Virus record (IMG/VR): IMGVR_UViG_3300031627_001041
Span: 781-64,780 of that record
Direction: 5' to 3' (one strand)
Length of the DNA stretch: 64,000 nt
DNA from: a virus
Lineage: Duplodnaviria > Caudoviricetes
The translations under genes were made by a program, and so were the position numbers. The notes beneath the pieces were generated by a model, which had not been told where the DNA came from, did not search any database, and saw only the letters and a list, made by a program, of their open reading frames with translations. Of this stretch, positions 1 to 64,000 are shown one piece after another. Position 1 is the first letter of the stretch, and each line of letters begins with the position of its first letter.

Positions 1-640
1 TGCTAAGATTAAGAACCAGATGAGTGCTATTGACCTACTAAAGACGGTACAGTCAACCCAAAAAAACTGGGTGACATACGGTAAAGATGAATCATTATGC
101 GTAAAACCCTGGCTAAATCATAACGTCAGTAATACAATTAATGTAAAACCTGAAGAGTGGGACGAGGTTGCAAAGTTTATCTATAAGAACAGACAACACT
201 TTTGCGGCATCTCGCTACTTCCAATCAGCGGAGATAAGGACTTTGCTCAGGCACCGTTCACCTCTATATATTTACCACGACAAATGCTTAAACAGTATGG
301 AGACGGTGTTGTATTTTGTAGCGGCCTTATTGAAGAAGGCAAAAAACTTTGGGATGACAATCTATGGACTGCTTCTGATGCGATCATGGGTGTCGTCAAG
401 AGTAGAGGTCAAGAAAAAAAGAAATGGTTAGCAAAATGTGAAAAATTTGCTGGAAACTATTTCGATGGAGACCTCAAGAGCTTAACGTATGCGATGAAAG
501 ACATTGATAATTACAAGCTTTGGACTGAACTACAGTCAAATTATCAAAACGTTAATTACGAAAATATGTTTGAAGATGAGGACAATACAAAGCTGGAAGA
601 AACCGTGGCTTGTGCCGGGGGGTCTTGTGATTTAGTATAG
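1..640 (+). CDS. Ribonucleotide reductase catalytic subunit, C-terminal part (5'-truncated by the window edge; class not resolved)
   Basis: The frame is open from the window start (AKIKNQMSAID...). It has the HNVSNTINVKPEEW...GISLLP segment typical of RNR C-termini and a terminal redox Cys pair, ACAGGSCDLV. Confidence 0.85.
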   Translation, partial: AKIKNQMSAIDLLKTVQSTQKNWVTYGKDESLCVKPWLNHNVSNTINVKPEEWDEVAKFIYKNRQHFCGISLLPISGDKDFAQAPFTSIYLPRQMLKQYGDGVVFCSGLIEEGKKLWDDNLWTASDAIMGVVKSRGQEKKKWLAKCEKFAGNYFDGDLKSLTYAMKDIDNYKLWTELQSNYQNVNYENMFEDEDNTKLEETVACAGGSCDLV

Positions 641-664
641 TTTAAAAACAACTAAGGTGTCCTT

Positions 665-1012
665 ATGTTTTACGGTATAATCAAGACGAAGTGGCTCGAT
701 GATGGCGTAACTATGGAGTTACTCGAAGATATCCACTTTATTGATAAGGGCGGGATTAAGTGGACATGTAAAAAAGGCGATTGGGTTGATGGAGCTTCGG
801 TTCCTAGATTCTTTTGGCGTTTTATAGGTTCTCCCCTAAGAGGAAAGTATAGAGCCGCCTCTGTTTTTCATGATGTGGCTTGTGTTAAGAAGACCGGTAA
901 TACAGAATCGGCCTCTCTAATGTTTTACGATGCTATGATTGAATCTGGCACTCATCATTGGAGAGCAAAATTAATGTATTGGGCAGTTTATTACTGTGGA
1001 CCACAATGGTAA
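665..1012 (+). CDS. DUF1353-family protein
   Basis: The DGASVPRFFW...YRAASVFHD...MYWAV pattern matches the DUF1353 family as I recall it. Confidence 0.75.
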   Translation: MFYGIIKTKWLDDGVTMELLEDIHFIDKGGIKWTCKKGDWVDGASVPRFFWRFIGSPLRGKYRAASVFHDVACVKKTGNTESASLMFYDAMIESGTHHWRAKLMYWAVYYCGPQW

Positions 1013-1023
1013 AGAGGAAACTA

Positions 1024-1482
1024 ATGCAAACTTACTTTTTAAAGCTGGATGAGAGAGCAACTATCCCTAAATATGCCACAGAGAAGAGTAGTGGTTTTGA
1101 TCTTTCTGCCCTTGAGGATATACTAATTCCTATTAATGGGACAAGGGTGGTTAAAACAGGACTTGCAGTCGTACTACCGGAAAATACTGAGCTTCAAATC
1201 AGACCAAGGAGCGGTCTGTCTCTTAAAGGACCAATTAGGATTGCTAATTCTCCTGGAACAGTAGACGAAGACTATATACATAAAGATATTGGGATAATTT
1301 GCTGGAATATTGGAGAAATACCGCTTCGTATTATGGCAGGCGACAAAATTGCACAAGGTGTAATCTGTCCAATACTTAGACCAACAATAACAGAAGTCTC
1401 TGAACTTGATTATAGTCTAGTTGCACACAATAGACATACATCAAGAACTGGCGGCTTCGGCTCTACCGAAAGCGATAAATGA
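1024..1482 (+). CDS. dut: dUTP diphosphatase (trimeric dUTPase)
   Basis: Motifs SGFDL, RPRSGL, NSPGTVDEDY, KIAQGV and RTGGFGST. Start moved to ATG 1024. Confidence 0.95.
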   Translation: MQTYFLKLDERATIPKYATEKSSGFDLSALEDILIPINGTRVVKTGLAVVLPENTELQIRPRSGLSLKGPIRIANSPGTVDEDYIHKDIGIICWNIGEIPLRIMAGDKIAQGVICPILRPTITEVSELDYSLVAHNRHTSRTGGFGSTESDK

Positions 1483-2120
1483 AAAAGACTTATATTTCTG
1501 CCAAAAACAAAGAGCAGAAACAGTATATTAGAGCAATCATTGAGAACGATATTATTATCGCCACTGGTTGTCCTGGCTCTGGGAAGACAATGGTGGCGTG
1601 CGGTATTGCAGCAGAGAAACTTGCAAAACAGGAAATTCAGAAAATCGTCCTAACAAAACCACTTGTGTCGGTTGCAAGAGACTTTCCTGCTGTTCCAGGC
1701 GGTGTAGACGAAAAGACCCTGATCTTTAGGTTCCAGCTTGAAGCCTATTTTTCAATGTTTTTAGGAGAGAGAGACTATCGAAAAGCAAAAGAACTAAAAC
1801 TGATCGAATTCATTCCTCTGGAGTTGATGAGAGGGTTGAATTTTGGGGAGGAAGATAAGACCTGCTGGGTCGTTGGTGACGAGATGCAGAACGCCGATAC
1901 TAAATCACTAAAGTGTTTACTGACTCGACTAGGCGACAACGCAAAGATTATTCTGAACGGAGATATGAATCAACACGACCTGAAGATGTTACGGGATGAT
2001 GAAACTACCGACCTTCAGTATGTTATAGAAAAGATCGAACACTTAGATAGAGTGGCATCAGTTCATCTAAGTGAAAGTTTCAGAAACCCACTAGTTGACA
2101 AAATCGAGAAGTTGATCTAG
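1479..2120 (+). CDS. phoH: PhoH-like ATPase
   Basis: Walker A GCPGSGKT, followed by PLELMRG, DEMQN, LLTRLG and GDMNQHD. Confidence 0.92.
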   Translation: MKKTYISAKNKEQKQYIRAIIENDIIIATGCPGSGKTMVACGIAAEKLAKQEIQKIVLTKPLVSVARDFPAVPGGVDEKTLIFRFQLEAYFSMFLGERDYRKAKELKLIEFIPLELMRGLNFGEEDKTCWVVGDEMQNADTKSLKCLLTRLGDNAKIILNGDMNQHDLKMLRDDETTDLQYVIEKIEHLDRVASVHLSESFRNPLVDKIEKLI

Positions 2121-2145
2121 CTTCTCATACTCTAGAGGTGAGACG

Positions 2146-2337
2146 ATGATTTACCACTGCTTATACAAAGGCGAACCCCTTAAAGGTACACACAACAGTA
2201 TTGGGGCGGCCAAAAATTGGCTAAGAGCACACATTCAAAAACGAAACAAACGACTAGCCAAGCCTGACAGATTACACTATGAAGATTATTCGGTGGTAGA
2301 ATATGAGCTTGTTGAAAAGGAGATTTATTGTCTATGA
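2146..2337 (+). CDS. Hypothetical protein
   Basis: 63-aa ORF with a GAGGTG SD, co-oriented with its neighbours. Confidence 0.6.
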   Translation: MIYHCLYKGEPLKGTHNSIGAAKNWLRAHIQKRNKRLAKPDRLHYEDYSVVEYELVEKEIYCL

Positions 2338-2397
2338 CCCAACGTAACTGGACATCCGTACACTGACCGGATTTTTCTGGAAAAAAATTCAAACCGC

Positions 2398-2446
2398 CGG
2401 ATTTCGTGGTATAAACTTCGAGTTCGGCGGTATATTATTATGGGGG
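2398..2446 (+). promoter_or_regulatory. Putative phage promoter motif, copy A
   Basis: Intergenic 49-mer that aligns without gaps to 34872-34920 (35/49 identical). Consensus CGGATTTnnnGGTATAAA-n7-TTCGnCGnTATAnTATTATGnGGG, containing a -10-like TATA(T/C)T. Confidence 0.65.
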
Positions 2447-2525
2447 GCGAGTCATCCCGCACAACTGACCGCTTCTTGGACCGTTAAGAGACCACAGATC
2501 CTGTCATCACTAGAAAAGAGTCAAT

Positions 2526-2750
2526 ATGAAGTATTTAAGAAATACGCTTTATGGAATACTATGGGTGTTCTTTTTTGTTGTGATGAGCATTACCGGGTTT
2601 CAAATGCAAAAACACTATATGGGAATTACTGACCTGGAAAAAAGAGTGATCGCACTTGAAGTAGAAGAAGCTAGACAAAATGGAATTTATTCAGAGTTTT
2701 TATCTGCTTTTCGGCAAGGGGATAAGATTAATTCTGGAGAGCACGAATGA
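2526..2750 (+). CDS. Small membrane protein (one TM helix plus coiled coil)
   Basis: Hydrophobic stretch LYGILWVFFFVVMSITGF. Confidence 0.65.
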   Translation: MKYLRNTLYGILWVFFFVVMSITGFQMQKHYMGITDLEKRVIALEVEEARQNGIYSEFLSAFRQGDKINSGEHE

Positions 2751-3415
2751 CTCTTCAACAAGAATTAAACGCTCACTTTAATGAATATGCAAGCGGTTCA
2801 ACCTCAAAACAAAAATACCTCATGGAAATCACAGCCATTGAGAGAAGTCGGAAAGACGAAATTCAGAAAGAGTTTGGCTACCGTAAAGACAGCAGAAGCC
2901 TAACTGAGTTTGCAGAACATTTAATTACTCAGATGGAGATTGAGCGAGATATCATTGAGCACTGGGTTAAGTCGTTTGGATACGATTATTTCAATAAAAG
3001 AGCAACTTTTAAATATTCGGGCATTCAAGACGAGGCCCGTCTAGTATGTCAAAGCTCCACTACAAAAGACAGAATGAAAACACCAGATGTACTGATCGAC
3101 AATAGGGGGCAGAAACGGTTCCTTGAAATCAAGCAATGTCCAGTGCTTTATAAGGCAACTTATAAGACAGGAGACCTTAAACACTATGATAGTCTTGGTA
3201 ATGTGTATGTCTTAACAGCACACACTAAAGGAAAGTTCTCAGCGGATAAGGTTAGCTTCTATACATTGCTCACACCAGAAAATCTGGCACGCTTAGTAAC
3301 GGATGGGAAGTCGGGCAAGCTAAACGTACAAAAGAGGAGAGAGATGGGATACAAGAACGCTGTCCAGTTTGATCGGGCGGGTCTTGAAGAGTACTTTGAT
3401 ATTCAGGAACTATAA
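2747..3415 (+). CDS. Putative PD-(D/E)XK nuclease-fold protein
   Basis: TPDVLID...FLEIKQ motif. ATGA overlap with the upstream gene. Confidence 0.5.
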   Translation: MTLQQELNAHFNEYASGSTSKQKYLMEITAIERSRKDEIQKEFGYRKDSRSLTEFAEHLITQMEIERDIIEHWVKSFGYDYFNKRATFKYSGIQDEARLVCQSSTTKDRMKTPDVLIDNRGQKRFLEIKQCPVLYKATYKTGDLKHYDSLGNVYVLTAHTKGKFSADKVSFYTLLTPENLARLVTDGKSGKLNVQKRREMGYKNAVQFDRAGLEEYFDIQEL

Positions 3416-3424
3416 ATGAAATAT

Positions 3425-3497
3425 GTTCTTGTAGCTCAGTGGACAGAGCAAGCGGTTTCTACCCGCTAGGTCGGGAGTTCGACTCTCTCCAAGAATA
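3425..3497 (+). tRNA. tRNA-Arg(TCT), CCA not encoded
   Basis: Full cloverleaf: acceptor GTTCTTG/CAAGAAT, D arm GCTC/GAGC, anticodon arm AGCGG-TTTCTAC-CCGCT, T arm GGGAG-TTCGACT-CTCTC, discriminator A. Confidence 0.96.
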
Positions 3498-3504
3498 CTT
3501 ATAA

Positions 3505-3810
3505 GTACCCTACTAAGAAAGCAGTAAACGTGTCGAGGTTATTAGTAAGGCAAAGCAGGACGCGGGGGGCAGAACCCCGCTACCTCCACTTTAATTATAC
3601 GATTCTCAGAAGCTGTTGCGACACATGGGGGTAAAATAGAATCGACTGGTTGTACGAATTAATAATTGCACGTCGTAGTTGGGATCAAGGCTACGTTAAA
3701 ATGATTCCGAACAATAATTGCAACTCGTAATTACACAGTGGCTGCTTAATTGCGGTCGGGGGTTCTGTCAGTTCCTTCTTACCCAATACTGGCATTTTAT
3801 CTACTGAAAG
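3505..3810 (+). ncRNA. ssrA: Circularly permuted (two-piece) tmRNA: acceptor piece ~3505-3589, spacer, coding piece 3627-~3810; tag ATRNYTVAA* at 3720-3749
   Basis: The 3' acceptor strand TACCTCC-A-C (3581-3589) precedes the 5' strand GGGGGTA (3627-3633). They form a 7-bp stem with G3:U70. T arm GCGGGG-GGCAGAA-CCCCGC. P2 pairings 3659-3666/3538-3545 and 3669-3673/3528-3532. pk1 stems 3674-3680/3689-3695 and 3681-3687/3702-3708. Resume context AATAATT-GCA. Outer ends are approximate. Confidence 0.93.
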
Positions 3811-3816
3811 GTAAAA

Positions 3817-4242
3817 ATGGCAGATTCAGCAGACAATAATCATTGGTTTCTTGACAAGGAAGAATACAATAAAGACGACTTCACCGAGGAAGAGGCTGAA
3901 ACCCATTATAGACAATGGGGCTATTATAAAGTGCTTCACGAGGGTGACGGATACACAGTTAAAGAACTCACTATATTGCCCGGTAAATCATTATCAGACC
4001 AAAGACATTTTAAAAGAGCAGAGCATTGGTTTGTTCTCCAGGGTGAGCTTTGGGTTGATCTAGAATACGCCAAAACAAAAAAGTCGATCTACAGAAGTGC
4101 TGGTGCTCACAAAAATACCCTTTTTATTACTAAGAGGACATGGCATAGACCATACAACGCTGGAAATAAAGATACAATCATCATCGAAACTTGGGTCGGT
4201 GACTCAACAGAAGAAGATATTGAGCGGCGAAACATAATATAG
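3817..4242 (+). CDS. Cupin protein (mannose-6-phosphate isomerase type II C-terminal-like)
   Basis: RQWGYYKVL, VKELTILPGKSLSDQRHFKRAEHW and WHRPYN match the ManC/PMI-type cupin pattern. Confidence 0.85.
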   Translation: MADSADNNHWFLDKEEYNKDDFTEEEAETHYRQWGYYKVLHEGDGYTVKELTILPGKSLSDQRHFKRAEHWFVLQGELWVDLEYAKTKKSIYRSAGAHKNTLFITKRTWHRPYNAGNKDTIIIETWVGDSTEEDIERRNII

Positions 4243-4271
4243 CTTATTCTATAATTTTCAGGAGAATAGCG

Positions 4272-5522
4272 ATGCTAGACATTAACTTTAATCGGAGAGA
4301 TTTTCTCAGAATCGGAGCGGGCTTTGGAGCTGGCTTTGGAGCGATTCCGTTTTCTGACGCCATAATGGCACAAGAGCAAATACTAATTCCGAATAATAGG
4401 TCTGTTGTATGGGTATGGCTTGGTGGAGGCCCGACACAGTTCGAGACCTTTCACGCCCCAACCCAGTCAGTCCCCGACCCCTACAAGCCTGTGTCTGGTA
4501 TTGTGACACATAAAAATGGCTTGGCGTTCGGAGGCTTGTTTAAAGACCTAATCAAACAGGGTGATAATCTGACTGCGGTCAACTCCTTTTCTCATGGGGA
4601 TTCGTCCCATCGACAGGCAACACACTGGATGATGACGGGACACCGTAACCCTAAAAGGGAGAACACTGCTGATTCAGAATATCCGGGCCACGGAGCTATT
4701 GCGTCTTCAGTATTTGGCTCTAACCACCCTTCAAATGGAATGCCCGCCTATGTAAAACAGGGAAAGATTGAAGGAGAACAACCAACCTTTTTGGGTGGAG
4801 CACACAAGCCCTTTGATCCGACCAATAAAGAAAATTTGACTCCCAGAGTGCCTACCAGCCGATTTTCAGAGAGAAAGGGTTTGCTTGACTCTTTAGACAG
4901 TCGCGGTAGAGTTTTCTCCCCAGACGCTGAATCATTCAGCAAGATAGGCAATACTGCCTATAATGTTATTCTTGGTAATGCGAAAGATGCATTCGATCTT
5001 GACCAAGAGCCGGAAGCGATGCGAGAAATGTATGGAAAGGGCGGCATTGGAGACCAAATGTTGCTTGCTCGTAGGCTGTCGCAGTTTGGAACTAAGTTTG
5101 TCACCGTTCATTATGGCGGCTGGGACATGCATGGCAATATCAAAAATGCATTAGAGGGTAAAGTTCCCCCTCTTGACAAAGCTCTCGCGGCTTTTGTTAA
5201 GGATATTTATCAAAGTGGAATGTCCGAAGATACCCTTCTTGTTGTTACCGGAGAGTTTGGAAGAACTAGGCTGAATGGTAACGGTGGCAGAGATCACTGG
5301 CCTTCCATCACTCCTATGCTATTATCTGGCGGGAAATACGATCACGGTCGAGTCATTGGGAAGGCTGACAAATCCTATGTGCCAACAGAAGATAAGGTTG
5401 GGCCAATTGATATTGCGGCAACACTGTTTGATCACTTTGAAATCGACAAGCAGATTCAAAGAACTGATCAAGGAGGAAGACCTAGATACCTACTCGAAGG
5501 AGAAGGAAAGTTGTTCTTATGA
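4272..5522 (+). CDS. DUF1501 family protein with Tat signal (paralogue 1)
   Basis: N-terminal RRDFLR twin-arginine motif, WLGGGPTQFETF, GWDMH, GEFGRT and GRDHWP. Confidence 0.88.
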   Translation: MLDINFNRRDFLRIGAGFGAGFGAIPFSDAIMAQEQILIPNNRSVVWVWLGGGPTQFETFHAPTQSVPDPYKPVSGIVTHKNGLAFGGLFKDLIKQGDNLTAVNSFSHGDSSHRQATHWMMTGHRNPKRENTADSEYPGHGAIASSVFGSNHPSNGMPAYVKQGKIEGEQPTFLGGAHKPFDPTNKENLTPRVPTSRFSERKGLLDSLDSRGRVFSPDAESFSKIGNTAYNVILGNAKDAFDLDQEPEAMREMYGKGGIGDQMLLARRLSQFGTKFVTVHYGGWDMHGNIKNALEGKVPPLDKALAAFVKDIYQSGMSEDTLLVVTGEFGRTRLNGNGGRDHWPSITPMLLSGGKYDHGRVIGKADKSYVPTEDKVGPIDIAATLFDHFEIDKQIQRTDQGGRPRYLLEGEGKLFL

Positions 5523-6775
5523 AAAGACGAAATTTTTTACACGCTGGTATCTTAGGCGGCTTTGGCCTATCTCTAGCTAGAGCCGATCAAAAATTCTACG
5601 ACAGCAAAGAGGGGCCAGCTAAGAGCGTTATTTTCATATATCTACCCGGAGGAATGGCCCATCAGGAAACCTTAGACCCTAAACCATTCGCCCCCATAGA
5701 ATATCGTGGACCTCTTGGTAGCATAAGTACCAATGTTCCCGGTATCCGTATTGGTGAGCTGTTAAAAAACACAGCAAAGATCACAGACAAAATTTCTATA
5801 ATTCGTAGCATGACACACGGTGAAGCAGCTCATGAACGTGGCACACACAATATGTTTACTGGCTACAAACCTAGTCCAGCCCTTCAATACCCATCTATGG
5901 GTTCAGTGGTTGCACATGAGTTTGGATCTCGCAAGAACCTTCCGCCCTACGTCTGTATACCAAATCCACCTAATGAATTTGCAGGCACTGGATATTTAAG
6001 TAGTTCATATTCTGGTTTTGGCTTAGGTTCCGATCCAGCAAGCGATGACTTTCAAGTTAGGGATTTGAGGGTTCCGGTTCCGGACGAAAGATTCAATAGA
6101 AGAAAAAGGGTTTTGGATATTGTTAACGCAGACTTTAACACAAAGCAAAACGCTGACTCTCTAGATGCTGTTAATTCCTTTTATAAAAAAGCATATAGCC
6201 TAATTGGTAGCGAACAGGCCCGTGATGCGTTCAACATGGAGAAAGAGTCTTCCGCTTTGAGGGATAAATACGGAAGAAACACTGCTGGTGCTCGAATGTT
6301 ACTAGCTCGCCGCTTAGTAGAGGCTGGCACTAGATTCGTAACCCTCACTTATGGTGGTTGGGATATGCACAACTCTATCGCTGGCGGAATGAAAAACCAA
6401 TTACCGGCATTTGATCAGGGGTTTTCTACACTAATTGAAGATTTGCATGATCGCGGATTATTGGACTCTACACTTGTGTGCGTAGTCTCCGAATTCGGAC
6501 GCACTCCAAAAATTAACGCAACCGCTGGGCGAGACCACTGGCCAAAGGTGTTTAGTACAATTATGGCTGGAGCAGGAATCAAACAAGGTATTACATACGG
6601 AACTTCAAACGCCACGGCTAGTGATCCAGAAGAAAACCCTGTTTCCATAGAAGATTGGGCAGCAACTATCTACAATAGGCTGGGAATCACGGCTGACAAG
6701 GAGCTAATGGCTCCCGGAGACCGCCCAATAGAAATCGTTGACGGCGGTAAAATTATACAAAACTTAATCATATAA
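5519..6775 (+). CDS. DUF1501 family protein with Tat signal (paralogue 2)
   Basis: RRNFLH, YLPGGMAHQETLDPKP, LARRLVEAG, GWDMH, EFGRTPKIN and GRDHWP. Confidence 0.92.
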   Translation: MKRRNFLHAGILGGFGLSLARADQKFYDSKEGPAKSVIFIYLPGGMAHQETLDPKPFAPIEYRGPLGSISTNVPGIRIGELLKNTAKITDKISIIRSMTHGEAAHERGTHNMFTGYKPSPALQYPSMGSVVAHEFGSRKNLPPYVCIPNPPNEFAGTGYLSSSYSGFGLGSDPASDDFQVRDLRVPVPDERFNRRKRVLDIVNADFNTKQNADSLDAVNSFYKKAYSLIGSEQARDAFNMEKESSALRDKYGRNTAGARMLLARRLVEAGTRFVTLTYGGWDMHNSIAGGMKNQLPAFDQGFSTLIEDLHDRGLLDSTLVCVVSEFGRTPKINATAGRDHWPKVFSTIMAGAGIKQGITYGTSNATASDPEENPVSIEDWAATIYNRLGITADKELMAPGDRPIEIVDGGKIIQNLII

Positions 6776-6803
6776 GAACAGAAGCTGCCGGAGAAAACCA
6801 AAG

Positions 6804-8021
6804 ATGAAGCATACAAGACGGAACTTTCTGTCGTCACTAGCTGGTGTCGTCTCTTTAACCAAAGCACTGAAGGCTAATGAAGACAAATTAAAAAAGAACG
6901 GCAAATCAGCTATCTTACTGTGGATGGGGGGTGGACCATCCACTATGGACATCTGGGATCTCAAACCAGATTCTAAAACCGGCGGCCCATTTAGACCAAT
7001 CTCCACATCTGGGGATGTTGAAATATGCGAACATATGCCATTGATGGCAAAGCAGATGCACAACATGGCTATCGTTCGCAGCATGAGTACTCGTGAAGCA
7101 GACCACATGCGAGGCAGATACTATATGCATACGGGCTATGTACCTAATCCAAATATAACCCATCCAAGCTACGGTGCAGTTCTCTCAAATCAGCTAGACA
7201 GAGAGCTTATGATACCCCAGTTTATATCTATAAACGGCGGAAGTATGGGGCCTGGATTTTTAGGTGCGGAGTATGCACCATTGGTTTTGAATAGTGACGG
7301 AAATATACGCAATTTAAAGATGAAAATAGACGAGAGGTTTTATCAAAGAGCAGCAATGCTAGACATGATTGAAACCAATTTCATAAACTCTAACAGAGGA
7401 TCAATGCCCAAAGAACACCAGAAGGTGTTGAGAAAGACATTTAACGTCCTAACTAGTACAGATATGGACGCCACAAAAGTAGCTAATGAACCTCAATCAG
7501 TACGTGATAGATATGGAGATAACAGCTTTGGTAAAGGATGTCTGATGGCTAGACGCCTTGTTGAGGTCGGTGTTCCATTTATTGAGGTTGGCTTAGGTGG
7601 GTGGGACAATCATCAAAATATTTTCCCCACATTAAAAGACACGAAACTCCCAGTATTAGATCGAGGAATGAGTGCTCTAATAGAAGACTTGGAGCAGCGA
7701 GGTCTTTTAAAAGATACTGTTATTATATGGATGGGGGAATTTAGCCGAACCCCACGGATTAATGCCAATGCTGGTCGTGATCACTGGGCAGCAAGCTGGA
7801 GTGTCGTGGTAGGAGGAGGAGGTATGAACGGAGGCATTTCTGTCGGGAGTACCAATGAAGACGGAAAGAGAGTAGAAGGCATGGCGTATTCGTCCCAAGA
7901 CATAATGGCTTCTGTTTGTAACGCTCTAAACATTTCCCTTAAAACTACTTTTACAAGTAATAGCGGGAGACCCATGAAAATTGCAAACTCAGGAAGAGTT
8001 ATAAAAGAGCTATTTACTTAA
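6804..8021 (+). CDS. DUF1501 family protein with Tat signal (paralogue 3)
   Basis: TRRNFLS, WMGGGPSTMDIWDLKP, MARRLVEVG, GWDNH, GEFSRTPRIN and GRDHWA. Confidence 0.92.
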   Translation: MKHTRRNFLSSLAGVVSLTKALKANEDKLKKNGKSAILLWMGGGPSTMDIWDLKPDSKTGGPFRPISTSGDVEICEHMPLMAKQMHNMAIVRSMSTREADHMRGRYYMHTGYVPNPNITHPSYGAVLSNQLDRELMIPQFISINGGSMGPGFLGAEYAPLVLNSDGNIRNLKMKIDERFYQRAAMLDMIETNFINSNRGSMPKEHQKVLRKTFNVLTSTDMDATKVANEPQSVRDRYGDNSFGKGCLMARRLVEVGVPFIEVGLGGWDNHQNIFPTLKDTKLPVLDRGMSALIEDLEQRGLLKDTVIIWMGEFSRTPRINANAGRDHWAASWSVVVGGGGMNGGISVGSTNEDGKRVEGMAYSSQDIMASVCNALNISLKTTFTSNSGRPMKIANSGRVIKELFT

Positions 8022-8055
8022 TATTAACACAATCAATCAGGAATCAGGAATCATA

Positions 8056-8991
8056 ATGAACACACTAATTCGTATCGTAACAGTAGCATTAGTAATGACC
8101 GTTGTCTCAATAACGTATGCAGAAGAAAAGGTTGCCCAACATTTGCAGGATGTTAGTGTGACCATTAAGTCGGCGTCATCAGAGGGGTCGGGAGTGCTTA
8201 TAACTAGAGAGATACAGAAATCTCCAAAAGACACTGAAAAAATTAATGTTAATTTTGTCGTAACGTGTGCTCATGTTGTAAATAACTTGCGGTCCACCAG
8301 AGATATTATTAATAGTAAGGGTCAGAAGCAAACGATTATAGAATTTCGTGATGCTCAAATCGTCAAAGAACTTGTTGAAAACGGTCGTAAGGTTGGCGAG
8401 CTTAAGATGGACGCCAAAGTAATTCTATATTCTGATGCCGAAGATGGCGAAGACCTTGCTGTGTTGATGGTGCGTAAATTAGGGTTCGTTGACACTAACA
8501 CTGAATTTGAGCTGTCCGAGAAACCAACGGCTATCGGGACTAACCTCTTTCATGTGGGGTCATTATTGGGCCAATCTGGAGCAAATTCGATGACCGCTGG
8601 AATAATGTCTCAGGTCGGTAGAGTTTTATCCTTGGGGACTGGTGATGGCGTCGTATTTGACCAAACGACTGTGACAGCATTTCCGGGTTCTTCTGGTGGA
8701 GGAGTGTTTCTTACTAACGGCAAATACGTGGGGATGCTGGTGCGTGGTGCTGGAGAAACCTTTAATTTGATTGTGCCAACTAGACGTATGAAAAAATGGA
8801 CTGCTAGTCGTAATGTAAAGTGGGTACTAGACCCAAAAGCTGTGACTCCCACTTTTGATGAGATTCAAAAGATTAAACCAGAGTCTGAGGGGGATGAGTC
8901 CGAAGCGGTTAAATCAGAAACACCAAAGGCATTTCCCTACTTGATACGTTCGGTCAAATCTGAAAATAAACTTCGGGCGAATGACCAGTGA
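8056..8991 (+). CDS. Secreted trypsin-like (S1/HtrA-type, no PDZ) serine protease
   Basis: Sec-type signal peptide and a catalytic triad: VTCAHVV, DLAVL, PGSSGGGVF. Confidence 0.9.
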   Translation: MNTLIRIVTVALVMTVVSITYAEEKVAQHLQDVSVTIKSASSEGSGVLITREIQKSPKDTEKINVNFVVTCAHVVNNLRSTRDIINSKGQKQTIIEFRDAQIVKELVENGRKVGELKMDAKVILYSDAEDGEDLAVLMVRKLGFVDTNTEFELSEKPTAIGTNLFHVGSLLGQSGANSMTAGIMSQVGRVLSLGTGDGVVFDQTTVTAFPGSSGGGVFLTNGKYVGMLVRGAGETFNLIVPTRRMKKWTASRNVKWVLDPKAVTPTFDEIQKIKPESEGDESEAVKSETPKAFPYLIRSVKSENKLRANDQ

Positions 8992-9143
8992 CCAGAGACC
9001 CATTAGATGTTGCATATGACGAAGTATTGCCTTACATGAGAGAATACGGACTGAAGAGAAAAAAGATCCATAAGCTCATTAAACGAGCTAAACAGGACTT
9101 GGGGGTTCTATATGGGGGCTACTATTTCACAGTGAAAGGATAA
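8988..9143 (+). CDS. Small hypothetical protein (51 aa, not in the supplied ORF track)
   Basis: The GTG start overlaps the protease stop (GTGA). The frame reads (V/M)TRDPLDVAYDEVLPYMREYGLKRKK...FTVKG*. Confidence 0.55.
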   Translation: MTRDPLDVAYDEVLPYMREYGLKRKKIHKLIKRAKQDLGVLYGGYYFTVKG

Positions 9144-9206
9144 CATAAACACTGAGGACTTTCGTGATACAGATACTGCTCTTGGGTACTTTTTAGGTTT
9201 CTTAGC

Positions 9207-9752
9207 ATGATTATTGGAGACAGCTATGTGTTCATTCAAAACCCTAGGTCGGCATCTAGTGAGACAGGTAAGGAACTTGTCGCCAATTATCGCGGGCGGG
9301 AAATTATGAAAAAGCACTCCCCAATAGAGCATTACTCAAACCCCGCAAAACTTTTTACCTTTGCTTTTATAAGAAATCCACTAGATAAGCTAGTTACTCA
9401 ATACTTACGACTTCACAGCAAAATACACTCAGATCACCCACTCAATAACATGGCAAGCAGAACGTTTTCAGAGTTTTGTAAGTTGTATTATCTAAACAAA
9501 CGCGTCGAAAAAATAAGCAACGTTGATTTTGTAGGTCGGTACGAGAATATTCAAGAAGACTTTTCTAAAGCATTGAGAATGGCTGATCAAAAACAAATAC
9601 GACCATTACCGTGGAATGATAAAACCCCAGACAAAAAACCGTTTCTAGACTATTATACACCAGAACTTATTGCCCCCACAATGAAATACTTTTCAAATAT
9701 GTCAAAATTAGGATACTCTTTTCCAAGAGACTGGACAGAGAGAGCAGAATGA
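9207..9752 (+). CDS. Sulfotransferase family protein (Sulfotransfer_2-like)
   Basis: FTFAFIRNPLDKLVTQY (3'-PB-like), DFVGRYENIQEDF, and N-terminal FIQNPRSASS (5'-PSB-like, divergent). Confidence 0.75.
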   Translation: MIIGDSYVFIQNPRSASSETGKELVANYRGREIMKKHSPIEHYSNPAKLFTFAFIRNPLDKLVTQYLRLHSKIHSDHPLNNMASRTFSEFCKLYYLNKRVEKISNVDFVGRYENIQEDFSKALRMADQKQIRPLPWNDKTPDKKPFLDYYTPELIAPTMKYFSNMSKLGYSFPRDWTERAE

Positions 9753-10369
9753 TCACTATTATTGGAGACGTTCATGGAAAACAGGCCAAACATCTAGATC
9801 TTATCGAGCATCATGACTTCACTCTCCAGATAGGAGACTTAGGATTTTGTTATAAGTACTTACAGGACACTAATTTAAATCATGTCTTTTTTAAAGGGAA
9901 TCATGATAACTATGACGTAGTTGACAAGCACGACATTGGTGAATTTGGCAACCGCGTTTTTAACCACGTTCCGTTTTTCTTTGTGCGTGGGGCGTTTAGT
10001 ATTGATTGGCCTTGGAGAGTTAGTAACGAACAAAAAGGGTTCGGTAAAAGCTGGTGGGGAGATGAGCAGCTTAGCCTTCTTCAAGCTGAAAAATGTCTAG
10101 AAGAGTATGTAGATACTAAGCCAGACCTTGTTATTACTCATTCGCTACCACGACAGTTGGCGGAAAGGGTTGGGAGTCCGGGAGCACTAAAGGCTTATGG
10201 ATACGATCCTGATACCTTTACGACAAATACGCAGGAATTGCTTCAAAGTATGTTTGAAGTACACCAGCCAGACATTTGGATCGCGGGGCATTTTCATAAA
10301 AGCTATAAAATCAAAGTAAGAAGTACCCATTTCATAGGCTTAGATGAGCTAGAAACTTATGAGTTGTAA
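9749..10369 (+). CDS. Calcineurin-like metallophosphoesterase
   Basis: Motifs GDVHG, GDLG, GNHDN, TH and GHFH. Confidence 0.92.
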   Translation: MITIIGDVHGKQAKHLDLIEHHDFTLQIGDLGFCYKYLQDTNLNHVFFKGNHDNYDVVDKHDIGEFGNRVFNHVPFFFVRGAFSIDWPWRVSNEQKGFGKSWWGDEQLSLLQAEKCLEEYVDTKPDLVITHSLPRQLAERVGSPGALKAYGYDPDTFTTNTQELLQSMFEVHQPDIWIAGHFHKSYKIKVRSTHFIGLDELETYEL

Positions 10370-11024
10370 AACAAATAGTGGTATTGCCTCTCGCAATATT
10401 CAACGAAAATTAGACAATATACAGAATAACCCCATTGATTTTTCTTTGTCTCCAGAAAACATGTATCTTTGGGGATTCTTATGGGCAGACGCTCACTTTT
10501 GTGAGTCTAGGAAGCGAGTAACGCTAGAAATTACAGAAGAAGATTTTTGTGAAATAGAACATGTGTTGCCCTTTTACTACAATAAATATTATAGGACACG
10601 AGAAAATAGAAAACCTCAAGCGTCAGCTGTCTCGACAAGAGAAGACCTATTTAAATTTTTCATGTCTAATGGATATGAATACAGAGATTGCCCTAGTGCT
10701 AAGATAACAAAATCTAAGAACAACCACTATTGGTTTAGGGGCTTAATAGATGGAGATGGATGCTGGTATATTGGGAAGTGTAAACAATTTACGATATCGT
10801 CTAGTCTATTTCAAGACTGGACGTTCTTCACCGATATGTTAGATAACATTGGGGTTAAAAAATATTCAGTAAAAAGACAACCAACTGAAAATATTGGTTA
10901 CTCCTATGTAAGGATATGCAATAAAAAAGGACTGCATAAACTGTATGATTTTTTGTATCCTAACGGATATGATTTTGGATTACAACGTAAATTTGATAAA
11001 GCCAACGAAATCAAATTATTATGA
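10359..11024 (+). mobile_element. Free-standing LAGLIDADG homing endonuclease
   Basis: Two LAGLIDADG-like helices, LWGFLWADAHF and FRGLIDGDGCW. It overlaps both neighbours. Confidence 0.85.
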
Positions 11025-11233
11025 AATTAGACGTAGATAAACTTCTATCAGAAGGATGGAGCTTCTTTTATCTAGGCAAAACAAAGGTTTTGTCAGCTCC
11101 AAACGGATCACCCATTACACGACAAATGGGAAGACTTGAGTCAGAAACTTATAACGGAGAGTGTATTTACTACTTTAAGTATCACAGCTTTCCTTGGGAA
11201 GACTACATTAAGGACAAAGATGAAAGTACTTAG
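11021..11233 (+). CDS. Hypothetical protein
   Basis: 70-aa ORF coupled by overlaps to both neighbours. Confidence 0.6.
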   Translation: MKLDVDKLLSEGWSFFYLGKTKVLSAPNGSPITRQMGRLESETYNGECIYYFKYHSFPWEDYIKDKDEST

Positions 11234-12056
11234 TTTATTCGATGGTATATCAGCAGGACAAGTAGCACTAGAGCGTGCTGGAATCGAGTGTGATTACTTT
11301 TCATCAGAAATAGACAAGTACGCAATTAAAGTTACTCAGGCGAATTACCCCGACACTATCCAGCTAGGTGATGTAACGCAGCTCAAGAATCAGCCCTGTG
11401 ACTTACTCCTAGCTGGAAGCCCGTGTCAGGGGTTTTCTTTTGCTGGCAAACAACTTAACTTTGACGACGAGAGAAGCAAGCTCTTTTTTGAGTTTCTTAG
11501 GATTAAGGAAGAGTCTTCACCAGAGTTCTTCCTTCTTGAAAATGTCAAGATGAAACAAGAGTATCAGGACGTAATATCAAAGCTGGTTGGCGTAGAACCG
11601 ATCAAGATTAACAGTTCGCTTGTTTCAGGACAGAACAGAACTAGACTGTATTGGACCAATATACCATTTACGGTCCCAACAGACAAAAACATTCAATTTA
11701 AAGATATACTGGAAAACGCCGACAAAAAATACTATGTTTCGCAAAAACAACTAGAAAGGCTCGCCATAGGCGACCTCTCAAGAGCGGGCGGGGTGTGTTT
11801 CAAGCGTCCCGGTAAAGAAATGAACAAATGCCCATGTTTAATGGCTAGGCATTATAAAGGTATCTCTGGGCGGGACTACTATCCTGTAGTAGTAGAACCT
11901 GATGGATTACGTAAGCTTTCTCCAGAAGAATGCGAAAAGCTACAGACGTTCCCTAAGGGGTACACAAAAGACGTTAGTAACACCCAAAGATTTAAGTCTT
12001 TAGGGAACTCATGGACCGTGGATATTATTTCACACATCTTAAAAGGAACACAATGA
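11220..12056 (+). CDS. DNA (cytosine-5) methyltransferase
   Basis: VLSLFDGI (motif I), GSPCQGFS (IV), ENV (VI), QNRTRLYW (VIII) and LGNSW (X). Start moved to ATG 11220. Confidence 0.93.
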   Translation: MKVLSLFDGISAGQVALERAGIECDYFSSEIDKYAIKVTQANYPDTIQLGDVTQLKNQPCDLLLAGSPCQGFSFAGKQLNFDDERSKLFFEFLRIKEESSPEFFLLENVKMKQEYQDVISKLVGVEPIKINSSLVSGQNRTRLYWTNIPFTVPTDKNIQFKDILENADKKYYVSQKQLERLAIGDLSRAGGVCFKRPGKEMNKCPCLMARHYKGISGRDYYPVVVEPDGLRKLSPEECEKLQTFPKGYTKDVSNTQRFKSLGNSWTVDIISHILKGTQ

Positions 12057-12454
12057 AAGTAGTAGTGACAGGACAAAGTAATGACTCGGTGGATTTGGCT
12101 GAGGCATTTGAACACTTCGGTATCACAGCAACAGCAGTTCTTTCTGCTGGAGAAACCGATTTGGAAAAGGCCGCTGAAAAGTGGGGAGCGGAAAACGAAG
12201 TAGAGGTAGACAGTAGACAACCAAAGTGGAATGATCTTACGGTGGAAAAATGCACCCCACGAGACGGTAAGTACGGACAGTACAACGCACGAGCAGCATT
12301 CAATCGAAATGATGAGCTAGCTCATGATTGTGACTGTGTTCTAATGGTTGCAGAAGACTCACGATCTAGTGCCTCAATTGTTGAAGCAGCAGAGAAACTA
12401 GAGCGAGACGTGTATGTATGGCCTGTGGTTGAGGGCGACGATGTCCCGTTCTGA
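12053..12454 (+). CDS. SLOG/YspA-like (DUF2493-type) protein
   Basis: MKVVVTG start, SAGETDLEKAAEKW, and AAFNRNDEL resembling the AGPxRN motif. Confidence 0.55.
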   Translation: MKVVVTGQSNDSVDLAEAFEHFGITATAVLSAGETDLEKAAEKWGAENEVEVDSRQPKWNDLTVEKCTPRDGKYGQYNARAAFNRNDELAHDCDCVLMVAEDSRSSASIVEAAEKLERDVYVWPVVEGDDVPF

Positions 12455-12475
12455 CGAAAGCATAAAGAAAGAGAT

Positions 12476-12871
12476 TTGATGCCCACCTACGAATACCAGT
12501 GCGAGTCCTGCGATCACAACTTTGATGTGTTCCAGAAAAACACTAAGGCAAAGCGAAAATGTCCTAAGTGCGGTAAATCCAAACTGGAGAGGCTAATTTC
12601 AGCCTGTCATGGTTATGTGGCCGCAGCTCAGGGAGATATGAAGACTATTGGCGATTTGGCCAACTTCAATAGAGACGCAAAAAGTAAAGGCGAAAAGGAG
12701 GCTGCTGACAAAGTGTATGCAGACTCGTCCAGGCTCGCAGCAGAGAAGCTAAGACAAGATAAGGTTGGAGAAGACCGATCATTCTTTGGTGCGTCTGAAA
12801 AGAAGATGGCCGATATTGGTAAACTCTCCGAGAAGAAACAAAAAGATTACATCGCAACAGGCAAATTATGA
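12476..12871 (+). CDS. FmdB-family zinc-ribbon protein
   Basis: MPTYEYQCESCDH...CPKCG...LERLIS. Confidence 0.85.
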   Translation: MMPTYEYQCESCDHNFDVFQKNTKAKRKCPKCGKSKLERLISACHGYVAAAQGDMKTIGDLANFNRDAKSKGEKEAADKVYADSSRLAAEKLRQDKVGEDRSFFGASEKKMADIGKLSEKKQKDYIATGKL

Positions 12872-13128
12872 ATTTTAATGAAAAAGGGCTGGAAGCAGCC
12901 GACGAAGAGCGAGTATTTGCTAAGAGGATGGAGAACGAGTTCGGTAACAAGTTCTACGTCTTATATTATGGTGGTAAGGTGGTCGATCCTGGCAACCTAC
13001 CGACCAGAAATCAAGAGCGGTTCGCTCTACGTTCTGTCAGTGAACCATTATTTAAGGGGTACATGTCGTTCCTAGCGGGACGAGAACAGAGAAAATTACG
13101 AGAGATTAATCGCTCACAACACGTTTGA
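12868..13128 (+). CDS. Hypothetical protein
   Basis: Coupled ORF in the operon. Confidence 0.65.
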   Translation: MNFNEKGLEAADEERVFAKRMENEFGNKFYVLYYGGKVVDPGNLPTRNQERFALRSVSEPLFKGYMSFLAGREQRKLREINRSQHV

Positions 13129-13135
13129 GGAAAAT

Positions 13136-13453
13136 ATGGCTAAATATAAAAAGACGCTTAATGATATGGATCGATTATGGATTGATCATAATGCAGAAAC
13201 ACCAATTGCGGACCTAAGTAAGAAGCTAAGAGTTACAGCAGATACAATTCGAGATTATCAAGAAACGACACGAGAAGCTAAATCGCATATCACTACAACA
13301 AAAACCGTGGCAAACAAAAACCACTTTGCCAAAAAGAACGGTGCTATTGTTATGACTGAGGCACAGTCTTATGTAAATAACAATAGTACTGCTGGCAAAC
13401 CCGAACACATGAAAGGATGCGTCCACACGTTTGAAACACCGGACAATGATTAA
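13136..13453 (+). CDS. Hypothetical protein with possible N-terminal HTH
   Basis: PIADLSKKLRVTADTIRDY resembles a helix-turn-helix. GAGGA SD. Confidence 0.6.
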   Translation: MAKYKKTLNDMDRLWIDHNAETPIADLSKKLRVTADTIRDYQETTREAKSHITTTKTVANKNHFAKKNGAIVMTEAQSYVNNNSTAGKPEHMKGCVHTFETPDND

Positions 13454-13958
13454 GCATTCATACACTAAGGACAACGAGCTAGTAGAGATCGAATACGAAA
13501 CCGGTCTTTGCTATACTCCACAGTGGCTAGAACAAAACGATTCTGCGGGCTGGCAAGTACAGCTTAACACTGGTGAAATGGTATACGAGGATGATGATAG
13601 ACCGGGCTTTATTCCCTCAGCGTGGGAACGTTTATGTCTTCATTGTAACGAGACCGGAAACCACATAGTATCCATGTGGATTAGGTTCAGAGATCACGTT
13701 GAGTGTGTAGGAACCGAAAAAGAAGGATTCTACTTATTTAAGGAAATTAGGCATCACCCCTCGTGGGAGAAACCAGAGTTTTACTATATTGTAGGAGTTC
13801 TACAGAACGACATTATTAAATGTACGAAGTGGAAACTACCTGAAGTATTAGTGGACAGCACCGAAGATCGGGAAGCACCAGGCGGTGTAACAAACGTATT
13901 AGGTCTCCCGGCCTTGATCAGAAAGAATAAGCATGGATTATCCGCTGAAATATCATAG
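13446..13958 (+). CDS. Hypothetical protein
   Basis: Coupled ORF with likely start ATG 13446. Confidence 0.65.
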   Translation: MIKHSYTKDNELVEIEYETGLCYTPQWLEQNDSAGWQVQLNTGEMVYEDDDRPGFIPSAWERLCLHCNETGNHIVSMWIRFRDHVECVGTEKEGFYLFKEIRHHPSWEKPEFYYIVGVLQNDIIKCTKWKLPEVLVDSTEDREAPGGVTNVLGLPALIRKNKHGLSAEIS

Positions 13959-14361
13959 GGAATCTGGATCATCAAAAAAAGACGCCGCACACTATATTGT
14001 CGAGCTGGTCTCGAAGCGTAAGGCAAAATCCGATGGTATTCTCCTAGAACCACACTACTGGAGAGATGCCGTTTGGCAAAAATACTATAGAGAACAATTA
14101 CAGACTGCTCATACCCTTTTAGGGTTATTTGAGGAGTCTGTAGTTGTATCTACTATTCTTGGCATGAAAACCGTGTGGTCATTACGACCGAAGTTTGTTC
14201 GAGAAAGAATGGTAGAAGCCGCCTCGCTAAAAGACAAGAAAAAAGAAACCATAAAAAACCAAATAAATAAACCAATACAAGAAACAATTAAACCTAAAGA
14301 ACAGACCGGTAAAGGTAGAAGTAGATTTAATGGCAAAAGCAAAAAAGAAGGCGACGACTAA
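13933..14361 (+). CDS. Hypothetical protein
   Basis: Coupled ORF immediately before recA. Confidence 0.65.
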   Translation: MDYPLKYHRESGSSKKDAAHYIVELVSKRKAKSDGILLEPHYWRDAVWQKYYREQLQTAHTLLGLFEESVVVSTILGMKTVWSLRPKFVRERMVEAASLKDKKKETIKNQINKPIQETIKPKEQTGKGRSRFNGKSKKEGDD

Positions 14362-15442
14362 GAAATTGCTTGATCCCGCATTGTCTGCAAAAGATAAATT
14401 TGCAGCAATTCGTAAGACTGTTGAGAAACAGTATGGTGCAGGAACAGCACTAAAGGCATCAGAGGTTAAGCATAAGAAGAAATTCCTAGTCCCCGTTAGT
14501 CCAGCATTAGATATTGGACTATGTGGTGGGGTTCCAAGTGGGGTTTGGATTATGATGTCTGGTCCAGAGAAAAGCGGGAAAAGCACACTAGCATTACAAA
14601 TTGTTAAGAATGCACAGGAGCTATTTGGTTGCGAAACACTCTTTCTTAATGTAGAGAGCCGCTTCAAGAAGCAAAGCACCACATCAATTGAGGGGATTGA
14701 CCTAGACAAAGTATTGGTGGTAGAGACCACAGCAGATAAAATCATGTATGCTGAGGATTATCTGGAGGTCGCTGAAGACATAATCACTAATACGTATGGA
14801 AGCATTATCATCTTTGACTCATTATCAAGGCTTTATACAAGGGCTGGCGGTGATTCAGACGTTAGTGGTACAAAACGACCAACCGCTCCAAAATTAATGT
14901 CTGACTTTGTGTCACGTATGGGTGGTATGGTGGCGGCGAGAAATCACATCGTTATCTGTATCGCTCAAATTTACTCTAATATAAGTGGATATGGGGCAAA
15001 CAACATTGTCTCAGTTCCAAACTGCATTAAGTTTCAGTCAGATATCATTATGCATATCAAGAATACTGAGGCTTGGAAGGGTAAAGAGCCTGGCGAAGAA
15101 GAAACCCAAATTGGTAATGTGCTAGACTGGGATATTGTTCAGAATGCAATTGGTCAACCACCCTTTGGTTTGGTCCAGAGCTATCTAAAGTTTGGCGTTG
15201 GAGCTGGAACCACAGAGGAACTCTTTAATCTTGCAGTAGACTGTATGATTATTGAAAAAAGCGGTTCTTGGTTCACACTTAATGGAGAAAGTATCCAAGG
15301 AGAGCCAAAAGCGTGTAAGTATTTAGAGGACAATCCAGAATACTTTGCTGAGGTAACCGCTCAAGTAAGAGCGTATACTTACGACGAGGCAGTAATGTCA
15401 GACTTCATGACGGTCGATGAGACTGTTGAGCAGGTTGCATGA
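14330..15442 (+). CDS. recA: RecA/UvsX-like recombinase
   Basis: SPALDIGLCGGVP, Walker A GPEKSGKST, Walker B IIFDSLS and IEKSGSWF. Confidence 0.92.
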   Translation: MAKAKKKATTKKLLDPALSAKDKFAAIRKTVEKQYGAGTALKASEVKHKKKFLVPVSPALDIGLCGGVPSGVWIMMSGPEKSGKSTLALQIVKNAQELFGCETLFLNVESRFKKQSTTSIEGIDLDKVLVVETTADKIMYAEDYLEVAEDIITNTYGSIIIFDSLSRLYTRAGGDSDVSGTKRPTAPKLMSDFVSRMGGMVAARNHIVICIAQIYSNISGYGANNIVSVPNCIKFQSDIIMHIKNTEAWKGKEPGEEETQIGNVLDWDIVQNAIGQPPFGLVQSYLKFGVGAGTTEELFNLAVDCMIIEKSGSWFTLNGESIQGEPKACKYLEDNPEYFAEVTAQVRAYTYDEAVMSDFMTVDETVEQVA

Positions 15443-15846
15443 TAGTTGAAGGCTTGGACGGCAAAGAACACAAACTGAAGGTTAAGAACCGAAAGAAGGG
15501 CAAGAAATCCGCCCTACACATTAAGGCCAGGAAACTCATACAGCGTCTCTTTATTGAGACCTTCTATGAGGAGGTGAGCCTAGTTGGATCAAAGACCAGA
15601 AGGAACGCTTTGTTATACGCAGACTTTTTAAGTCTAAAAGCCAGAGTTATCATTGAAGTACATGGGAGACAGCACTATGAGTACGTCCCCCATTTTCATA
15701 GCACTAAACTAGCTTTTGCAAAAGCCAAGTTGCGGGATCAAACCAAAATCGAGTGGGCAGAGCTAAATGAGTTCATTCTTATCGAGCTGCCCTACAATAA
15801 GGAAGACGAATGGGAAACACTGATCAGGAAATCACTGAATATCTAG
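15439..15846 (+). CDS. Vsr/DUF559-like endonuclease
   Basis: LYADFL...VIIEVHGRQHY...D..K motif. Confidence 0.7.
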   Translation: MIVEGLDGKEHKLKVKNRKKGKKSALHIKARKLIQRLFIETFYEEVSLVGSKTRRNALLYADFLSLKARVIIEVHGRQHYEYVPHFHSTKLAFAKAKLRDQTKIEWAELNEFILIELPYNKEDEWETLIRKSLNI

Positions 15847-16274
15847 CGAACATAGAGAAGATAGCTCCTCAGACTTATTCTGATGTGCCTGAAAAAATTC
15901 AAGAGATTCTTGAAGCTTCCTATGATGAACGGTTGGAGTGGGGTGTTGAGGAATCAGCACAATATGCATTTGAACTCCACAAGTTCGAGATGTTCCTAAA
16001 GCGAGAAGTAAACAAGAGCAATAGTAAGATCGCATACGCAGAAAAGTCCCTACATAAGTTACGAGGGCTTCATGCTCACAAATGGGGTGATAAATACACC
16101 AAGTGGGATGAGAAAGTATGCCGCTTCGAGGCACAAGACACAGCGTGCCAAGCCTTACAGCAAGTTGTTCTAGATACCCAAGCTTACATTAATGAAATTA
16201 AAGGTATGGCTTTTGTACTAACAGACTTGTGCAAGAGCCTTAACAATATCGTTTTTATCAAGAAAGGTCACTAA
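15810..16274 (+). CDS. Helical hypothetical protein (UvsY-like position and size)
   Basis: Coiled-coil-like 154-aa ORF between the recombinase and helicase genes. The function is inferred only from context. Confidence 0.5.
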   Translation: MGNTDQEITEYLANIEKIAPQTYSDVPEKIQEILEASYDERLEWGVEESAQYAFELHKFEMFLKREVNKSNSKIAYAEKSLHKLRGLHAHKWGDKYTKWDEKVCRFEAQDTACQALQQVVLDTQAYINEIKGMAFVLTDLCKSLNNIVFIKKGH

Positions 16275-16828
16275 TGAGTCCAATTGAAATGATTAAGCTG
16301 GGTATTCAAGAGGACGACATGAATATTGTTCGACAGGCATACTTTCAGCTGACCGGAGAGGTAGTAGACGCCGAAGAAGACGAGGTCGTTATTGAGACCA
16401 CAACCAAAAAAGCCGTCGCCAGAAAGAAACCCTCCGCACAAAAGAGAACCACCAAGAAAAAAACAGCTAAGAAAAAGGCTGCTCCTAAACGTAGAAAAAA
16501 GACAGCCAAAAAGAAACCGGTAAAAGCTGGAGAGGGGTTCACGGTCGGAACACAGGAGTCTAATGAGGAAGTAGGGAACGCTCGATGGACAGGAAACCTA
16601 TTCCGGTCTGACGAAGGGTACTCCGAATCACTCTCCGAAGAAGAAGAAGAACAGTTGGGAACCCTAATTGGTAAAGGTGGACAAAAGGTAAAACTGCCAG
16701 TAGATAGATATCAGCCCATTGATATGGTGTGTGATAAATGTCATAAGACAGTAGGAGTTAACCCAGCACACATTGTGCCAAGCTCAAAGTATTTTTATTG
16801 TGATCCGTGTTTGAATAAGAGGCGTTGA
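16274..16828 (+). CDS. Protein with histone-H1-like Lys/Ala-rich tract and C-terminal zinc ribbon
   Basis: KKAVARKKPSAQKRTTKKKTAKKKAAPKRRKKTAKKKPVK tract, plus CDKC...CDPC. Confidence 0.7.
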   Translation: MSPIEMIKLGIQEDDMNIVRQAYFQLTGEVVDAEEDEVVIETTTKKAVARKKPSAQKRTTKKKTAKKKAAPKRRKKTAKKKPVKAGEGFTVGTQESNEEVGNARWTGNLFRSDEGYSESLSEEEEEQLGTLIGKGGQKVKLPVDRYQPIDMVCDKCHKTVGVNPAHIVPSSKYFYCDPCLNKRR

Positions 16829-18195
16829 TGAAAGACCTGATTGCGGAAAAGGCTATACTCTCTGGGATTTGTAAGTTTGGTATTGGGGGCATTAATGAAG
16901 TTGGAGACATTGTTAACGAACAGACCTTTTCAAGTGTTGACCACAAGGCAATATTTGCTTGCTTGTCAAGGGTTCTAGAGAAACAATCAACAATTGATAT
17001 TGCTTCACTAATGGGTGCCGCAACAGATCTAAACCTTTACTCTGTGATAGACAAAAACCCAAAACTTTTGGAAGATCTATTTGCGTTCCCAGTAGACCTA
17101 GAGTCGATTCGTAACTTTGGCGAAAAACTAAAACGAGTACATCTGATCACTAACGCTCAAGAGCTTTTAAGAAAAAGTCACGAGACACTAGACCAGTTTA
17201 ATGGTGACGAGAGCATAGACCAAATCTATGCCGCTATGGAAACCCCCATTGTTGACTTTGCAATGGACAATGATGAAGAGGAGACGGAGTTATTATTTGG
17301 TGAAGTTGAAGCCTATGTCAAATGGCTAGAAGAAAATGAGTGTGATTTTGTAGGTGTTTCAACTAGTTTCCCGTTTATTGATGCAATGATGGGGGGCGGA
17401 ATTAGACGTAAGTCTATTAGTCTTTGGGGGTGCAGAACTGGCGGCGGCAAGAGTATCATGGCTGGTATGATTGCTAGACACAATGCTAAGAAAGGTATTC
17501 CGGTTCTCATAATTGACACAGAAATGTCTTCTGAAGACCTAATGGCTAGAGGAATTGCTGCTGAGAGCGAAACCCATATCTCGCAGATTGAGCACGGCAA
17601 GTTCCAAGATAATGCCACAAGAGTAGCTATTGCGGCTAAAGAGTTGAAGGAGCTGCCCATCTACTACAGAAGCGTCACTGGAAAAAGCTTTGAGGAACTA
17701 CTGTCTATCGCTCGACGCTGGATACTAAAGGTGGTTGGTACTACTGACGGAGCAACTAATGAGTGCTTAATCATCTATGATTACTTTAAACTAATGGACC
17801 AATCAGAACTGGGACAGCTACAGGAATACCAAGCGTTAGGTTTCCAAATTTCAAAGCTGCACGATTTCTGTTTTAAATATGATGTGCCGGTTCAGGCTTT
17901 TGTTCAGACCAATCGAGAAGACAACGTATCACAGTCAGACCGATTAAGTTGGTTAGCTTCAAGTGTATCAATTTTTACCGACAAAACCGAAGAAGAGATG
18001 AATGAAGACGGTGCTGAATATGGCAACATGAAGCTCCGCTCAATTAAGCAGCGTTTTGGCCCCGGTCTACCTCCGTGGGACTTCGTTACAATGAACAAAG
18101 TTGGACATCTAGCAACTATTAAGGAGCTAGGAACAAAGAACGATATCTTACTAAGCAAACAAAAGGACAGCGAGGATGACGAAGAACTCTTCTAA
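16825..18195 (+). CDS. dnaB: Replicative DNA helicase DnaB-like
   Basis: N-terminal AEKAILSG domain, Walker A RTGGGKS, IDTEMS, IIYDYFK and FVQTNR. Confidence 0.92.
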   Translation: MMKDLIAEKAILSGICKFGIGGINEVGDIVNEQTFSSVDHKAIFACLSRVLEKQSTIDIASLMGAATDLNLYSVIDKNPKLLEDLFAFPVDLESIRNFGEKLKRVHLITNAQELLRKSHETLDQFNGDESIDQIYAAMETPIVDFAMDNDEEETELLFGEVEAYVKWLEENECDFVGVSTSFPFIDAMMGGGIRRKSISLWGCRTGGGKSIMAGMIARHNAKKGIPVLIIDTEMSSEDLMARGIAAESETHISQIEHGKFQDNATRVAIAAKELKELPIYYRSVTGKSFEELLSIARRWILKVVGTTDGATNECLIIYDYFKLMDQSELGQLQEYQALGFQISKLHDFCFKYDVPVQAFVQTNREDNVSQSDRLSWLASSVSIFTDKTEEEMNEDGAEYGNMKLRSIKQRFGPGLPPWDFVTMNKVGHLATIKELGTKNDILLSKQKDSEDDEELF

Positions 18196-19114
18196 TTTAG
18201 TAACGGTTCTGCCTAAAATCATTAAACAACTAGGTATTAGACATAGATACTGTGGTAATTATTATCAGTGTACCTGTCCACTACACCAATCAACCAAATA
18301 TAACTCAATGTCAATTTGGGAAGACGGCGGGTGGAAATGCTGGACCGCTAACTGCAATGAGTTGTGGGGCAACAAATTAGACGGATTAGTACGAGGATTA
18401 GGAGCGGACCCAGATAAACTACTTGCTGGCGTGCAGTACAACGTCGAATATAAACCAGAAGAAATTGATTTAAACTTACCAGTAATTAACATTACACGAG
18501 AAGATATACGTAAAAGGCTTCAGATACCGTCGCCGTATTACTTAAAACGTGGCTGGAGCGAAGAGCTACTGAATAGGTTTGATGTTGGTGATTGTTTTAC
18601 CGCCCAAATGAAGAATAGAGCGGTGTTCCCTATCTATAACAAAGATTGGGGACTTTTGGGTTGTGCGGGGAGAACACTTATTGAAAAGAGCTATATCCAG
18701 AAATGGAAATATTCTAAGGGGTTCAAGTCTGGTCGCTCATTTTTTGCTATAAATCACGCATACGATCATATAGTAAGAAAAAAGACCGCGATTATTGTTG
18801 AGGGGCAAAGTGACACAATGGCTCTACATGGTTTTGGTATTACCAATACTGTGGGGGCTTTTGGGGCAAAATTAAGCTTTGGTCAGTCTAAAATGCTAAA
18901 AGAAATGGGCGTTGAGAACATAGTGCTCGCATTCGACCCAGACCCACAAAAAGAACGTAACGGTAAAATCATTGAGGGTACAGGCCCAATGAGGATGCGA
19001 CAGATTATACAGAAATACGAGAAAGACTTTAATATCACCTCCATTACGTTAGAGGGTGACCCCGATGAAATGTTACAGGCTGACGCAGAAAGGATTTTTG
19101 GAAACTATGTCTGA
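18176..19114 (+). CDS. dnaG: DNA primase (DnaG-like: Zn finger plus TOPRIM)
   Basis: CPLH...CWTANC Zn finger, RAVFPI...GRT, IIVEGQSD and LAFDPD. Confidence 0.88.
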   Translation: MTKNSSNLVTVLPKIIKQLGIRHRYCGNYYQCTCPLHQSTKYNSMSIWEDGGWKCWTANCNELWGNKLDGLVRGLGADPDKLLAGVQYNVEYKPEEIDLNLPVINITREDIRKRLQIPSPYYLKRGWSEELLNRFDVGDCFTAQMKNRAVFPIYNKDWGLLGCAGRTLIEKSYIQKWKYSKGFKSGRSFFAINHAYDHIVRKKTAIIVEGQSDTMALHGFGITNTVGAFGAKLSFGQSKMLKEMGVENIVLAFDPDPQKERNGKIIEGTGPMRMRQIIQKYEKDFNITSITLEGDPDEMLQADAERIFGNYV

Positions 19115-19379
19115 AATCAATTTTAATGAGTTTGCTAAACGAGCCATCCTAGCACTTAAGGAGCTTGAACACGATCTAGATGACTATAGTCTCTCTATGG
19201 AGGAATGGTCTCATTATTTAAAAGAAGAACTCGATGGAGAAGCAGAAGAGGAAAAAGATGAGGAGTCTTCCCTTTTACGAGATGCTAAATACCCTTCGTT
19301 CGAAAACACGATTCATCTAGACCCTTCAACGTTCTCAACTTACGAGACTTTGGAAAAACTTTGGGAAAGTAAAGAATGA
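19107..19379 (+). CDS. Acidic hypothetical protein
   Basis: Coupled ORF with likely start ATG 19107. Confidence 0.6.
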   Translation: MSEINFNEFAKRAILALKELEHDLDDYSLSMEEWSHYLKEELDGEAEEEKDEESSLLRDAKYPSFENTIHLDPSTFSTYETLEKLWESKE

Positions 19380-20140
19380 ACATAATTGGAATTGCTGGCT
19401 CGGCACGGGCTGGAAAAACAACTTCAGCAAACTATATCGTTGGTAGCAAGATGTTATCGATGGGGATGATTGATGGTTTTCACATTGATGAAGAGGGAAA
19501 ACTCTTCTGTCAGGGTGACGAAATTCAAGAAGATCAGACCATTACAAAAGTAACAAAAGAGTTTAGCTGTAAGAACAATGTGCGAGACCCAGAGTTTGAA
19601 ATTTGGGCACGGCAAGACTTATGGCCGCATGTTAAGATCTACTCTTTAGCTGACCCCTTGAAGTTTTGGCTGATGGACACCTTTGGTCTAACCTATGACC
19701 AATGCTTTGGAGCAGACAAGTACAGCAAGACCAGTATTAACTGGTCAAGAGTAGCGTTTCTGCCCCAACCACCTGAGCAGAACAAAACAAAACAAAAGAA
19801 GGGGCTTATGACAGCAAGAGAAGTCATGGAGGTCTTTGGTTCGTGGTTCATTCGTCAGATTAAGGAAACCGCCTTTATTGATGCTCTTATGACCAAGATT
19901 TCGCGTGAACGACCAGAGATCGCTATTATTGATGATGTTCGTGCAGACTTTGAGGCTAGACCCATCCAAGAAGCTGGTGGTAAGATCATTAGACTGACTC
20001 GTGGCTTAAGCAAGAATATCTCAGAGCAAACTATTGACAGCATTGATCCAGACGAAATCTTAAACAATGAAGAGCTACCTATGAAGGAAGCTAACCTGAG
20101 AATGACTGAAATCCTGAAAGGATGGGAGTATGCAGTGTAG
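19376..20140 (+). CDS. Deoxynucleoside monophosphate kinase (T4 gp1-like)
   Basis: IIGIAGSARAGKTT P-loop, SLADPLK, TAREVME and IIDDVR..FE. Confidence 0.85.
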   Translation: MNIIGIAGSARAGKTTSANYIVGSKMLSMGMIDGFHIDEEGKLFCQGDEIQEDQTITKVTKEFSCKNNVRDPEFEIWARQDLWPHVKIYSLADPLKFWLMDTFGLTYDQCFGADKYSKTSINWSRVAFLPQPPEQNKTKQKKGLMTAREVMEVFGSWFIRQIKETAFIDALMTKISRERPEIAIIDDVRADFEARPIQEAGGKIIRLTRGLSKNISEQTIDSIDPDEILNNEELPMKEANLRMTEILKGWEYAV

Positions 20141-21272
20141 ACCCACAATATCTAAAAGCTCTATGGAGAACCACGACACCTGTCAACTAAGATACTTCTA
20201 TGAATACATACTTAAATATAGAGGAGAGGGAGGAGTTAAAACGGTTATTGGTAGTGCAGTCCACTGCGTTGCTGAAGCCCTCACCCGCATCAAAAAGAAT
20301 ATTCAGGAGGGTGGTGCCAACTTTATTGTGATGGACGATATTGGCAGAGTCCAATATGATCCTGACACATGGCTAGAGCCACGGACCTTAGAAGATATTG
20401 AGGTGGACACGATCAATAAGAACCGAAAGAATAAAAGCACCTTCAAAGACCAAGTTGCTTTAGAATATGGTACGGTTCGTTACGGCGAAGAGCTAGTTGA
20501 TATTCTGATTGAGCGTGCTTATGAGCATTATGAGTTACAGCGACTAATTGATGAGGCAAAAGAAAAGGGGAAGAAGGACCCATTTCAACGAAACTATCGC
20601 GAGTTCTGCTGGATGCTACTAGAGCAGTATGATCCACGCTTTGAAAATGTCGTAGATGTTGAATTTAAGTTTGATCTCCCCTTGCCTTATCCTTGGGCTG
20701 TTGGTGACGACGGTGAATTCATTCGAATGTTGGGGTTCATTGATTTGATAACTGAGCCTGAACCAGGTGTTTTAGTTGTAACAGACTATAAAACCGGCGA
20801 ACGAACCAAGTTCCCAGGGTTCCAGCAGAAGACTTACTCTGATATTAAGAAGGACCTGCAGCTAAGCATGTATTGCTATGTGCTACAAACTCTCTTCCCA
20901 GATAAAATCATCATTGCAAACCTATTCTTTATTCGTGATGGTGGTGTGTTCTCTGTAACCTTTGACCCTAATGACAACGCTATTGCTGTTAATGAGATCC
21001 TTGAGGCACACCTTAAAAAGGTTCGGGAGTGCAAAGAGCCAGATATGCTTTCTCCAGTTATGCGGACAGCGTCTCAAAGCACCATTGACGGTTTTCAGTT
21101 TAAAGATACAAGAAGTGGAACAGTTAACTCTGTTTGTATGTATCTTTGTCCCGCCTTTAAAAGTAAGCAGTTTAGCACAGACTGTGACTGTAAGTTCTTA
21201 AGCTCTAAAATTGCAGAACTAGGAATGGAAGAGGTCGAGAGGCTCTACTCCAAGAAAAACTTCAAGGTATAA
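20130..21272 (+). CDS. Cas4/RecB-like PD-(D/E)XK exonuclease
   Basis: ISKSS...CQLRY, GSAVH, VEFKF, GFIDLI, TDYKTG, QLSMY and a C-terminal Cys cluster. Confidence 0.85.
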   Translation: MQCRPTISKSSMENHDTCQLRYFYEYILKYRGEGGVKTVIGSAVHCVAEALTRIKKNIQEGGANFIVMDDIGRVQYDPDTWLEPRTLEDIEVDTINKNRKNKSTFKDQVALEYGTVRYGEELVDILIERAYEHYELQRLIDEAKEKGKKDPFQRNYREFCWMLLEQYDPRFENVVDVEFKFDLPLPYPWAVGDDGEFIRMLGFIDLITEPEPGVLVVTDYKTGERTKFPGFQQKTYSDIKKDLQLSMYCYVLQTLFPDKIIIANLFFIRDGGVFSVTFDPNDNAIAVNEILEAHLKKVRECKEPDMLSPVMRTASQSTIDGFQFKDTRSGTVNSVCMYLCPAFKSKQFSTDCDCKFLSSKIAELGMEEVERLYSKKNFKV

Positions 21273-21281
21273 GGAACGAAT

Positions 21282-22943
21282 ATGATTTCATTCATTAGCA
21301 CAGACTTTTCTCTCTCTTCATACTTCAAACCGGAGAATATGGAAAACCAGTGCATTCTGTGTGATGATAACTTGAGTGGGGCAGTAGACTACTTTCAGCA
21401 ATGCAAAAAGAAAAGTTTCAAGCCGATCATTAGTTATCGGGGAGACGAAATATACATTGCAAAGAATAAAGCAGACTATACAGAGATGCTTGACGCTTTC
21501 TCTTCTGAGCGTATTCCGAAGGTCACAACAATTGCTGGCGTACCATTTGGAACGCTCGCTAATTTAGTTACCGACAGTTACTACCCCTATACCCCTTCAG
21601 AAGACGCATGGGAACTCGGCAAAAGCTACCTCCGTCAACTAGAAGGGGATGTGATTGTTGGAATTACCCCCTATGATTCTGGTGCTGATGAGGGTCTCAG
21701 AGACCTTCTTAGAGACCTTGCGGAACACCTAGGTCTTCCCACCTGTGTGGTGGATGATGTCCATTACGCGTCAAACCTGGCTACCTCAGACGGTATTGAG
21801 TATGAGCCGCACAAAGATCATCAGATTTTGGTCTGTCACAGGACAAAAAAGACCATTGATGATCACGATCTAATGGATGATCGGTTCAAACGCTTCTTTA
21901 AGAGCAGCGAATACTACCCTCAAGACTGGTCAAAGCTGCCAGAATACAAGGGGACCGAAGAATTAGTTGCTTCTTGTGAAGAATACAGTATTCTAGACGA
22001 GCCACAACTCCCCTTCTTTAAGGACGCAACCAAAACCCTAACTAACCTGGCCCGAGAAGGCTGGAAGGAAAAAGGGCTATCTAAGATAGAAAACTGGAAA
22101 GTTTATCGTGATCGCATCAAAGAAGAGATTCGCGTTATTGATAAGTCTGGTTTTTCGGCCTACTTCTTAGTTCTAGAAGATGTATGTAGATGGATTGATG
22201 AACAAGGCTGGATGAGAGGTCATGGGCGAGGATCAGCGGGAGGCTGTTTAATCTCCTTCCTAATCGGAATTACTAAAGTTGACCCTATTGAGTACGACCT
22301 ACTGTTCGAGAGGTTCTTTTCAGAGGATCGTGCAGAGGCTAGACAGCTACCAGATATTGATATTGACGTGCCTAAGTTTAAGAGGCAGCAAATCTTTGCA
22401 TACCTCCAAGATACCTACGGACATGGTTCGGTAGCTCAAATGGTAACCTTTGCTGCTTTACAGGGACGCTCAGCTCTTACTTCTGCCTTAAAGTTTAATG
22501 ACTCATGTACCTTTTCTGAAATTAAAGCCATTACTGAATTTCTTCCTCAGAAGGATAAAGTCAGTGACCAAATGGATGCTGTTGGTGAGCATAGTCTAAT
22601 TCGTTGGACACTAGAATACCTGCCAGATATATTAGCTGACTTTGCCAGACTTGAAGACGGTAAGATTGTTGGTGACTATGCGAAAGAATTTGAGCAGGCT
22701 ATTAGACTCGAAAAGATTAAAATAGACAGGAGCAAACACGCCTCTGCCATTATCGTCTATAACGGCAATATCAGAGATGTTTGTCCTATGATTAAAGACA
22801 AATCTAGCGATGAGCTTATTACTCACTTCTCTATGGAACATGGTGAAGCTGCCGGGTTAGTCAAACTTGACCTGTTGGGCTTGGCTACTATGGACAAACT
22901 AATGCTAATCAACACGCTCTTAGAGGAGAAAGAAAATGAATAA
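21282..22943 (+). CDS. dnaE: DNA polymerase III alpha (DnaE), N-terminal half (PHP plus palm)
   Basis: PHP-like N-terminus, GRGSAGG, DPIEYDLLFERF, catalytic PDIDID, HAS and KLDLLGL. Confidence 0.92.
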   Translation: MISFISTDFSLSSYFKPENMENQCILCDDNLSGAVDYFQQCKKKSFKPIISYRGDEIYIAKNKADYTEMLDAFSSERIPKVTTIAGVPFGTLANLVTDSYYPYTPSEDAWELGKSYLRQLEGDVIVGITPYDSGADEGLRDLLRDLAEHLGLPTCVVDDVHYASNLATSDGIEYEPHKDHQILVCHRTKKTIDDHDLMDDRFKRFFKSSEYYPQDWSKLPEYKGTEELVASCEEYSILDEPQLPFFKDATKTLTNLAREGWKEKGLSKIENWKVYRDRIKEEIRVIDKSGFSAYFLVLEDVCRWIDEQGWMRGHGRGSAGGCLISFLIGITKVDPIEYDLLFERFFSEDRAEARQLPDIDIDVPKFKRQQIFAYLQDTYGHGSVAQMVTFAALQGRSALTSALKFNDSCTFSEIKAITEFLPQKDKVSDQMDAVGEHSLIRWTLEYLPDILADFARLEDGKIVGDYAKEFEQAIRLEKIKIDRSKHASAIIVYNGNIRDVCPMIKDKSSDELITHFSMEHGEAAGLVKLDLLGLATMDKLMLINTLLEEKENE

Positions 22944-23385
22944 AACAATAGTTATCGCTTCAGGGTACTTTAATCCGGGACATACGGGTCACTTAGACTA
23001 TCTTGAAGAGGCTAAAAAACTAGGAGATTTATTATTTGTTATTGTTAATAACGATGAACAGGTTAAGCTTAAGGGGTCGCAAGCGTTCTTTTGTGAAAGT
23101 GAACGCGGCAGACTAGTGCAGTCTTTAGAGTGTGTTGACCAAGCAATTATCTCAGTAGATTTTGACAAATCGGTCAAGAAAACTATTGGGGTGATTTGGT
23201 CTGTGTTCCAACTAAGCGGAGCAAACATTGTCTTTGCTAACGGCGGAGATCAGAAGTCGGGCGTTCCAGAAGAAGAATTTTGTATGCGGAACGGCATTAA
23301 AATGATTTATGGTGTGGGTGGAGAAAAAACACAGTCTTCCAGTACTTTATTAAATGGCATAAAGGGAAAAAATGGTAGAGCTTGA
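22936..23385 (+). CDS. Cytidylyltransferase-like nucleotidyltransferase (RfaE/TagD-type)
   Basis: SGYFNPGHTGH (HxGH), VIVNND, ANGGDQ and GVGGEKTQSSS. Confidence 0.9.
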   Translation: MNKTIVIASGYFNPGHTGHLDYLEEAKKLGDLLFVIVNNDEQVKLKGSQAFFCESERGRLVQSLECVDQAIISVDFDKSVKKTIGVIWSVFQLSGANIVFANGGDQKSGVPEEEFCMRNGIKMIYGVGGEKTQSSSTLLNGIKGKNGRA

Positions 23386-23776
23386 AAGCAACGGCCCAAT
23401 ACTATTTGTAAAGCCTTTCCCTAAACCAGAAGCACTAGAGATTAGTTCTTGTTTAGATGCACAAGAACAATACGTTTTAAAAAAGATTTATCCAGACTAT
23501 TCGGTAACCTGCGTAAACAAAGAGGGAAAACCAAACAAAAAACAACTTAAGCAGTTTTCTGTAGATGTGCGTAAATATGACCACATTGTGATTATGGGAG
23601 TACAGTGCTCTAAACTGTTAAACCTAAAATACTTTGAATGGGGATCTCAAACCATACACACTAATCATTATGACAAAACCTTTTGGTTTTCTCCCGCGTT
23701 GGGGACAATGATGACATCAAGCAAAAAACTAAAAAAGTTTCGTACTTTTGTGGAGAGTATTGTTGATAACCTTTAA
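23372..23776 (+). CDS. Degenerate uracil-DNA-glycosylase (family 4)-fold protein
   Basis: The order of PILFVKPFP, SVTCVNKEGKP, DHIVIMG..CSKLL and FWFSPALG parallels the UDG family 4 motifs, but the catalytic residues are not conserved. Confidence 0.45.
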   Translation: MVELESNGPILFVKPFPKPEALEISSCLDAQEQYVLKKIYPDYSVTCVNKEGKPNKKQLKQFSVDVRKYDHIVIMGVQCSKLLNLKYFEWGSQTIHTNHYDKTFWFSPALGTMMTSSKKLKKFRTFVESIVDNL

Positions 23777-23966
23777 GCTCTATCTGTGTGCGTACGACGG
23801 TCAAATCAACACAAGAATGCTAGAGGTCCTAGCCCTAGACGAAGAATTAGCACTAAGCGTGGCCCGTTTAGCCATTAATACGTTGTGGCCCGACTCAACA
23901 AGTTCTAGTATATTAATTGACCAAAGCAAAATTTGCCTTGATATGTTAGAACCGAGTATGAATTAA
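23748..23966 (+). CDS. Hypothetical protein
   Basis: 72-aa ORF filling the gap between two genes. Start uncertain. Confidence 0.45.
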   Translation: MWRVLLITFKLYLCAYDGQINTRMLEVLALDEELALSVARLAINTLWPDSTSSSILIDQSKICLDMLEPSMN

Positions 23967-23993
23967 TGAGAAAAACCAAATATAAGGAACAAA

Positions 23994-24680
23994 ATGAAGC
24001 AGAACAACATTGCATTTATTGACTTTGAGACCACCGGACTATCAAAGAAGTGTCAGCTTACTCAAGTAGCTATTGTGGTCATGGACGGAAAAACACTAGA
24101 GTTTAGCAAGAACGATGTATTCAGCTCTAAAATTTGGATTGAGCAAGACGAAGATAGGTGTGCGGAGCTAGACATTGAACCGATTACCCAAAAGGTACTA
24201 GATCTTACCCACAACACACGAGAGGAGCTTTTAAAAGCACCAAAAGAAGATGTCGTTTGGGACAAGATGCTTCAGTTCCTAAAACGCTATTCTAACGCCG
24301 GACAGTGGGGTAGGCCAATTATGGCGGGCTACAACATTACAAACTATGACCGCCCACTCTTTGATATAAGAGCAGAGAAGTATGGTCAGTGGGACGACAA
24401 GCACAGATGCAATAAAGTGTTCCATCCAAGAGAGATTATCGACCTGCAGAAATTTATGTATCTGATTGTAGAGTCATTCCCAACGGTAAACTCAATGAGT
24501 ATGGACAACATGAGACAATTATTTGGGTTTCCAGACACTGGAATGTCTCATGATGCTCGCGTTGACGTTATTGAGGGTGCTTTATTACTTCAAAGACTAA
24601 TGCGTTGGTTACGGAAACTTAGCTCCAAGAAGAAGTTTGAGGGGGTAATGGCCTCCGCTAATGTGAAGGATTTTATGTGA
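23994..24680 (+). CDS. DEDDh 3'-5' exonuclease (DnaQ/epsilon-like)
   Basis: ExoI IDFETTGL, ExoII GYNITNYD and ExoIII HDARVD. Confidence 0.9.
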   Translation: MKQNNIAFIDFETTGLSKKCQLTQVAIVVMDGKTLEFSKNDVFSSKIWIEQDEDRCAELDIEPITQKVLDLTHNTREELLKAPKEDVVWDKMLQFLKRYSNAGQWGRPIMAGYNITNYDRPLFDIRAEKYGQWDDKHRCNKVFHPREIIDLQKFMYLIVESFPTVNSMSMDNMRQLFGFPDTGMSHDARVDVIEGALLLQRLMRWLRKLSSKKKFEGVMASANVKDFM

Positions 24681-26188
24681 TTGATTTTTATGACCTACCA
24701 AAAAATGACTATAAAACCTGGGAACTGTTGGCAACTGGCAAAACTGCCGGCATCTTCCAGCTAGACAATGAAAACCTTGGTGGTAGGTTCTCTCGAAAGA
24801 TTCAACCTAAGAGTATTGACGATATTGCTGCTGTAACCACCATTATTAGGCCGGGTACACTAAACGCAGAAATGGAAGACGGTGAATCAGCCGCCATTCA
24901 TTATGAAAGACGACATAGGGGCGTTGAGAAACCAGAAAGCTTTCATGAGCTACTTGATGTTATCCTGAAAGACACACAGCAGATTATTCTGTATCAGGAA
25001 CAAACGATTAAGATTGCCAAAGAGCTGGCGGGTTTTACTGGTGCTCAAGCCATGAAACTTATGAAGGGGATCGGTAAGAAGAAAGCCGACCTAATCATGG
25101 CACTAGAGAAAGACTTTGTCTCTGGCTGTGTAAAGAACGACATTGTTCAAGAAGAGGCACAGAAGATTTTTGACGTTATCAAGAAGTCGGCACGTTACTC
25201 ATTCAACAAGTCACACGCCGTAGCATACTCTGAGATTAGTTACTGTGACGCCTACGCAAAAGCAAACCACATGATAACCTTCTATGTGGCCTCGCTAAGA
25301 ATGGCACAACACAAAACCAAGTCTAAGATTGTAGTAAAGAAGCTGGTAAAAGAGGCGGCAGCCTTTGGTATTGTTTGTAAACCACCCCGACTTGATAATT
25401 GCTATGTTGATTTTACTGAGAGCCGTGGCGAGATTTACTTTGGCGTTTCTAATATTAAAGGGATAGGAGAAAAAAAGGCTCAGCAAATTGTGGACATAGC
25501 TCCAGGACCAGATACTTGGTATAAGTGTTTGTTTTGTCTACTAGGAGTGGGTAAGGCGGTTGCTGAGAACTCTATTCGGGCAGGAGTCTTTGCTAAGTAC
25601 AAAGTCCCAATTCGGAGACAGATTGATGACCTTAACAATCTATCGTTATTGTCGGTTGGCGAGAAGAAGTACGCAATAGAAACATATAATAATTTTGACA
25701 ATTTTGCCGACTTGCTTCGACATGTTAAGGTCACTAAGGCCACAAATAAACGAAAAGATAAACTGGACTCCATTATTAAACTAATGGATCACCCACCAGA
25801 AGAACTACAAGATAACCTACGGGATACCACCCAAAATGAAGTTGAATTGTTTGGCTGTACTATTAGTTATGATAATATTGATACGGTTCACGCAGCTGGA
25901 AATTGCAGTGTTAACGACTACAACGAGGGGAAAGATTTAAAGTTTTATCAGATAGTGGTTGAGGTGGAACGTGCTAAGACACACGAGATAACCAAAGGTA
26001 CTAGTAAAGGTAAGCTTATGTGTTTCCTGTCTGTATTTGACCATAGCGGTAAAATGGACGTTACTCTCTTTGATATAGCATACGACGAATTCGGTGGATT
26101 ACTATATGAGGGCAGCACAATTATGATTAAGGGCAAACGGGGCCGACGAAAGGGGCTTATTGTAGATGAGGTTCTACAGATAACATGA
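24677..26188 (+). CDS. dnaE: DNA polymerase III alpha (DnaE), C-terminal half (fingers, HhH, OB)
   Basis: TAGIFQL, IIRPG, ILYQEQ, FNKSHAVAY, HhH NIKGIGEK and OB fold MCFLSVFDHSG. Confidence 0.92.
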   Translation: MIDFYDLPKNDYKTWELLATGKTAGIFQLDNENLGGRFSRKIQPKSIDDIAAVTTIIRPGTLNAEMEDGESAAIHYERRHRGVEKPESFHELLDVILKDTQQIILYQEQTIKIAKELAGFTGAQAMKLMKGIGKKKADLIMALEKDFVSGCVKNDIVQEEAQKIFDVIKKSARYSFNKSHAVAYSEISYCDAYAKANHMITFYVASLRMAQHKTKSKIVVKKLVKEAAAFGIVCKPPRLDNCYVDFTESRGEIYFGVSNIKGIGEKKAQQIVDIAPGPDTWYKCLFCLLGVGKAVAENSIRAGVFAKYKVPIRRQIDDLNNLSLLSVGEKKYAIETYNNFDNFADLLRHVKVTKATNKRKDKLDSIIKLMDHPPEELQDNLRDTTQNEVELFGCTISYDNIDTVHAAGNCSVNDYNEGKDLKFYQIVVEVERAKTHEITKGTSKGKLMCFLSVFDHSGKMDVTLFDIAYDEFGGLLYEGSTIMIKGKRGRRKGLIVDEVLQIT

Positions 26189-26418
26189 TAAAACTATTAG
26201 CAACAGAAACAAACTATATTAAAGGATACGGTAGAATATCTGACTTACTTGGGAAGACCACATACGGTTTGTCTTTTGAAGAGTTTAATAGGTATGACAA
26301 AGTATGGGAGGAGTGGGAAGAAGATCTCTCACTACCGCATTATATATTACCCCCTAATTTTTTGACCCGTTCTATACCCAAAGGAACCATGAGAGTTTAC
26401 GGTGAAAACAATGCGTAA
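26185..26418 (+). CDS. Hypothetical protein
   Basis: Coupled ORF. Confidence 0.55.
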   Translation: MIKLLATETNYIKGYGRISDLLGKTTYGLSFEEFNRYDKVWEEWEEDLSLPHYILPPNFLTRSIPKGTMRVYGENNA

Positions 26419-27988
26419 AAGAGTCATGATAATCTCTGAATTCTCAGAGCTGTCAACTGGTTATTCGATATATGCCAAGAACCTAATAAGACAACTGTAC
26501 AATAGTAATAAGTACGAAATCGCAGAATTGGCGTGTTACGCAGAAGTGGGAGATCCAAGATTAAGCTCTCCTCCGTGGAAAGTATTTCCTACGGTTCCAC
26601 ACCCCGAAGACACACAGGGAAGGAAACAGTATCACTCTGATCCATTTAATGCCTTTGGGAAAGGCGTATGTAACGCTATTTTTAATGAGTGGCGACCAGA
26701 TTACGTTTTAACCTTCTTTGATGCATGGTACTCAGATCATCTAATTAATCTGCCTTCCTACTACAATACTGTAGAGAATGGGTTATTCAATCTGATCTGG
26801 ATGCCGACAGTAGATGCGGTTAATCAAAAACCCAGTTGGTTGGCATCATATAAAGAATGTGATGGGCTACTGTGTTACACAGACTGGAGCAGGGACATTC
26901 TACAAGAAGAGGGGTCTTTATTCACACACGGTGAGGCTCCAGCTTGTGGCTCAGAAGAGTTTGCTCCAGGACACAAGGGTAAGGCTAAGGAATCATTCGG
27001 TCTGAGTCCGGACACTAAAATTATTACAATGGTTTCGCGTAATCAAAGACGAAAACTGTTTCCTGACCTAATCAATACTTTTGCAGAATATCTGAAAGAA
27101 TCAGAGCGGGACGATACGCTGTTATGGCTACATACGTCTTATCCCGACAATCAAGGATGGGATATTGGTCGCTGTATTATGGACGGCGAAGTATGTAACA
27201 AGGTATTGATCACCTATTCCTGTGAGTGCGGGAACGTCTTTCCAAACCATTTCTGTGGGGCGACGGCGTTTTGCGGCAACTGTCATCGTTGGTCAGCACA
27301 AACCTCAAATGTAGGGGGTAAAATTTCTGACAGTGATATGGCCCGTATACTTAATGCCACAGACCTAGCTGTACTACACTCAAACTCTGAGGGCCAGGGG
27401 ATCTTTACCTGGCAAGCCGCCGCTTGTGGTGTTCCAATCTGTGAAGTAGACTATTCAGCTATGTCTTCTGCGGTTAATAAAATGGGTGGCTATAAAGTTC
27501 CGCCTATCTCATTAACAGAAGAGATCGAGACTGGGTGCAAAAGGGCTGTTCCAGATAACTCCGCACTTAAAGCCGTGTTTCATGATCACTTTAGTTTACC
27601 TAACAGCCTTCAGGTTCTCAAGGGGGCAGAAACACGCAACAAGTATATTGAGAACTACTCATGGGACAAAACAGCAAACGAATGGATGAAGATTATTGAT
27701 AGTTTACCGGTAAAGACCTGGAATAGGGACGCAAGAATGGATACCTCAGAAGCCTTCAGTCCTCATCCACACCTTTCAAATACTCAGTATGCAAGATGGC
27801 TAATTAAAAAAGTAGCTTGTCAGCCCGAGAGACTAAACACATTCTTTGAACTTCAACTCATTGAAGAACTAACGAACGGCGTTATGGACAATACTAAACT
27901 GACACGAAAACCAAGAGAGTTCTTTTATGAGAGATATTCTTGGTTTAGGAACCGTCTAAACGAACTGGAGCATATACGATGCAATTAA
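26411..27988 (+). CDS. Glycosyltransferase, GT-B/GT4-like, with Cys-rich insertion
   Basis: STGYS, VSRNQRRKLFP, SNSEGQG and AAACGVP. Confidence 0.85.
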   Translation: MRKRVMIISEFSELSTGYSIYAKNLIRQLYNSNKYEIAELACYAEVGDPRLSSPPWKVFPTVPHPEDTQGRKQYHSDPFNAFGKGVCNAIFNEWRPDYVLTFFDAWYSDHLINLPSYYNTVENGLFNLIWMPTVDAVNQKPSWLASYKECDGLLCYTDWSRDILQEEGSLFTHGEAPACGSEEFAPGHKGKAKESFGLSPDTKIITMVSRNQRRKLFPDLINTFAEYLKESERDDTLLWLHTSYPDNQGWDIGRCIMDGEVCNKVLITYSCECGNVFPNHFCGATAFCGNCHRWSAQTSNVGGKISDSDMARILNATDLAVLHSNSEGQGIFTWQAAACGVPICEVDYSAMSSAVNKMGGYKVPPISLTEEIETGCKRAVPDNSALKAVFHDHFSLPNSLQVLKGAETRNKYIENYSWDKTANEWMKIIDSLPVKTWNRDARMDTSEAFSPHPHLSNTQYARWLIKKVACQPERLNTFFELQLIEELTNGVMDNTKLTRKPREFFYERYSWFRNRLNELEHIRCN

Positions 27989-28227
27989 AAATTGAACAAG
28001 ATGTTTTTGATAGACTAATGAAATTCGCCAAAGAAGTTCAGAAGCCCTATCGTAAATTAGCTATGGAAGCTATGAGAATTGGTGTAGAGGTGCTATGGCA
28101 CAAATACTACGCAGACGCTCGTGTGGTTGTCCTACACAAGAAAAAGGACAAAGAGGTGGAATTTTGTGAAATCGAAACAGAAAGCAAGGAGAAATTTGAT
28201 GCAGGCATTAGTAAAGCGGAAGAATAA
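27979..28227 (+). CDS. Ribbon-helix-helix-like small DNA-binding protein
   Basis: MQLKIEQDVFDRLMKFAKEVQKPYRKLAMEAM shows an RHH/CopG beta-strand plus two-helix pattern. Confidence 0.55.
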   Translation: MQLKIEQDVFDRLMKFAKEVQKPYRKLAMEAMRIGVEVLWHKYYADARVVVLHKKKDKEVEFCEIETESKEKFDAGISKAEE

Positions 28228-28408
28228 GAAGGACTGGGTTTTCAAATGGGATGGTAAGGCTTACTCTATGGTGACCCACTATGGGAACACCTATCGGTTA
28301 GCACTAAGTGACAACCTAAAGGTTGAGATCCAAAAAGATACGGGTTGGGAAAACAACTCAACAATTAACGATACAGTGCGACCAACGCAAGTAATTTTTA
28401 GTCTTTGA
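28199..28408 (+). CDS. Hypothetical protein
   Basis: Coupled ORF with likely start ATG 28199. Confidence 0.5.
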   Translation: MQALVKRKNKKDWVFKWDGKAYSMVTHYGNTYRLALSDNLKVEIQKDTGWENNSTINDTVRPTQVIFSL

Positions 28409-28415
28409 GGAAAAA

Positions 28416-29507
28416 ATGAAGATACTTCTCTTAAGTAGTTATGAAGAGGGGAACTCAGCCTGGTCCAGAGCAGCACAGAATATGTGTAGAGCTTTGGACG
28501 TGGCTGGGGCCAACGTTGTGCCCCGCAGTTATAAACTTAACCAGTCACAACCAAATGTCCACGAGAGGGTGAGGGAATTAGAGGCTGGCAGCGAAGAAGG
28601 GTGTGACACGATACTTCATATCGGATTACCCCATCACTATAGCTGGGACGATAGATTCTTCAATGTCGGCTACTTCTTTACAGAAAGCCAAAACTTCTCA
28701 GGCTCTAGTTGGGTGAGTCACTGCAACCTAATGGATCTTGTATTGGTTCCCAATAAATATGCGGCGGTTGCCGCTGCTGATAGCGGCATTACGGTTCCGA
28801 TCAAAGTATGTCCCGTTCCACTAGATACAGAACTATACAAGGAATATGAGCCACTAGAGCAGATTAAGGATGCCACCTTTGGTGACTACTTGTTCTACTT
28901 TATTGGTGACTTTGGTTTACGAAAGGCACTGCCCACAGTCTTAAAAGCGTTCTACACAGAGTTCTCAAAAAATGAGCCTGTGAACTTAGTCATTAAGACA
29001 AACAAGTACGGTGTGTCTCAAGCAGAAGTCGAAGCTATGACCCTAAAAATGGTTAATGAAATCAAACAGGGTCTACGAGTTAGTGCCGAGTACAGCGATC
29101 CTGTTATCATTACAGACGAGCTATCACAAGAAGACCTATTCAGACTACATTCGACATGTAACTGTTTAGTTAGCCCTAGCTACGGCGAGGCGTGGGGCTT
29201 TAATGTTCTGGACGCTATGGGGCTGAAAAACTCGGTTATCACCTCAGATACCGGCGGCTTCAAAGATTATTCGCCCCAAAAAATTAAGTCATACCCAAGT
29301 CAAGCCTTTAATATTGAGTCCTTTCCTGGACTAATGACAGGTCATGAAACTTGGGAGTGCGTTGATCAAACCGACCTAATGAAAACGATGCGTCAATGCT
29401 TTAACTGGGAAGGCAGTATTTCAACCAATAAGCAAATTGCCTGTGGGTACAGCTTAGAGAAGGTCGGAAAACAACTACTAACAATTTTGGAAAGAGAAAC
29501 ACCATGA
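28416..29507 (+). CDS. Glycosyltransferase GT4-like
   Basis: FIGDFGLRKAL, LVSPSYGEAWG and DAMGL. Confidence 0.88.
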   Translation: MKILLLSSYEEGNSAWSRAAQNMCRALDVAGANVVPRSYKLNQSQPNVHERVRELEAGSEEGCDTILHIGLPHHYSWDDRFFNVGYFFTESQNFSGSSWVSHCNLMDLVLVPNKYAAVAAADSGITVPIKVCPVPLDTELYKEYEPLEQIKDATFGDYLFYFIGDFGLRKALPTVLKAFYTEFSKNEPVNLVIKTNKYGVSQAEVEAMTLKMVNEIKQGLRVSAEYSDPVIITDELSQEDLFRLHSTCNCLVSPSYGEAWGFNVLDAMGLKNSVITSDTGGFKDYSPQKIKSYPSQAFNIESFPGLMTGHETWECVDQTDLMKTMRQCFNWEGSISTNKQIACGYSLEKVGKQLLTILERETP

Positions 29508-30478
29508 AAATCACCCACTCTACTATCAACAGAGTAGACCCAAACAGAACTATTAGGGTGCTGGGTGCATTTGCTCATGAGCGTTTTGATGCCAACTTGG
29601 CTAAGATTCCAAATTTTGAGTTTTATTGTCTACCTATTGAACATTCCAGAAAATGGGACAAAAGAAAAGCACCTTTCCCCGATAATTATTTTCTATGTGA
29701 TCGAAATGTCTTATCTTATAGAGACTTTGACTATGTGATTTGCGAGAATCCGCTCGCCCTCTATCCAGAACTTAAGGCTATATCACTAGAGTATAATCTT
29801 CCCATCATCAATATTTGGCATACTAATTCGCCCCCAAGCTGGGATAAGAACAGCTGGGACGCCCAGCCCTTTATTAACGACACTAATGTATTTATCACAA
29901 AGTACAACGAACTGATCTGGACGGGACAATCTGGAAACCATAAGGTAATTGATCACTGTATTGATACTGAACTATTTGCTACGGCTGAGATGTTAGGTAA
30001 AAAGCAAGAAAATACTATCTTTAATATGGTGAATGATTTTAGTAATAGGAGTAGGGAACACGGGTTAGAACTATTTAAACACCTGACACAAGGACTGCCA
30101 GTCAAGCTTTTAGGGGATAGTCCGGGAATCTCTAAGCCTGCAGAAAACCTAGATCACTTAGTAGAAGAAATTGCCACAAGCTCTATCTTCTTATCAAGCA
30201 GTCTCTCTAGTCCCTTGAGTATGAGTATTCTAGAGGCCGCGAGTTGCGGATTAGCTCTAGTATTGACCTCATGCTCTGGAAACCCAGATTACTTTGATGA
30301 TTCAAATGCGTTTTTCTTTTCTCCAAATCGTCCGCAAGACGGAAGAGAGCACTTAGTTAACCTGCTGCAAGACAAAGACCTACGGGATGAATACGGACAA
30401 AAAGCCCGAGAACGAGTTGAGCAGCTTACAACAGAAAGATTTGTTGACAAATGGGAACAGATATTGAGAAGACGCTAA
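29504..30478 (+). CDS. Glycosyltransferase GT4-like
   Basis: HCIDTELF, SPLSMSILEAASCG and GQKARE. Confidence 0.85.
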   Translation: MKITHSTINRVDPNRTIRVLGAFAHERFDANLAKIPNFEFYCLPIEHSRKWDKRKAPFPDNYFLCDRNVLSYRDFDYVICENPLALYPELKAISLEYNLPIINIWHTNSPPSWDKNSWDAQPFINDTNVFITKYNELIWTGQSGNHKVIDHCIDTELFATAEMLGKKQENTIFNMVNDFSNRSREHGLELFKHLTQGLPVKLLGDSPGISKPAENLDHLVEEIATSSIFLSSSLSSPLSMSILEAASCGLALVLTSCSGNPDYFDDSNAFFFSPNRPQDGREHLVNLLQDKDLRDEYGQKARERVEQLTTERFVDKWEQILRRR

Positions 30479-31173
30479 AGCAATTCTCAAAAATAGGGTT
30501 ATTTAGCCATAACCCCAATAATGGGATAGGTTTATGGACCGAAGAACAAGAACTTCTATTGAGTTTAGTGGGCAACAGTAAGAAGTATTTTGAGATTGGC
30601 TCTCATAATTTAGGCTCTGCCTTGTTGGTAGAGAAGCACGCTGAAGTACTAGGAATTGATCGCGAAGTGTTTGCACTAGATCTAAAGTTTTCGCCGTGGG
30701 CAAAATTGAACTATGAGCGTGCTAAGTCTAGCATTGCACAAATTGCGTGCAGTTCCAACAACTTACGTGATTACAAGGACGACTTGGAGGGTACAGATTT
30801 CATCTTCATTGATGGCTTCCATTCGTTCTATCAAGTAGTTAAAGACTTTGAGCTTAGCTACGACCTTATGACCAATGGTGGCATTATCGCATTCCATGAT
30901 ACTTCACCTAACTTAAATAAGACAGAGCACGTAAAAAAATGTACCGAATTCGCACAGAGCAACCTAAAGTATCTTACTGAAGACGAATCTGAAAACTTCT
31001 ATGTGGATGAAGCTATCTGTTTTATCTTAGACAAGTTTAGAGATAAGGCTGATCTTGAACTAATAGACTGCACTATAGAATGTTATCATCCGCGAGAAAC
31101 AAGACTTAATAGTTGGATTAGAGGCAAGACTAGTCCTCACTCAGCAATATGGGCAATAAAGGTAAACAAATGA
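30451..31173 (+). CDS. Class I SAM methyltransferase (Methyltransf_24-like)
   Basis: FEIGSHNLGS, FIFIDGFHSFY and GGIIAFHD. Confidence 0.85.
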   Translation: MGTDIEKTLKQFSKIGLFSHNPNNGIGLWTEEQELLLSLVGNSKKYFEIGSHNLGSALLVEKHAEVLGIDREVFALDLKFSPWAKLNYERAKSSIAQIACSSNNLRDYKDDLEGTDFIFIDGFHSFYQVVKDFELSYDLMTNGGIIAFHDTSPNLNKTEHVKKCTEFAQSNLKYLTEDESENFYVDEAICFILDKFRDKADLELIDCTIECYHPRETRLNSWIRGKTSPHSAIWAIKVNK

Positions 31174-31568
31174 AAGTTAACGTAGGGAACGGAGAGATTC
31201 AGGGGTATCTTAATCAACCCGAAAAATTGGATCTGAACGATATAGAAGATGCGTCATGCACAGAAATTTTAGCACCGTCAATTGTCAATGTTATTCACTA
31301 TACCAAGATACAAGATATTCTAACCCAATGGTATGCGAAGCTTCGTCTTAAAGGAGTGGTGATTTTAGGCGGTTATGACCTAGTAGAGTTCTCTAAATCC
31401 GTGATTCGTTATGAGATCAGCAAAGAAGAAAAGAACTCAATTATTGCCGCATCTGGCTCGTTCTTCCCGCTAGATGAAATCACGCAACTTGTTTGTATGA
31501 TTGGGTTTAAGATCAAAAAACGACAGCTTAATGGCATTCGGTACACTTTGGAGCTAACAAGAGAATGA
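31170..31568 (+). CDS. Degenerate methyltransferase-like protein
   Basis: MKVNVGNG...GYLN and W...LRLKGVVI echo the LNLGCG...GGxL pattern of small class I MTases, with the key residues altered. Confidence 0.45.
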   Translation: MKVNVGNGEIQGYLNQPEKLDLNDIEDASCTEILAPSIVNVIHYTKIQDILTQWYAKLRLKGVVILGGYDLVEFSKSVIRYEISKEEKNSIIAASGSFFPLDEITQLVCMIGFKIKKRQLNGIRYTLELTRE

Positions 31569-32323
31569 AAATTAGAAGAGACGAAATCGATGGCGAAGAA
31601 GTTATAATTACACCATGTCAAGAGTGCTTATTTTACAATCGTTTTCCTAAGCCGTCTTGTGCATTAGGAAGAATTAAAAAGTACGAGGCTCTAGATAAGG
31701 TGATTCATGTCAATAATGAAACGGTAGAAATTAAGACCTTCTGTAATCACGCTAGACCCATTTCTTGGCAGAATTTGGATGAGTCAATACAAGACTGTGT
31801 TAAGAGGGTCCAGGAAGACAATAAGATTAAATATGATCTAATTGCTAGAATTGAATCATCAGAAGACGTACTAAAACTCGCCCCCTTCACTAAACGAGCA
31901 ACTCCACCACAACAGATAATCTTCTCTTTTGAAGAGCTAAATATTGGAGAAGTAGTAGAGAACGCATCGCACCTTGGTATTGATTTTGAACTTATTCAAA
32001 TCAAAGACGTAAGTGCTCGCGTTAATCTCGAACTCGATAGGGTACGGGCCGCATGGTCTGAGACGGTCGATGTCAACAAAAAGTACAGCATTGATTTAAT
32101 GGCGGATTTTGAGGGTCGAATCAACAACAACTTGGAACAAATTGTGGCTGTTGTTGGTGAACAGTACATTATTATGAGCATGTTAATTGCTACCTTTGAC
32201 ACAATAGGTTTGCATTTTAGTTTTGATAACATTGAAGATATTGCAAACATGCAGAACACAACAGATAATATTAGGAGGTTTGATGGAGAGCGTATATGTG
32301 ATTATAGCCAACCACAACTATAG
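31565..32323 (+). CDS. Hypothetical protein
   Basis: 252-aa coupled ORF with N-terminal Cys residues. Confidence 0.65.
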   Translation: MKIRRDEIDGEEVIITPCQECLFYNRFPKPSCALGRIKKYEALDKVIHVNNETVEIKTFCNHARPISWQNLDESIQDCVKRVQEDNKIKYDLIARIESSEDVLKLAPFTKRATPPQQIIFSFEELNIGEVVENASHLGIDFELIQIKDVSARVNLELDRVRAAWSETVDVNKKYSIDLMADFEGRINNNLEQIVAVVGEQYIIMSMLIATFDTIGLHFSFDNIEDIANMQNTTDNIRRFDGERICDYSQPQL

Positions 32324-33062
32324 TCAGTATGTGGGCAAGGCTATTAAGAGTGCTCTAGGTCAATTGCACCCCGTTAAAGTGTGTGTGATTGATGATGGGT
32401 CTACCGACAACTCCGTAGAGGTAATCGGGGCAAACCTTAAGATTGATACCGCTAATGAAATCAACGAGAGAAACGGTCATATCTTTATTAAGCAGTCACC
32501 CTGTGTAGGAGCATCAGAAGCAAGAAATATTGCTATTAAGCACGTATGGGATAAGGCTGACTATTTCCTCATCTTAGATGCGGATGATGAAGCCTATCCT
32601 AACAAAGTACAAACAATGCTAGAGGCGTTCAGAAATCCTGGGGTTGCTGTGGTCTATGCAGACTATCACATCGAAAACACTATTACTGGTGTTACAGTGC
32701 CCGAATTTAAGAAGCCTTTCAGTGGCCCACTGCTGGAACAAGAATGTATTGTTCATAGTCAAGCACTAATTTCAAAACAAGCACTACAGGAGGTATTAGA
32801 GGATGGTAGAGTATATGATCCTGAGCTTCATAAGCCACGGACGGACGCTGAGGGAAATGCTCAACATTCTGGCTCTGTGTCTGAAGACTATGATTTATGG
32901 TTAAGAATTGCTGAACGTTTTATGATTTGGCATATTCCCGAGTTCCTTTCGTTGGTACGTGTTACCGGCGAGAACCAAAGCAAACCAGAAAATATCACCC
33001 CCGAGATTTTTCAGGCTGCTAGAAAACATATGCTAGATAAGGCTAGGAGACGAAATGAATAG
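32283..33062 (+). CDS. Glycosyltransferase GT2
   Basis: VIIANHN, VIDDGSTD, ARN, LDADD and EDYDLWLR. Confidence 0.92.
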   Translation: MESVYVIIANHNYSQYVGKAIKSALGQLHPVKVCVIDDGSTDNSVEVIGANLKIDTANEINERNGHIFIKQSPCVGASEARNIAIKHVWDKADYFLILDADDEAYPNKVQTMLEAFRNPGVAVVYADYHIENTITGVTVPEFKKPFSGPLLEQECIVHSQALISKQALQEVLEDGRVYDPELHKPRTDAEGNAQHSGSVSEDYDLWLRIAERFMIWHIPEFLSLVRVTGENQSKPENITPEIFQAARKHMLDKARRRNE

Positions 33063-33783
33063 ATTTACCGCTCCAGTAAAACAACAGCCTGGGATCACGG
33101 TAGACCTTCCTGTGGTTGTATTATCCTCCACCATCAACCATAAGATGGGGGTCTATGGTGCGAAATTTGACCATGACGCTGGAGCAGAGAAGCTCTTTGA
33201 TCGACAGCGTAGAACAATTAAGGCGGTGCTACCTAAAGCGGAAATTGTGTTAGGGGTAGGAAAAGACTACCATAAAGCTAATCGCAACCTAAAAGAATCC
33301 TGGCTTGATCAGGGCGTAAAAATGGTAGAGAATCAGCTATGGCAAGACACCTCAGAAACTGAAACCCTACGTTTAGCTATGAATGTTTTACCTAGTGCGT
33401 CCCGTATTTTGTTCATTTCTGGTGATGTTTGCTTTGATAAGGAATCTCTAAGTTTTCTAGATGCTTCTCAATCAATGCTCTCATACTATATGGACGATAA
33501 TGAGGATGAAATTGGGGTCAACTTTGATCTCAATAATCATTACAAGCTTAGCGGTACAGGATTTGATTTTCGGGCCAAGTGGTCAAACATGCTTTATCTA
33601 ACAGGATACGAACTGGAAACCTTAAGAAAGTTCTGTGTACCCAAGAACTCAAAACTGGAACTGTGGGAATTTTTGCAATACGCAATCAAAAACTCTGGGA
33701 ACATCACTTGCGTAGAGACCCCTGGAAACATCACTAGAGCATACAATGCTATTAAACTGGAGGAAGTCGCGTGCGTTGGCTAA
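33055..33783 (+). CDS. Sugar nucleotidyltransferase-like protein (GT-A fold, degenerate)
   Basis: VVVLS...KM...AK, LFDRQ, VENQLWQDTSETETL and FISGDVCF resemble NTP_transferase/LicC, but the canonical GxGxR is absent. Confidence 0.6.
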   Translation: MNRFTAPVKQQPGITVDLPVVVLSSTINHKMGVYGAKFDHDAGAEKLFDRQRRTIKAVLPKAEIVLGVGKDYHKANRNLKESWLDQGVKMVENQLWQDTSETETLRLAMNVLPSASRILFISGDVCFDKESLSFLDASQSMLSYYMDDNEDEIGVNFDLNNHYKLSGTGFDFRAKWSNMLYLTGYELETLRKFCVPKNSKLELWEFLQYAIKNSGNITCVETPGNITRAYNAIKLEEVACVG

Positions 33784-34853
33784 TTACAACAGATGGTCCC
33801 CATGCCCATCACTATCATAGAATGGGAATAGCAAAAGCATTAAAATATGCTGGTCATGACATCATTATGATGGACATCACAAAGGGGTCACCGTATGATG
33901 CATTTGATAAATTCAATCCAGAGATTGTGTGGACCCAATCATATAATCTAACCCCGTCCCTAATCGAATGTATTAAACATAGTGACTGCAAAGTCTTTAT
34001 GCGGGCATTTGACTGGGGTCCTATGGCAAAAGACGTGGCCAAACTTAATGAGAGCGGCCAGAACATTATGATTGAGAACGCCTCAGAAAAAGAGAAAGAG
34101 AATGTAAGATCTATTTCTGACCGTATCTCTTTTGTATGTAATCATTATGTTCCTTCCATGCTTATGGAAGCTATGGAGAGCTGGACCGAGTTTGTAGAAG
34201 TAAAAGAAAATATGCTTGGTTTTTGTCCATTTACCTATTCTGGTGGACAAGACATGCCTGAATTCTACTCAGACGTTTCATTTATTGGGAGCTATCACCA
34301 CAGAAAACCAGCATTAAATGACTATATCATTGGTCTAAACAAGCTCAAGACAGAGCGAAACAATCTCAACGTCAAAATCTTTAGCTCCTGGTATTGGCCT
34401 AGTGAGTATTACTGTGGGGTTATCCCAACGGAATACAACAAACACGTCTATCACAACGCAAAGATTTGTCCAAATGTGTCAGAGGACCACTCAAGACTTT
34501 TGGGGCACGACGTAATTGAGCGAATCTTTGCTGTCTTAGGTGGTGGGAACTTCTGTGTATCAGACTATGTAAAGGGGGCGGCTGAGCTTTTCCCCGACGA
34601 AATGATTTTTGCGTCAGATAAACAAGAGTTTCACGATATGATTTTTCATTATGTTGAGAACCCCCTTGAGACAAAAATTTTCACAGATAAAGCACAGGCC
34701 AAAGTATGGGATCAGCACACTTATTTCCATAGGGCGGCGGCTTTATTCTCAAACCTAGGATTTGAAATCGAGGCAGTAAATATGCTAAATCTCATTCCCA
34801 AAGTTTACGGCGAGATGGTTGGTGGACAGTTGTTCACCCCTCAAAAAGTTTGA
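33771..34853 (+). CDS. CgeB-like glycosyltransferase
   Basis: DVSFIGS, YHNAKICPN, ERIFAVL...FCVSD and HTYFHRA. Confidence 0.8.
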   Translation: MRWLITTDGPHAHHYHRMGIAKALKYAGHDIIMMDITKGSPYDAFDKFNPEIVWTQSYNLTPSLIECIKHSDCKVFMRAFDWGPMAKDVAKLNESGQNIMIENASEKEKENVRSISDRISFVCNHYVPSMLMEAMESWTEFVEVKENMLGFCPFTYSGGQDMPEFYSDVSFIGSYHHRKPALNDYIIGLNKLKTERNNLNVKIFSSWYWPSEYYCGVIPTEYNKHVYHNAKICPNVSEDHSRLLGHDVIERIFAVLGGGNFCVSDYVKGAAELFPDEMIFASDKQEFHDMIFHYVENPLETKIFTDKAQAKVWDQHTYFHRAAALFSNLGFEIEAVNMLNLIPKVYGEMVGGQLFTPQKV

Positions 34854-34871
34854 CCATTTTTTCTAATCGCA

Positions 34872-34920
34872 CGGATTTTTCGGTATAAAAAATCGTTTCG
34901 ACGATATACTATTATGAGGG
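34872..34920 (+). promoter_or_regulatory. Putative phage promoter motif, copy B
   Basis: Gapless match to 2398-2446. Contains TATACT and lies in the largest intergenic gap of the glyco cluster. Confidence 0.65.
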
Positions 34921-34972
34921 TCCGTGTTCATCAAGCAACATCACCCCTAGAAAGCAAAAATAATCACACAAT

Positions 34973-35110
34973 ATGACAGACAGACCAAAAGACAAATCAA
35001 AAGACAAATCAAAAGAGTCTGGCAACTTAACCTTCAAGTTAGGAGATAGACTAAAGGCGGCTTTAGAAGAAGCTGTGCAAGCTGAAAAAACAAAAGGAAC
35101 AGACAAATGA
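34973..35110 (+). CDS. Small RHH-like protein (45 aa, not in the supplied track)
   Basis: MTDRPKDKSKDKSKESGNLTFKLGDRLKAALEEAVQAEKTKGTDK*, with an ATGA overlap with the next gene. Confidence 0.55.
   Translation: MTDRPKDKSKDKSKESGNLTFKLGDRLKAALEEAVQAEKTKGTDK
34986..35016 (+). repeat. 12-bp tandem repeat (CAAAAGACAAAT x2.6)
   Basis: Read directly from the sequence. It encodes the KDKS repeats. Confidence 0.9.
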
Positions 35111-35841
35111 AAGTGATAGTTACCTCAGGTAAATATTCACAAATCTTGCCTCTTTTTGCTCAACAGTTTAATAAGTACTTTTCCTCAGATACTGAGGTCA
35201 TCATACTTTCTCCACGGGGTGTTACTGGACTACCCAGTAACTTTTCTTGTGTCAAGATACCATTCACCGATTATTGGTGCAACGATATTCGAGAGTTCTT
35301 TGATTCTTTTGAAGACGAGATATTTTTAGGGTGTATGGAAGATCATTTTTTACATTCTCCTGTTGATCTTGGTTTATTGGCAGAAATAATAGAAGAATTT
35401 AAATATGGAGATATTGTTAAGTTTTGCTCAGTAAAACCTAATGACTGGAAATCACAGATTAGAGACTGTTCTAATTATCGATATACTCAACTTGAAAGAA
35501 ATGATAAACTGTGGTATGATGCACCAGTTAGGCAATCTTTGCTGCCAAGTATCTGGAAAACAGATTTTTTTAAGTATCTACTAGACAAAAGTAGAGACTT
35601 TAACGCTTGGGAATTCGAAACAAGAAAGAATATGTATCATCTTGAAGAAGACGTTCTCAATTATATCGGAGACAGAAAGATTCTGTTTGCAAAAGAACAG
35701 CTGTATCCTATGTCCGACGTAATTCGAGGAGGACAGCCAGCAGAACACTATTGGGCACAAGAAGTAAAGGACCCAAAAGATATCGCTATATTTAAAGAAG
35801 CAACAGAAAGGGTTTTTCCAGATGTATTACGGACAGCGTGA
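35107..35841 (+). CDS. Glycosyltransferase-like (GT-A) protein
   Basis: FLGCMEDHFL (DxD-like), PSIWK and AWEFE resemble phage GT-like hypothetical proteins. Confidence 0.55.
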   Translation: MKVIVTSGKYSQILPLFAQQFNKYFSSDTEVIILSPRGVTGLPSNFSCVKIPFTDYWCNDIREFFDSFEDEIFLGCMEDHFLHSPVDLGLLAEIIEEFKYGDIVKFCSVKPNDWKSQIRDCSNYRYTQLERNDKLWYDAPVRQSLLPSIWKTDFFKYLLDKSRDFNAWEFETRKNMYHLEEDVLNYIGDRKILFAKEQLYPMSDVIRGGQPAEHYWAQEVKDPKDIAIFKEATERVFPDVLRTA

Positions 35842-36439
35842 AACAGACAGATATATTGATGAATACTTCCCCAACCAAATTATAGGCAACTGCGTTGAGG
35901 TTGGAGTGGCGAATGGGACTAGGGGGTCAAACACGCTACTGTTTGAAAAAAGAGGGTGGAATACGTTATGTATTGACCCCATTCCAAAACATGTGGCACA
36001 AGCTAAAGAGACTAGAAAACAGGTATTAGAGTGTGCCTGTAGCAATTTTAACGGATATGATTACTTCACGTCATATGATATTGGCGAGAACAATATTCAG
36101 TCCTCTTTAAGCAGCCTTCATACTGACAAGCGTCTAATTGAAAGCCATAAAGACATCATCAATGATACTGATACGTTTATGGTAAGGGTCAAAAGACTTA
36201 CTGCAATATTAGACGAACAAAAATGGTCTAAGCAAATTGACTTTGTCTCAATTGATACTGAGGGCACAGAGCTGGACGTACTCCGAGGATTAGACTTGGG
36301 AAAATACCAAGTCAAGTTATTAGTCGTCGAGAACAATTTTGAAGACTCAGATGTTGCTGAGTATCTAGAGTGTTTCGGATTTGAGCACGATCAAAGGTTC
36401 TTTGTTAATGACTTCTTTGTAAATAGGAACCTTAAATGA
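35822..36439 (+). CDS. FkbM-family methyltransferase
   Basis: VEVGVANG, CIDP, IDFVSIDTEGTELDVL and VVENN. Confidence 0.9.
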   Translation: MYYGQRETDRYIDEYFPNQIIGNCVEVGVANGTRGSNTLLFEKRGWNTLCIDPIPKHVAQAKETRKQVLECACSNFNGYDYFTSYDIGENNIQSSLSSLHTDKRLIESHKDIINDTDTFMVRVKRLTAILDEQKWSKQIDFVSIDTEGTELDVLRGLDLGKYQVKLLVVENNFEDSDVAEYLECFGFEHDQRFFVNDFFVNRNLK

Positions 36440-37647
36440 TTAATGTAACAGGAAACAAATTAACTGAGCTATTTAGTTTGGGCGAGCTATATGTTTCCGA
36501 CTTTGTAACAGAACAAGAGAACCTCACATCAAGTGATCTTACTCTTTATCTGGATGAGATATCTGGTCTTGTTCAATTAGGTGAGTCAATTGATTATGAT
36601 AAGCTGTATCGAAAGTATTGGTATAGTTCTGGCACTAATGAAACAATGCGGAAAGAACTAAGAAGAGTTGTTGACGATGTGTGCTACGTGACAGCCGCTG
36701 AGGGGGCGTGGCTAGACATTGGATGCAATGACGGCACATTACTCGGATTCGCCCCTAAGACGATGGAGAGGGTCGGTTGCGATCCGTCTGACGTGGCTGG
36801 AGATTCGATGGGCGACTACTCGCTCGTAAATGATTACTTCACAGCAGAAAACGTCGAAAAATACGGTAAGTTTAAAGTAGTAACGGCTATTGCTATGTTC
36901 TACGACCTAATTGACCCCGTAAGATTCTTAAAGGATGTTTATGATGTCTTAGAAGACGATGGAGTTTTCGTAATTCAAATGAGTTACTTACCTCTAATGA
37001 TTAAGCAACTGGCATTTGATAATATTGTTGCAGAACATCTTTGCTATTATACCCTACAATCACTGATTTACTTCCTTAGTAAGGCTAATCTAAGAATTGT
37101 AGACTGTAAATTAAACGATGTAAACGGTGGAAGCTTTGTTGTTCATGCTCAAAAAGACTGTGCAACAAAAGAGAGTTATGCCACAGCCCCATATCGAGAC
37201 GTAGCAAACTGGAGAATTGATTCAACTATTGAGATGGAAGACGTTCAAGGAATGACCAATATTTCTACTTATCGAAACTTCTTTAAGAATGTTCAACTAC
37301 TAAAGAAAAGAACGGTAGACTTTATTACACAGGCGGTAGCAAGCGGTAAGACCGTGTACGGATTAGGTGCCTCAACTAAAGGAAATACTCTGCTTCAATA
37401 CTACGGATTAGACGAGACATTGATTACGGCTATTTCTGAGCGACAACCTAAGAAGCATGGACTATTTACAGTCGGAACGAACATTCCAATCTGCTCAGAG
37501 GAGGCATTAAGGGACGCTAATCCTGACTATGTTCTGGTTCTTCCCTGGCACTTTATCCATGAGCTTAAAGGTCGAGAGAAGAACTACTTAAAAAGAGGCG
37601 GTGAGTTTATTGTTCCATGTCCGAAGTTTGAGGTGATTGGATGTTAG
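36436..37647 (+). CDS. NDP-hexose C-methyltransferase-like protein
   Basis: LDIGCNDGTLL, AMFYDL, FDNIVAEHLCYY, NGGS, YGLGASTKGNTLL and LPWHF. Confidence 0.88.
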   Translation: MINVTGNKLTELFSLGELYVSDFVTEQENLTSSDLTLYLDEISGLVQLGESIDYDKLYRKYWYSSGTNETMRKELRRVVDDVCYVTAAEGAWLDIGCNDGTLLGFAPKTMERVGCDPSDVAGDSMGDYSLVNDYFTAENVEKYGKFKVVTAIAMFYDLIDPVRFLKDVYDVLEDDGVFVIQMSYLPLMIKQLAFDNIVAEHLCYYTLQSLIYFLSKANLRIVDCKLNDVNGGSFVVHAQKDCATKESYATAPYRDVANWRIDSTIEMEDVQGMTNISTYRNFFKNVQLLKKRTVDFITQAVASGKTVYGLGASTKGNTLLQYYGLDETLITAISERQPKKHGLFTVGTNIPICSEEALRDANPDYVLVLPWHFIHELKGREKNYLKRGGEFIVPCPKFEVIGC

Positions 37648-37883
37648 GCGAACTAATCGATAAATTAACAGTGGTAAACTTAAAGATTTGGCATCTAGAA
37701 GATATAAAACGTGACTCTGATGATGACTCGAAGGTAGCATCTGCTTGCAGAAAGACAAATATTCTGAACTCACAAAGAAATCAATTAATGGAAGATATTG
37801 ATAATTTAATGGTTCGATATCTTGATGGCGAGAAACCTCAAGTTTCACATCAGGGGAGCACAAAGATCTATGGAAAACAATGA
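37641..37883 (+). CDS. DUF4254-like small protein
   Basis: LIDKLTVVNLKIWHLEDIKR...NSQRNQLMEDID. Confidence 0.6.
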   Translation: MLGELIDKLTVVNLKIWHLEDIKRDSDDDSKVASACRKTNILNSQRNQLMEDIDNLMVRYLDGEKPQVSHQGSTKIYGKQ

Positions 37884-38064
37884 TTTTGATATCCCTCATG
37901 ATGCCTTAGTTAGAGCAAAACAGTTAGCTGAACATCAAGCTCTAACTCAATTAAAAAAGGCGGTGAAAAGAGGAATGGCTGTTTATGAGGAGCGTGCCTG
38001 TCTAGGGCCTTATGCCTCACGACTTATTTCTTTAATGAACCTAGTTAATGTGAGAAACGAATAA
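37870..38064 (+). CDS. Hypothetical protein
   Basis: Coupled ORF with likely start ATG 37870. Confidence 0.5.
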   Translation: MENNDFDIPHDALVRAKQLAEHQALTQLKKAVKRGMAVYEERACLGPYASRLISLMNLVNVRNE

Positions 38065-38594
38065 TGCAAATCGGAATAATTGTACCACATCTGGCAGTAG
38101 CACAGTTATCATATTTGATAACGCAACAAGTAAACAAGGCGGATATGGATTATGTGATCTTTCAAGAACACCCTCTTCCGCCAATTCAAAGAGTTCGTAC
38201 AGCAGTATTGCCAATCTACGAAATCACAAAATTTAAAGGGGTCCTAATTGGCACTGACCTTAGTGCAGCAAAGTACATGGTTAACCTAACGGCCCCATCA
38301 CGAAAACTATTCTATCCTTGGCACGTAGAATGGATGAAGCACGGCAATGATTTCTTGTCAACCGTAAAGACTATCATGAGTCCTCAGCTTGAAGTTATTG
38401 CTAGGTCACAATCATACGCCGATCAAATCAGAATTATGAACCGTGAACCATCAGCTATTATTCCAGACTTTAACCTAGAAGGATTTGTAAGGTATTGCAA
38501 CGAGCACGAAAAAGTCAGTAAATTTATTAATAAAAGCGACAGTATCCCTATTTCTTCCAAACAAAGAATAAAATACAATGGGCACCAAGCCTAG
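38064..38594 (+). CDS. Hypothetical protein, possible GT-B half-domain
   Basis: Rossmann-like start MQIGIIVP. Last gene of the glyco cluster. Confidence 0.5.
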   Translation: MQIGIIVPHLAVAQLSYLITQQVNKADMDYVIFQEHPLPPIQRVRTAVLPIYEITKFKGVLIGTDLSAAKYMVNLTAPSRKLFYPWHVEWMKHGNDFLSTVKTIMSPQLEVIARSQSYADQIRIMNREPSAIIPDFNLEGFVRYCNEHEKVSKFINKSDSIPISSKQRIKYNGHQA

Positions 38595-38642
38595 ATATAA
38601 TACACGTTCTAGAATACCTAGACCTACACAAAGAGGCAAATC

Positions 38643-39404
38643 ATGGCTACTAAAAAAAGCGTAGACGCTTTAACTAAAGATATTCTAAAGGTGGAATATT
38701 TTGACAAAGAACGCAGCACTACTTCTATAGCGGCTGAATATGGGACTAACCCAAAGCGTATCAGTAGACTACTAAAGAAGCACGGATATAAGACACGCTC
38801 AAGAAGCGAAGCCCAAAAGTTAGTTGTTGTTGATCTTCACCCAACCAGAGGTAAGACAAGAACAGACGAGGAAAAGATCGCCATCTCTAAAGGTGGTGCG
38901 GACTCTTGGGATGAGGATCGTAAGGCAGCGGCTTCTGCCGCCGCTAAACAACAATGGGACCTAAGAACGGAGGAGGAGAGACAGCGGATTTCAAGTAAGG
39001 CCGTTAAGGGACTAAGAGAAGCTGCAAAAAATGGCTCTAAGATGGAGCACAAGATTGTAGAACATCTTCAAGCTAACGGTAACACTGTATTACATCACGA
39101 CATGGCACTCCCCAACGAAAAACTTGAAGTGGACATTTGGGTAACCAACAAAGATGTGATTATTGAGGTTGACGGGATTTTCCACGTCGAACCAGTCTAC
39201 GGAGAAGAGAAGCTCCGAAAAACTCAGGATGCGGATTTACGCAAAAATAACCTACTAATAAAGAATGGGTTTGCTGTAGTGAGGCTAATCATCACTAAAA
39301 AGCATATCTCAGACAATGATTATCGGATTATTCAGGACAAAGTTTTACAACTAATCGAGTCGGCTAAACCCGGCAAGGTCACAAAGTGGAGATATGATGG
39401 CTGA
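38643..39404 (+). CDS. HTH plus Vsr/DUF559-like endonuclease (homing-endonuclease-like)
   Basis: N-terminal STTSIAAEYGT...LLKKHG HTH, basic linker, and EVDIWV...IIEVDGIFH nuclease motif. Confidence 0.75.
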   Translation: MATKKSVDALTKDILKVEYFDKERSTTSIAAEYGTNPKRISRLLKKHGYKTRSRSEAQKLVVVDLHPTRGKTRTDEEKIAISKGGADSWDEDRKAAASAAAKQQWDLRTEEERQRISSKAVKGLREAAKNGSKMEHKIVEHLQANGNTVLHHDMALPNEKLEVDIWVTNKDVIIEVDGIFHVEPVYGEEKLRKTQDADLRKNNLLIKNGFAVVRLIITKKHISDNDYRIIQDKVLQLIESAKPGKVTKWRYDG

Positions 39405-40125
39405 AGAAGAAAATGAGTTTGGAAACGTTTTCGAGGAGCCTGAGCGAGAGATAGACGGACCAGAGGTTCCGCGTTATGGTTCCCCAGAATGGTCTGACTA
39501 TGTCTTAGCTCAACTAGCCCCAGAGGAAAAGGATGGAGACGGACGACCAAAGTGCGATGGTTTAAGACGAGTTGCTCATCAATTGTTTGATGTGATTGCA
39601 TCACAACCCTGCAGTTTTAGAACGCTTGAGAAAGACGGCGTTGTAACGGATACTGTAGTACAATGGGAATTTGAGTTTCTACCCAGAAAAGCCTTTGCGT
39701 TTCATGAAGGAATCAAGATTCCCACTATTAAGATTGGAGCGATTGCCTCCGCTAATGAGTTGAATGTCAACAGACCCTTTAACAAGTTTCTTCCAGCAAT
39801 GGCTGACACAAGAGCTGAGTCCAGAGCATATAAGAAAGGACTACTCTTAAACTGTGTTACCTCAGAGGAGATGCCCGAACCAGAGAAAGAGGAAGTTGGT
39901 GCTGTTACACAGCCACAGATTAAGATGTCTGCTATTATTATGACTAAGTGTGGCATCGACAAGGAAAAGTTCCTGAAACACCATAGGAAGGATATCTCAA
40001 AGGCTAAAGGACCTAAGCTCCTACTGGAAAACCTAACAAAAGCCGAGATGTCAAAAGCAAACACTATTTTAAACAAATACCAAACAAACAGTGAATTAGA
40101 AATTCCAAAAGAGATTAAACTATGA
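39394..40125 (+). CDS. Hypothetical protein, possible single-strand annealing protein
   Basis: AMADTRAESRAYKK resembles the MAxxRAxxRA motif of SSAPs. Weak evidence. Confidence 0.4.
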   Translation: MMAEEENEFGNVFEEPEREIDGPEVPRYGSPEWSDYVLAQLAPEEKDGDGRPKCDGLRRVAHQLFDVIASQPCSFRTLEKDGVVTDTVVQWEFEFLPRKAFAFHEGIKIPTIKIGAIASANELNVNRPFNKFLPAMADTRAESRAYKKGLLLNCVTSEEMPEPEKEEVGAVTQPQIKMSAIIMTKCGIDKEKFLKHHRKDISKAKGPKLLLENLTKAEMSKANTILNKYQTNSELEIPKEIKL

Positions 40126-40469
40126 AAACACAATACAAAACCGGTAACTTTACAGTTGAATTCGAGTCAGACACACAGACTGGCCTCGTTGAACAGATCG
40201 CCTCATTTGAAGAGGTCTTCGCCAACACCAAGTGCGGCAAGTGCGAAAGCGAGAACCTAAAATGGGTTGTTCGCACAGACCAGGAGGATAACAAGTATTA
40301 TGAGCTGCGATGTGCAGACTGTGGTGCTAAGTTGTCCTTTGGATGTAATAAGGTGGGGGGCGGAATGTTCCCACAGCGTAAGTTTGGTAAAAAGCACGAT
40401 AAAGCTGGAGAATGGAAGCCTGATGGTGGCTGGATGAAGTGGAACTCCGAGACCAAAGAAGAAGAATAA
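40122..40469 (+). CDS. Zinc-ribbon hypothetical protein
   Basis: CGKC...CADC. Confidence 0.7.
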   Translation: MKTQYKTGNFTVEFESDTQTGLVEQIASFEEVFANTKCGKCESENLKWVVRTDQEDNKYYELRCADCGAKLSFGCNKVGGGMFPQRKFGKKHDKAGEWKPDGGWMKWNSETKEEE

Positions 40470-40483
40470 TCAGTCCAACCAAG

Positions 40484-40514
40484 AGGAGTCGTTCAGATGA
40501 GCGGCTCCTTTTTT
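40484..40514 (+). terminator. Intrinsic terminator
   Basis: Stem AGGAGTCGTTC/GAGCGGCTCCT with loop AGAT, followed by a T run. Confidence 0.8.
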
Positions 40515-40525
40515 GGGGAACTTAT

Positions 40526-40777
40526 ATGATACAAATCACAAAAGACAACGTACACAGTATGCTCGCCTCTATTGAGTCCCATAAAGACCCACAAGAGTAT
40601 ATCGAGGATATTTGGAACAATATGGAGACGGATAACCCGGTCATTCTACAGTTTAGTTTAGATCAATTGCAAGGCTTCGATTCAAAAGAAGAACAAAATG
40701 GTTTTCTAACTGGTATGTCCTTCTGCTATGAAATTATTAGGCGGGAATATGAAGCCGCCGAACTGGAAAGCATGTAA
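40526..40777 (+). CDS. Hypothetical acidic protein
   Basis: Likely start ATG 40526, after the terminator. Confidence 0.6.
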   Translation: MIQITKDNVHSMLASIESHKDPQEYIEDIWNNMETDNPVILQFSLDQLQGFDSKEEQNGFLTGMSFCYEIIRREYEAAELESM

Positions 40778-40908
40778 TGGACAAAAATCTGGATATTAAG
40801 CCAGGAGATAGGGCACTATTAGAGAACATGGTAGAAGAAAAAGAGTGGGAAGCCACTGAAATTAGAAAAGACGGAAAGACTGTCGGACTGGTAATCTTCG
40901 CATGTTAA
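40777..40908 (+). CDS. Small hypothetical protein (43 aa, not in the supplied track)
   Basis: TAATG coupling. The frame reads MDKNLDIKPGDRALLENMVEEKEWEATEIRKDGKTVGLVIFAC*. Confidence 0.5.
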   Translation: MDKNLDIKPGDRALLENMVEEKEWEATEIRKDGKTVGLVIFAC

Positions 40909-41132
40909 GAAGAACAATGCTTAAAGCACTGATGTTTGCTCCGGTAGCAACATTGGTTAAGCCAGACCCGGTAGAAGCAACACTCCAGAGGATTCTTGAT
41001 CGGCATTCCCCACTGTATCTTTCTCCTGAAGCACACCAAGACCTTAAAAATTGGGGATGTGACCAGGTTGGACACGCCACTCTTGGAATTGGGGTACTAG
41101 ACAATAGAGACGTTCTTTTGGGGGAATTTTAG
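40902..41132 (+). CDS. Small protein with Tat-like signal peptide
   Basis: MLRRTMLKALMFAPVATLVKPDPVEA. Confidence 0.55.
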   Translation: MLRRTMLKALMFAPVATLVKPDPVEATLQRILDRHSPLYLSPEAHQDLKNWGCDQVGHATLGIGVLDNRDVLLGEF

Positions 41133-41223
41133 GGTGGATAAACTAGGTATTACGATTAATCAAGTAGCCGCCTACGATGAGCTAGTATGGTGTGCAAACA
41201 AAATGAAAAAGGATAGAGAAAAT

Positions 41224-41517
41224 ATGAATACAGTAACAGTAAGACCAACCTCAGATCGAATCGTCGTTCAGAGGGACGAAGCAGCAGAGATTACTCCAGG
41301 CGGAATTGTGATCCCCGGAGAGGCACGAGATAAGCCTGTGCGTGGCGTAGTTGTCGCAGTTGGACCTGGACTCCTACTGGCCGATGGAGAGCGTGGGCCT
41401 ATGGAAGTGTGCGAGGGAGACAGGGTGGTGTTTGGCACCTATGGAGGGACAGAGGTTGAAGTTGAGGGAGACACACTCACAGTAATGAGGGAGAGCGAGG
41501 TTCTCTTCATCGAATGA
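41224..41517 (+). CDS. groES: Co-chaperonin GroES
   Basis: RPTSDRIVV, TPGGIVIP, GVVVAVGPG, GDRVVFGTYGGTEV and MRESEVL. Confidence 0.95.
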   Translation: MNTVTVRPTSDRIVVQRDEAAEITPGGIVIPGEARDKPVRGVVVAVGPGLLLADGERGPMEVCEGDRVVFGTYGGTEVEVEGDTLTVMRESEVLFIE

Positions 41518-41714
41518 GACTAAAGATAGTTAGTCAAGGATTACGGAGCGAAGACACCAAAGTCATAGATGAGAACGGGGAAATAATTCAAGGAATCACC
41601 TCAGTGAACATCAATATAGTGGCAGGAGAGGTAGGAGAGGTTACTCTTGTCATGAGCAACATAGAGATGTACGCAGACTTTGATCGAGAACAAGTAAAAG
41701 TAAAACTAGTATAA
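41514..41714 (+). CDS. Hypothetical protein
   Basis: Last + strand ORF, coupled to groES. Confidence 0.65.
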   Translation: MRLKIVSQGLRSEDTKVIDENGEIIQGITSVNINIVAGEVGEVTLVMSNIEMYADFDREQVKVKLV

Positions 41715-41721
41715 CTGAATA

Positions 41722-41768
41722 ACGGCCTTTTTCAAGCAGCGGCATCCGCTTGGGGAAGGTCGTTTTTT
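41722..41768 (+). terminator. Intrinsic terminator of the + strand block
   Basis: Long stem ACGGCCTTTTTCAAGC/GCTTGGGGAAGGTCGT (with G-U pairs), followed by a T run. Confidence 0.7.
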
Positions 41769-41779
41769 CACGTAGATAC

Positions 41780-41810
41780 AAAAAATGCCCCAGCGAAGGC
41801 CGGGGCATCT
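41780..41810 (-). terminator. Intrinsic terminator of the - strand block
   Basis: Stem ATGCCCC/GGGGCAT preceded on the + strand by an A run (a U tract on the - strand). Confidence 0.8.
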
Positions 41811-41834
41811 TTAAGATTCAAGTTGAACTAGGTC

Positions 41835-42455
41835 TTAGAGGTATTCAAGTGAAAGGTATCCACCGAATAAAGTCTTACTACCAATAGAGTTAGGACTTGC
41901 AGACAACGCTAGATACCAGTCGTGACGAGTATCTGTAGTTGAAGCACCCGCTGGTGATGTCCCGGAGATCCCAGGGGAGTCCGCAAGGTCAAGAACAACA
42001 GCACTACCATGAACGTGAGTCCAAGTGTTTGCCCCTGACCCCTCACCAATTACCTGAGTTGCTGGAACATGAAGCGTCTCATAAACCTGGCACGTAACAC
42101 CAGAAGGGTCATTATTGATAGCTGTTCTATCATAAATTCGCCACTTAGCATTCTGTGTCTTAACCACTGATCCATGCTCAAATCGAGCATTTAGCGTAGC
42201 TAGATAGTTGGGAATCTGTTTTAAGTGAACTGCCGAAGCACCATTGATTGTACCGCTGGCGGTATTTTCATAGGTGACGTTATTGATCTGTCCACCCTCA
42301 TTTGTGCCATTACCATCGGTAATGAATGTTGTGGTTTGATAGGATCCTACCCCCACAGACTCTCCAAAATTGGCCCCAAAGAAGCCAATCCCAGAATTCA
42401 ACATGTTCGCAATTGCGTAGGGTCCACCCCCACCATAGAAAGTAATTGATGCCAT
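41835..42455 (-). CDS. Putative virion structural protein
   Basis: Gly/Ser/Thr-rich beta-type composition, AAGGAG SD, located in the tail gene block. Confidence 0.6.
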   Translation of the reverse strand: MASITFYGGGGPYAIANMLNSGIGFFGANFGESVGVGSYQTTTFITDGNGTNEGGQINNVTYENTASGTINGASAVHLKQIPNYLATLNARFEHGSVVKTQNAKWRIYDRTAINNDPSGVTCQVYETLHVPATQVIGEGSGANTWTHVHGSAVVLDLADSPGISGTSPAGASTTDTRHDWYLALSASPNSIGSKTLFGGYLSLEYL

Positions 42456-42527
42456 TATTGGCTCCTTTTTAAATAGAAACTAGTTTCTACTAGTAAATAC
42501 AGTTATTTTGAGTGTTTTTGTGAAAAA

Positions 42528-44933
42528 TTAGAAAGAGTAATAAAAGGCCGAATCCTCACCAGAATACATTCTTAAGGGCGGCTCCAGCTCCAGTAAGCTA
42601 CCCCCAATGTTCATATGTGTATGAGGTAAAGCCGATGAGGGAAACGTCACTGTAACCTGCGTTCTAGCGATCTCTGGAGGAATGGCTCTAGTTTGTTCCC
42701 CCATACCATTCATAAACCAGGTAAAGTCTTGGTCGCCAAAATCGGACCCGCTCGCCGTTGGCAGAATGGTTTCATACATCCAATCTGACCACGGACTCTG
42801 ATATGCATAAGGAGTACTAAACTTTGCATACTTAGTAGTCAGCCCCGCAAAAGTGCCCCCCTTCGTATAAGTCGGATCAACCCTCACTCCCGACCACTTC
42901 TTTCTGGTCCTAAGATAAGAGGTTGTGCTGATAGGAATATCTTTACTCAGCTCATAAAGCTCTCCGGATTTTGCAGTCATGTCATAGTCAAAGAATAGAC
43001 CAATAAACTGTTCTCCACTATTTTCACACCCAAATAGACTAACATCTAAACTATGAGGTCCATCCACCGTCTTAGGGAAAAATCCAGAAGGTATAAAAAA
43101 CCAATCATCCCTTATTTTGCTTATTATATCCCCCCATTGTTTGCCACTGGTGAAGATTAAGTTCCCAAGATCATATGTTGCAAGTAAGTCGCCACCAATG
43201 CTCTTACCCGAATTATTATATCCGTCCTGACAATATTCAACAGCTCCAGATGCGGTAAAGAATTTTTTTCCGTGAAAGTCTAAAATGTTATTACTAATAT
43301 AGTCTGAGATTATAAGATTTCTATCTTCCAACCAGGTTTCAGAATATTGCTTTAGGCCCCGATCCGAGAAGTAGTGACCAAGGTATGGCATACTATCCTC
43401 CAGCTTAATATGGTTGACACCCGAAGTGATAATTCCGGTTATTCCTTTAAAAGAAGACCTTAAACCGTCTTCTCCCTCAAGAGGGAAAAATATACACCTC
43501 TTTATATCTCCTCCCTCTATAGTTGTTAATAAAGCGTTCCGCTTTACTTTTGCGACGGACCCAAAGACAGGGGGTGGGTTGTAACCGTAACAATTATAAT
43601 TTCTTGAGAACAGATCGCCACTGTTAAGAATCCCTATTGACCCTTGACCGACCGGATCAGAAATAGTAATATTATTTCCTGCTCCAGGAGTAAAAGGAGT
43701 ATAAACACCTATCCCTTCCGATATAGTTTCAGTTGCGAGGCTATAATCTCCACTGAAACTAGCAAAATCTCCTCCCAGCCCATATATGTATTGATATACC
43801 GGCCATAGATTAAGCGAACCGCTGGAACGATAAAATTCCGCTTCGTATGTTATATAATGGTTTCCCATCCATATAATAGCAGAATGGTCATCATGATCAG
43901 CCTCCACCTCATCAATAGGAAACGGTAGCCCGTCGTAATCTCCTAAATAAGACTGGCTCCCTCCTCCGGGTCGCCCATCGCCGCCGTCATAAAATAACCC
44001 CTGCGGATAAGTGGCTGGTTGAGAATCAATTCTGGTCCCACTACCAAGTATTTGAAAACACTCCCCTGAAGACACAAATTTGATTGGCCCATCCATAATG
44101 TTATACAATGGGGGAATGGCAGAACCCCCGACTACAATTGCGTTGGCATCAGTAAGAGATATAGTTCTTGAAGCACCCATGTCTTCTGCTGGTACCCATT
44201 GACCGTCTTCAAATATATATCCAGAAATATATGGACGTATTGATAAGGGTATTTCTTCCGCACCAGTATAACCAAGCTTAATAACCTTTCTATCAGAAAG
44301 AGAGTCTGAAAGATCAGAATACAGCCGTATGTCAAAATGTTTTCTATAGTCGAACAAGTTGTAAAAACTCGGATACTTCTCTAATCCATCAGGCACAAAA
44401 GCATGAAAGTCGTTTGAAAACATTTTCCCATAATCAAACATTCCGCTAGGAATTGGGTGACGCCCACTAACTGGATAATTATACTCTGGACTATAAGAAG
44501 TGCCGGACCAACCAACAGCACTACCGTGATTTTTCCACGGACTATACGTGAAGTTCCTTGCAATGGCTTGCCCAAGCTCTCCTATGTTTGCTTTATATCT
44601 TTCCCAAAACCCCTTATCATTAGTGGGGTAGCCAGTCAATTCAAATGGTGTAGTTATACTGGGTTCGTACCCGCTAAGTCCAGGACCACAACTCTTAAAC
44701 CATTCAAATCCCGACGAACAGTGTCTTTCGGCAACCAAATTTAAAAAATGCTGCCCCGTCTCAATGCCACTAACAGTAGGATATGTACCCCTAATAGATC
44801 TTTCTGTACATTGTCCAGGAATGGTCTTATTGTACTCTGGAGGCTGTACCCCTAGAAAATTACCAATCCTACTGTCAATATAAGTTCCAATATTTTCTTG
44901 TAACCCAGAAATCTGGGCATCTGTTATACTCAT
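42528..44933 (-). CDS. Putative tail/baseplate-associated protein (801 aa)
   Basis: Long ORF in the structural block, rich in aromatic residues and Gly, with recurring xSG motifs. Confidence 0.6.
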   Translation of the reverse strand: MSITDAQISGLQENIGTYIDSRIGNFLGVQPPEYNKTIPGQCTERSIRGTYPTVSGIETGQHFLNLVAERHCSSGFEWFKSCGPGLSGYEPSITTPFELTGYPTNDKGFWERYKANIGELGQAIARNFTYSPWKNHGSAVGWSGTSYSPEYNYPVSGRHPIPSGMFDYGKMFSNDFHAFVPDGLEKYPSFYNLFDYRKHFDIRLYSDLSDSLSDRKVIKLGYTGAEEIPLSIRPYISGYIFEDGQWVPAEDMGASRTISLTDANAIVVGGSAIPPLYNIMDGPIKFVSSGECFQILGSGTRIDSQPATYPQGLFYDGGDGRPGGGSQSYLGDYDGLPFPIDEVEADHDDHSAIIWMGNHYITYEAEFYRSSGSLNLWPVYQYIYGLGGDFASFSGDYSLATETISEGIGVYTPFTPGAGNNITISDPVGQGSIGILNSGDLFSRNYNCYGYNPPPVFGSVAKVKRNALLTTIEGGDIKRCIFFPLEGEDGLRSSFKGITGIITSGVNHIKLEDSMPYLGHYFSDRGLKQYSETWLEDRNLIISDYISNNILDFHGKKFFTASGAVEYCQDGYNNSGKSIGGDLLATYDLGNLIFTSGKQWGDIISKIRDDWFFIPSGFFPKTVDGPHSLDVSLFGCENSGEQFIGLFFDYDMTAKSGELYELSKDIPISTTSYLRTRKKWSGVRVDPTYTKGGTFAGLTTKYAKFSTPYAYQSPWSDWMYETILPTASGSDFGDQDFTWFMNGMGEQTRAIPPEIARTQVTVTFPSSALPHTHMNIGGSLLELEPPLRMYSGEDSAFYYSF

Positions 44934-47900
44934 TATCCCAACTCATTAAAAGTAGATTGGTTATCTAAATAATATTTCCCTGCCACTTTGTATGCTAAGT
45001 ATACAGAGCTTTCTAATATGATGTTATCTCTAAAATTACCAACATATATAAATTCTTCCTTTCCAGAGATGCTTACATTGCTTCCTACGGTATCTTGAAA
45101 ATCATGTCCCATTACCTCCGCATAATAAACCTTCTTAAATCCACAAGGAAAACTCTCTCCTGATGGAGTAGTAACCCGAACAAATTTCGCACTTCCTCCT
45201 CCTCCTCCAACCCAACATTTCCTATCGTCATCCCAAGGCATATAGATAGGTCCAACTGGCCACTTACTTTGGTCTGTCATATAACCAGACTCAAAATTAT
45301 CAGTCTTGGTCTCCCCAGGTTTTCCACTTTCGTTAGGCACTGGTTTGCCTTCGGTGTCATACCCCCAACCAGCCATAACCATTGGTCCCTTAAGGGCCAT
45401 AGGACGATAATCATCTCCATAATATGGAGAACTGTTCATCGTAAGATTAGAGGGGACACTAGAGCCTCTGACAACAACTGTGATATCGTGACCAGACCCA
45501 TATGGATTCAAATCTTCAACATGGGGGCTTTCTGCCCCACTTTTTGGTACTTGAAAATACGGTATCCCAAGGTCCTGACCACTAGGATTAGTTGTAAACG
45601 GTCTAAACAACCCATCCATACTAACGCCGGCCTTCTTGGGATAAAGACCGCTTCCGCCCAGCTGAGAAGTAAAGTTGTAGTGGGGCTGAATAAATACATT
45701 AGGATAAAACCCCTCTCCACCCGAAGCTGGAATTCCTTCACCAACTATCATACCATGAGAACTGCCGCCGCCTTTTCGTTTAGGTTTCTTCAGATTTCTG
45801 ATTACTTTTTCAAGGTTATTAAGCCCCTCCGAAGCCACCTTACGTTCTCTAAGCTTAAGCTCTGTTTTAGCGTTCTTCTTGGCTAAAATAGAGAAACGAT
45901 CTGCATTAGACTTAAGTATTTTACCAAATCTCTGTGTCCAGGTTGAGAACGTATAAGTAGAGGTTACCCCGTTTTCTCCAATAGAGACATTAATATCTGT
46001 AACATATGGCCCAGCAGAAGCAATCTGTGCCCCCATTGTAAAGGTTGGAATACCGGGTACCTCAATAGAGCCTGTTTCTAATTCCTGCTGAAAGGATACA
46101 TTATTTGCTACTTTGGCATTACCAACAATATTCATCTCCGCAAAACCACCATAATTCCAAGGAACCAAAGTCTCGTCTTGTTCAATTGCCATCTTGCCAT
46201 TGGCCCCAACCTTCTCCCAAGGACCATACACTTTAGTGTTGTTCTGTAGAGGAATTGCAGCTAGATTTGGTACTACCGCCATCCCTTCCTGTGCAGCAGA
46301 AAGATTATCTACCCCATAGGCGTTAACCAAGCGTTCCTTTTCTTCTTCGGTAGCGTCACCCGCCAAAATCTCCTCATCCATCCGGCCACCGGTTACGCCA
46401 TTGAAGTGGGCCTTGTATATAAGTATATCTCTAACAATTCCAGGCAGCACGATCACTGCTCTAGCACCAGATGTATTGGACACGTCTTCAAAAGCAACCC
46501 CCTGCTTAACTGTACACTTAATAAAAGCTGAGGTTTTTGCGTCGTTGTACACAATGCTCTGCTCAGGTATTGCCGAAAAATCTAAGTCAACAATATTATC
46601 ATATCGAACATAGGGCGGAAATCTACCGTCCTCATTAGCCAGCTGAACAAAATTATTTGGGATTAGATTATTACTAATAGCCAGGTTCCAGGCGGTATCC
46701 TCAATAAAACCAGCCTGAACAGGCTCAAGACTAACTCTAACCTTGTCTGTGTCTGGTTCTCTTGTGGCGTCTACATTAGGAATAGTTACTAGAAACTGTT
46801 TACCATAAAACTCACTTGCAAAACCAAAGATAAAATCATACAGTCTGCCAATATTCTCTTCGTGGTCATCCTGATGTGCCTCTGACGCCTTAGTAATTTG
46901 TCCGGTTGAAAGAGGCATGTTTAGTGCTGGTGCCAACTTAGTTGAAAAACCAGGATCTACGTAAGCAATAATACCTAAGTCTTCATACTTGGAAAAATGA
47001 ATATTCGTTGCTGGGGTTAATTTTTTCCACTTAGAACTTAAAAAATCTTCCCAAGCCCCACGGTCCTCTGCAGCCGCTCTTAGTTCCGCAACGTTCGTTT
47101 TATATGTCGCTCCAACCCCCGGAACCTGAACAGAGGTTGAGTCTAGTTCAACTTCATGATCGTTATCCAAACCCGTGCCAATCAACACATCATAGGTTGC
47201 GGGATCAAATCCCCAGAATGGCCAAATTCTCTCTCCACCCCTAGTCTGTCCAAACATGTCAATACGTTGACCGCCAAGCAACACCTTACCCATCACCTCA
47301 GTTCTTTGCTCTACTCCGGCATCACTTGCTGTAATCTTTGTAGTATTATTGATATAGGTGGTTAAAGCCCCCGGAGGTACGGCAGAGCTACGATCAATAG
47401 TATTGATTACAATTGTATTAGCTTGTAAGGTCACAAAGAAATCGTGACTCGCAGCTTCACATATCTCTGAAATGAAATCCATCAAAGACATGGTATTACT
47501 GCCGCCAATACGGTAATTTATATCTAAGATAGGGAGTGCACTTAGGTCAATACGGTAGGTATTTCCCCTAAGAGAGATGGGACCACCATATGCGGTCGAC
47601 CCATTACATATAGCTACCACACCATCTCTAATCTTCTGCCAGGGTAATCCAGTCTCGTTCTTATTAGAGTTTCCAAAAGAGGTATTTTCCCAGTACCCAA
47701 AAATATTAGCCACATTCGGTGTGCTTATTGGACTAGTATACCCATCTAAGATCAGTTGATACCCCTCAAGAACGTTCCGAGGGTCGTTAACCTCTACGTT
47801 GTAAAGAAAACCAGAAGCCCCTTTTTTATACGACCATTTTTGCAATATTCCTGCAAAACCCCACCCATCATAATTGAAGATGACAGGATCTCCAACATCA

Positions 47901-48034
47901 GGAGGGTCAAAGAAGTCTCGATTTTTCGCGTCCTCTACCAGAGTTACCTTTAAGCTAGATACTTCCGAACCCCACCCAAGCGATCCGCTAAATGCGGCTA
48001 TGCTTGCCCCGAGGAACGTTTGTTGAGTTGGCAT
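44933..48034 (-). CDS. Putative tail/baseplate hub-type protein (1033 aa)
   Basis: Long ORF downstream of the TMP. The function is inferred from position. Confidence 0.55.
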   Translation of the reverse strand: MPTQQTFLGASIAAFSGSLGWGSEVSSLKVTLVEDAKNRDFFDPPDVGDPVIFNYDGWGFAGILQKWSYKKGASGFLYNVEVNDPRNVLEGYQLILDGYTSPISTPNVANIFGYWENTSFGNSNKNETGLPWQKIRDGVVAICNGSTAYGGPISLRGNTYRIDLSALPILDINYRIGGSNTMSLMDFISEICEAASHDFFVTLQANTIVINTIDRSSAVPPGALTTYINNTTKITASDAGVEQRTEVMGKVLLGGQRIDMFGQTRGGERIWPFWGFDPATYDVLIGTGLDNDHEVELDSTSVQVPGVGATYKTNVAELRAAAEDRGAWEDFLSSKWKKLTPATNIHFSKYEDLGIIAYVDPGFSTKLAPALNMPLSTGQITKASEAHQDDHEENIGRLYDFIFGFASEFYGKQFLVTIPNVDATREPDTDKVRVSLEPVQAGFIEDTAWNLAISNNLIPNNFVQLANEDGRFPPYVRYDNIVDLDFSAIPEQSIVYNDAKTSAFIKCTVKQGVAFEDVSNTSGARAVIVLPGIVRDILIYKAHFNGVTGGRMDEEILAGDATEEEKERLVNAYGVDNLSAAQEGMAVVPNLAAIPLQNNTKVYGPWEKVGANGKMAIEQDETLVPWNYGGFAEMNIVGNAKVANNVSFQQELETGSIEVPGIPTFTMGAQIASAGPYVTDINVSIGENGVTSTYTFSTWTQRFGKILKSNADRFSILAKKNAKTELKLRERKVASEGLNNLEKVIRNLKKPKRKGGGSSHGMIVGEGIPASGGEGFYPNVFIQPHYNFTSQLGGSGLYPKKAGVSMDGLFRPFTTNPSGQDLGIPYFQVPKSGAESPHVEDLNPYGSGHDITVVVRGSSVPSNLTMNSSPYYGDDYRPMALKGPMVMAGWGYDTEGKPVPNESGKPGETKTDNFESGYMTDQSKWPVGPIYMPWDDDRKCWVGGGGGSAKFVRVTTPSGESFPCGFKKVYYAEVMGHDFQDTVGSNVSISGKEEFIYVGNFRDNIILESSVYLAYKVAGKYYLDNQSTFNELG

Positions 48035-48071
48035 TACTTTATCTCCAATACACTAGTAGGCATTTTATTCC

Positions 48072-49478
48072 TTAGGGATCAATGATCCAGCTTGTCGTAA
48101 ACGTAAAGGCTCCTGTTGATGGAGACCAAGAAAAGGTTTCCTGTTGTTTATACTTCGTGGAAACGGTTGGCTCAGCTAACGTAACAATATGATTTACGCC
48201 TGGAGCATTGCTAACCAGCAGGTTATCTACACGAGGCATAGTAGCATCAATCTTTAGAGTTCTAACTGTTTGATCTCTTGTCCCTAAATCTTGCAATACT
48301 GGCCCCGCCGCTCTGCCCAGCACAAATATGGAGGCAATTTTGGTTCCCAGTGAGGTCTGGTCAATTGTAATATTTTCACTAAGAGAACCGGGAATAAGGT
48401 GCGTTGGTCTATCATTAAACTCTAGATTAAAAGTTAGAGTTCCACCATAGACAGATGTTCCTACATTAGAGGTTAACGGGTCAGCGTTTAGACCGGTCAC
48501 ACCAGAGTGAGCATCTGCAAGAGCTTTTATGGCGGTTACACTATAACCGGCTTTTGCAGCAGCCAATCTTGCTGCTACAGTATCGCCCAAACCCCGAACA
48601 GATCCGCTTGCCGTAACTGAGATGTTGCCGGCTCCTGTGCTAGTATTTATCAGTACGGTCTGTACAAAATTCTGTGAGGCGAATATTCTTGTCTCAATAA
48701 TTGAATAAGACCCACTAGCTTCGTCTATCGTCTCACTTCTAGTGTCTTCATAACCAGTGAGTAAGCTAAGACTTGCTATATTGAAGTCAGAATGTCTACT
48801 AATATTAGAGAGTCTTAATAGACAGGCGTCCTTAGCCCTCTCCCAAGCCTCCTTAGGAATTGAGCCATCGGAAATATAGTGGCGACGACCAGTGGCCTGA
48901 ACAGAGCGTGTTAATACATAAGAGGTTACATCTCCCTCTTTCTGCTCCTCTAAAGAAAATGACTCAGTCATATTCTCGACATATTCCATCGCATCGCCGT
49001 CAATATCAAAGCTTTCTTTTGCTCCAGACCTTAGTAGATCGTCGGCCTCGAAGGTGATTGTATAGTCAGCCACATCAACCCAGCGATGGAATGAAGACGA
49101 ATCAGGAATATCGACGCTAACAATACGAGGATTGCATTTTGTTGGCACACCTGTGGTCCCATCCTGCCACTCTAGAACCTTGCCCTCATTGCCCACTTTG
49201 AATAGCTCATTGATAATTTCCAGCTTTTTACAGATAGACTTAAACTTAGCATCATCTGTAGCGTTGAATCCCGGAATCGAAGACTCAGGGGTAGGAGTGC
49301 CGCCCGCAGTCCACCAACCAGTCGTCAGCGGACTTCCTTGCCCGGCAAATACACGACACGTTAGAACAATGTTATACTTTGACCCAACAACCCTACCACC
49401 TTGGTTATTGTAGGTCTTGTTTACAGAAATAAAACTACTTGGAGCAATTAAATTACCGTCATAAATTACTCTTGCCAT
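48072..49478 (-). CDS. Putative tail structural protein
   Basis: Likely start MARVIY at 49478. Beta-rich, in the structural block. Confidence 0.6.
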   Translation of the reverse strand: MARVIYDGNLIAPSSFISVNKTYNNQGGRVVGSKYNIVLTCRVFAGQGSPLTTGWWTAGGTPTPESSIPGFNATDDAKFKSICKKLEIINELFKVGNEGKVLEWQDGTTGVPTKCNPRIVSVDIPDSSSFHRWVDVADYTITFEADDLLRSGAKESFDIDGDAMEYVENMTESFSLEEQKEGDVTSYVLTRSVQATGRRHYISDGSIPKEAWERAKDACLLRLSNISRHSDFNIASLSLLTGYEDTRSETIDEASGSYSIIETRIFASQNFVQTVLINTSTGAGNISVTASGSVRGLGDTVAARLAAAKAGYSVTAIKALADAHSGVTGLNADPLTSNVGTSVYGGTLTFNLEFNDRPTHLIPGSLSENITIDQTSLGTKIASIFVLGRAAGPVLQDLGTRDQTVRTLKIDATMPRVDNLLVSNAPGVNHIVTLAEPTVSTKYKQQETFSWSPSTGAFTFTTSWIIDP

Positions 49479-49567
49479 CTTTTTTCCTATTCGAAAAAGT
49501 AGATATTGCTTTCTCAGATTGCCACTTAGCAACCGTCAATCTGTAATGTGATGTCCAGTGTTTCATA

Positions 49568-52093
49568 TCACAGTCCATTTATATAAACATTAATTCCACT
49601 ATTACCAACACCGACAATAGAGGGTATCACTAAATCAACACCAGAGTTTGACCAAGTCCCGCCAAAGGTGTACATATTGACTCCTTGCTCATCTCCACTG
49701 TTTACTCCTAGGTACAGACTCATCCCGCCCTCAACCCCCTCAATCCTTTCAATAAATAGCGGCATTGATTCATTATCAACAGCTCCACCATCTAAAGTAC
49801 CAAGTCCTTTAACATACAAGAACTGAGATTTATATCCGCTCTCGAAAGCATTCTGAAGATACATATCCGTACCTTTAGTCAAGCTATCAGCTTTAGACTC
49901 AAGATAGAACGGCATGTAACCAGTATCGTCTCCGGTCGTGATCGAATTAAGAAAGAACGGAATTCCTCCAGTATCAGTTTCTTGAGAGTTTACCTCAAGA
50001 TACATGGGGTGTGCTTTATACACCGACGTATTTGTTGTAGAATTCATATACAGCGGGAAACTACCGCTACCATAGCTTACTGTGGCCTCAGCAAAGAATG
50101 GAATTGCTCCATTTGCAAGCTCCACTCCCTCAGTCCAAAGATCAATTCCGCTATTTATAGAAGCATGACTCCGGACGTACAAATCGATTCCGCTATTATC
50201 GGTAGTAAAGCCGTGAATAAACAGAGGATTATTGAATGTTAAGCTATCATGAGCAGCTAAAAATAGATCAATTCCGCTGTTATGCAGCATTGCTCCATGA
50301 GTATATAGCTCAATTTCTTTATTGTATAAGCTTGGAACACCAGAAGTATATAGGTCGACCCCACTATTAAAGGTCAAAGCACTATGGGCATATAGTTCAA
50401 TTTCTTTATTGTATAAATTTGGAGCACCAGAAGTATATAGGTCGACTCCACTATTAACAGTCAAATCACCATGAGCATACATTGGAATAGAGCTGGTCTC
50501 TACTGCTCGTCCATAAGAATAAAGATCTATACCGCTATTCTCAAAATCTGCTGCTGTTGTATATAGGTCTATTCCACTATTGAGGGCCTCAGATCCGCCT
50601 GTGTACAGATCAATATACGCCTGAACCCCAACTCCCGTGTTAGCAATATTCTGTGCCCCATTAAGCTCAACTGCCGCACCAAATAATACCGGGTAAGGAG
50701 TTCTATTGCCGGGGGCCACATTAGTTCCTAGCTGCGGTTGAGTGCTATATGTTCCATTAGTACTTAGTGCAAAATGCAAATATGTAGTACTAAGGTCGAG
50801 ACCAACTAACGAGTTTAGAGGAACGCTGCTTGTGTGGTGAACATATGACTCACCACCATAGTCTCCACTATATTCTAAAATAATGCCGTCAGTTGCAGGC
50901 ACATTAATAATATCCGTTCCAGAAGCGTCGGTCAATCGAATAGACCCAATATGACCACGTTTTTCTGGAATAGCCCCATTATGAGCTTGTTGCTCCTGAG
51001 TAGGATTTATACCGTCATTCCTACGGGGCATACTAGCCCCCTTAAAATGTAGAGTAATAGCAGAAGGCTCTACGAAAAATGGTCCGGTTTCAAACCTAAA
51101 TAGACCCGACCCCTCATTCATCGTAATTGCTTCTTTGTCCTCAGGCGTCTTTTCAGCATAAGGCGTATGCCACACATTAATTGGAGAGAATGTTGAGCTG
51201 TATGGTAATGCATTCTGCGAAGGTGTGCATCTTTTTAGCTCGTCATGATAATACTGTAGGTAATCCCCCGGGGTTTCAGTCCTTGAAACTAAATTGGTCC
51301 AAAAAGTATCAGTATTGGGAATAATATAATGACCGGAAGCAATATTGGGGTCCCCTATCGTCTTGGATGGGTATAAGTACTGCCTCTTAGGTTTCTCTTT
51401 ATCAATAGGCTGAGGAAATCCCCAGTTGTACAGATAAGACAGTTCGTCCTGAGTTAGTGTCCTATCATAAGTTCTAACCTCATCAATAATCCCTTCATAA
51501 TAATCAAAGAGGTAATTACCGCTGCTATTAAAAGGCAAACCAATATAGCCCGAAACCTTAGCCATACCATTAACCGAGGCTTCAATTAGGGTCCCATTTA
51601 CTCCAGCATAGTACATATTCCATTTACTGCCCTCAACATATTGCTCAAGGACTGGAGTATCAAGTGGTCCCCCATCTTCAACATAGTCTATTTTATAACG
51701 GACCTTAACAGCATCAGGACCAGTATCCCACTCTTCAAAATATTGATCTACTGTGGACCGAAAAGATGCCTTTGTGTTGTCTACACTGTTAGTTTGTCCG
51801 TGATCATATTTTGTTAACGAATAACATCCAGAATTTTTTTGGTCGTCATGCGTAGAAAACCAGACCACCGTTGAGAATGAACTCGCGGGCGGGCTAACAT
51901 CTGTAGTGTTGGTTCTAAACAGCGTTGAGCCTGCTGATTCTTTCAGGATGCAGCTGGTATCAGAGCGTCCATACAGAGATACAGGCGGCATATTTGATAA
52001 CGCAACACTGTTTTCATTGTCCAGTGAGGATTCAAAATCCCAATGAAGCCTAATATCATTATTTACTGTATAGTTTGGGGCGTTATTTCCCAT
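49568..52093 (-). CDS. Tail/adhesin protein with N-terminal LamG (concanavalin-like) domain and NSG(I/V)DLY repeats
   Basis: LHWDFE, FSTVVWF, WNMYY and YEGIIDEVRTYDRTLTQDELSYLYN (LamG signature), plus ~15-aa periodic repeats. Confidence 0.75.
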   Translation of the reverse strand: MGNNAPNYTVNNDIRLHWDFESSLDNENSVALSNMPPVSLYGRSDTSCILKESAGSTLFRTNTTDVSPPASSFSTVVWFSTHDDQKNSGCYSLTKYDHGQTNSVDNTKASFRSTVDQYFEEWDTGPDAVKVRYKIDYVEDGGPLDTPVLEQYVEGSKWNMYYAGVNGTLIEASVNGMAKVSGYIGLPFNSSGNYLFDYYEGIIDEVRTYDRTLTQDELSYLYNWGFPQPIDKEKPKRQYLYPSKTIGDPNIASGHYIIPNTDTFWTNLVSRTETPGDYLQYYHDELKRCTPSQNALPYSSTFSPINVWHTPYAEKTPEDKEAITMNEGSGLFRFETGPFFVEPSAITLHFKGASMPRRNDGINPTQEQQAHNGAIPEKRGHIGSIRLTDASGTDIINVPATDGIILEYSGDYGGESYVHHTSSVPLNSLVGLDLSTTYLHFALSTNGTYSTQPQLGTNVAPGNRTPYPVLFGAAVELNGAQNIANTGVGVQAYIDLYTGGSEALNSGIDLYTTAADFENSGIDLYSYGRAVETSSIPMYAHGDLTVNSGVDLYTSGAPNLYNKEIELYAHSALTFNSGVDLYTSGVPSLYNKEIELYTHGAMLHNSGIDLFLAAHDSLTFNNPLFIHGFTTDNSGIDLYVRSHASINSGIDLWTEGVELANGAIPFFAEATVSYGSGSFPLYMNSTTNTSVYKAHPMYLEVNSQETDTGGIPFFLNSITTGDDTGYMPFYLESKADSLTKGTDMYLQNAFESGYKSQFLYVKGLGTLDGGAVDNESMPLFIERIEGVEGGMSLYLGVNSGDEQGVNMYTFGGTWSNSGVDLVIPSIVGVGNSGINVYINGL
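50301..50478 (-). repeat. 87-bp tandem duplication within the NSGxDLY repeat region
   Basis: CAATTTCTTTATTGTATAA...CCAGAAGTATATAGGTCGAC recurs at 50311 and 50398. Confidence 0.85.
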
Positions 52094-52127
52094 TGTGTTT
52101 CCTTATTTTTGTTTTATTGTTCATGTC

Positions 52128-55100
52128 CTAGCTTGTTGCCTCCGAACCAGCACTACCCGGAGCAGCATTATTGTTTGCTAATTGTTGTGGTCTGCTCATT
52201 TGGTTTTGATCTGCGAACTCATTAAGAGCATTATTTACAACCATTCTTGCCACATCACTAAATCGCCCCTCTAAATCTCCTAGTCCAGCCACGTTAACGT
52301 TTAAGTTCATGGTGCCATCAAAGCTGATCGTGTCCGGGAAACTACTCTGTGCTTGTGGTTGTGCTGCCTGAGTTACCTGTGCTGCCTGTGGTGCCCCTGC
52401 GACCCCTAGTGCTCCCTGGGGGCCTTGTGAGCCTGGTGCCCCCCAAACTCCTCGGAATGGATCGTTACCGTTAAATTGCGTTTGAGGTTGTGCTGCCTGA
52501 GTTACTTGACCAGGCTGCTCATCTGGACGCATGGACATATCCGTAAGGCTCCCTCTCTCAATTTCTCCTTGTTTTATTCTTTCTATATTATCGGCCCGTT
52601 CCTGTTCTTGTACCCGTCTCATTTCCCTGGCTTGCTCGATTCTTTTTTCTTTTTCCGCACGACGAGTACCAGCTGGCATACTTCGTAGCTGAAGCTTCTT
52701 CTCTCTAGCCTCTCTAGCTGCTTGAATCTTTTTCAGTCTCCCGGGATTATTTTTAGAAGAAGGTAAACCGCCAGGCCCTTCAATAGCTGGTCCCGCCCCA
52801 TAGAAATCTTCTTTTGCTGATCTTCGTCTCTTTTTACGTTCTTCTTCGGTTTCTGAGCTTTCAAGTATTTTTCTATCCGCTATGAATGTACTACTATTGT
52901 TCTCGTTTATCACATTGGCAATATCAGGCTCCCTGGCCTCTTCAGCACTCACACCGGAGTCGAACAAGGCTTTTTCTACCCGACTTTTCGCAGCATCTCG
53001 CTCCTGCCCCGTAATAATTTTCTTGCCTTGTGTAGCTGGACCAACCCCATAAAAGCCCGCTTTGCTTTTTGCACGTCTTTTTTCGGCCATCTCTGGAGTT
53101 TCGTCTGGATCAGGAGTGATTGCTGGTCCCGTCCCAAAAAAGTCTGACCTGGACTTATTGAGTCTGGCTTTACGCTGCTCTGGTGTTTCTGTACGCGGTG
53201 GGCCTCCAATTGCTGGCCCAACCCCAAAGAAGCTCTCCCTATCTTTTCTTTGTCTGTCTCTACGCTCTTGTATGGATTCTCCTTCTTTAGCGGTAGACAA
53301 TGGGGCCATTTTTCTCGCAGCAGGCTTAGTGTCTTTAGAGCTTCTTCTTCCTCGATTAGCCCAGAGACGATCCTCCTCCTCTTTACGGGCTGCTCTATTT
53401 GCCATAAGTCTATCGTGACCTTCTGGAATTCCTCCGGCAAGCTCATCAACAACACCGCGTCTGTGATTAACGACGCCCGAAACACCGCGTCTGTGATTAA
53501 CAACTCCCGAAACACCACTTCTTTGACCGCCCCAGCCAGCAGGAGCAGGACCACGTCTATTGTGAGGGGCCATATTCGTTACCGGAAAACTACCATCTGT
53601 ATGTCCTCGTTCTGCCTTTACCCTCGCTTTAGCTCTTTCCTGTATCATACTAAGCGGTGCTTTATTGGCTCTTATTGCTTTCTCTTCTCGGTCTAGTCTT
53701 GCCTTTTCATTTCTTTGATGCACATCCGAAGAGTTTTTTTTCATCCCTTCTAAATCGGCTCTCTCATCGGCGTTCTTTTTCAGAAGGCTGTCTTTTTCTT
53801 CCTCGTTTATTTCTGCGGGACCAATACGCCCTTGTCGAGCCTTGGTGTTGCTGTCAGCCATTTCCCTTTCGTTCTTTACAATAGTCTTCAACATATTGGT
53901 TCCGGCCGCATCCTGAGTTAAAGCTTTAAGTCGCCCATCTCCACTCCCCAGTTGAGGCATAGCTTCTGTCATACCTTGTGCAAACTTTTTGTCGGCTTCT
54001 CTTGACTGTTGGGCATCTTTCTGTTGAACCATCGTCTGTCGTTTTTTAGACAGTGCTGCAGCCTTTTTGGTGTCGCCTTTGTCGTTCGCTTCCTGAATAC
54101 CGACAGTAAGGTCATCGTATTTTTGGTCGTATTGTTTGTTCTTAAGACCGTTAAGTTTTTTTTGTGTTTCTCCCGAATCTTTTAGAGATTTATTAAAGTC
54201 TTTTAAAGGGTCGGGTTTTAACGCTTTGACAAAATTATCAATAGCTGTTTTAACTGGAGACACTTTTTCTGGAGAAGCCGCTTTTTCTTTACGTAATCTC
54301 TCGATTTCGTCGCTAGCTTTTATTTTAGGTCCAGATTTTTGACTTACTACATTACCTATTGATTCAGGAGCTTTAGGTAGCTGTGTAGGACCTTTGGCTA
54401 GAGGGTCTACCATTCTACTTACTCTGCCTTCTTCAATGATCTGATCTATATCCTTGGGTGTGGTCCTAACCGGTCCTCTATTATTCAGCGATTCAGTATT
54501 ACCCGCAGATATTTCTCTTTGGGTCTTTACTCTTCCCGAAGGGCTGATATGTTTGAACTGTTGATCAGCAGCCACTTTACCAAGGTCGTCTCTAATATCA
54601 TGAAGCTCTTCAACCCAACCAGGTGCAGAGTCCAGTTTTTTCTGAAAATCTGGACTACGCTCCCCCAAATTCTCTAATTGCTGATGACGAGCGTCTGATA
54701 GAGATGGCGTATTTGCCTCGGGAACAGCGAAACTGCTTGGATCACGACCTGATTTATTAAGGCCACTTGGGGACGCACCATCCTGCCGACTCCTGTCGGG
54801 TCCACTACCTATTTTTGTTTCCTCACGATAATTTTCATCAAGCCCGCGAATTCTTCTTAGGGGACTAGCACCGAGTTTACTTTTGTCACTCGTAGGGTAG
54901 CCGTAGTCGTCTAACGCTCCGAAGCCAGTGCGAGGGATGCTTCCTGGACGAGGGTCAGTATTCACAGGGATGCGGTTTTGAAGCTCACCGGTCATGGCCA
55001 GCGACAAACCACCGGTCGGCGTCTTTTTTTTGCTTCGGGACAGGCTTTGCGTTCCACGGTGACTCAAACCTCCTGGACGGACGGTTCCTGTCGGTGAGTC

Positions 55101-58100
55101 AGGAACGCTTGGTCGTTGTCCATTAGGCCCAAGTGGTCCAGACGGTCTATTAATCTTCTGCTTTGATAAACGACTATCTAGTTGTAGTAAAGCTAAAGGT
55201 GAACCAGGATTAGCCTTATCTCCAAACATTTCCTCAAAGAACTGATCATTACTTAAGGCTTCTAGCTCTTTCTTGCTAGGAACTCCACCACCAGCAAATC
55301 CCGGCAGTCCAATCAAACTAAAGAGCGTAGAAACCCCCATCCCAGTAAGAGAGGACAATTTAGCCTGCTGATCTAGGTTTAAGATAGCCTCTCCATCACC
55401 TACTTTGATGGGTCCCTTAGAGGTTATACCAAGTCTATTGTCTTTGGAGCTTCTTCCTGTTCCAATTTTGCCTCCCTTTGTTACTGCAACTCCACCGGTA
55501 TGAAACCCTCTCAGCAATTGCCGGTTTATCTCGATTTCATCTTGGGTTAGTTTTTTGGGCTTTTTTAATATATCGGTTAAGTTTGCTTTTGGTTCTAGTC
55601 GATCAGCTAAACCAGATAAATCAGGGGGATTCACATTCGTGGCAGGTGTTCCGGCTTTAATCCTAGAGACCGACTCACTATTCGACAGCCCCATCACGGC
55701 GGCTGCTGGTGCTGGTGCCGGGGGTGTTTTTTTAGGGACAAAATTAAAATCAAATACACTATTAAAGCCATCCGCCAAGCTTTTACCAAACTCATTGAAG
55801 TCTATCTTCAGAGTCTTTAATATCTCGGTTTGTGCGTTCAGAGCTTCTGTTCTTGCTGTTCCAATCCCTGCCTCTAATCCTGCTTCATTGGTAGCTCCAG
55901 TAATAATCTCTCTAGTAACTCTGTCCAGTCCCGTTATGAAAATATTCTCCCGTTCTTCTATGGCCCCACGTATTAACGCGTTACTGTCTTCCTGCCTACT
56001 AGTGACAGGATTCAGAACTGTACGCTCATTAGCAAGCCCTTTTAAGCTATCTCTTCTATTAATCTCGCCCGGTCTTAGGTCCGTACCAAACCCAAGATTC
56101 CTACCTTTAACCCTCGCCAGAAGCAATTCGTCAACCGTATCTTTACCGGACTTCCCAGTCTGGGGAACAATGGCGTCACCAAACTCCTTAGCAAAACTTA
56201 AAATCTCAGCAAAGGTTCTAGTCGTAATATTCTGAACTACTGCAGGATTTTGATTGAATCCACCAAGCAACGCCTCTTTTCTGTTGATTGCCCGTACTTC
56301 CTGTGGGGTTCCCGTTAGTTTCCGCTCAAGGATACTTTTCTTAGCAAGCCTATCTGTCTCTGCTTTTTGGAAGGCTAGAATGGCTACAGCACTACTTCTG
56401 GCAACATCAGTTAAATATCTCAGCCCCTCAGTAGCTCTGTCCCGAGCGGTAATTTCTCTGTCCAGTATGATTTCAATCTTAGCTACTCGATCTGCATCAA
56501 TAACCTTTCCTTTTTTGTCTCTGCCTGTCTCCCTCTCAGCAATCAATTCTAAGATACCCCCCTTAGCTTTCCGTTGTTTTTTCCCCAGCTCTGCAGCACT
56601 TAATCCTTTAGTCAATATTTCTCTATTTTTTTGTTCCGCTAAGATCTTTTTTTCTTTTCCTAGTAGACCCGTCAATAAATCACTGCTCTGCTGAGAGATA
56701 TTGTTTTTTTTAAGCTCTTCCTGAATTGTTTTAGAACTAATAGCTCTTTGCTGTGCAAGACCACTTCTAAGAAAGTTTGTTTGGTCATTAAAAATTTCAG
56801 CTAGTCTCCCCATTGCTGTATCTAGGGGGGCAAACTTTTTATTGATTGCATCAAGAGTCGTGCCAATCGGATGTTTTCTGGGGTCAATTACCTCATCAAG
56901 ATCACCAAAAATATCTTCTAATGCTAAATTAATGAATCTTTTAGTATTTGGGTCTTTTATCTGGTCTACGCTCTGTGTTTTAAAGTCATTAAAACGATTC
57001 GCATCAATGGTCTCGGTACTTCCACCGATTAAACGATCAAGTTCTTTAATTGCTTCGACGGCATTAGAACGATTCACGAATCTTTCGCTAATAAGCTGCC
57101 CCTCAGCTCCAAAGGAACCCCCTATCGCCTCAGCTCTTTCATTAAGCCTTGAGCGTGGATCAAGCCGAAAAATCTGTCTAGTCTGTCTCTGTGAATCACT
57201 AAGTCTCGCTTCCGAACGGTTAATATCTACGACATTGGCAATATCAGAACCCAGACCTCGGGACTGACCGATGGATCCGCTCCCTATAAAATCAAGATTT
57301 GCACGGGCGACTGCGGTATTTGATAGCCTTTCATTAATGGTAGCTAGTGAGTTATTAAGATTATCAAGACTACTAAAGATTACATTAGAAATATTCTGCG
57401 TAGCAGATAGAGTATCTGCTCGTGTTTTCTTTGCTTGTCTGAGTCTCTCCTCTAGCTTCTCTTTTAGGAAGTCTACGGTAACCTTCTGATCGGCATCACT
57501 CCCCTCAGTGAAGATTCTGGGATTAAGTAATTTAGCCGTCTCTGTGATTATACCATTGAACTCTTGACTGAATTCTACTGCTGTCAACTTCGTCGTCTCA
57601 GCCTGCCTTAGGAGAATGTCTAAACCTTCTCCACCCTGAGTCTTAGACTCAATGGCTTTTTCTTGGTTACGTATATTTCTTCGTAGTTCAATTTGCTCAG
57701 CTACTTTAAATTGGTTAAAACCGTCCAAAAAGCTGGTTCCAGGTATGGTGTTTCTATCTGCCAGCAACGCAGCCTTCGTACTCTTCCGAGTAGTCGAACG
57801 AATACCCCCGTCACCAAAAGTCGAATCAACGGTCCTCTGTAAGAAGTTATCTATCCCCGCCCCGAATCTACCGACTATCCCCACACGATTCTTTTTCTGT
57901 GTGAGTGATCCTGCTTCGCCACGTAATGCTTTGGTGATGTCGGTAATTGCCTCTCTGCTCTTTTCTGTCTTTGCGTTGTCCTCATCGCCAGCTTTATTAA
58001 ACTCTAAAGTGCCTAGACTGCCGAAAGCCTTAATGGTCTCCGCTCTGAAATTGTTCAGTGCTTGCTCTGCCTTACTTGCGGCAACGGCAAAGCCCGCAAA

Positions 58101-61100
58101 AGCACCAATAAGTCCACCAGCTATGCCCCCGCCCTTACCTAATAAGGCACCAATACCAACACCGGTTCCCCCCAACTGCAGTGTCCCCCCGAGTACGGCC
58201 GAACCAATACCAGATCGGTCACCCTTCTCTAGTTTTTCTGTACCAGAATCAGAAAAAAACGTGCCTGCAGCGGTACCGATAACACTAGCAAATAATGCTG
58301 CTTTATTCCTTCTTTCTTGTTTTCTATTGTCATCCTCAGCAACTAAAAGTTTTTCATTCATTCTAGTTACCCCCTTTGCACCCCCCTCCCTTCTGCCTGT
58401 GGCTTTTTCGGTTGCTTTTTGCTGTAAAGCAATTTCTTCAGTTAGCTCAGCGTTGCGTTTATTAGAAGTAGTAAGTAGTTTTTGGTTTTCGGTAACAGCT
58501 TTTTTGGCCTCTTTTGTTATCTCTTTTTTAACCCGCAGCTCTTGTTCTGCTATCGCAACATTCTTTGCGGACGCCTTCTTAGGTAAATTTTTAAGGCTTT
58601 CTCCGGCTTTCTTTTCATCTGTTTCTGCCTTTCTGACACGGTCCTCGGCGGCAGCTTTCGTGGTCGATAAACCCGTAGAAAGGTCTTTATTCTTCGTAGC
58701 GGCTACTTCAAGATCTTTTAATTTTCGTTTCTCTGCTCTTTCTTCAGATCCGGCAACCTCTAAAAAACCCTTTGCTGCATTTGATTTGTTTTGTGCCTTC
58801 TCTAGTTTTTGTCTAGTCTCTAGTAAGGGTTTCGACTGTTTTAGAGCTTCATTTAATACACCAAACCCAACTGCAACACCACCTAAGGTTTTTGCAAGCT
58901 TTTGTCCTTCTTCACTTTCTAGAAGTCCACCACTAAGAGCAGCGGCTGCACCTACTCCACCAATCCCAAAAAGTGCTGATTTGTTAAGACCTCCACCACC
59001 TCCACCACCTACACCACCTACACCACCTCCACGACTACTTCCACTCAGTGTGAGCTTGTTGCGTATTTTGCTAAATCTGCTTGGTTCTTTAGACCTTCCT
59101 CTGATTATAGACACCGCACTAGGAGGACGACTAATAGAACCAAGATCAGAGTTATCACCGAACCCCGCCGACTTTAAACCTTGCCGTCTTCTTTCCTTAT
59201 CCCTCTCCTGTTCTTCCCTAATGCTCTTTGCTCTGTTTAATCTACTCCCCTTAACCTTTCCTTTTTCTTCTTTGGTTAGGGGCTTATTTAATACTGATGC
59301 TATGCCCGCTGCACGGATTGTAGAACGGGTGCTACCCAATTCTTCCTTACTCTTATAAGGGAACTGTCTCCTTGCAAGATCCCTTTTTTCTTTGGCCTCA
59401 TCTTCCCTTGCACGCTTCTCAGGGAGGGCGAATTTCGCTGGTGGCTGAGATTTTACTGGTGGTCGAGTTGGCTCAAATTTTGCCTTCTCCGGAATTGGAA
59501 CTATGGTCGCAGGACCGGCTTTACTCGCTTTCTTGGCTAACGCCCCCCTAGCATTACGCTTCCGCTCTTCACGCTCGTCACGCTCATCAAAGAAGAGGTC
59601 CGCTGCTTTTTGGTCTTCGTCTGTTCCTATTCGTTTCGATGATGACTTGATACCAGTAGGTGCGTCAGCTTTCCTAGCCTGATCTAATATCTCAGCAGTC
59701 CTATCTGATCGTTCCTTTTTACGCTCATCAATAAATAGATCTACTGCTCTTTGATCATCACCCGTTCCTCCAGTTCTGGCTGTTGACTTGCGATTACCAG
59801 ATGGTGGAGTAGATTTTCTAACCCTATCTAATATATTTTCATTCTTACCATTTTCGCGGTCCCCAAAGAATAGATCTGCCTCCCTTTGGTCCTCTGTCGT
59901 CCCCCCAACTCTATCTGCTGACTGCCGATCACGAGACCTTAGACCACCACGCGGTACCTTACCTCTTCTAATTGTCTCTAATGTAGTACGCTTACTACGT
60001 TTCTGGTCGCTGCGATCACCAAGGAAGAGGCCTGCTTCTAGTTGATCCTCTTCTGTTCCTCCTGCTCTAGCTGACGATTTACGAATACCGGGCTGTACGG
60101 TACTTTTTCTAACCTTAGCTAATACACTATCTGTCCTACGCCGTTGCTCTGCTAACGAAGAGTCACTCTGTCCCAAAGCTCGTGCTGATTGACGAGAACC
60201 GGGCAGTGTCGGACTCTTTCTAATCTGATTTATTATTTCCGCTGCCCCTAGACTTTTGTCGGTCGGTCTAGATCTTCTAGTAGTTTTCTGTAACCCCTGA
60301 TTGTGCTCTTTAATAAGTCTGGCGTCTCTTGCTCTAGCCGCCTGAGTCTTATCGTCTAGACTTATTCCTGAACTATTAGGAGTGTTCTCTATACCGACCC
60401 CTAAGGGTTGTCTTCGCAGATTCCCGGCCCTAATCTGCTCAATTTTACTTGGATCAAAAGTACGCCTTAGTTTTTCAGGGGGATTAACTCGTCGGCCTTT
60501 TGAATCTCTATTCAGCTCTGCATTTGCGTCGTTTCTTATCTTAAGTTTTCTCTGTTCTTCTACTCTATCCGGAGCACCCGCAGTGATCCGACCTTTTGAT
60601 ACTGGATGTTGCTGATTGAGTCTCTGACGCATCTGCTGAATAGTAGCATCTATTCTACGAACTATTTCTGGTTCAGCAGTTTTTCTTAGGGTACTTAAGT
60701 CGCTTTCCGCAAAAGCTAACCGACGAATTCGATCACGACTAAGCCTTCCTCCTCTACCAAACTTAGGTAGATTATCAGAGAAATTTCCCGGCAATCTCCC
60801 CTCATTGATGGCTTTCATTGTGTCTGTGCCATACTTACGATGGGCCTGAGTCGTCATGACGAACTCTTGAGGTTTCATCATTACAGGAACACTATCTGTA
60901 ATTCCAGTTCCCGGAACTATCCCAGATCCCGAAAACGTCTTACCGGGTGTGCCACCTTGAGAGAACCCCCCTATTTTAGGAGAAAACCCCCTAGATAAAG
61001 GAATGACCGCTTTGAAAGCAAGAGCAGTACCAAGAAGACCAACCAGCGGAATTAATGGTCGTGCAGCATCAGCAACGCCAATTAAGCCTTTGGTGATATT

Positions 61101-62330
61101 TAGAAGCTCTGTAGCAAAAGTTCTAAATGCTGGGTCTTTCAGTACATTATCAACAAATTTCTGAAACTCCTGACGAACCTTTGTTATCTGAGTCCCAAGC
61201 CCTTCTTGTGCCTTTTCGGCATCTTTCGTAATAGAGTTACCAGAATTCCTAGACGTGTTCAGCACTTTTTGTGCTTTGTCGATCTGAAGCAAAAGCGGGA
61301 TTACTTTGGCACGTTGACGAATACCACCCAGCTCTTCTACAATGCTAGAGAAGAGCGGACTTTTAGAGTCAATCCCCAATTTCTTAATTTTTGAAGCAAT
61401 AGCTTCGATAGCTTGAAGCGGAGCAAGAATTTTCCCGTCTTTAACTAGATCAACATCAATAATATCTTTGAAGAAGTTAATTGTTTTGATTCGACCAAGA
61501 CGACCAGTGATTGTTCTAAAAGCCGTACCGATAGTATCGGCAGATTCACGAGTTGTACTACGTACCGCTGTGAATAAAGCCAATAACTCATCTAGATCAC
61601 CACCAGCAGCTTGAAAAGCACCACCCGTTTTCTTAACCGCCGTGATTAAGTCAGAAGACTCAACAGGGAATTTACCAGCCACAGTATTCAACTTAGACAA
61701 AATCTCAATAGTGCTGAGACCGCTTTTTTCAAACTGGTTCTGAACAGCAATCAGCCCCTCAACCGTATCTTTAGCGTTACCAAAAGTAGGCGACAGATTA
61801 GCCTTTGCGATGGCCTCAATATCTTTTCTTACTTGAGCAAGTGGTCGACCGGTCTGAGCTAAGGTCACAGCAGCTTCAGCAATTTCAGATGAAGACACAC
61901 CAAAAGACGCACTAACACCTAAAATATCACTCCGTAAACCATCTACCTGTTTAATGGTCCTACCACTAACCTGACCGATTTTGATAATCGCCTTCTCGAA
62001 ATCAATAGCGTCACTAACGCCACTACGTAGAGCACCTAGAGCCTTAACCACACCAACGGTGGCAACACTAAACGCCAAGTATCTCTTACCCGCAATACCA
62101 ACACGTCGACCGAAGTTTTCAACTTCTTGCCCAGCCAACTTGGATCCGTCTCTAACAAGCCTAAGTTCTTTACGTAATTCCGCGAGTTGTCTTACGTTAG
62201 ACTTATCTACTCCAACTCTAACGGATGCCTTGACCCCTCTCAAGCCAGACTGCATCTCCCGCTTAACGGCAGCTAGGTCAGCTAAGGTCGGCCCCTCCAG
62301 CTTCATTCTGGTTGTTACTACAAAAGTCAT
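52128..62330 (-). CDS. Tail tape measure protein (~3400 aa)
   Basis: TP901-type N-terminal core (FEKAIIKIGQVSG...AAVTLAQTG...LSKLNTVA...AIGTAFRTITGR-like helices) and FSQGG...DSVPVMM.PQEFV motifs. Likely start ATG 62330 with a GGAG SD. Confidence 0.88.
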   Translation of the reverse strand: MTFVVTTRMKLEGPTLADLAAVKREMQSGLRGVKASVRVGVDKSNVRQLAELRKELRLVRDGSKLAGQEVENFGRRVGIAGKRYLAFSVATVGVVKALGALRSGVSDAIDFEKAIIKIGQVSGRTIKQVDGLRSDILGVSASFGVSSSEIAEAAVTLAQTGRPLAQVRKDIEAIAKANLSPTFGNAKDTVEGLIAVQNQFEKSGLSTIEILSKLNTVAGKFPVESSDLITAVKKTGGAFQAAGGDLDELLALFTAVRSTTRESADTIGTAFRTITGRLGRIKTINFFKDIIDVDLVKDGKILAPLQAIEAIASKIKKLGIDSKSPLFSSIVEELGGIRQRAKVIPLLLQIDKAQKVLNTSRNSGNSITKDAEKAQEGLGTQITKVRQEFQKFVDNVLKDPAFRTFATELLNITKGLIGVADAARPLIPLVGLLGTALAFKAVIPLSRGFSPKIGGFSQGGTPGKTFSGSGIVPGTGITDSVPVMMKPQEFVMTTQAHRKYGTDTMKAINEGRLPGNFSDNLPKFGRGGRLSRDRIRRLAFAESDLSTLRKTAEPEIVRRIDATIQQMRQRLNQQHPVSKGRITAGAPDRVEEQRKLKIRNDANAELNRDSKGRRVNPPEKLRRTFDPSKIEQIRAGNLRRQPLGVGIENTPNSSGISLDDKTQAARARDARLIKEHNQGLQKTTRRSRPTDKSLGAAEIINQIRKSPTLPGSRQSARALGQSDSSLAEQRRRTDSVLAKVRKSTVQPGIRKSSARAGGTEEDQLEAGLFLGDRSDQKRSKRTTLETIRRGKVPRGGLRSRDRQSADRVGGTTEDQREADLFFGDRENGKNENILDRVRKSTPPSGNRKSTARTGGTGDDQRAVDLFIDERKKERSDRTAEILDQARKADAPTGIKSSSKRIGTDEDQKAADLFFDERDEREERKRNARGALAKKASKAGPATIVPIPEKAKFEPTRPPVKSQPPAKFALPEKRAREDEAKEKRDLARRQFPYKSKEELGSTRSTIRAAGIASVLNKPLTKEEKGKVKGSRLNRAKSIREEQERDKERRRQGLKSAGFGDNSDLGSISRPPSAVSIIRGRSKEPSRFSKIRNKLTLSGSSRGGGVGGVGGGGGGGLNKSALFGIGGVGAAAALSGGLLESEEGQKLAKTLGGVAVGFGVLNEALKQSKPLLETRQKLEKAQNKSNAAKGFLEVAGSEERAEKRKLKDLEVAATKNKDLSTGLSTTKAAAEDRVRKAETDEKKAGESLKNLPKKASAKNVAIAEQELRVKKEITKEAKKAVTENQKLLTTSNKRNAELTEEIALQQKATEKATGRREGGAKGVTRMNEKLLVAEDDNRKQERRNKAALFASVIGTAAGTFFSDSGTEKLEKGDRSGIGSAVLGGTLQLGGTGVGIGALLGKGGGIAGGLIGAFAGFAVAASKAEQALNNFRAETIKAFGSLGTLEFNKAGDEDNAKTEKSREAITDITKALRGEAGSLTQKKNRVGIVGRFGAGIDNFLQRTVDSTFGDGGIRSTTRKSTKAALLADRNTIPGTSFLDGFNQFKVAEQIELRRNIRNQEKAIESKTQGGEGLDILLRQAETTKLTAVEFSQEFNGIITETAKLLNPRIFTEGSDADQKVTVDFLKEKLEERLRQAKKTRADTLSATQNISNVIFSSLDNLNNSLATINERLSNTAVARANLDFIGSGSIGQSRGLGSDIANVVDINRSEARLSDSQRQTRQIFRLDPRSRLNERAEAIGGSFGAEGQLISERFVNRSNAVEAIKELDRLIGGSTETIDANRFNDFKTQSVDQIKDPNTKRFINLALEDIFGDLDEVIDPRKHPIGTTLDAINKKFAPLDTAMGRLAEIFNDQTNFLRSGLAQQRAISSKTIQEELKKNNISQQSSDLLTGLLGKEKKILAEQKNREILTKGLSAAELGKKQRKAKGGILELIAERETGRDKKGKVIDADRVAKIEIILDREITARDRATEGLRYLTDVARSSAVAILAFQKAETDRLAKKSILERKLTGTPQEVRAINRKEALLGGFNQNPAVVQNITTRTFAEILSFAKEFGDAIVPQTGKSGKDTVDELLLARVKGRNLGFGTDLRPGEINRRDSLKGLANERTVLNPVTSRQEDSNALIRGAIEERENIFITGLDRVTREIITGATNEAGLEAGIGTARTEALNAQTEILKTLKIDFNEFGKSLADGFNSVFDFNFVPKKTPPAPAPAAAVMGLSNSESVSRIKAGTPATNVNPPDLSGLADRLEPKANLTDILKKPKKLTQDEIEINRQLLRGFHTGGVAVTKGGKIGTGRSSKDNRLGITSKGPIKVGDGEAILNLDQQAKLSSLTGMGVSTLFSLIGLPGFAGGGVPSKKELEALSNDQFFEEMFGDKANPGSPLALLQLDSRLSKQKINRPSGPLGPNGQRPSVPDSPTGTVRPGGLSHRGTQSLSRSKKKTPTGGLSLAMTGELQNRIPVNTDPRPGSIPRTGFGALDDYGYPTSDKSKLGASPLRRIRGLDENYREETKIGSGPDRSRQDGASPSGLNKSGRDPSSFAVPEANTPSLSDARHQQLENLGERSPDFQKKLDSAPGWVEELHDIRDDLGKVAADQQFKHISPSGRVKTQREISAGNTESLNNRGPVRTTPKDIDQIIEEGRVSRMVDPLAKGPTQLPKAPESIGNVVSQKSGPKIKASDEIERLRKEKAASPEKVSPVKTAIDNFVKALKPDPLKDFNKSLKDSGETQKKLNGLKNKQYDQKYDDLTVGIQEANDKGDTKKAAALSKKRQTMVQQKDAQQSREADKKFAQGMTEAMPQLGSGDGRLKALTQDAAGTNMLKTIVKNEREMADSNTKARQGRIGPAEINEEEKDSLLKKNADERADLEGMKKNSSDVHQRNEKARLDREEKAIRANKAPLSMIQERAKARVKAERGHTDGSFPVTNMAPHNRRGPAPAGWGGQRSGVSGVVNHRRGVSGVVNHRRGVVDELAGGIPEGHDRLMANRAARKEEEDRLWANRGRRSSKDTKPAARKMAPLSTAKEGESIQERRDRQRKDRESFFGVGPAIGGPPRTETPEQRKARLNKSRSDFFGTGPAITPDPDETPEMAEKRRAKSKAGFYGVGPATQGKKIITGQERDAAKSRVEKALFDSGVSAEEAREPDIANVINENNSSTFIADRKILESSETEEERKKRRRSAKEDFYGAGPAIEGPGGLPSSKNNPGRLKKIQAAREAREKKLQLRSMPAGTRRAEKEKRIEQAREMRRVQEQERADNIERIKQGEIERGSLTDMSMRPDEQPGQVTQAAQPQTQFNGNDPFRGVWGAPGSQGPQGALGVAGAPQAAQVTQAAQPQAQSSFPDTISFDGTMNLNVNVAGLGDLEGRFSDVARMVVNNALNEFADQNQMSRPQQLANNNAAPGSAGSEATS
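53451..53516 (-). repeat. 30-bp tandem repeat in the TMP (SGVVNHRRGV x2)
   Basis: AACACCGCGTCTGTGATTAAC(G/A)AC(G/T)CCCGA occurs at 53451 and 53481, with a partial third copy. Confidence 0.9.
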
Positions 62331-62345
62331 CTTAGCTCCACGTAT

Positions 62346-62383
62346 AAAAAAAAAGAGATAGCCCATATACTAAGGCTACCTCT
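62346..62383 (-). terminator. Intrinsic terminator between the chaperone-like gene and the TMP
   Basis: On the - strand: AGAGGTAGCCT-tagtatat-GGGCTATCTCT followed by a run of T. Confidence 0.75.
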
Positions 62384-62398
62384 TAATGAATTTAGGAC

Positions 62399-63187
62399 TT
62401 AGTCGACGAACTCTACAAATTCCAACGATTTACCATCCTTATCGACTTTTTCCCCATAATCATTAATAAGCTCACCCTGCTCATTAATTAGTTGACCGTC
62501 CTTATCTACTTTCTGTCCTGCCCCGTTGACCAATTGGCCGTCTTCGTCGATTAGTCTATGTTCGTCATTGATAAATTTGTACTTCATCAAAAAACTAATT
62601 TCTGGTAACTTATTATACCAGCTTGGGTCATATTCGTTGATAAGGGTCGAAAGTTCTCCGGCCTTTTTTTCAACTTCTGGATCGTTTGATCCTGCTCGGT
62701 ATGCGTTAATGTCAGCAAACATTGGTGTATCATCACCATTTAGAATGCATGAAGCACACAGAGAATCAAACTCTGCCTGTTCAGACTGAGTTTCGCATGT
62801 AAACCCATCGAATTCTGTTAATACTGAATTTAAGTCTAAAAACTCCGATCTCCAATCCATCATATCAAGTGCTAGCTGTTTAGCCTGTACTCTTGAAAAT
62901 GGTTTTCCATCCAGTGTCCTACCACCACGACTTAGTTGAGCATCGCCATCTAAAATCTTTTTGCGTACCTCATCCAGCTTTTCTTGTTTTTTGTCGTCCC
63001 ACAGTCCTCGATCTTCAGCAGCTTTTTTAAGCTCCGATCTCAGTAGAACATCTTTCTCTCTGATAAGTCTTGCAAAGGTCTTACTCTTCTCTAGAGCAGC
63101 CCGTGTCTTTTGCTGCATCGTAGGTTTTACGACCTTTATTTTTGGTACGTCACTAGTTGTGGCTTTACCACCCTTACGACCTGCCAT
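62399..63187 (-). CDS. Putative tail assembly chaperone
   Basis: Directly upstream of the TMP, helical and charged. Likely start MAGRK at 63187 (GGAGG SD). Confidence 0.55.
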   Translation of the reverse strand: MAGRKGGKATTSDVPKIKVVKPTMQQKTRAALEKSKTFARLIREKDVLLRSELKKAAEDRGLWDDKKQEKLDEVRKKILDGDAQLSRGGRTLDGKPFSRVQAKQLALDMMDWRSEFLDLNSVLTEFDGFTCETQSEQAEFDSLCASCILNGDDTPMFADINAYRAGSNDPEVEKKAGELSTLINEYDPSWYNKLPEISFLMKYKFINDEHRLIDEDGQLVNGAGQKVDKDGQLINEQGELINDYGEKVDKDGKSLEFVEFVD

Positions 63188-63485
63188 CCTGTCCTCCAAT
63201 AATACTGATTAATTCTTCCGGGTCCATTTGCTTGTCAACACTAAACCGATAATCATAACGTGATCTTTCGATGTTAAGTTTACTCAGCATTCTGTTTGAC
63301 TTGCGTTTTTGATCGTTCCCCACGTCAAATGCCCGTTTTCTCGCTCTCTGAAACTTTTCAGCAAAAGCGGGGTCTTCCATAAGATCCCCAAACTCTTCCT
63401 CAAAAGCACTGATTGCTCCAACCGTAGTCGTCATAAAGTTCTTTTCAACTTTAATTATGATCGACTCTTTGTATCCAGCTTTCAT
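63174..63485 (-). CDS. Hypothetical protein
   Basis: AGGAG SD, coupled to the next gene. Confidence 0.65.
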   Translation of the reverse strand: MKAGYKESIIIKVEKNFMTTTVGAISAFEEEFGDLMEDPAFAEKFQRARKRAFDVGNDQKRKSNRMLSKLNIERSRYDYRFSVDKQMDPEELISIIGGQDGRS

Positions 63486-63493
63486 CTTTTCTC

Positions 63494-64000
63494 CTAAAAC
63501 TTAATTACGCCCTGTTTATCCGGGAAGTCTTTATCTTCTGCTTCCCCATCCTTCATTTTTTCTTCTCTCAGTTTCATCATAAATCTGACTTCTGGGCTAT
63601 TCTTTTCTTGAACACGCTTTATATCCTCAGGACTATGAGCGACAGTAAAGACTTCTCCTGCCCCAGAATCATTCTCTGGCCCATCATCTTTTTTAGTAGA
63701 AATATAAGAGGTCCAACCATCCAATAGATCGTCGTCCTCAAGCACTTCTTCTTCCGGACAGTCTGGATGCTGTCTAATATTATCATATCGCTTTCCCCAG
63801 TTTATTAGTTCGATAGCGTTCACAGATAACACATCAAAAACAAATCCCGCGTTTTTAAGTGCCATCCACTCATAGGATCTTGCTACGACTCTAATGTCTT
63901 CCTCATCTATTCTCTCTGGTATCTCTTCTAAGTTATATTTTTCACATATTTTTTTATTCTTAGCTTCGGTAGCGATCTGTTCCGCCGAATGAATAAAAAA
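63494..64000 (-). CDS. Hypothetical protein (5'-truncated by the window edge)
   Basis: The frame of the 63494-63865 ORF stays open to position 64000 (FFIHSAEQIATEAK...RSYEWMALKN). Confidence 0.7.
   Translation of the reverse strand, partial: FFIHSAEQIATEAKNKKICEKYNLEEIPERIDEEDIRVVARSYEWMALKNAGFVFDVLSVNAIELINWGKRYDNIRQHPDCPEEEVLEDDDLLDGWTSYISTKKDDGPENDSGAGEVFTVAHSPEDIKRVQEKNSPEVRFMMKLREEKMKDGEAEDKDFPDKQGVIKF

Follow-up and report, generated by a model that had tools for sequence, protein, structure and literature searches.

An alphaproteobacterial two-piece tmRNA, the Caulobacter type, was reportedly described by Keiler, Shapiro and Williams in 2000, and a betaproteobacterial one is said to have been described by Sharkady and Williams in 2004. 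Among phages, a two-piece tmRNA was found in the Methylophilales phage Melnitz (Buchholz et al. 2022, PMC9004378). The same study identified tmRNA genes in 402 of 18,146 phage genomes, which yielded 133 unique tmRNAs. By ARAGORN, 53 of these were two-piece, and 50 of the 53 came from marine or aquatic samples (PMC9004378). A tmRNA database from 2025 holds 79 phage sequences and introduced RF04321, the Rfam model for permuted tmRNA (PMC11915505). Phage-borne two-piece tmRNA is already known, and the gene analyzed here is an additional example. An earlier note on this DNA gave background on permuted ssrA that was incomplete in this respect, as it omitted the two-piece tmRNAs already described from phages. 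The type of phage that carries the present gene (large, split-DnaE, DUF1501-bearing, uncultured, and marine) is not among the cultured examples.

We analyzed a 64,000-nucleotide stretch (the window), which corresponds to bases 781–64780 of an IMG/VR virus record of 64,780 bases. The tmRNA gene in this window resembles those of Melnitz (MZ577097) and HTVC008M (NC_020484) in being phage-encoded, permuted, marine, equipped with a complete tag, and detected by RF04321. As in the window, no phage SmpB has been reported for either phage, and the Melnitz T-loop (GGCAGTA) is similar to the GGCAGAA loop of the window gene. However, Melnitz and HTVC008M are Kyanoviridae with a family-B polymerase, whereas the window belongs to a large phage with a split DnaE. 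Their tmRNAs share only generic matches of 17–41 nt with the window gene, at 31–48% identity in the aligned parts. The acceptor part of Melnitz, HTVC008M, and phiCbK is 35–54% identical to the canonical-T-loop core of the family described below and 31–46% identical to the window gene. The tools used here recovered the tmRNAs of all three of these phages, together with the published glutamine riboswitch of Melnitz. An Rfam scan of the window revealed no glutamine riboswitch, a further difference from Melnitz.

The completeness of the record was estimated by CheckV at 42%. ORFs within the window include the phage hallmarks UvsX-like recombinase, DnaB-type helicase, and PhoH, as well as dUTPase and glycosyltransferases. 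As UvsX, DnaB, PhoH, and a split DnaE lie on the same record, the tmRNA gene was taken to be phage-borne. The DnaE-type polymerase consists of two ORFs with other genes between them (21282–26188). In a 142-kb relative DnaE is also found as two separate matches (G001 133014–135668), and the split is apparently common to both.

The upstream side of the tmRNA gene adjoins a tRNA-Arg(TCT) gene (3425–3498, plus strand) that was identified by ARAGORN and by the Rfam tRNA model (64.8 bits), and the two are probably co-transcribed. Where the 5′ flank of other homologues was scanned, a tRNA was again the direct neighbor, except in L099. A simple promoter scan of the plus strand gave no sigma-70-like promoter near the tmRNA gene. 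Similarly, a simple scan called no terminator on this strand; the loop of the tmRNA 3′ hairpin is too long for that scan. Directly 3′ of the tmRNA gene and a cupin gene are three tandem DUF1501 genes (4272–8021; Pfam 218–373 bits), and DUF1501 homologues with 75–86% identity occur on many marine (Tara) contigs of 100–170 kb. Judged by these sequences, the DUF1501-bearing phages are a large uncultured marine group.

By covariance model and predicted fold, positions 3505–3800 of the plus strand are a circularly permuted (two-piece) tmRNA gene. The covariance-model check proposed in the earlier note was run, and two models scored over their cut-offs: RF04321 with 79.5 bits (cut-off 47) and the alpha_tmRNA model RF01849 with 53.9 bits (cut-off 50). 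The RF04321 match covered 3528–3749 (+) and the full model (positions 1–213), with an E-value of 1.4e-13 on the window and 3.4e-17 on the whole record. Membership in RF04321 requires that the curated gathering cut-off be reached, and the window gene exceeds it. The consensus resume codon and stop codon of the Rfam alignment coincide with the tag frame of the window gene. Thus, the proposal of a phage-encoded two-piece tmRNA is upheld by the agreement among covariance models, phage hallmark genes, and covariation in homologues.

All parts of the gene lie on the plus strand. The acceptor piece, which forms the 3′ half of the tRNA-like domain, was placed at 3499–3589 using Rfam alignments and cofolding, with a predicted 5′ end. 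It includes a 5′ leader or hairpin (about 3505–3524), the 3′ strand of P2 (3525–3561, containing ACGTGT at 3528–3533), and a 6-bp T stem (GCGGGG 3562–3567 with CCCCGC 3575–3580) around the GGCAGAA loop. The acceptor 3′ strand TACCTCC (3581–3587) is followed by the discriminator A3588 and then C3589. The next 37 nt (3590–3626) form an intervening segment that contains no ORF, is not conserved, and is predicted to be excised. The coding piece was placed at 3627–3800 using Rfam and helix tables, with a putative 3′ end set by a hairpin and T-run. Its acceptor 5′ strand GGGGGTA (3627–3633) makes 7 of 7 pairs with the 3′ strand, including G3629:U3585, the G3:U70 pair. The 3′ half of the tRNA-like domain (3581–3587) thus precedes the 5′ half (3627–3633), and this order, the spacer of about 37 nt, and the G3:U70 pair had all been read correctly in the earlier note.

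Downstream in the coding piece are a D-loop analogue that ends in TCGAC (3642–3646), the 5′ strand of P2 (3646–3673), and pseudoknot pk1 (3674–3709). Both pk1 stems are fully complementary (stem 1, CGTAG 3674–3678 with CTACG 3691–3695; stem 2, TGGGATC 3680–3686 with GATTCCG 3703–3709). The tag frame (3720–3749) runs from the resume codon GCA at 3720 through nine codons, ATRNYTVAA, to the stop codon TAA (3747–3749). This stop codon sits in the loop of the P5 hairpin (3739–3758), whose 7 bp join 3739–3745 with 3752–3758. The 3′ region (3758–3800) comprises a G-run (3758–3762), a hairpin (TGTCAGT 3766–3772 with ACTGGCA 3788–3794), and a final TTTTAT. The hairpin loop carries the conserved motif CCTTCT..CCCAA. 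The hairpin is a putative pk2-like pseudoknot, matching pk2 of a standard tmRNA from a sibling phage, and probably doubles as a transcription terminator. When the two pieces were cofolded without constraints, the acceptor stem and T arm formed, as did 22 P2 pairs between the pieces. None of the 61 proposed pairs is broken in the window copy. The inter-piece P2 helices, fully paired pk1, and intact ATRNYTVAA frame claimed previously were therefore all present.

A search of metagenomes and IMG/VR revealed two further phages with the subtype of the window gene, L018 (the same phage as L005) and L017. L018 lies on the 142-kb relative, which is 94% complete and has a DnaE that shares 44% identity with that of the window, and L017 is a distinct third member of the GGCAGAA subtype. 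Their acceptor pieces are 84–85% identical to that of the window gene and their coding pieces 76–83%; their spacers, of 88 or 70 nt, are unrelated to the 37-nt spacer of the window. When longer exact patterns were used against IMG/VR, L005 was the sole match. Anchoring on the DUF1501 gene gave 80 related viral contigs, and 77 whole records were searched with RF04321. A permuted tmRNA scored over the cut-off in nine of the 77, representing six distinct sequences. The family comparison comprised nine genes from related marine phage contigs: the window gene and eight distinct homologues.

Across these homologues the spacer varied from 13 to 123 nt and could not be aligned, and both flanking pieces were conserved. 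An unconserved spacer of variable length is expected for an excised segment. In L101 (identical in L102, L103, and L107), pairing of about 13 bp extends the acceptor helix and closes the 123-nt spacer; this spacer also holds a T-arm-like GAGGTTCAAATCCTC, possibly a tRNA remnant. The spacers of L017 and L018 are also closed by stems, whereas the 37-nt spacer of the window is not.

Helices were maintained throughout the family. The acceptor stem forms 7 of 7 pairs in all nine genes, with pairs 6:67 and 7:66 switching between U-A/A-U and C-G/G-C, and G3:U70 is invariant. The T stem (5–6 bp) exists in three covarying variants. Stem 1 of pk1 has three sequence variants and stem 2 has five, all of them fully complementary. 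Every gene has a P5 hairpin of 7–8 bp with covarying pairs. The stem of the 3′ hairpin (6–8 bp) shows compensatory changes, with a T-run following it in seven of nine genes. The 22 inter-piece P2 pairs of the window compare with 21–25 across the family (z = −1.9 to −4.2 versus a shuffled partner), and P2a contains one compensatory change from G-C to A-U.

The structure was also evaluated on a structure-blind MAFFT alignment, with slid partners and 500 shuffles as controls. The named structure paired 88.3% of cells, compared to 34–44% with slid partners. Pairs changed on both sides numbered 17, versus 9.4 ± 1.8 in shuffles, none of the 500 reaching 17. The covariation score was 0.25, versus at most 0.07 when slid. 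All tag frames in the family have nine codons (ATRNYTVAA, ATRNYALSA, AKPSFALAA, GVENYAMAA, and VEENFALAA), mostly ending in A-A. Helices maintained by compensatory change, together with tags of a constant nine codons, argue that this is a selected, structured RNA gene and neither a chance resemblance nor a decayed fragment.

Two-piece tmRNAs of a second phage type were observed in L002 (3971–4223), L003 (4149–4305, minus strand), and L004 (about 8340–8500), within arrays of at least 20 tRNAs. These share the same 5′ 20–26 nt and the 3′ pseudoknot motif with the window gene, but their T-loop is GGCAGTA, their spacer is short (about 6 nt), and their tag frame differs, apparently reading ANNIVAFTRQTALV. 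No Rfam cut-off was reached by L004, and ARAGORN missed all three.

ARAGORN also reported no tmRNA in the window, where its only call was the tRNA-Arg(TCT) at 3425–3498. As the same program found the tmRNAs of Melnitz, HTVC008M, phiCbK, and most siblings with canonical T-loops, its result on the window was considered a false negative. It missed the entire GGCAGAA subgroup (window, L018, and L017), and L100 in addition to L002–L004. The statement in the earlier note that the two-piece layout is easily missed by standard annotation therefore holds for ARAGORN but not for Rfam, whose RF04321 model detects the gene. Because ARAGORN misses CCA-less genes with GGCAGAA or GGCAGTA loops, censuses based on it, including the published one, undercount two-piece tmRNAs.

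The terminal CCA is not encoded by the gene, which reads A3588-C3589-TTT. The CCA inside TACCTCCA, a sequence quoted in the earlier note, corresponds to C71-C72-A73, the end of the stem and the discriminator. Three of the nine family genes encode CCA; the other six, which are the window gene and five of the eight distinct homologues, do not. The adjacent tRNA-Arg likewise has none (A, then CTT). Its absence from most of the family and from the neighboring tRNA indicates that a missing CCA is the family norm, not a defect. SmpB (PF01668) was absent from the whole 64,780-base record and from the 94%-complete relative, which confirms and extends the earlier observation that no smpB is seen. A CCA-adding enzyme (PF01743) was also absent from both. 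With neither protein encoded by the phage and CCA mostly unencoded, maturation and function must use host machinery, and we infer a need for host RNase P, 3′ trimming, CCA-adding enzyme, AlaRS, SmpB, and EF-Tu.

Among clan models, alpha_tmRNA (RF01849) was the best for the window, but its match (3510–3756) covers only model positions 40–275 of 355. The betaproteobacterial subtype was rejected for the window gene, which scored 37.5 bits with RF01850 against a cut-off of 84. Scores for RF01849 and RF01850, respectively, were 77.3 and 29.6 bits for L018, 62.7 and 75.7 for L099, 60.9 and 54.0 for L101, and 106.7 (over the full model) and 25 for Melnitz. Relatives with canonical T-loops (L099, L100, L104, L108, and L109) align with the beta model over its full length at 61–76 bits, which is under its cut-off. 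Since the alpha match is partial and the closest relatives, with TTCGATT T-loops, fit the beta model better, the alphaproteobacterial affinity of the window gene is weak.

The alpha two-piece tmRNAs (Caulobacter type, phiCbK) have the same gene order and a GGC-type T-loop, as in the window gene. In contrast, the window gene lacks the terminal helices of the alpha type and does not encode CCA. The Caulobacter tag ends in V-A-A, like that of the window. Most relatives have the T-loop TTCGATT, and the alpha-like loop seems to be derived. The GGCAGAA loop and its 6-bp stem recur unchanged in three distinct phages. The acceptor piece keeps a version of AAGCAUGUAG, which is intact in relatives and reads AAACGUGUCG in the window. 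This sequence is the consensus of the standard tmRNA model and is missing from the permuted and alpha consensus.

Maximum-likelihood analysis of 234 columns grouped the window clade with the short-spacer L002/L003 forms (91/98 support), on a backbone that was unresolved. AU tests on the same columns rejected none of three arrangements: all permuted genes as one clade (p = 0.19), the window clade with alpha phages (p = 0.27), and the family with L105/L106 (p = 0.37).

Standard, one-piece tmRNAs were identified in four sibling phages (L105/L121/L122, L106, L110, and L111) with RF00023 scores of 82–154 bits. Their tags are VEENFALAA, AEKNFSLAA, a 19-residue tag, and a 28-residue tag. They are continuous genes with pk3 and pk4, whereas the permuted genes begin at the P2 3′ strand and end after pk2. 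The tag VEENFALAA is common to the standard L105/L121/L122 and the permuted L099/L123/L124, as ARAGORN reads independently. The 3′ parts of these two forms (P2, T-arm, and acceptor) are 87–91% identical, and the 5′ parts through pk2 are 65–72% identical; L105/L122 and L099/L124 have pk1 and pk2 sequence in common. Moreover, the standard gene of L122 and the permuted gene of L124 occupy the same locus, immediately upstream of a gene for dCMP deaminase (PF00383), whose protein is 60% identical between the two over 173 residues. One upstream gene is also common to both. L122 with L124 was the only pair of the two forms with synteny at the protein level. None of the six loci that share the 20-mer coding for VEENFALAA contains a tandem-duplicate intermediate.

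These observations raise the tentative, and on balance doubtful, proposal that the two-piece form of this family arose from (or reverted to) a one-piece tmRNA within the phage/host lineage and not from the classical alpha, beta, or cyanobacterial lineages. The shared tag, the 87–91% identity, the shared locus, retention of AAGCAUGUAG, and the lack of a clean subtype fit all point in this direction. Betaproteobacteria have both tmRNA forms, and the two forms may instead have been acquired independently from related bacteria having both, as hinted by the beta-model affinity of the core group. Were permutation within the lineage correct, L122 and L124 would be a rare place with both sides of a tmRNA circular permutation at the same locus. 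Both forms with the same tag in one phage group make a natural system for studying the origin of circular permutations in structured RNA genes.

The tmRNA gene is accessory, and dispensable, in this phage group. Most related contigs have no tmRNA of any kind, and neither do four of the seven related genomes with the highest completeness (at least 88%). From position 3910 on, contig L006 matches the window at 98% identity; its upstream sequence is unrelated and contains two tRNA-Gly genes and no tmRNA. The junction (window 3817–3910 versus L006 1–1200) falls within the 5′ end of the cupin gene (mannose-6-phosphate-isomerase-like), which is intact in L006 with a different N-terminus. This may be a mosaic junction at the cupin gene, with chimeric assembly of L006 as the alternative. 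When the locus and L099 were compared by blastn to 50,697 GenBank phage records, only tRNA and generic T-arm matches were obtained.

Taken together, the sequence evidence makes it very likely that the phage carries a functional ssrA gene of the circularly permuted (two-piece) kind. The tmRNA would be transcribed together with the upstream tRNA-Arg, and 3′ processing of the latter would free the 5′ end of the acceptor piece. Host RNase P would cut 5′ of G3627, and host tRNA 3′-processing enzymes would trim after A3588 (or C3589), leaving the host CCA-adding enzyme to complete the end. The 37-nt spacer would be discarded and the two RNAs would remain base-paired, held by the 7-bp acceptor stem and about 22 P2 pairs. 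Host AlaRS would alanylate this RNA via G3:U70. With host SmpB, whose compatibility with the phage two-piece RNA is assumed, and EF-Tu, it would enter stalled ribosomes, where translation would resume at GCA 3720. The nascent chain would gain (A)ATRNYTVAA, which resembles known protease-targeting tags in its C-terminal V-A-A. We conjecture that the phage probably benefits by keeping ribosomes free while host mRNA is degraded during infection. The suggestion in the earlier note that the RNA replaces host tmRNA cut by anti-phage RNases is speculation. Several features count against a functional gene: its dispensability, the absence of a phage SmpB, the unencoded CCA, the absence of a nearby sigma-70-like promoter, and the penultimate tag residues, which are T-V in the window versus A-L or A-M in relatives.

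Some of these features could also fit an RNA that modulates or decoys host trans-translation, by competing for SmpB, AlaRS, or EF-Tu or by re-tagging host proteins. Such an RNA would draw on the host pool, as a phage without its own SmpB must, and the tags of close relatives do differ (ATRNYTVAA, ATRNYALSA, and AKPSFALAA). Selective tagging was also proposed for phage tmRNA (PMC9004378). A tmRNA relative without a CDS, encoded by mycobacteriophage DS6A, reportedly inhibits the endogenous tmRNA of the host (cited in PMC11915505) and, like the window gene, must use host partners. However, the DS6A RNA has no tag frame, whereas the window gene has a conserved tag module. Indeed, pk1, resume codon, nine-codon frame, and P5 stop are kept by covariation, none of which a pure decoy needs, and the tag keeps its usual C-terminal A-A. 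We consider a modulator or decoy improbable.

It is more improbable again that the gene is a passenger of a tRNA island drifting to loss, with the absent CCA, odd T-loop, and T-V of the tag as early decay. The gene is missing from the 98%-identical contig and most relatives, ARAGORN rejects it, CCA is unencoded, and GGCAGAA departs from the TTCGATT of most relatives. Nevertheless, 61 of 61 proposed pairs are intact, and absence of CCA is common to six of nine family genes and to the tRNA-Arg. The recurrence of GGCAGAA with its 6-bp stem in three distinct phages, and of the similar GGCAGTA in Melnitz and L002–L004, indicates a maintained variant. Temperate phages reportedly often use ssrA as an integration site and contain its 3′ end (PMC4383910; discussed in PMC9004378), such that the locus could instead be a fragment of a host tmRNA gene, left as an attachment site or by imprecise excision. 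Here, though, neither half is missing and the tag module is complete. The 5′ 20-mer of the window gene was in no tmRNA among 185,579 bacterial and archaeal species genomes, its one match being a chance occurrence inside an ORF. The gene has a tRNA context, is conserved in large phage contigs of lytic type, and had no integrase among the ORFs of the window covered by a non-exhaustive scan. A host fragment is scarcely credible, and a functional two-piece ssrA gene is the reading we favor.

As for the host, the Atlas clusters nearest to the DUF1501 proteins of the window are viral or planctomycete, which offers Planctomycetota as a lead only. In this phylum, 1,914 standard tmRNAs versus one permuted tmRNA were recorded among 2,512 genomes (PMC11915505, Table S2). 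A planctomycete host would thus be expected to have a tmRNA of the standard form, and the phage two-piece tmRNA would then be working in cells whose own tmRNA is one-piece.

A further noncoding RNA was observed beside one of the reference genes. In phiCbK (L117 506–992), GOLLD RNA was detected with 165 bits about 0.5 kb from the permuted tmRNA, among tRNAs; it is an already known feature of this phage.

Follow-up and report, generated by a model that had tools for sequence, protein, structure and literature searches.

A Marine Phage Cassette of DUF1501 Genes with Separate Host Origins and Predicted Docking on Planctomycete PSCyt2/PSD1 Partners

A Cassette of Three DUF1501 Genes

Three consecutive ORFs in the window (the whole 64,000-nucleotide stretch of DNA that was analyzed) encode full-length DUF1501 proteins, herein types A, B, and C (P0001, P0002, and P0003; Table 1); the type A stop and type B start overlap by 4 nt. 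Against a Pfam gathering score of 27 bits for PF07394, all three are clear members of the family; the matches cover positions 2 through 380 (P0001), 1 through 390 (P0002), and 2 through 390 (P0003) of the 390-position model and were reproduced on the whole record. No family was found for the three proteins in PHROGs or NCBIfam. GGWDxH, EF(G/S)RT, and GRDHW are common to all three, none contains a C/SxPxR sulfatase motif, and P0001 has no cysteine. ORFs, Pfam scores, and motif scan agree with the original prediction, made from the letters alone, of three intact genes with RRxFL signals and conserved motifs but no CxPxR motif; the divergence (31 to 33% pairwise identity) and the base composition near that of the rest of the phage (GC 44.7% for the cassette, 42.3% for the window) were likewise seen correctly.

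Table 1. Cassette genes, putative signal peptides, and flanking genes (window positions)
Feature	Position	Strand	Remarks
Cupin, like C-terminal domain of mannose-6-phosphate isomerase	3817..4242	+	Upstream; PF01050 E = 1e-19
Type A DUF1501 (P0001)	4272..5522	+	416 aa; PF07394 217.7 bits
Putative Tat signal, type A	4272..4370	+	Residues ~1-33, end ...AIMAQ; approximate boundary
Type B DUF1501 (P0002)	5519..6775	+	418 aa; PF07394 372.6 bits
Putative Tat signal, type B	5519..5584	+	Residues ~1-22, end ...LARA; approximate boundary
Type C DUF1501 (P0003)	6804..8021	+	405 aa; PF07394 332.4 bits
Putative Tat signal, type C	6804..6875	+	Residues ~1-24, end ...ALKA; approximate boundary
Trypsin-like serine protease	8056..8991	+	Downstream; Trypsin_2 E = 2.5e-13

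Each protein begins with a candidate twin-arginine motif followed by a moderately hydrophobic stretch: NRRDFLR at residues 7 through 13 of P0001 (RRDFL at residue 8; maximum 12-residue hydropathy 1.50), KRRNFL in P0002 (RRNFL at residue 3; 1.66), and TRRNFL in P0003 (RRNFL at residue 5; 1.74). Among viral copies the RRx[FL..] motif occurs in 78/78 of type A, and the RR motif in 23/24 of type B, 27/27 of type C, and 144/145 overall; the AlphaFold2 (AF2) model of type B has low pLDDT across residues 1 through 20. Pfam and NCBIfam searches with the cassette proteins returned no Tat-signal family; export by Tat is predicted from the motifs. TatC is absent from the phage record and present in two Planctomycetota genomes that hold C and D orthologues.

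The Cassette Is Part of the Phage and Widespread in Seawater

The window belongs to a real tailed phage, encoding a 3412-aa tape measure, DnaB, primase, UvsX, an exonuclease, and a split DnaE-type polymerase. A tblastn search of GenBank phages (50,697 records) with P0002 and with a 1033-aa structural ORF returned no match, and the only match of the DnaE half among these records is at 28%, so that the phage has no known relative in culture. Genes near the cassette include phoH and the replication module.

DUF1501 is typical of planctomycetes and is absent from both PHROGs and the GenBank phage records, as would be expected had bacterial DNA been mis-assembled onto the phage contig or had a contaminating fragment been included. 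We give this practically no credence: dozens of independent IMG/VR contigs, drawn from many samples, place the same cassette next to the same replication module, its GC matches that of the phage and not that of bacteria, contigs from independent runs extend from the cassette into its phage flanks (X2, for instance, covers 3444 through 15564 in pieces), and the viral sequences form clades of their own in the tree.

A search of IMG/VR for phage DUF1501 arrays, which the original prediction had proposed, found 477 stretches encoding a relative, and in hundreds of contigs such genes number one to four. In a homologue search, the 120 best matches were all of viral type, with at least 74% identity and no useful names; their protein clusters likewise yielded no names. 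Loci with full flanks hold A alone, A+D, A+C, A+B, B+C, A+B+C, or A+B+D+C (type D is present in relatives only), the order A-B-(D)-C recurs, and three near-complete relatives (145 to 174 kb, CheckV 94 to 100%) carry two to four DUF1501 genes. Of 80 related loci, only 2 have a cupin homologue adjoining the cassette, so the cupin is not a fixed component. The stretch is present in seawater metagenomes from at least 12 studies. Contigs from three metatranscriptome libraries, derived from related variants, cover 3.9 to 8.0 kb, although they may stem from carried-over DNA; RNA-library contigs span 3.6 to 8.0 kb without the flanks, a coverage uninformative on relative expression because this stretch itself served to find the runs and the flanks of relatives diverge quickly.

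Each Gene Type Has Its Own Host Origin

As judged from the phylogeny, the cassette genes are separate orthologue types (A, B, and C, with D added in relatives) and not in-phage duplicates. An AU test rejects monophyly of the viral sequences (p = 7.1e-71, log-likelihood difference 934), so that the "diverged paralogues" first described, if read as copies of one phage gene, give way to orthologues of different planctomycete genes; of the two outcomes initially envisaged, a phage-monophyletic group or three captures, the tree favors separate captures. All viral type A sequences fall in one clade (support 100), whose sister is a Planctomycetota clade at 38 to 44% identity; the identity of type A to Planctomycetota proteins does not exceed 44%. 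The viral type B clade nests within a Planctomycetota branch near Pirellulaceae and Planctomycetaceae, with 52 to 67% identity to one orthologue per genome in Planctomycetota and Verrucomicrobiota; the best cellular match (67%) is a protein of a Pirellulaceae metagenome-assembled genome (MAG). Type C is 61% identical to a Stieleria bergensis protein (G001:5101510-5102703) and 52 to 55% identical to proteins of six other Planctomycetota genomes, and no match at E ≤ 1e-100 was found in 151 Verrucomicrobiota genomes. Type D is 61 to 62% identical to proteins of S. bergensis and genome G006. In S. bergensis the relatives of A, C, and D lie at about 1.45, 5.10, and 1.58 Mb, respectively. Nested among cellular homologues in the tree, with phage genes on either side and with intact frames that related phages conserve, the cassette genes are host-derived auxiliary genes of the phage.

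Strong Purifying Selection and a Derived Type A

The viral DUF1501 genes are under strong purifying selection (dN/dS 0.03 to 0.05; type A 0.044) and change far more slowly than replication proteins: compared with relatives, B and C show a dN of about 0.1 and the replication genes one of 0.6 to 0.9, a comparison in which dS is saturated in all genes, so that the captures cannot be dated and recent exchange cannot be separated from constraint. The reading frames are intact, and the dN/dS of about 0.04, together with GC shifted to the phage level and saturated synonymous sites between relatives, supports the long retention that had been supposed.

Invariant columns of the family were derived from 81 sequences and are given, as are near-invariant ones, in P0002 numbering. 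Invariant residues, which include G44, H105, R265, D282, H284, R328, R338, and H340, are all retained in the 145 viral copies of types A through D. Only type A lacks the near-invariant D53, K55, and R96, which are replaced by H, P/T, and N/D in 78/78 viral copies and kept as D, K, and R in 15/15 cellular sister sequences. Judged by these residues, type A is a phage-specific derived form with a remodelled pocket, and it may act on a changed substrate.

Host Modules and the Missing Partner

DUF1501 genes occur in modules with PSCyt1, PSCyt2, and PSD1 in Planctomycetota, Verrucomicrobiota, and Lentisphaerae (PMC3542564; PMC5615132, He et al. 2017). Few gene families of Planctomycetota are as expanded as DUF1501 and its PSCyt/PSD partners; three genomes checked contain 64, 110, and 21 DUF1501 copies, in line with the large expansion stated in the original prediction. 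The cellular B module comprises four genes in PVC bacteria, encoding DUF1501, a PPC-domain protein, a Big_2-PSCyt2-PSD1 protein, and a PSCyt1 protein, and agrees with the "most complex cluster" of Kamneva et al. 2012 (PMC3542564). Cellular C and D orthologues both adjoin PSCyt2-PSD1 genes, C lying directly 3' of one that encodes 575 aa, and the PSCyt2/PSD1 (DUF1549/DUF1553) partner genes of B, C, and D orthologues carry c-type haem-binding motifs. No PSCyt2/PSD1 gene was found beside the one cellular relative of type A examined, where a WD40 protein adjoins instead.

The phage proteins share family, twin-arginine motif, and invariant residues with the DUF1501 proteins of these PVC modules; B is the orthologue of the DUF1501 of the four-gene module (up to 67% identity), and C and D are orthologues of DUF1501 proteins in two-gene or three-gene modules. 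The phage differs in holding the DUF1501 component only, without PSCyt, PSD, or PPC partners, in gathering several unrelated module subunits into one cassette, and in the loss of three near-invariant residues from type A. The lack of a DUF1549/DUF1553 partner, first remarked for the window, extends to the phage's own record, where PSCyt2 and PSD1 gave no match at E ≤ 1; in five long relatives, three of them 94 to 100% complete, PSD1 gave none at E ≤ 0.1.

A complex model of phage B with the PSCyt2/PSD1 partner from a Pirellulaceae MAG (L131) reached an ipSAE of 0.87, compared with 0.01 for the best of three controls; at least 94% of contacts are common to the runs, and the partner has a pLDDT of at least 90. 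Of 80 solved complexes, 58 attained this ipSAE mark, as did 2 of 110 mismatched pairs; these counts apply only roughly, because the model was built with alignments made for this analysis. P0002 matched nothing in a sequence search of the PDB; as there is no relative of solved structure by sequence, the complex score does not reflect memorized structures. Residues of the predicted interface are less conserved than the remainder (52% against 63% identity to cellular orthologues) and so add no extra support for docking. The model suggests that phage DUF1501 proteins probably dock onto the host's own partners, although it is a prediction and the MAG that supplied the partner may not be the host.

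The module data also bear on the proposal that A, B, and C assemble into one hetero-oligomeric enzyme, as the original prediction had considered possible. Adjacent genes on one strand, the A/B overlap, and the recurring gene order would suit such an assembly, but the gene set varies from one to four copies among relatives, each type traces back to its own host gene, and these genes occupy separate chromosomal sites (A, C, and D in S. bergensis), and the host orthologues of B, C, and D each have a PSCyt2/PSD1 partner gene of their own. We therefore judge it very improbable.

Fold and Candidate Active Site

The AF2 model of type B (pLDDT 91.8) predicts a fold of the alkaline-phosphatase superfamily, nearest to NPP and PafA. 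VIA-align gave Z scores of 15 to 20 to NPPs, PafA, sulfatases, LtaS, EptA, and phosphopentomutase, in support of the relation to the alkaline-phosphatase/sulfatase superfamily that had been noted at the outset; the best were ENPP6 (Z 19.9, rmsd 3.0 Å over 244 residues), PafA (19.8), and Xac NPP (19.6). Sulfatases, at 17 to 18, trail the phosphoesterases by only 2 to 3 Z units, too small a gap for the fold to decide the chemistry. In a Foldseek search of the PDB, sulfatases and alkaline phosphatase were matched at probability 1.00, with low TM-scores (about 0.4); VIA-align was the more informative for comparing folds. Identity to superfamily members is only 10 to 17%, a profile search of the PDB yielded nothing beyond marginal matches to sulfatases and LtaS near GEFGRT, and one cellular B orthologue matched Pfam Phosphodiest weakly.

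GGWDxH, GRDHW, and E325 are located where the superfamily keeps metal ligands, and E325 was aligned by profile with the Asp of the sulfatase GDHG motif. The DUF1501 proteins differ from type I sulfatases in having no CxPxR formylglycine motif, and from the superfamily in having a helical cap, some 50 residues long, that forms the predicted partner interface and, apparently, Gly-Gly (G44-G45, after the first strand) for the first-strand Asp and an invariant His at the Ser/Thr/formylglycine place. This residue, H105, begins the predicted helix after strand 93 through 99; from the secondary structure and from the NPP motif, this is probably the place of the nucleophile. Invariant D282/H284, E325, and D339/H340, together with H105, are candidate metal ligands. 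No biochemical function was found in the literature for any DUF1501 protein, nor was a functional study of DUF1549, DUF1553, or PSCyt2.

Such a fold would allow the cassette proteins to act alone, as periplasmic phospho- or sulfoesterases that free phosphate or sulfate from organic esters for phage replication in the manner of the phoA/pstS-type auxiliary genes of marine phages. The best structural matches are phosphodiesterases and phosphatases, the Phosphodiest match and the nearby phoH and replication module point the same way, and some cellular DUF1501 genes have no PSCyt neighbor (Kamneva et al. 2012, PMC3542564). None was seen for the cellular type A relative either. Nevertheless, this is unlikely, given that the usual nucleophile is not evident and appears to be replaced by His, that Gly-Gly appears to take the place of the first-strand metal Asp, that sulfatases score so close to phosphoesterases, that B, C, and D derive from host genes tightly linked to partners, and that the complex model strongly favors docking.

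Proposed Subunit Supply to Host Modules

We consider it rather probable that the cassette supplies separately captured auxiliary DUF1501 subunits that are exported by Tat and dock on host PSCyt2/PSD1 partners. Each gene derives from an old, separate capture of a different host DUF1501 gene, the phage taking this component only and leaving the haem-motif PSCyt2/PSD1 partners behind. In the infected cell, the proteins would first fold in the cytoplasm, probably around a metal center, and would then be exported folded by the host Tat system; in the periplasm, the helical cap (residues about 181 through 229) would dock onto the PSD1 end of the host-encoded partners and keep up or boost the host modules while host gene expression fails. 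The reaction suggested by the fold is hydrolysis or transfer of a phosphate or sulfate ester. Of the undescribed phage system put forward in the original prediction, the real genes and the real phage stand; in light of the complex model, the proteins are better read as catalytic subunits from host modules than as a system complete in itself.

In cyanophages, the auxiliary genes psbA and psbD each stand in for a single subunit of a host complex. Like them, the DUF1501 genes are host-derived, encode one component of a multi-protein host machine whose rest would be host-supplied, are under strong purifying selection, and are kept by many marine phages; unlike them, they would serve a predicted periplasmic machine and supply up to four subunits from different modules. 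That many marine phages keep one to four DUF1501 genes, better conserved than replication proteins, indicates that the DUF1501 component is important to infection.

A trypsin-like protease, a sulfotransferase-like ORF, and a metallophosphoesterase lie 3' of the cassette on the same strand, and the window encodes several glycosyltransferases. With these neighbors the cassette could instead remodel the host envelope, for example to block superinfection or prepare lysis, and protease homologues (56 to 87% identity) adjoin type A in 9 of 80 related loci. The three 3' neighbors are missing from most related loci, however, which argues against a fixed system, and the host orthologues lie in conserved housekeeping-like modules rather than envelope-modification loci; we hold envelope remodelling to be improbable.

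For the subunit-supply reading, the most likely host is a planctomycete of Pirellulales or Planctomycetales kind. Against this stand the phage GC (42%, compared with 51 to 62% at the nearest planctomycete loci) and a permuted tmRNA of alphaproteobacterial type in the window; a search of four Planctomycetota genomes found no permuted tmRNA. The result suggests planctomycetes as hosts of a large, uncultured lineage of phages with genomes of 140 to 175 kb, singles out four specific host modules for study, and offers a concrete testable pair of phage enzyme and host partner. More tentatively, at somewhat short of even chances, this marine planctomycete phage lineage practices periplasmic subunit replacement, with up to four DUF1501 types on PSCyt2/PSD1 and with type A (D53H, K55P/T, R96N) bringing a new specificity that no cell encodes. 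If so, the phages would be a minimal handle for working out what one of the largest orphan gene families of Planctomycetota does.

No paper describing phage DUF1501 genes was found in the literature searched, nor any discussing UniProt A0A6J5M742, the only phage protein of DUF1501 fold in BFVD (Foldseek E = 1.3e-10). This protein ([quoted passage not shown], an automatic annotation) has 489 aa and is 16% identical; databases thus already label at least one phage DUF1501.

Three Tandem DUF1501 Genes in an Uncultured Phage

The cassette encodes three members of DUF1501, P0001, P0002, and P0003 (orthologue types A, B, and C), each covering nearly all of the 390 positions of Pfam model PF07394 and scoring above its 27-bit cut-off; the scores were repeated on the whole record. 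At the N terminus of each protein, RRDFL or RRNFL precedes a segment of moderate hydrophobicity, and all three share GGWDxH, EF(G/S)RT, and GRDHW. None contains the C/SxPxR sulfatase motif, and they are not type I sulfatases. P0001 has no cysteines. The A and B genes overlap by 4 nt, and AGGAG lies 8 nt upstream of the type A start. Pairwise identity among the proteins is 31 to 33%, and the GC content of the cassette (44.7%) is close to that of the phage (42.3%), against 51 to 62% in the nearest bacterial loci. The original prediction had described full-length genes with RRxFL and conserved motifs, no CxPxR, and phage-like base composition, and had proposed a Pfam check. As the ORFs, PF07394 matches, divergence, and motifs were all found, that observation is correct; its interpretation is supported in part.

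The virus record in IMG/VR comprises 64,780 bases and is ~42% complete by CheckV. Its products include a DnaB-type helicase, primase, UvsX-like recombinase, exonuclease, DNA methyltransferase, PhoH, and a fragment of RNR; the DnaE-type polymerase is encoded by two ORFs with ~1.7 kb of intervening genes. The tape measure protein is, to our knowledge, among the longest, and its length implies a putative tail that would be very long. ORFs of 841, 486, 1033, and 801 aa downstream of it matched no family. Among GenBank phages, no relative was found of P0002 or of the 1033-aa structural ORF, and the polymerase is only 28% identical to those of cultured phages; the window is phage, of an uncultured lineage. 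Seawater metagenomes from at least 12 studies contain the exact stretch.

Table. Positions of the features discussed and the matches that define them
Feature	Position	Strand	Details
tRNA-Arg(TCT) and, directly after, permuted two-piece tmRNA, alphaproteobacterial type	3425-3498 and 3528-3749	+	Rfam RF04321, 79.5 bits; RF01849, 53.9 bits
P0001 (type A), 416 aa	4272-5522	+	PF07394, 217.7 bits
P0002 (type B), 418 aa	5519-6775	+	PF07394, 372.6 bits
P0003 (type C), 405 aa	6804-8021	+	PF07394, 332.4 bits
LAGLIDADG-domain ORF	10359-11024
DnaE-type polymerase, split into two ORFs	21282-22943 and 24677-26188	+	The two ORFs match in turn phrog_405 positions 213-617 and 623-1078
Glycosyltransferase-like gene	26402-27988	+
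Glycosyltransferase-like gene	28416-29507	+
Glycosyltransferase-like gene	29504-30478	+
Glycosyltransferase-like gene	33771-34853	+
C-methyltransferase	36436-37647	+	Methyltransf_14, E = 7e-44
Tape measure protein, single ORF, 3412 aa	52128-62366	-	Tape measure PHROGs matched by the first 450 residues, E = 7e-27

Distribution and Constraint among Phages

The proposed search of IMG/VR for phage DUF1501 arrays returned 477 stretches encoding a relative. Four orthologue types were defined from the best 80 loci of these: A (55 to 99% identical to P0001), B (72 to 100% identical to P0002), C (49 to 98% identical to P0003), and D, which is not in the window (33 to 35% identical to P0002). In these 80 loci the DUF1501 genes occupy a single strand, mostly in the order A-B-D-C, next to a PhoH-UvsX-DnaB-primase module. 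Loci with full flanks hold A alone, A+D, A+C, A+B+C, or A+B+D+C. With B as bait, the counts were 12 for ABC, 5 for ABCD, 3 for AB, 2 for BC, and 1 for B alone; B was accompanied by another, more distantly related DUF1501 gene in 3 loci, and 11 more held only such distant genes. Complete relatives (145 to 174 kb) carry two to four copies each. One 103-kb viral contig (IMGVR_UViG_3300025264_002028; loci L041 and L046) has two type A copies separated by ~23 kb. Their identities to P0001 are 59% and 58%; a trypsin-like gene adjoins one copy and a type D gene the other. Single DUF1501 genes only 33 to 39% identical to types A through D occur at IMG/VR loci L238-L256 and L259. Additional DUF1501 family members were apparently captured by other phage lineages.

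Of 145 full-length viral copies, 144 carry the RR motif; all family-invariant residues are retained, and dN/dS inside each type is 0.03 to 0.05. In relatives where DnaB, UvsX, primase, and PhoH are only 25 to 47% identical, B and C are still 71 to 86% identical; dN is ~0.1 for B and C and 0.6 to 0.9 for the replication genes, with synonymous sites saturated in all genes. The DUF1501 genes are long-standing and functional in these phages, and their predicted long retention is borne out by the low dN/dS, the saturated synonymous sites, and the phage-like GC content.

Type A differs at three positions (P0002 numbering, used for DUF1501 throughout): the near-invariant D53, K55, and R96 are H, P/T, and N/D in 78 of 78 viral copies, whereas D, K, and R are retained in 15 of 15 cellular sister proteins and in >96% of 124 family representatives. 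Its branch is long (0.76), yet its dN/dS of 0.044 indicates strong purifying selection. From these sequences, type A looks to have changed function within the phage lineage.

Separate Captures from Planctomycetota

The nearest cellular relatives all belong to the PVC group. Planctomycetota and Verrucomicrobiota carry one type B orthologue per genome, at 52 to 67% identity, and the closest is from a Pirellulaceae metagenome-assembled genome. The type C match in Stieleria bergensis is 61% identical and those in six other Planctomycetota genomes are 52 to 55% identical; 151 Verrucomicrobiota genomes gave no match at E ≤ 1e-100. Type D is 61 to 62% identical to proteins of Stieleria and another genome (G006); type A reaches only 38 to 44%, to a Planctomycetota group. 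In the trees, viral A, B, and D each form one clade (support 99 to 100), and viral C splits into two clades that share a polytomy with the Stieleria orthologue. Types B, C, and D are each nested within a distinct Planctomycetota group, and A lies next to yet another. The B tree tracks species relationships, with Verrucomicrobiota branching outside Planctomycetota.

Constraining all the viral rows to a single group lowers the log-likelihood by 934 units (AU p = 7.1e-71). Because a single viral clade is rejected, the three genes are separate captures, and duplication within the phage is rejected likewise. This is the outcome of the suggested phylogeny against host paralogues; of the earlier description as diverged paralogues, the divergence stands, but the genes are not paralogues of one phage gene.

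Fold and Putative Active Site

The AF2 model of P0002 is confident, with a pLDDT of 91.8; no solved structure of a relative was found by sequence. By VIA-align the model belongs to the alkaline-phosphatase superfamily, with ENPP6 (Z 19.9; rmsd 3.0 Å, 244 residues aligned), PafA (19.8), ENPP7 (19.7), and Xac NPP (19.6) ahead of sulfatases (17 to 18). Foldseek finds the same superfamily with weaker agreement, and the relation to alkaline phosphatases and sulfatases stated earlier is upheld. A profile search aligned DUF1501 "GEFGRT" with sulfatase "GDHGR", so that E325 stands in place of the metal-binding Asp of sulfatases. In the model, invariant H105 begins the helix after strand 93 through 99, and Gly-Gly lies right after the first strand. 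The superfamily usually has a Ser, Thr, or formylglycine nucleophile at that helix start and a metal-binding Asp at the first strand. Based partly on the NPP motif, we infer that DUF1501 would have His at the nucleophile site and Gly-Gly at the metal-Asp site.

A Predicted Host Partner Absent from the Phage

The cellular B orthologue is followed by genes for a PPC-domain protein (~810 aa), a Big_2-PSCyt2(DUF1549)-PSD1(DUF1553) protein (~830 aa, with an N-terminal PSCyt1 domain too in some genomes), and a PSCyt1 protein (~300 aa), the "most complex" module of Kamneva et al. 2012 (PMC3542564). The Stieleria orthologue of C comes immediately after a PSCyt2-PSD1 gene of 575 aa, and that of D lies beside a Big_2-PSCyt2-PSD1 gene of 817 aa; the neighbor of the Stieleria type A relative is a WD40 protein. 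CxxCH-type motifs are conserved in the partner family. Across the PVC group, the type B module's PSCyt partner shares 52 to 68% identity (alignment A3; numbering of L131:9784-12330, a Pirellulaceae locus). C171-x4-C176-H177 and C521-x2-C524-H525 are invariant in it, and its C-terminal FWxxLNSREFxFNH, within the predicted interface, is nearly so. DUF1501 copies number 64, 110, and 21 in the three cellular genomes examined.

Neither PSCyt2 nor PSD1 was found in the phage record, in line with the absence first noted in the window, and no PSD1 was found in five long relatives (three of them 94 to 100% complete). Because the partner is absent, the cassette is not a DUF1501-PSCyt module as a gene arrangement. 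TatC, present in two planctomycete genomes, was likewise not found in the record.

Mature phage B was modeled with residues 350 through 848 of the Pirellulaceae partner. The complex had an ipSAE of 0.87 (0.87 to 0.88 in three runs), and the highest-scoring of three controls had 0.01. The ipSAE mark of the complex is attained by 58 of the 80 solved complexes and by 2 of the 110 mismatched pairs, rough counts, own alignments having been used in the model. Contacts agreed between runs to at least 94%, and partner pLDDT was at least 90. The modeled interface sets the DUF1501 helical cap (residues ~181 through 229) against the conserved C-terminal PSD1 region (677 through 848); its residues are not unusually conserved. 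The model supports predicted binding of phage B to the host PSCyt2/PSD1 partner.

The cassette is a set of host-derived phage auxiliary genes, and the nearest concept is an auxiliary gene supplying one subunit of a host complex. No mention of phage DUF1501 genes was found in the literature searched, and BFVD holds one phage protein so named, automatically; the cassette is of real interest for planctomycete and marine-phage biology.

Transcription, Host, and Neighboring Genes

Contigs of three metatranscriptome libraries from three studies cover the cupin-A-B-C stretch at 90 to 99% identity, consistent with cassette transcription, although the runs were selected with that stretch itself and the contigs may reflect DNA carry-over. 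RNA-library contigs also cover 3637-3733, within the tmRNA. A planctomycete is the putative host, as the best reading of the four gene trees. The permuted tmRNA disagrees with that host, as none was found in four Planctomycetota genomes searched. Phage GC, 10 to 20 points under that of the nearest planctomycete loci, also casts doubt on it.

The run of glycosyltransferase-like genes and the C-methyltransferase (26402-37647) suggest that the phage may build or modify a sugar. In a contig of sequencing run X2, 10086 is joined to 11219, with 478 other letters replacing 1132; the LAGLIDADG-domain ORF falls within the replaced part and is therefore a variable insert, probably a mobile one. At ~42 kb, GC skew and coding strand switch sign where the plus-strand replication and auxiliary block meets the minus-strand tail block.
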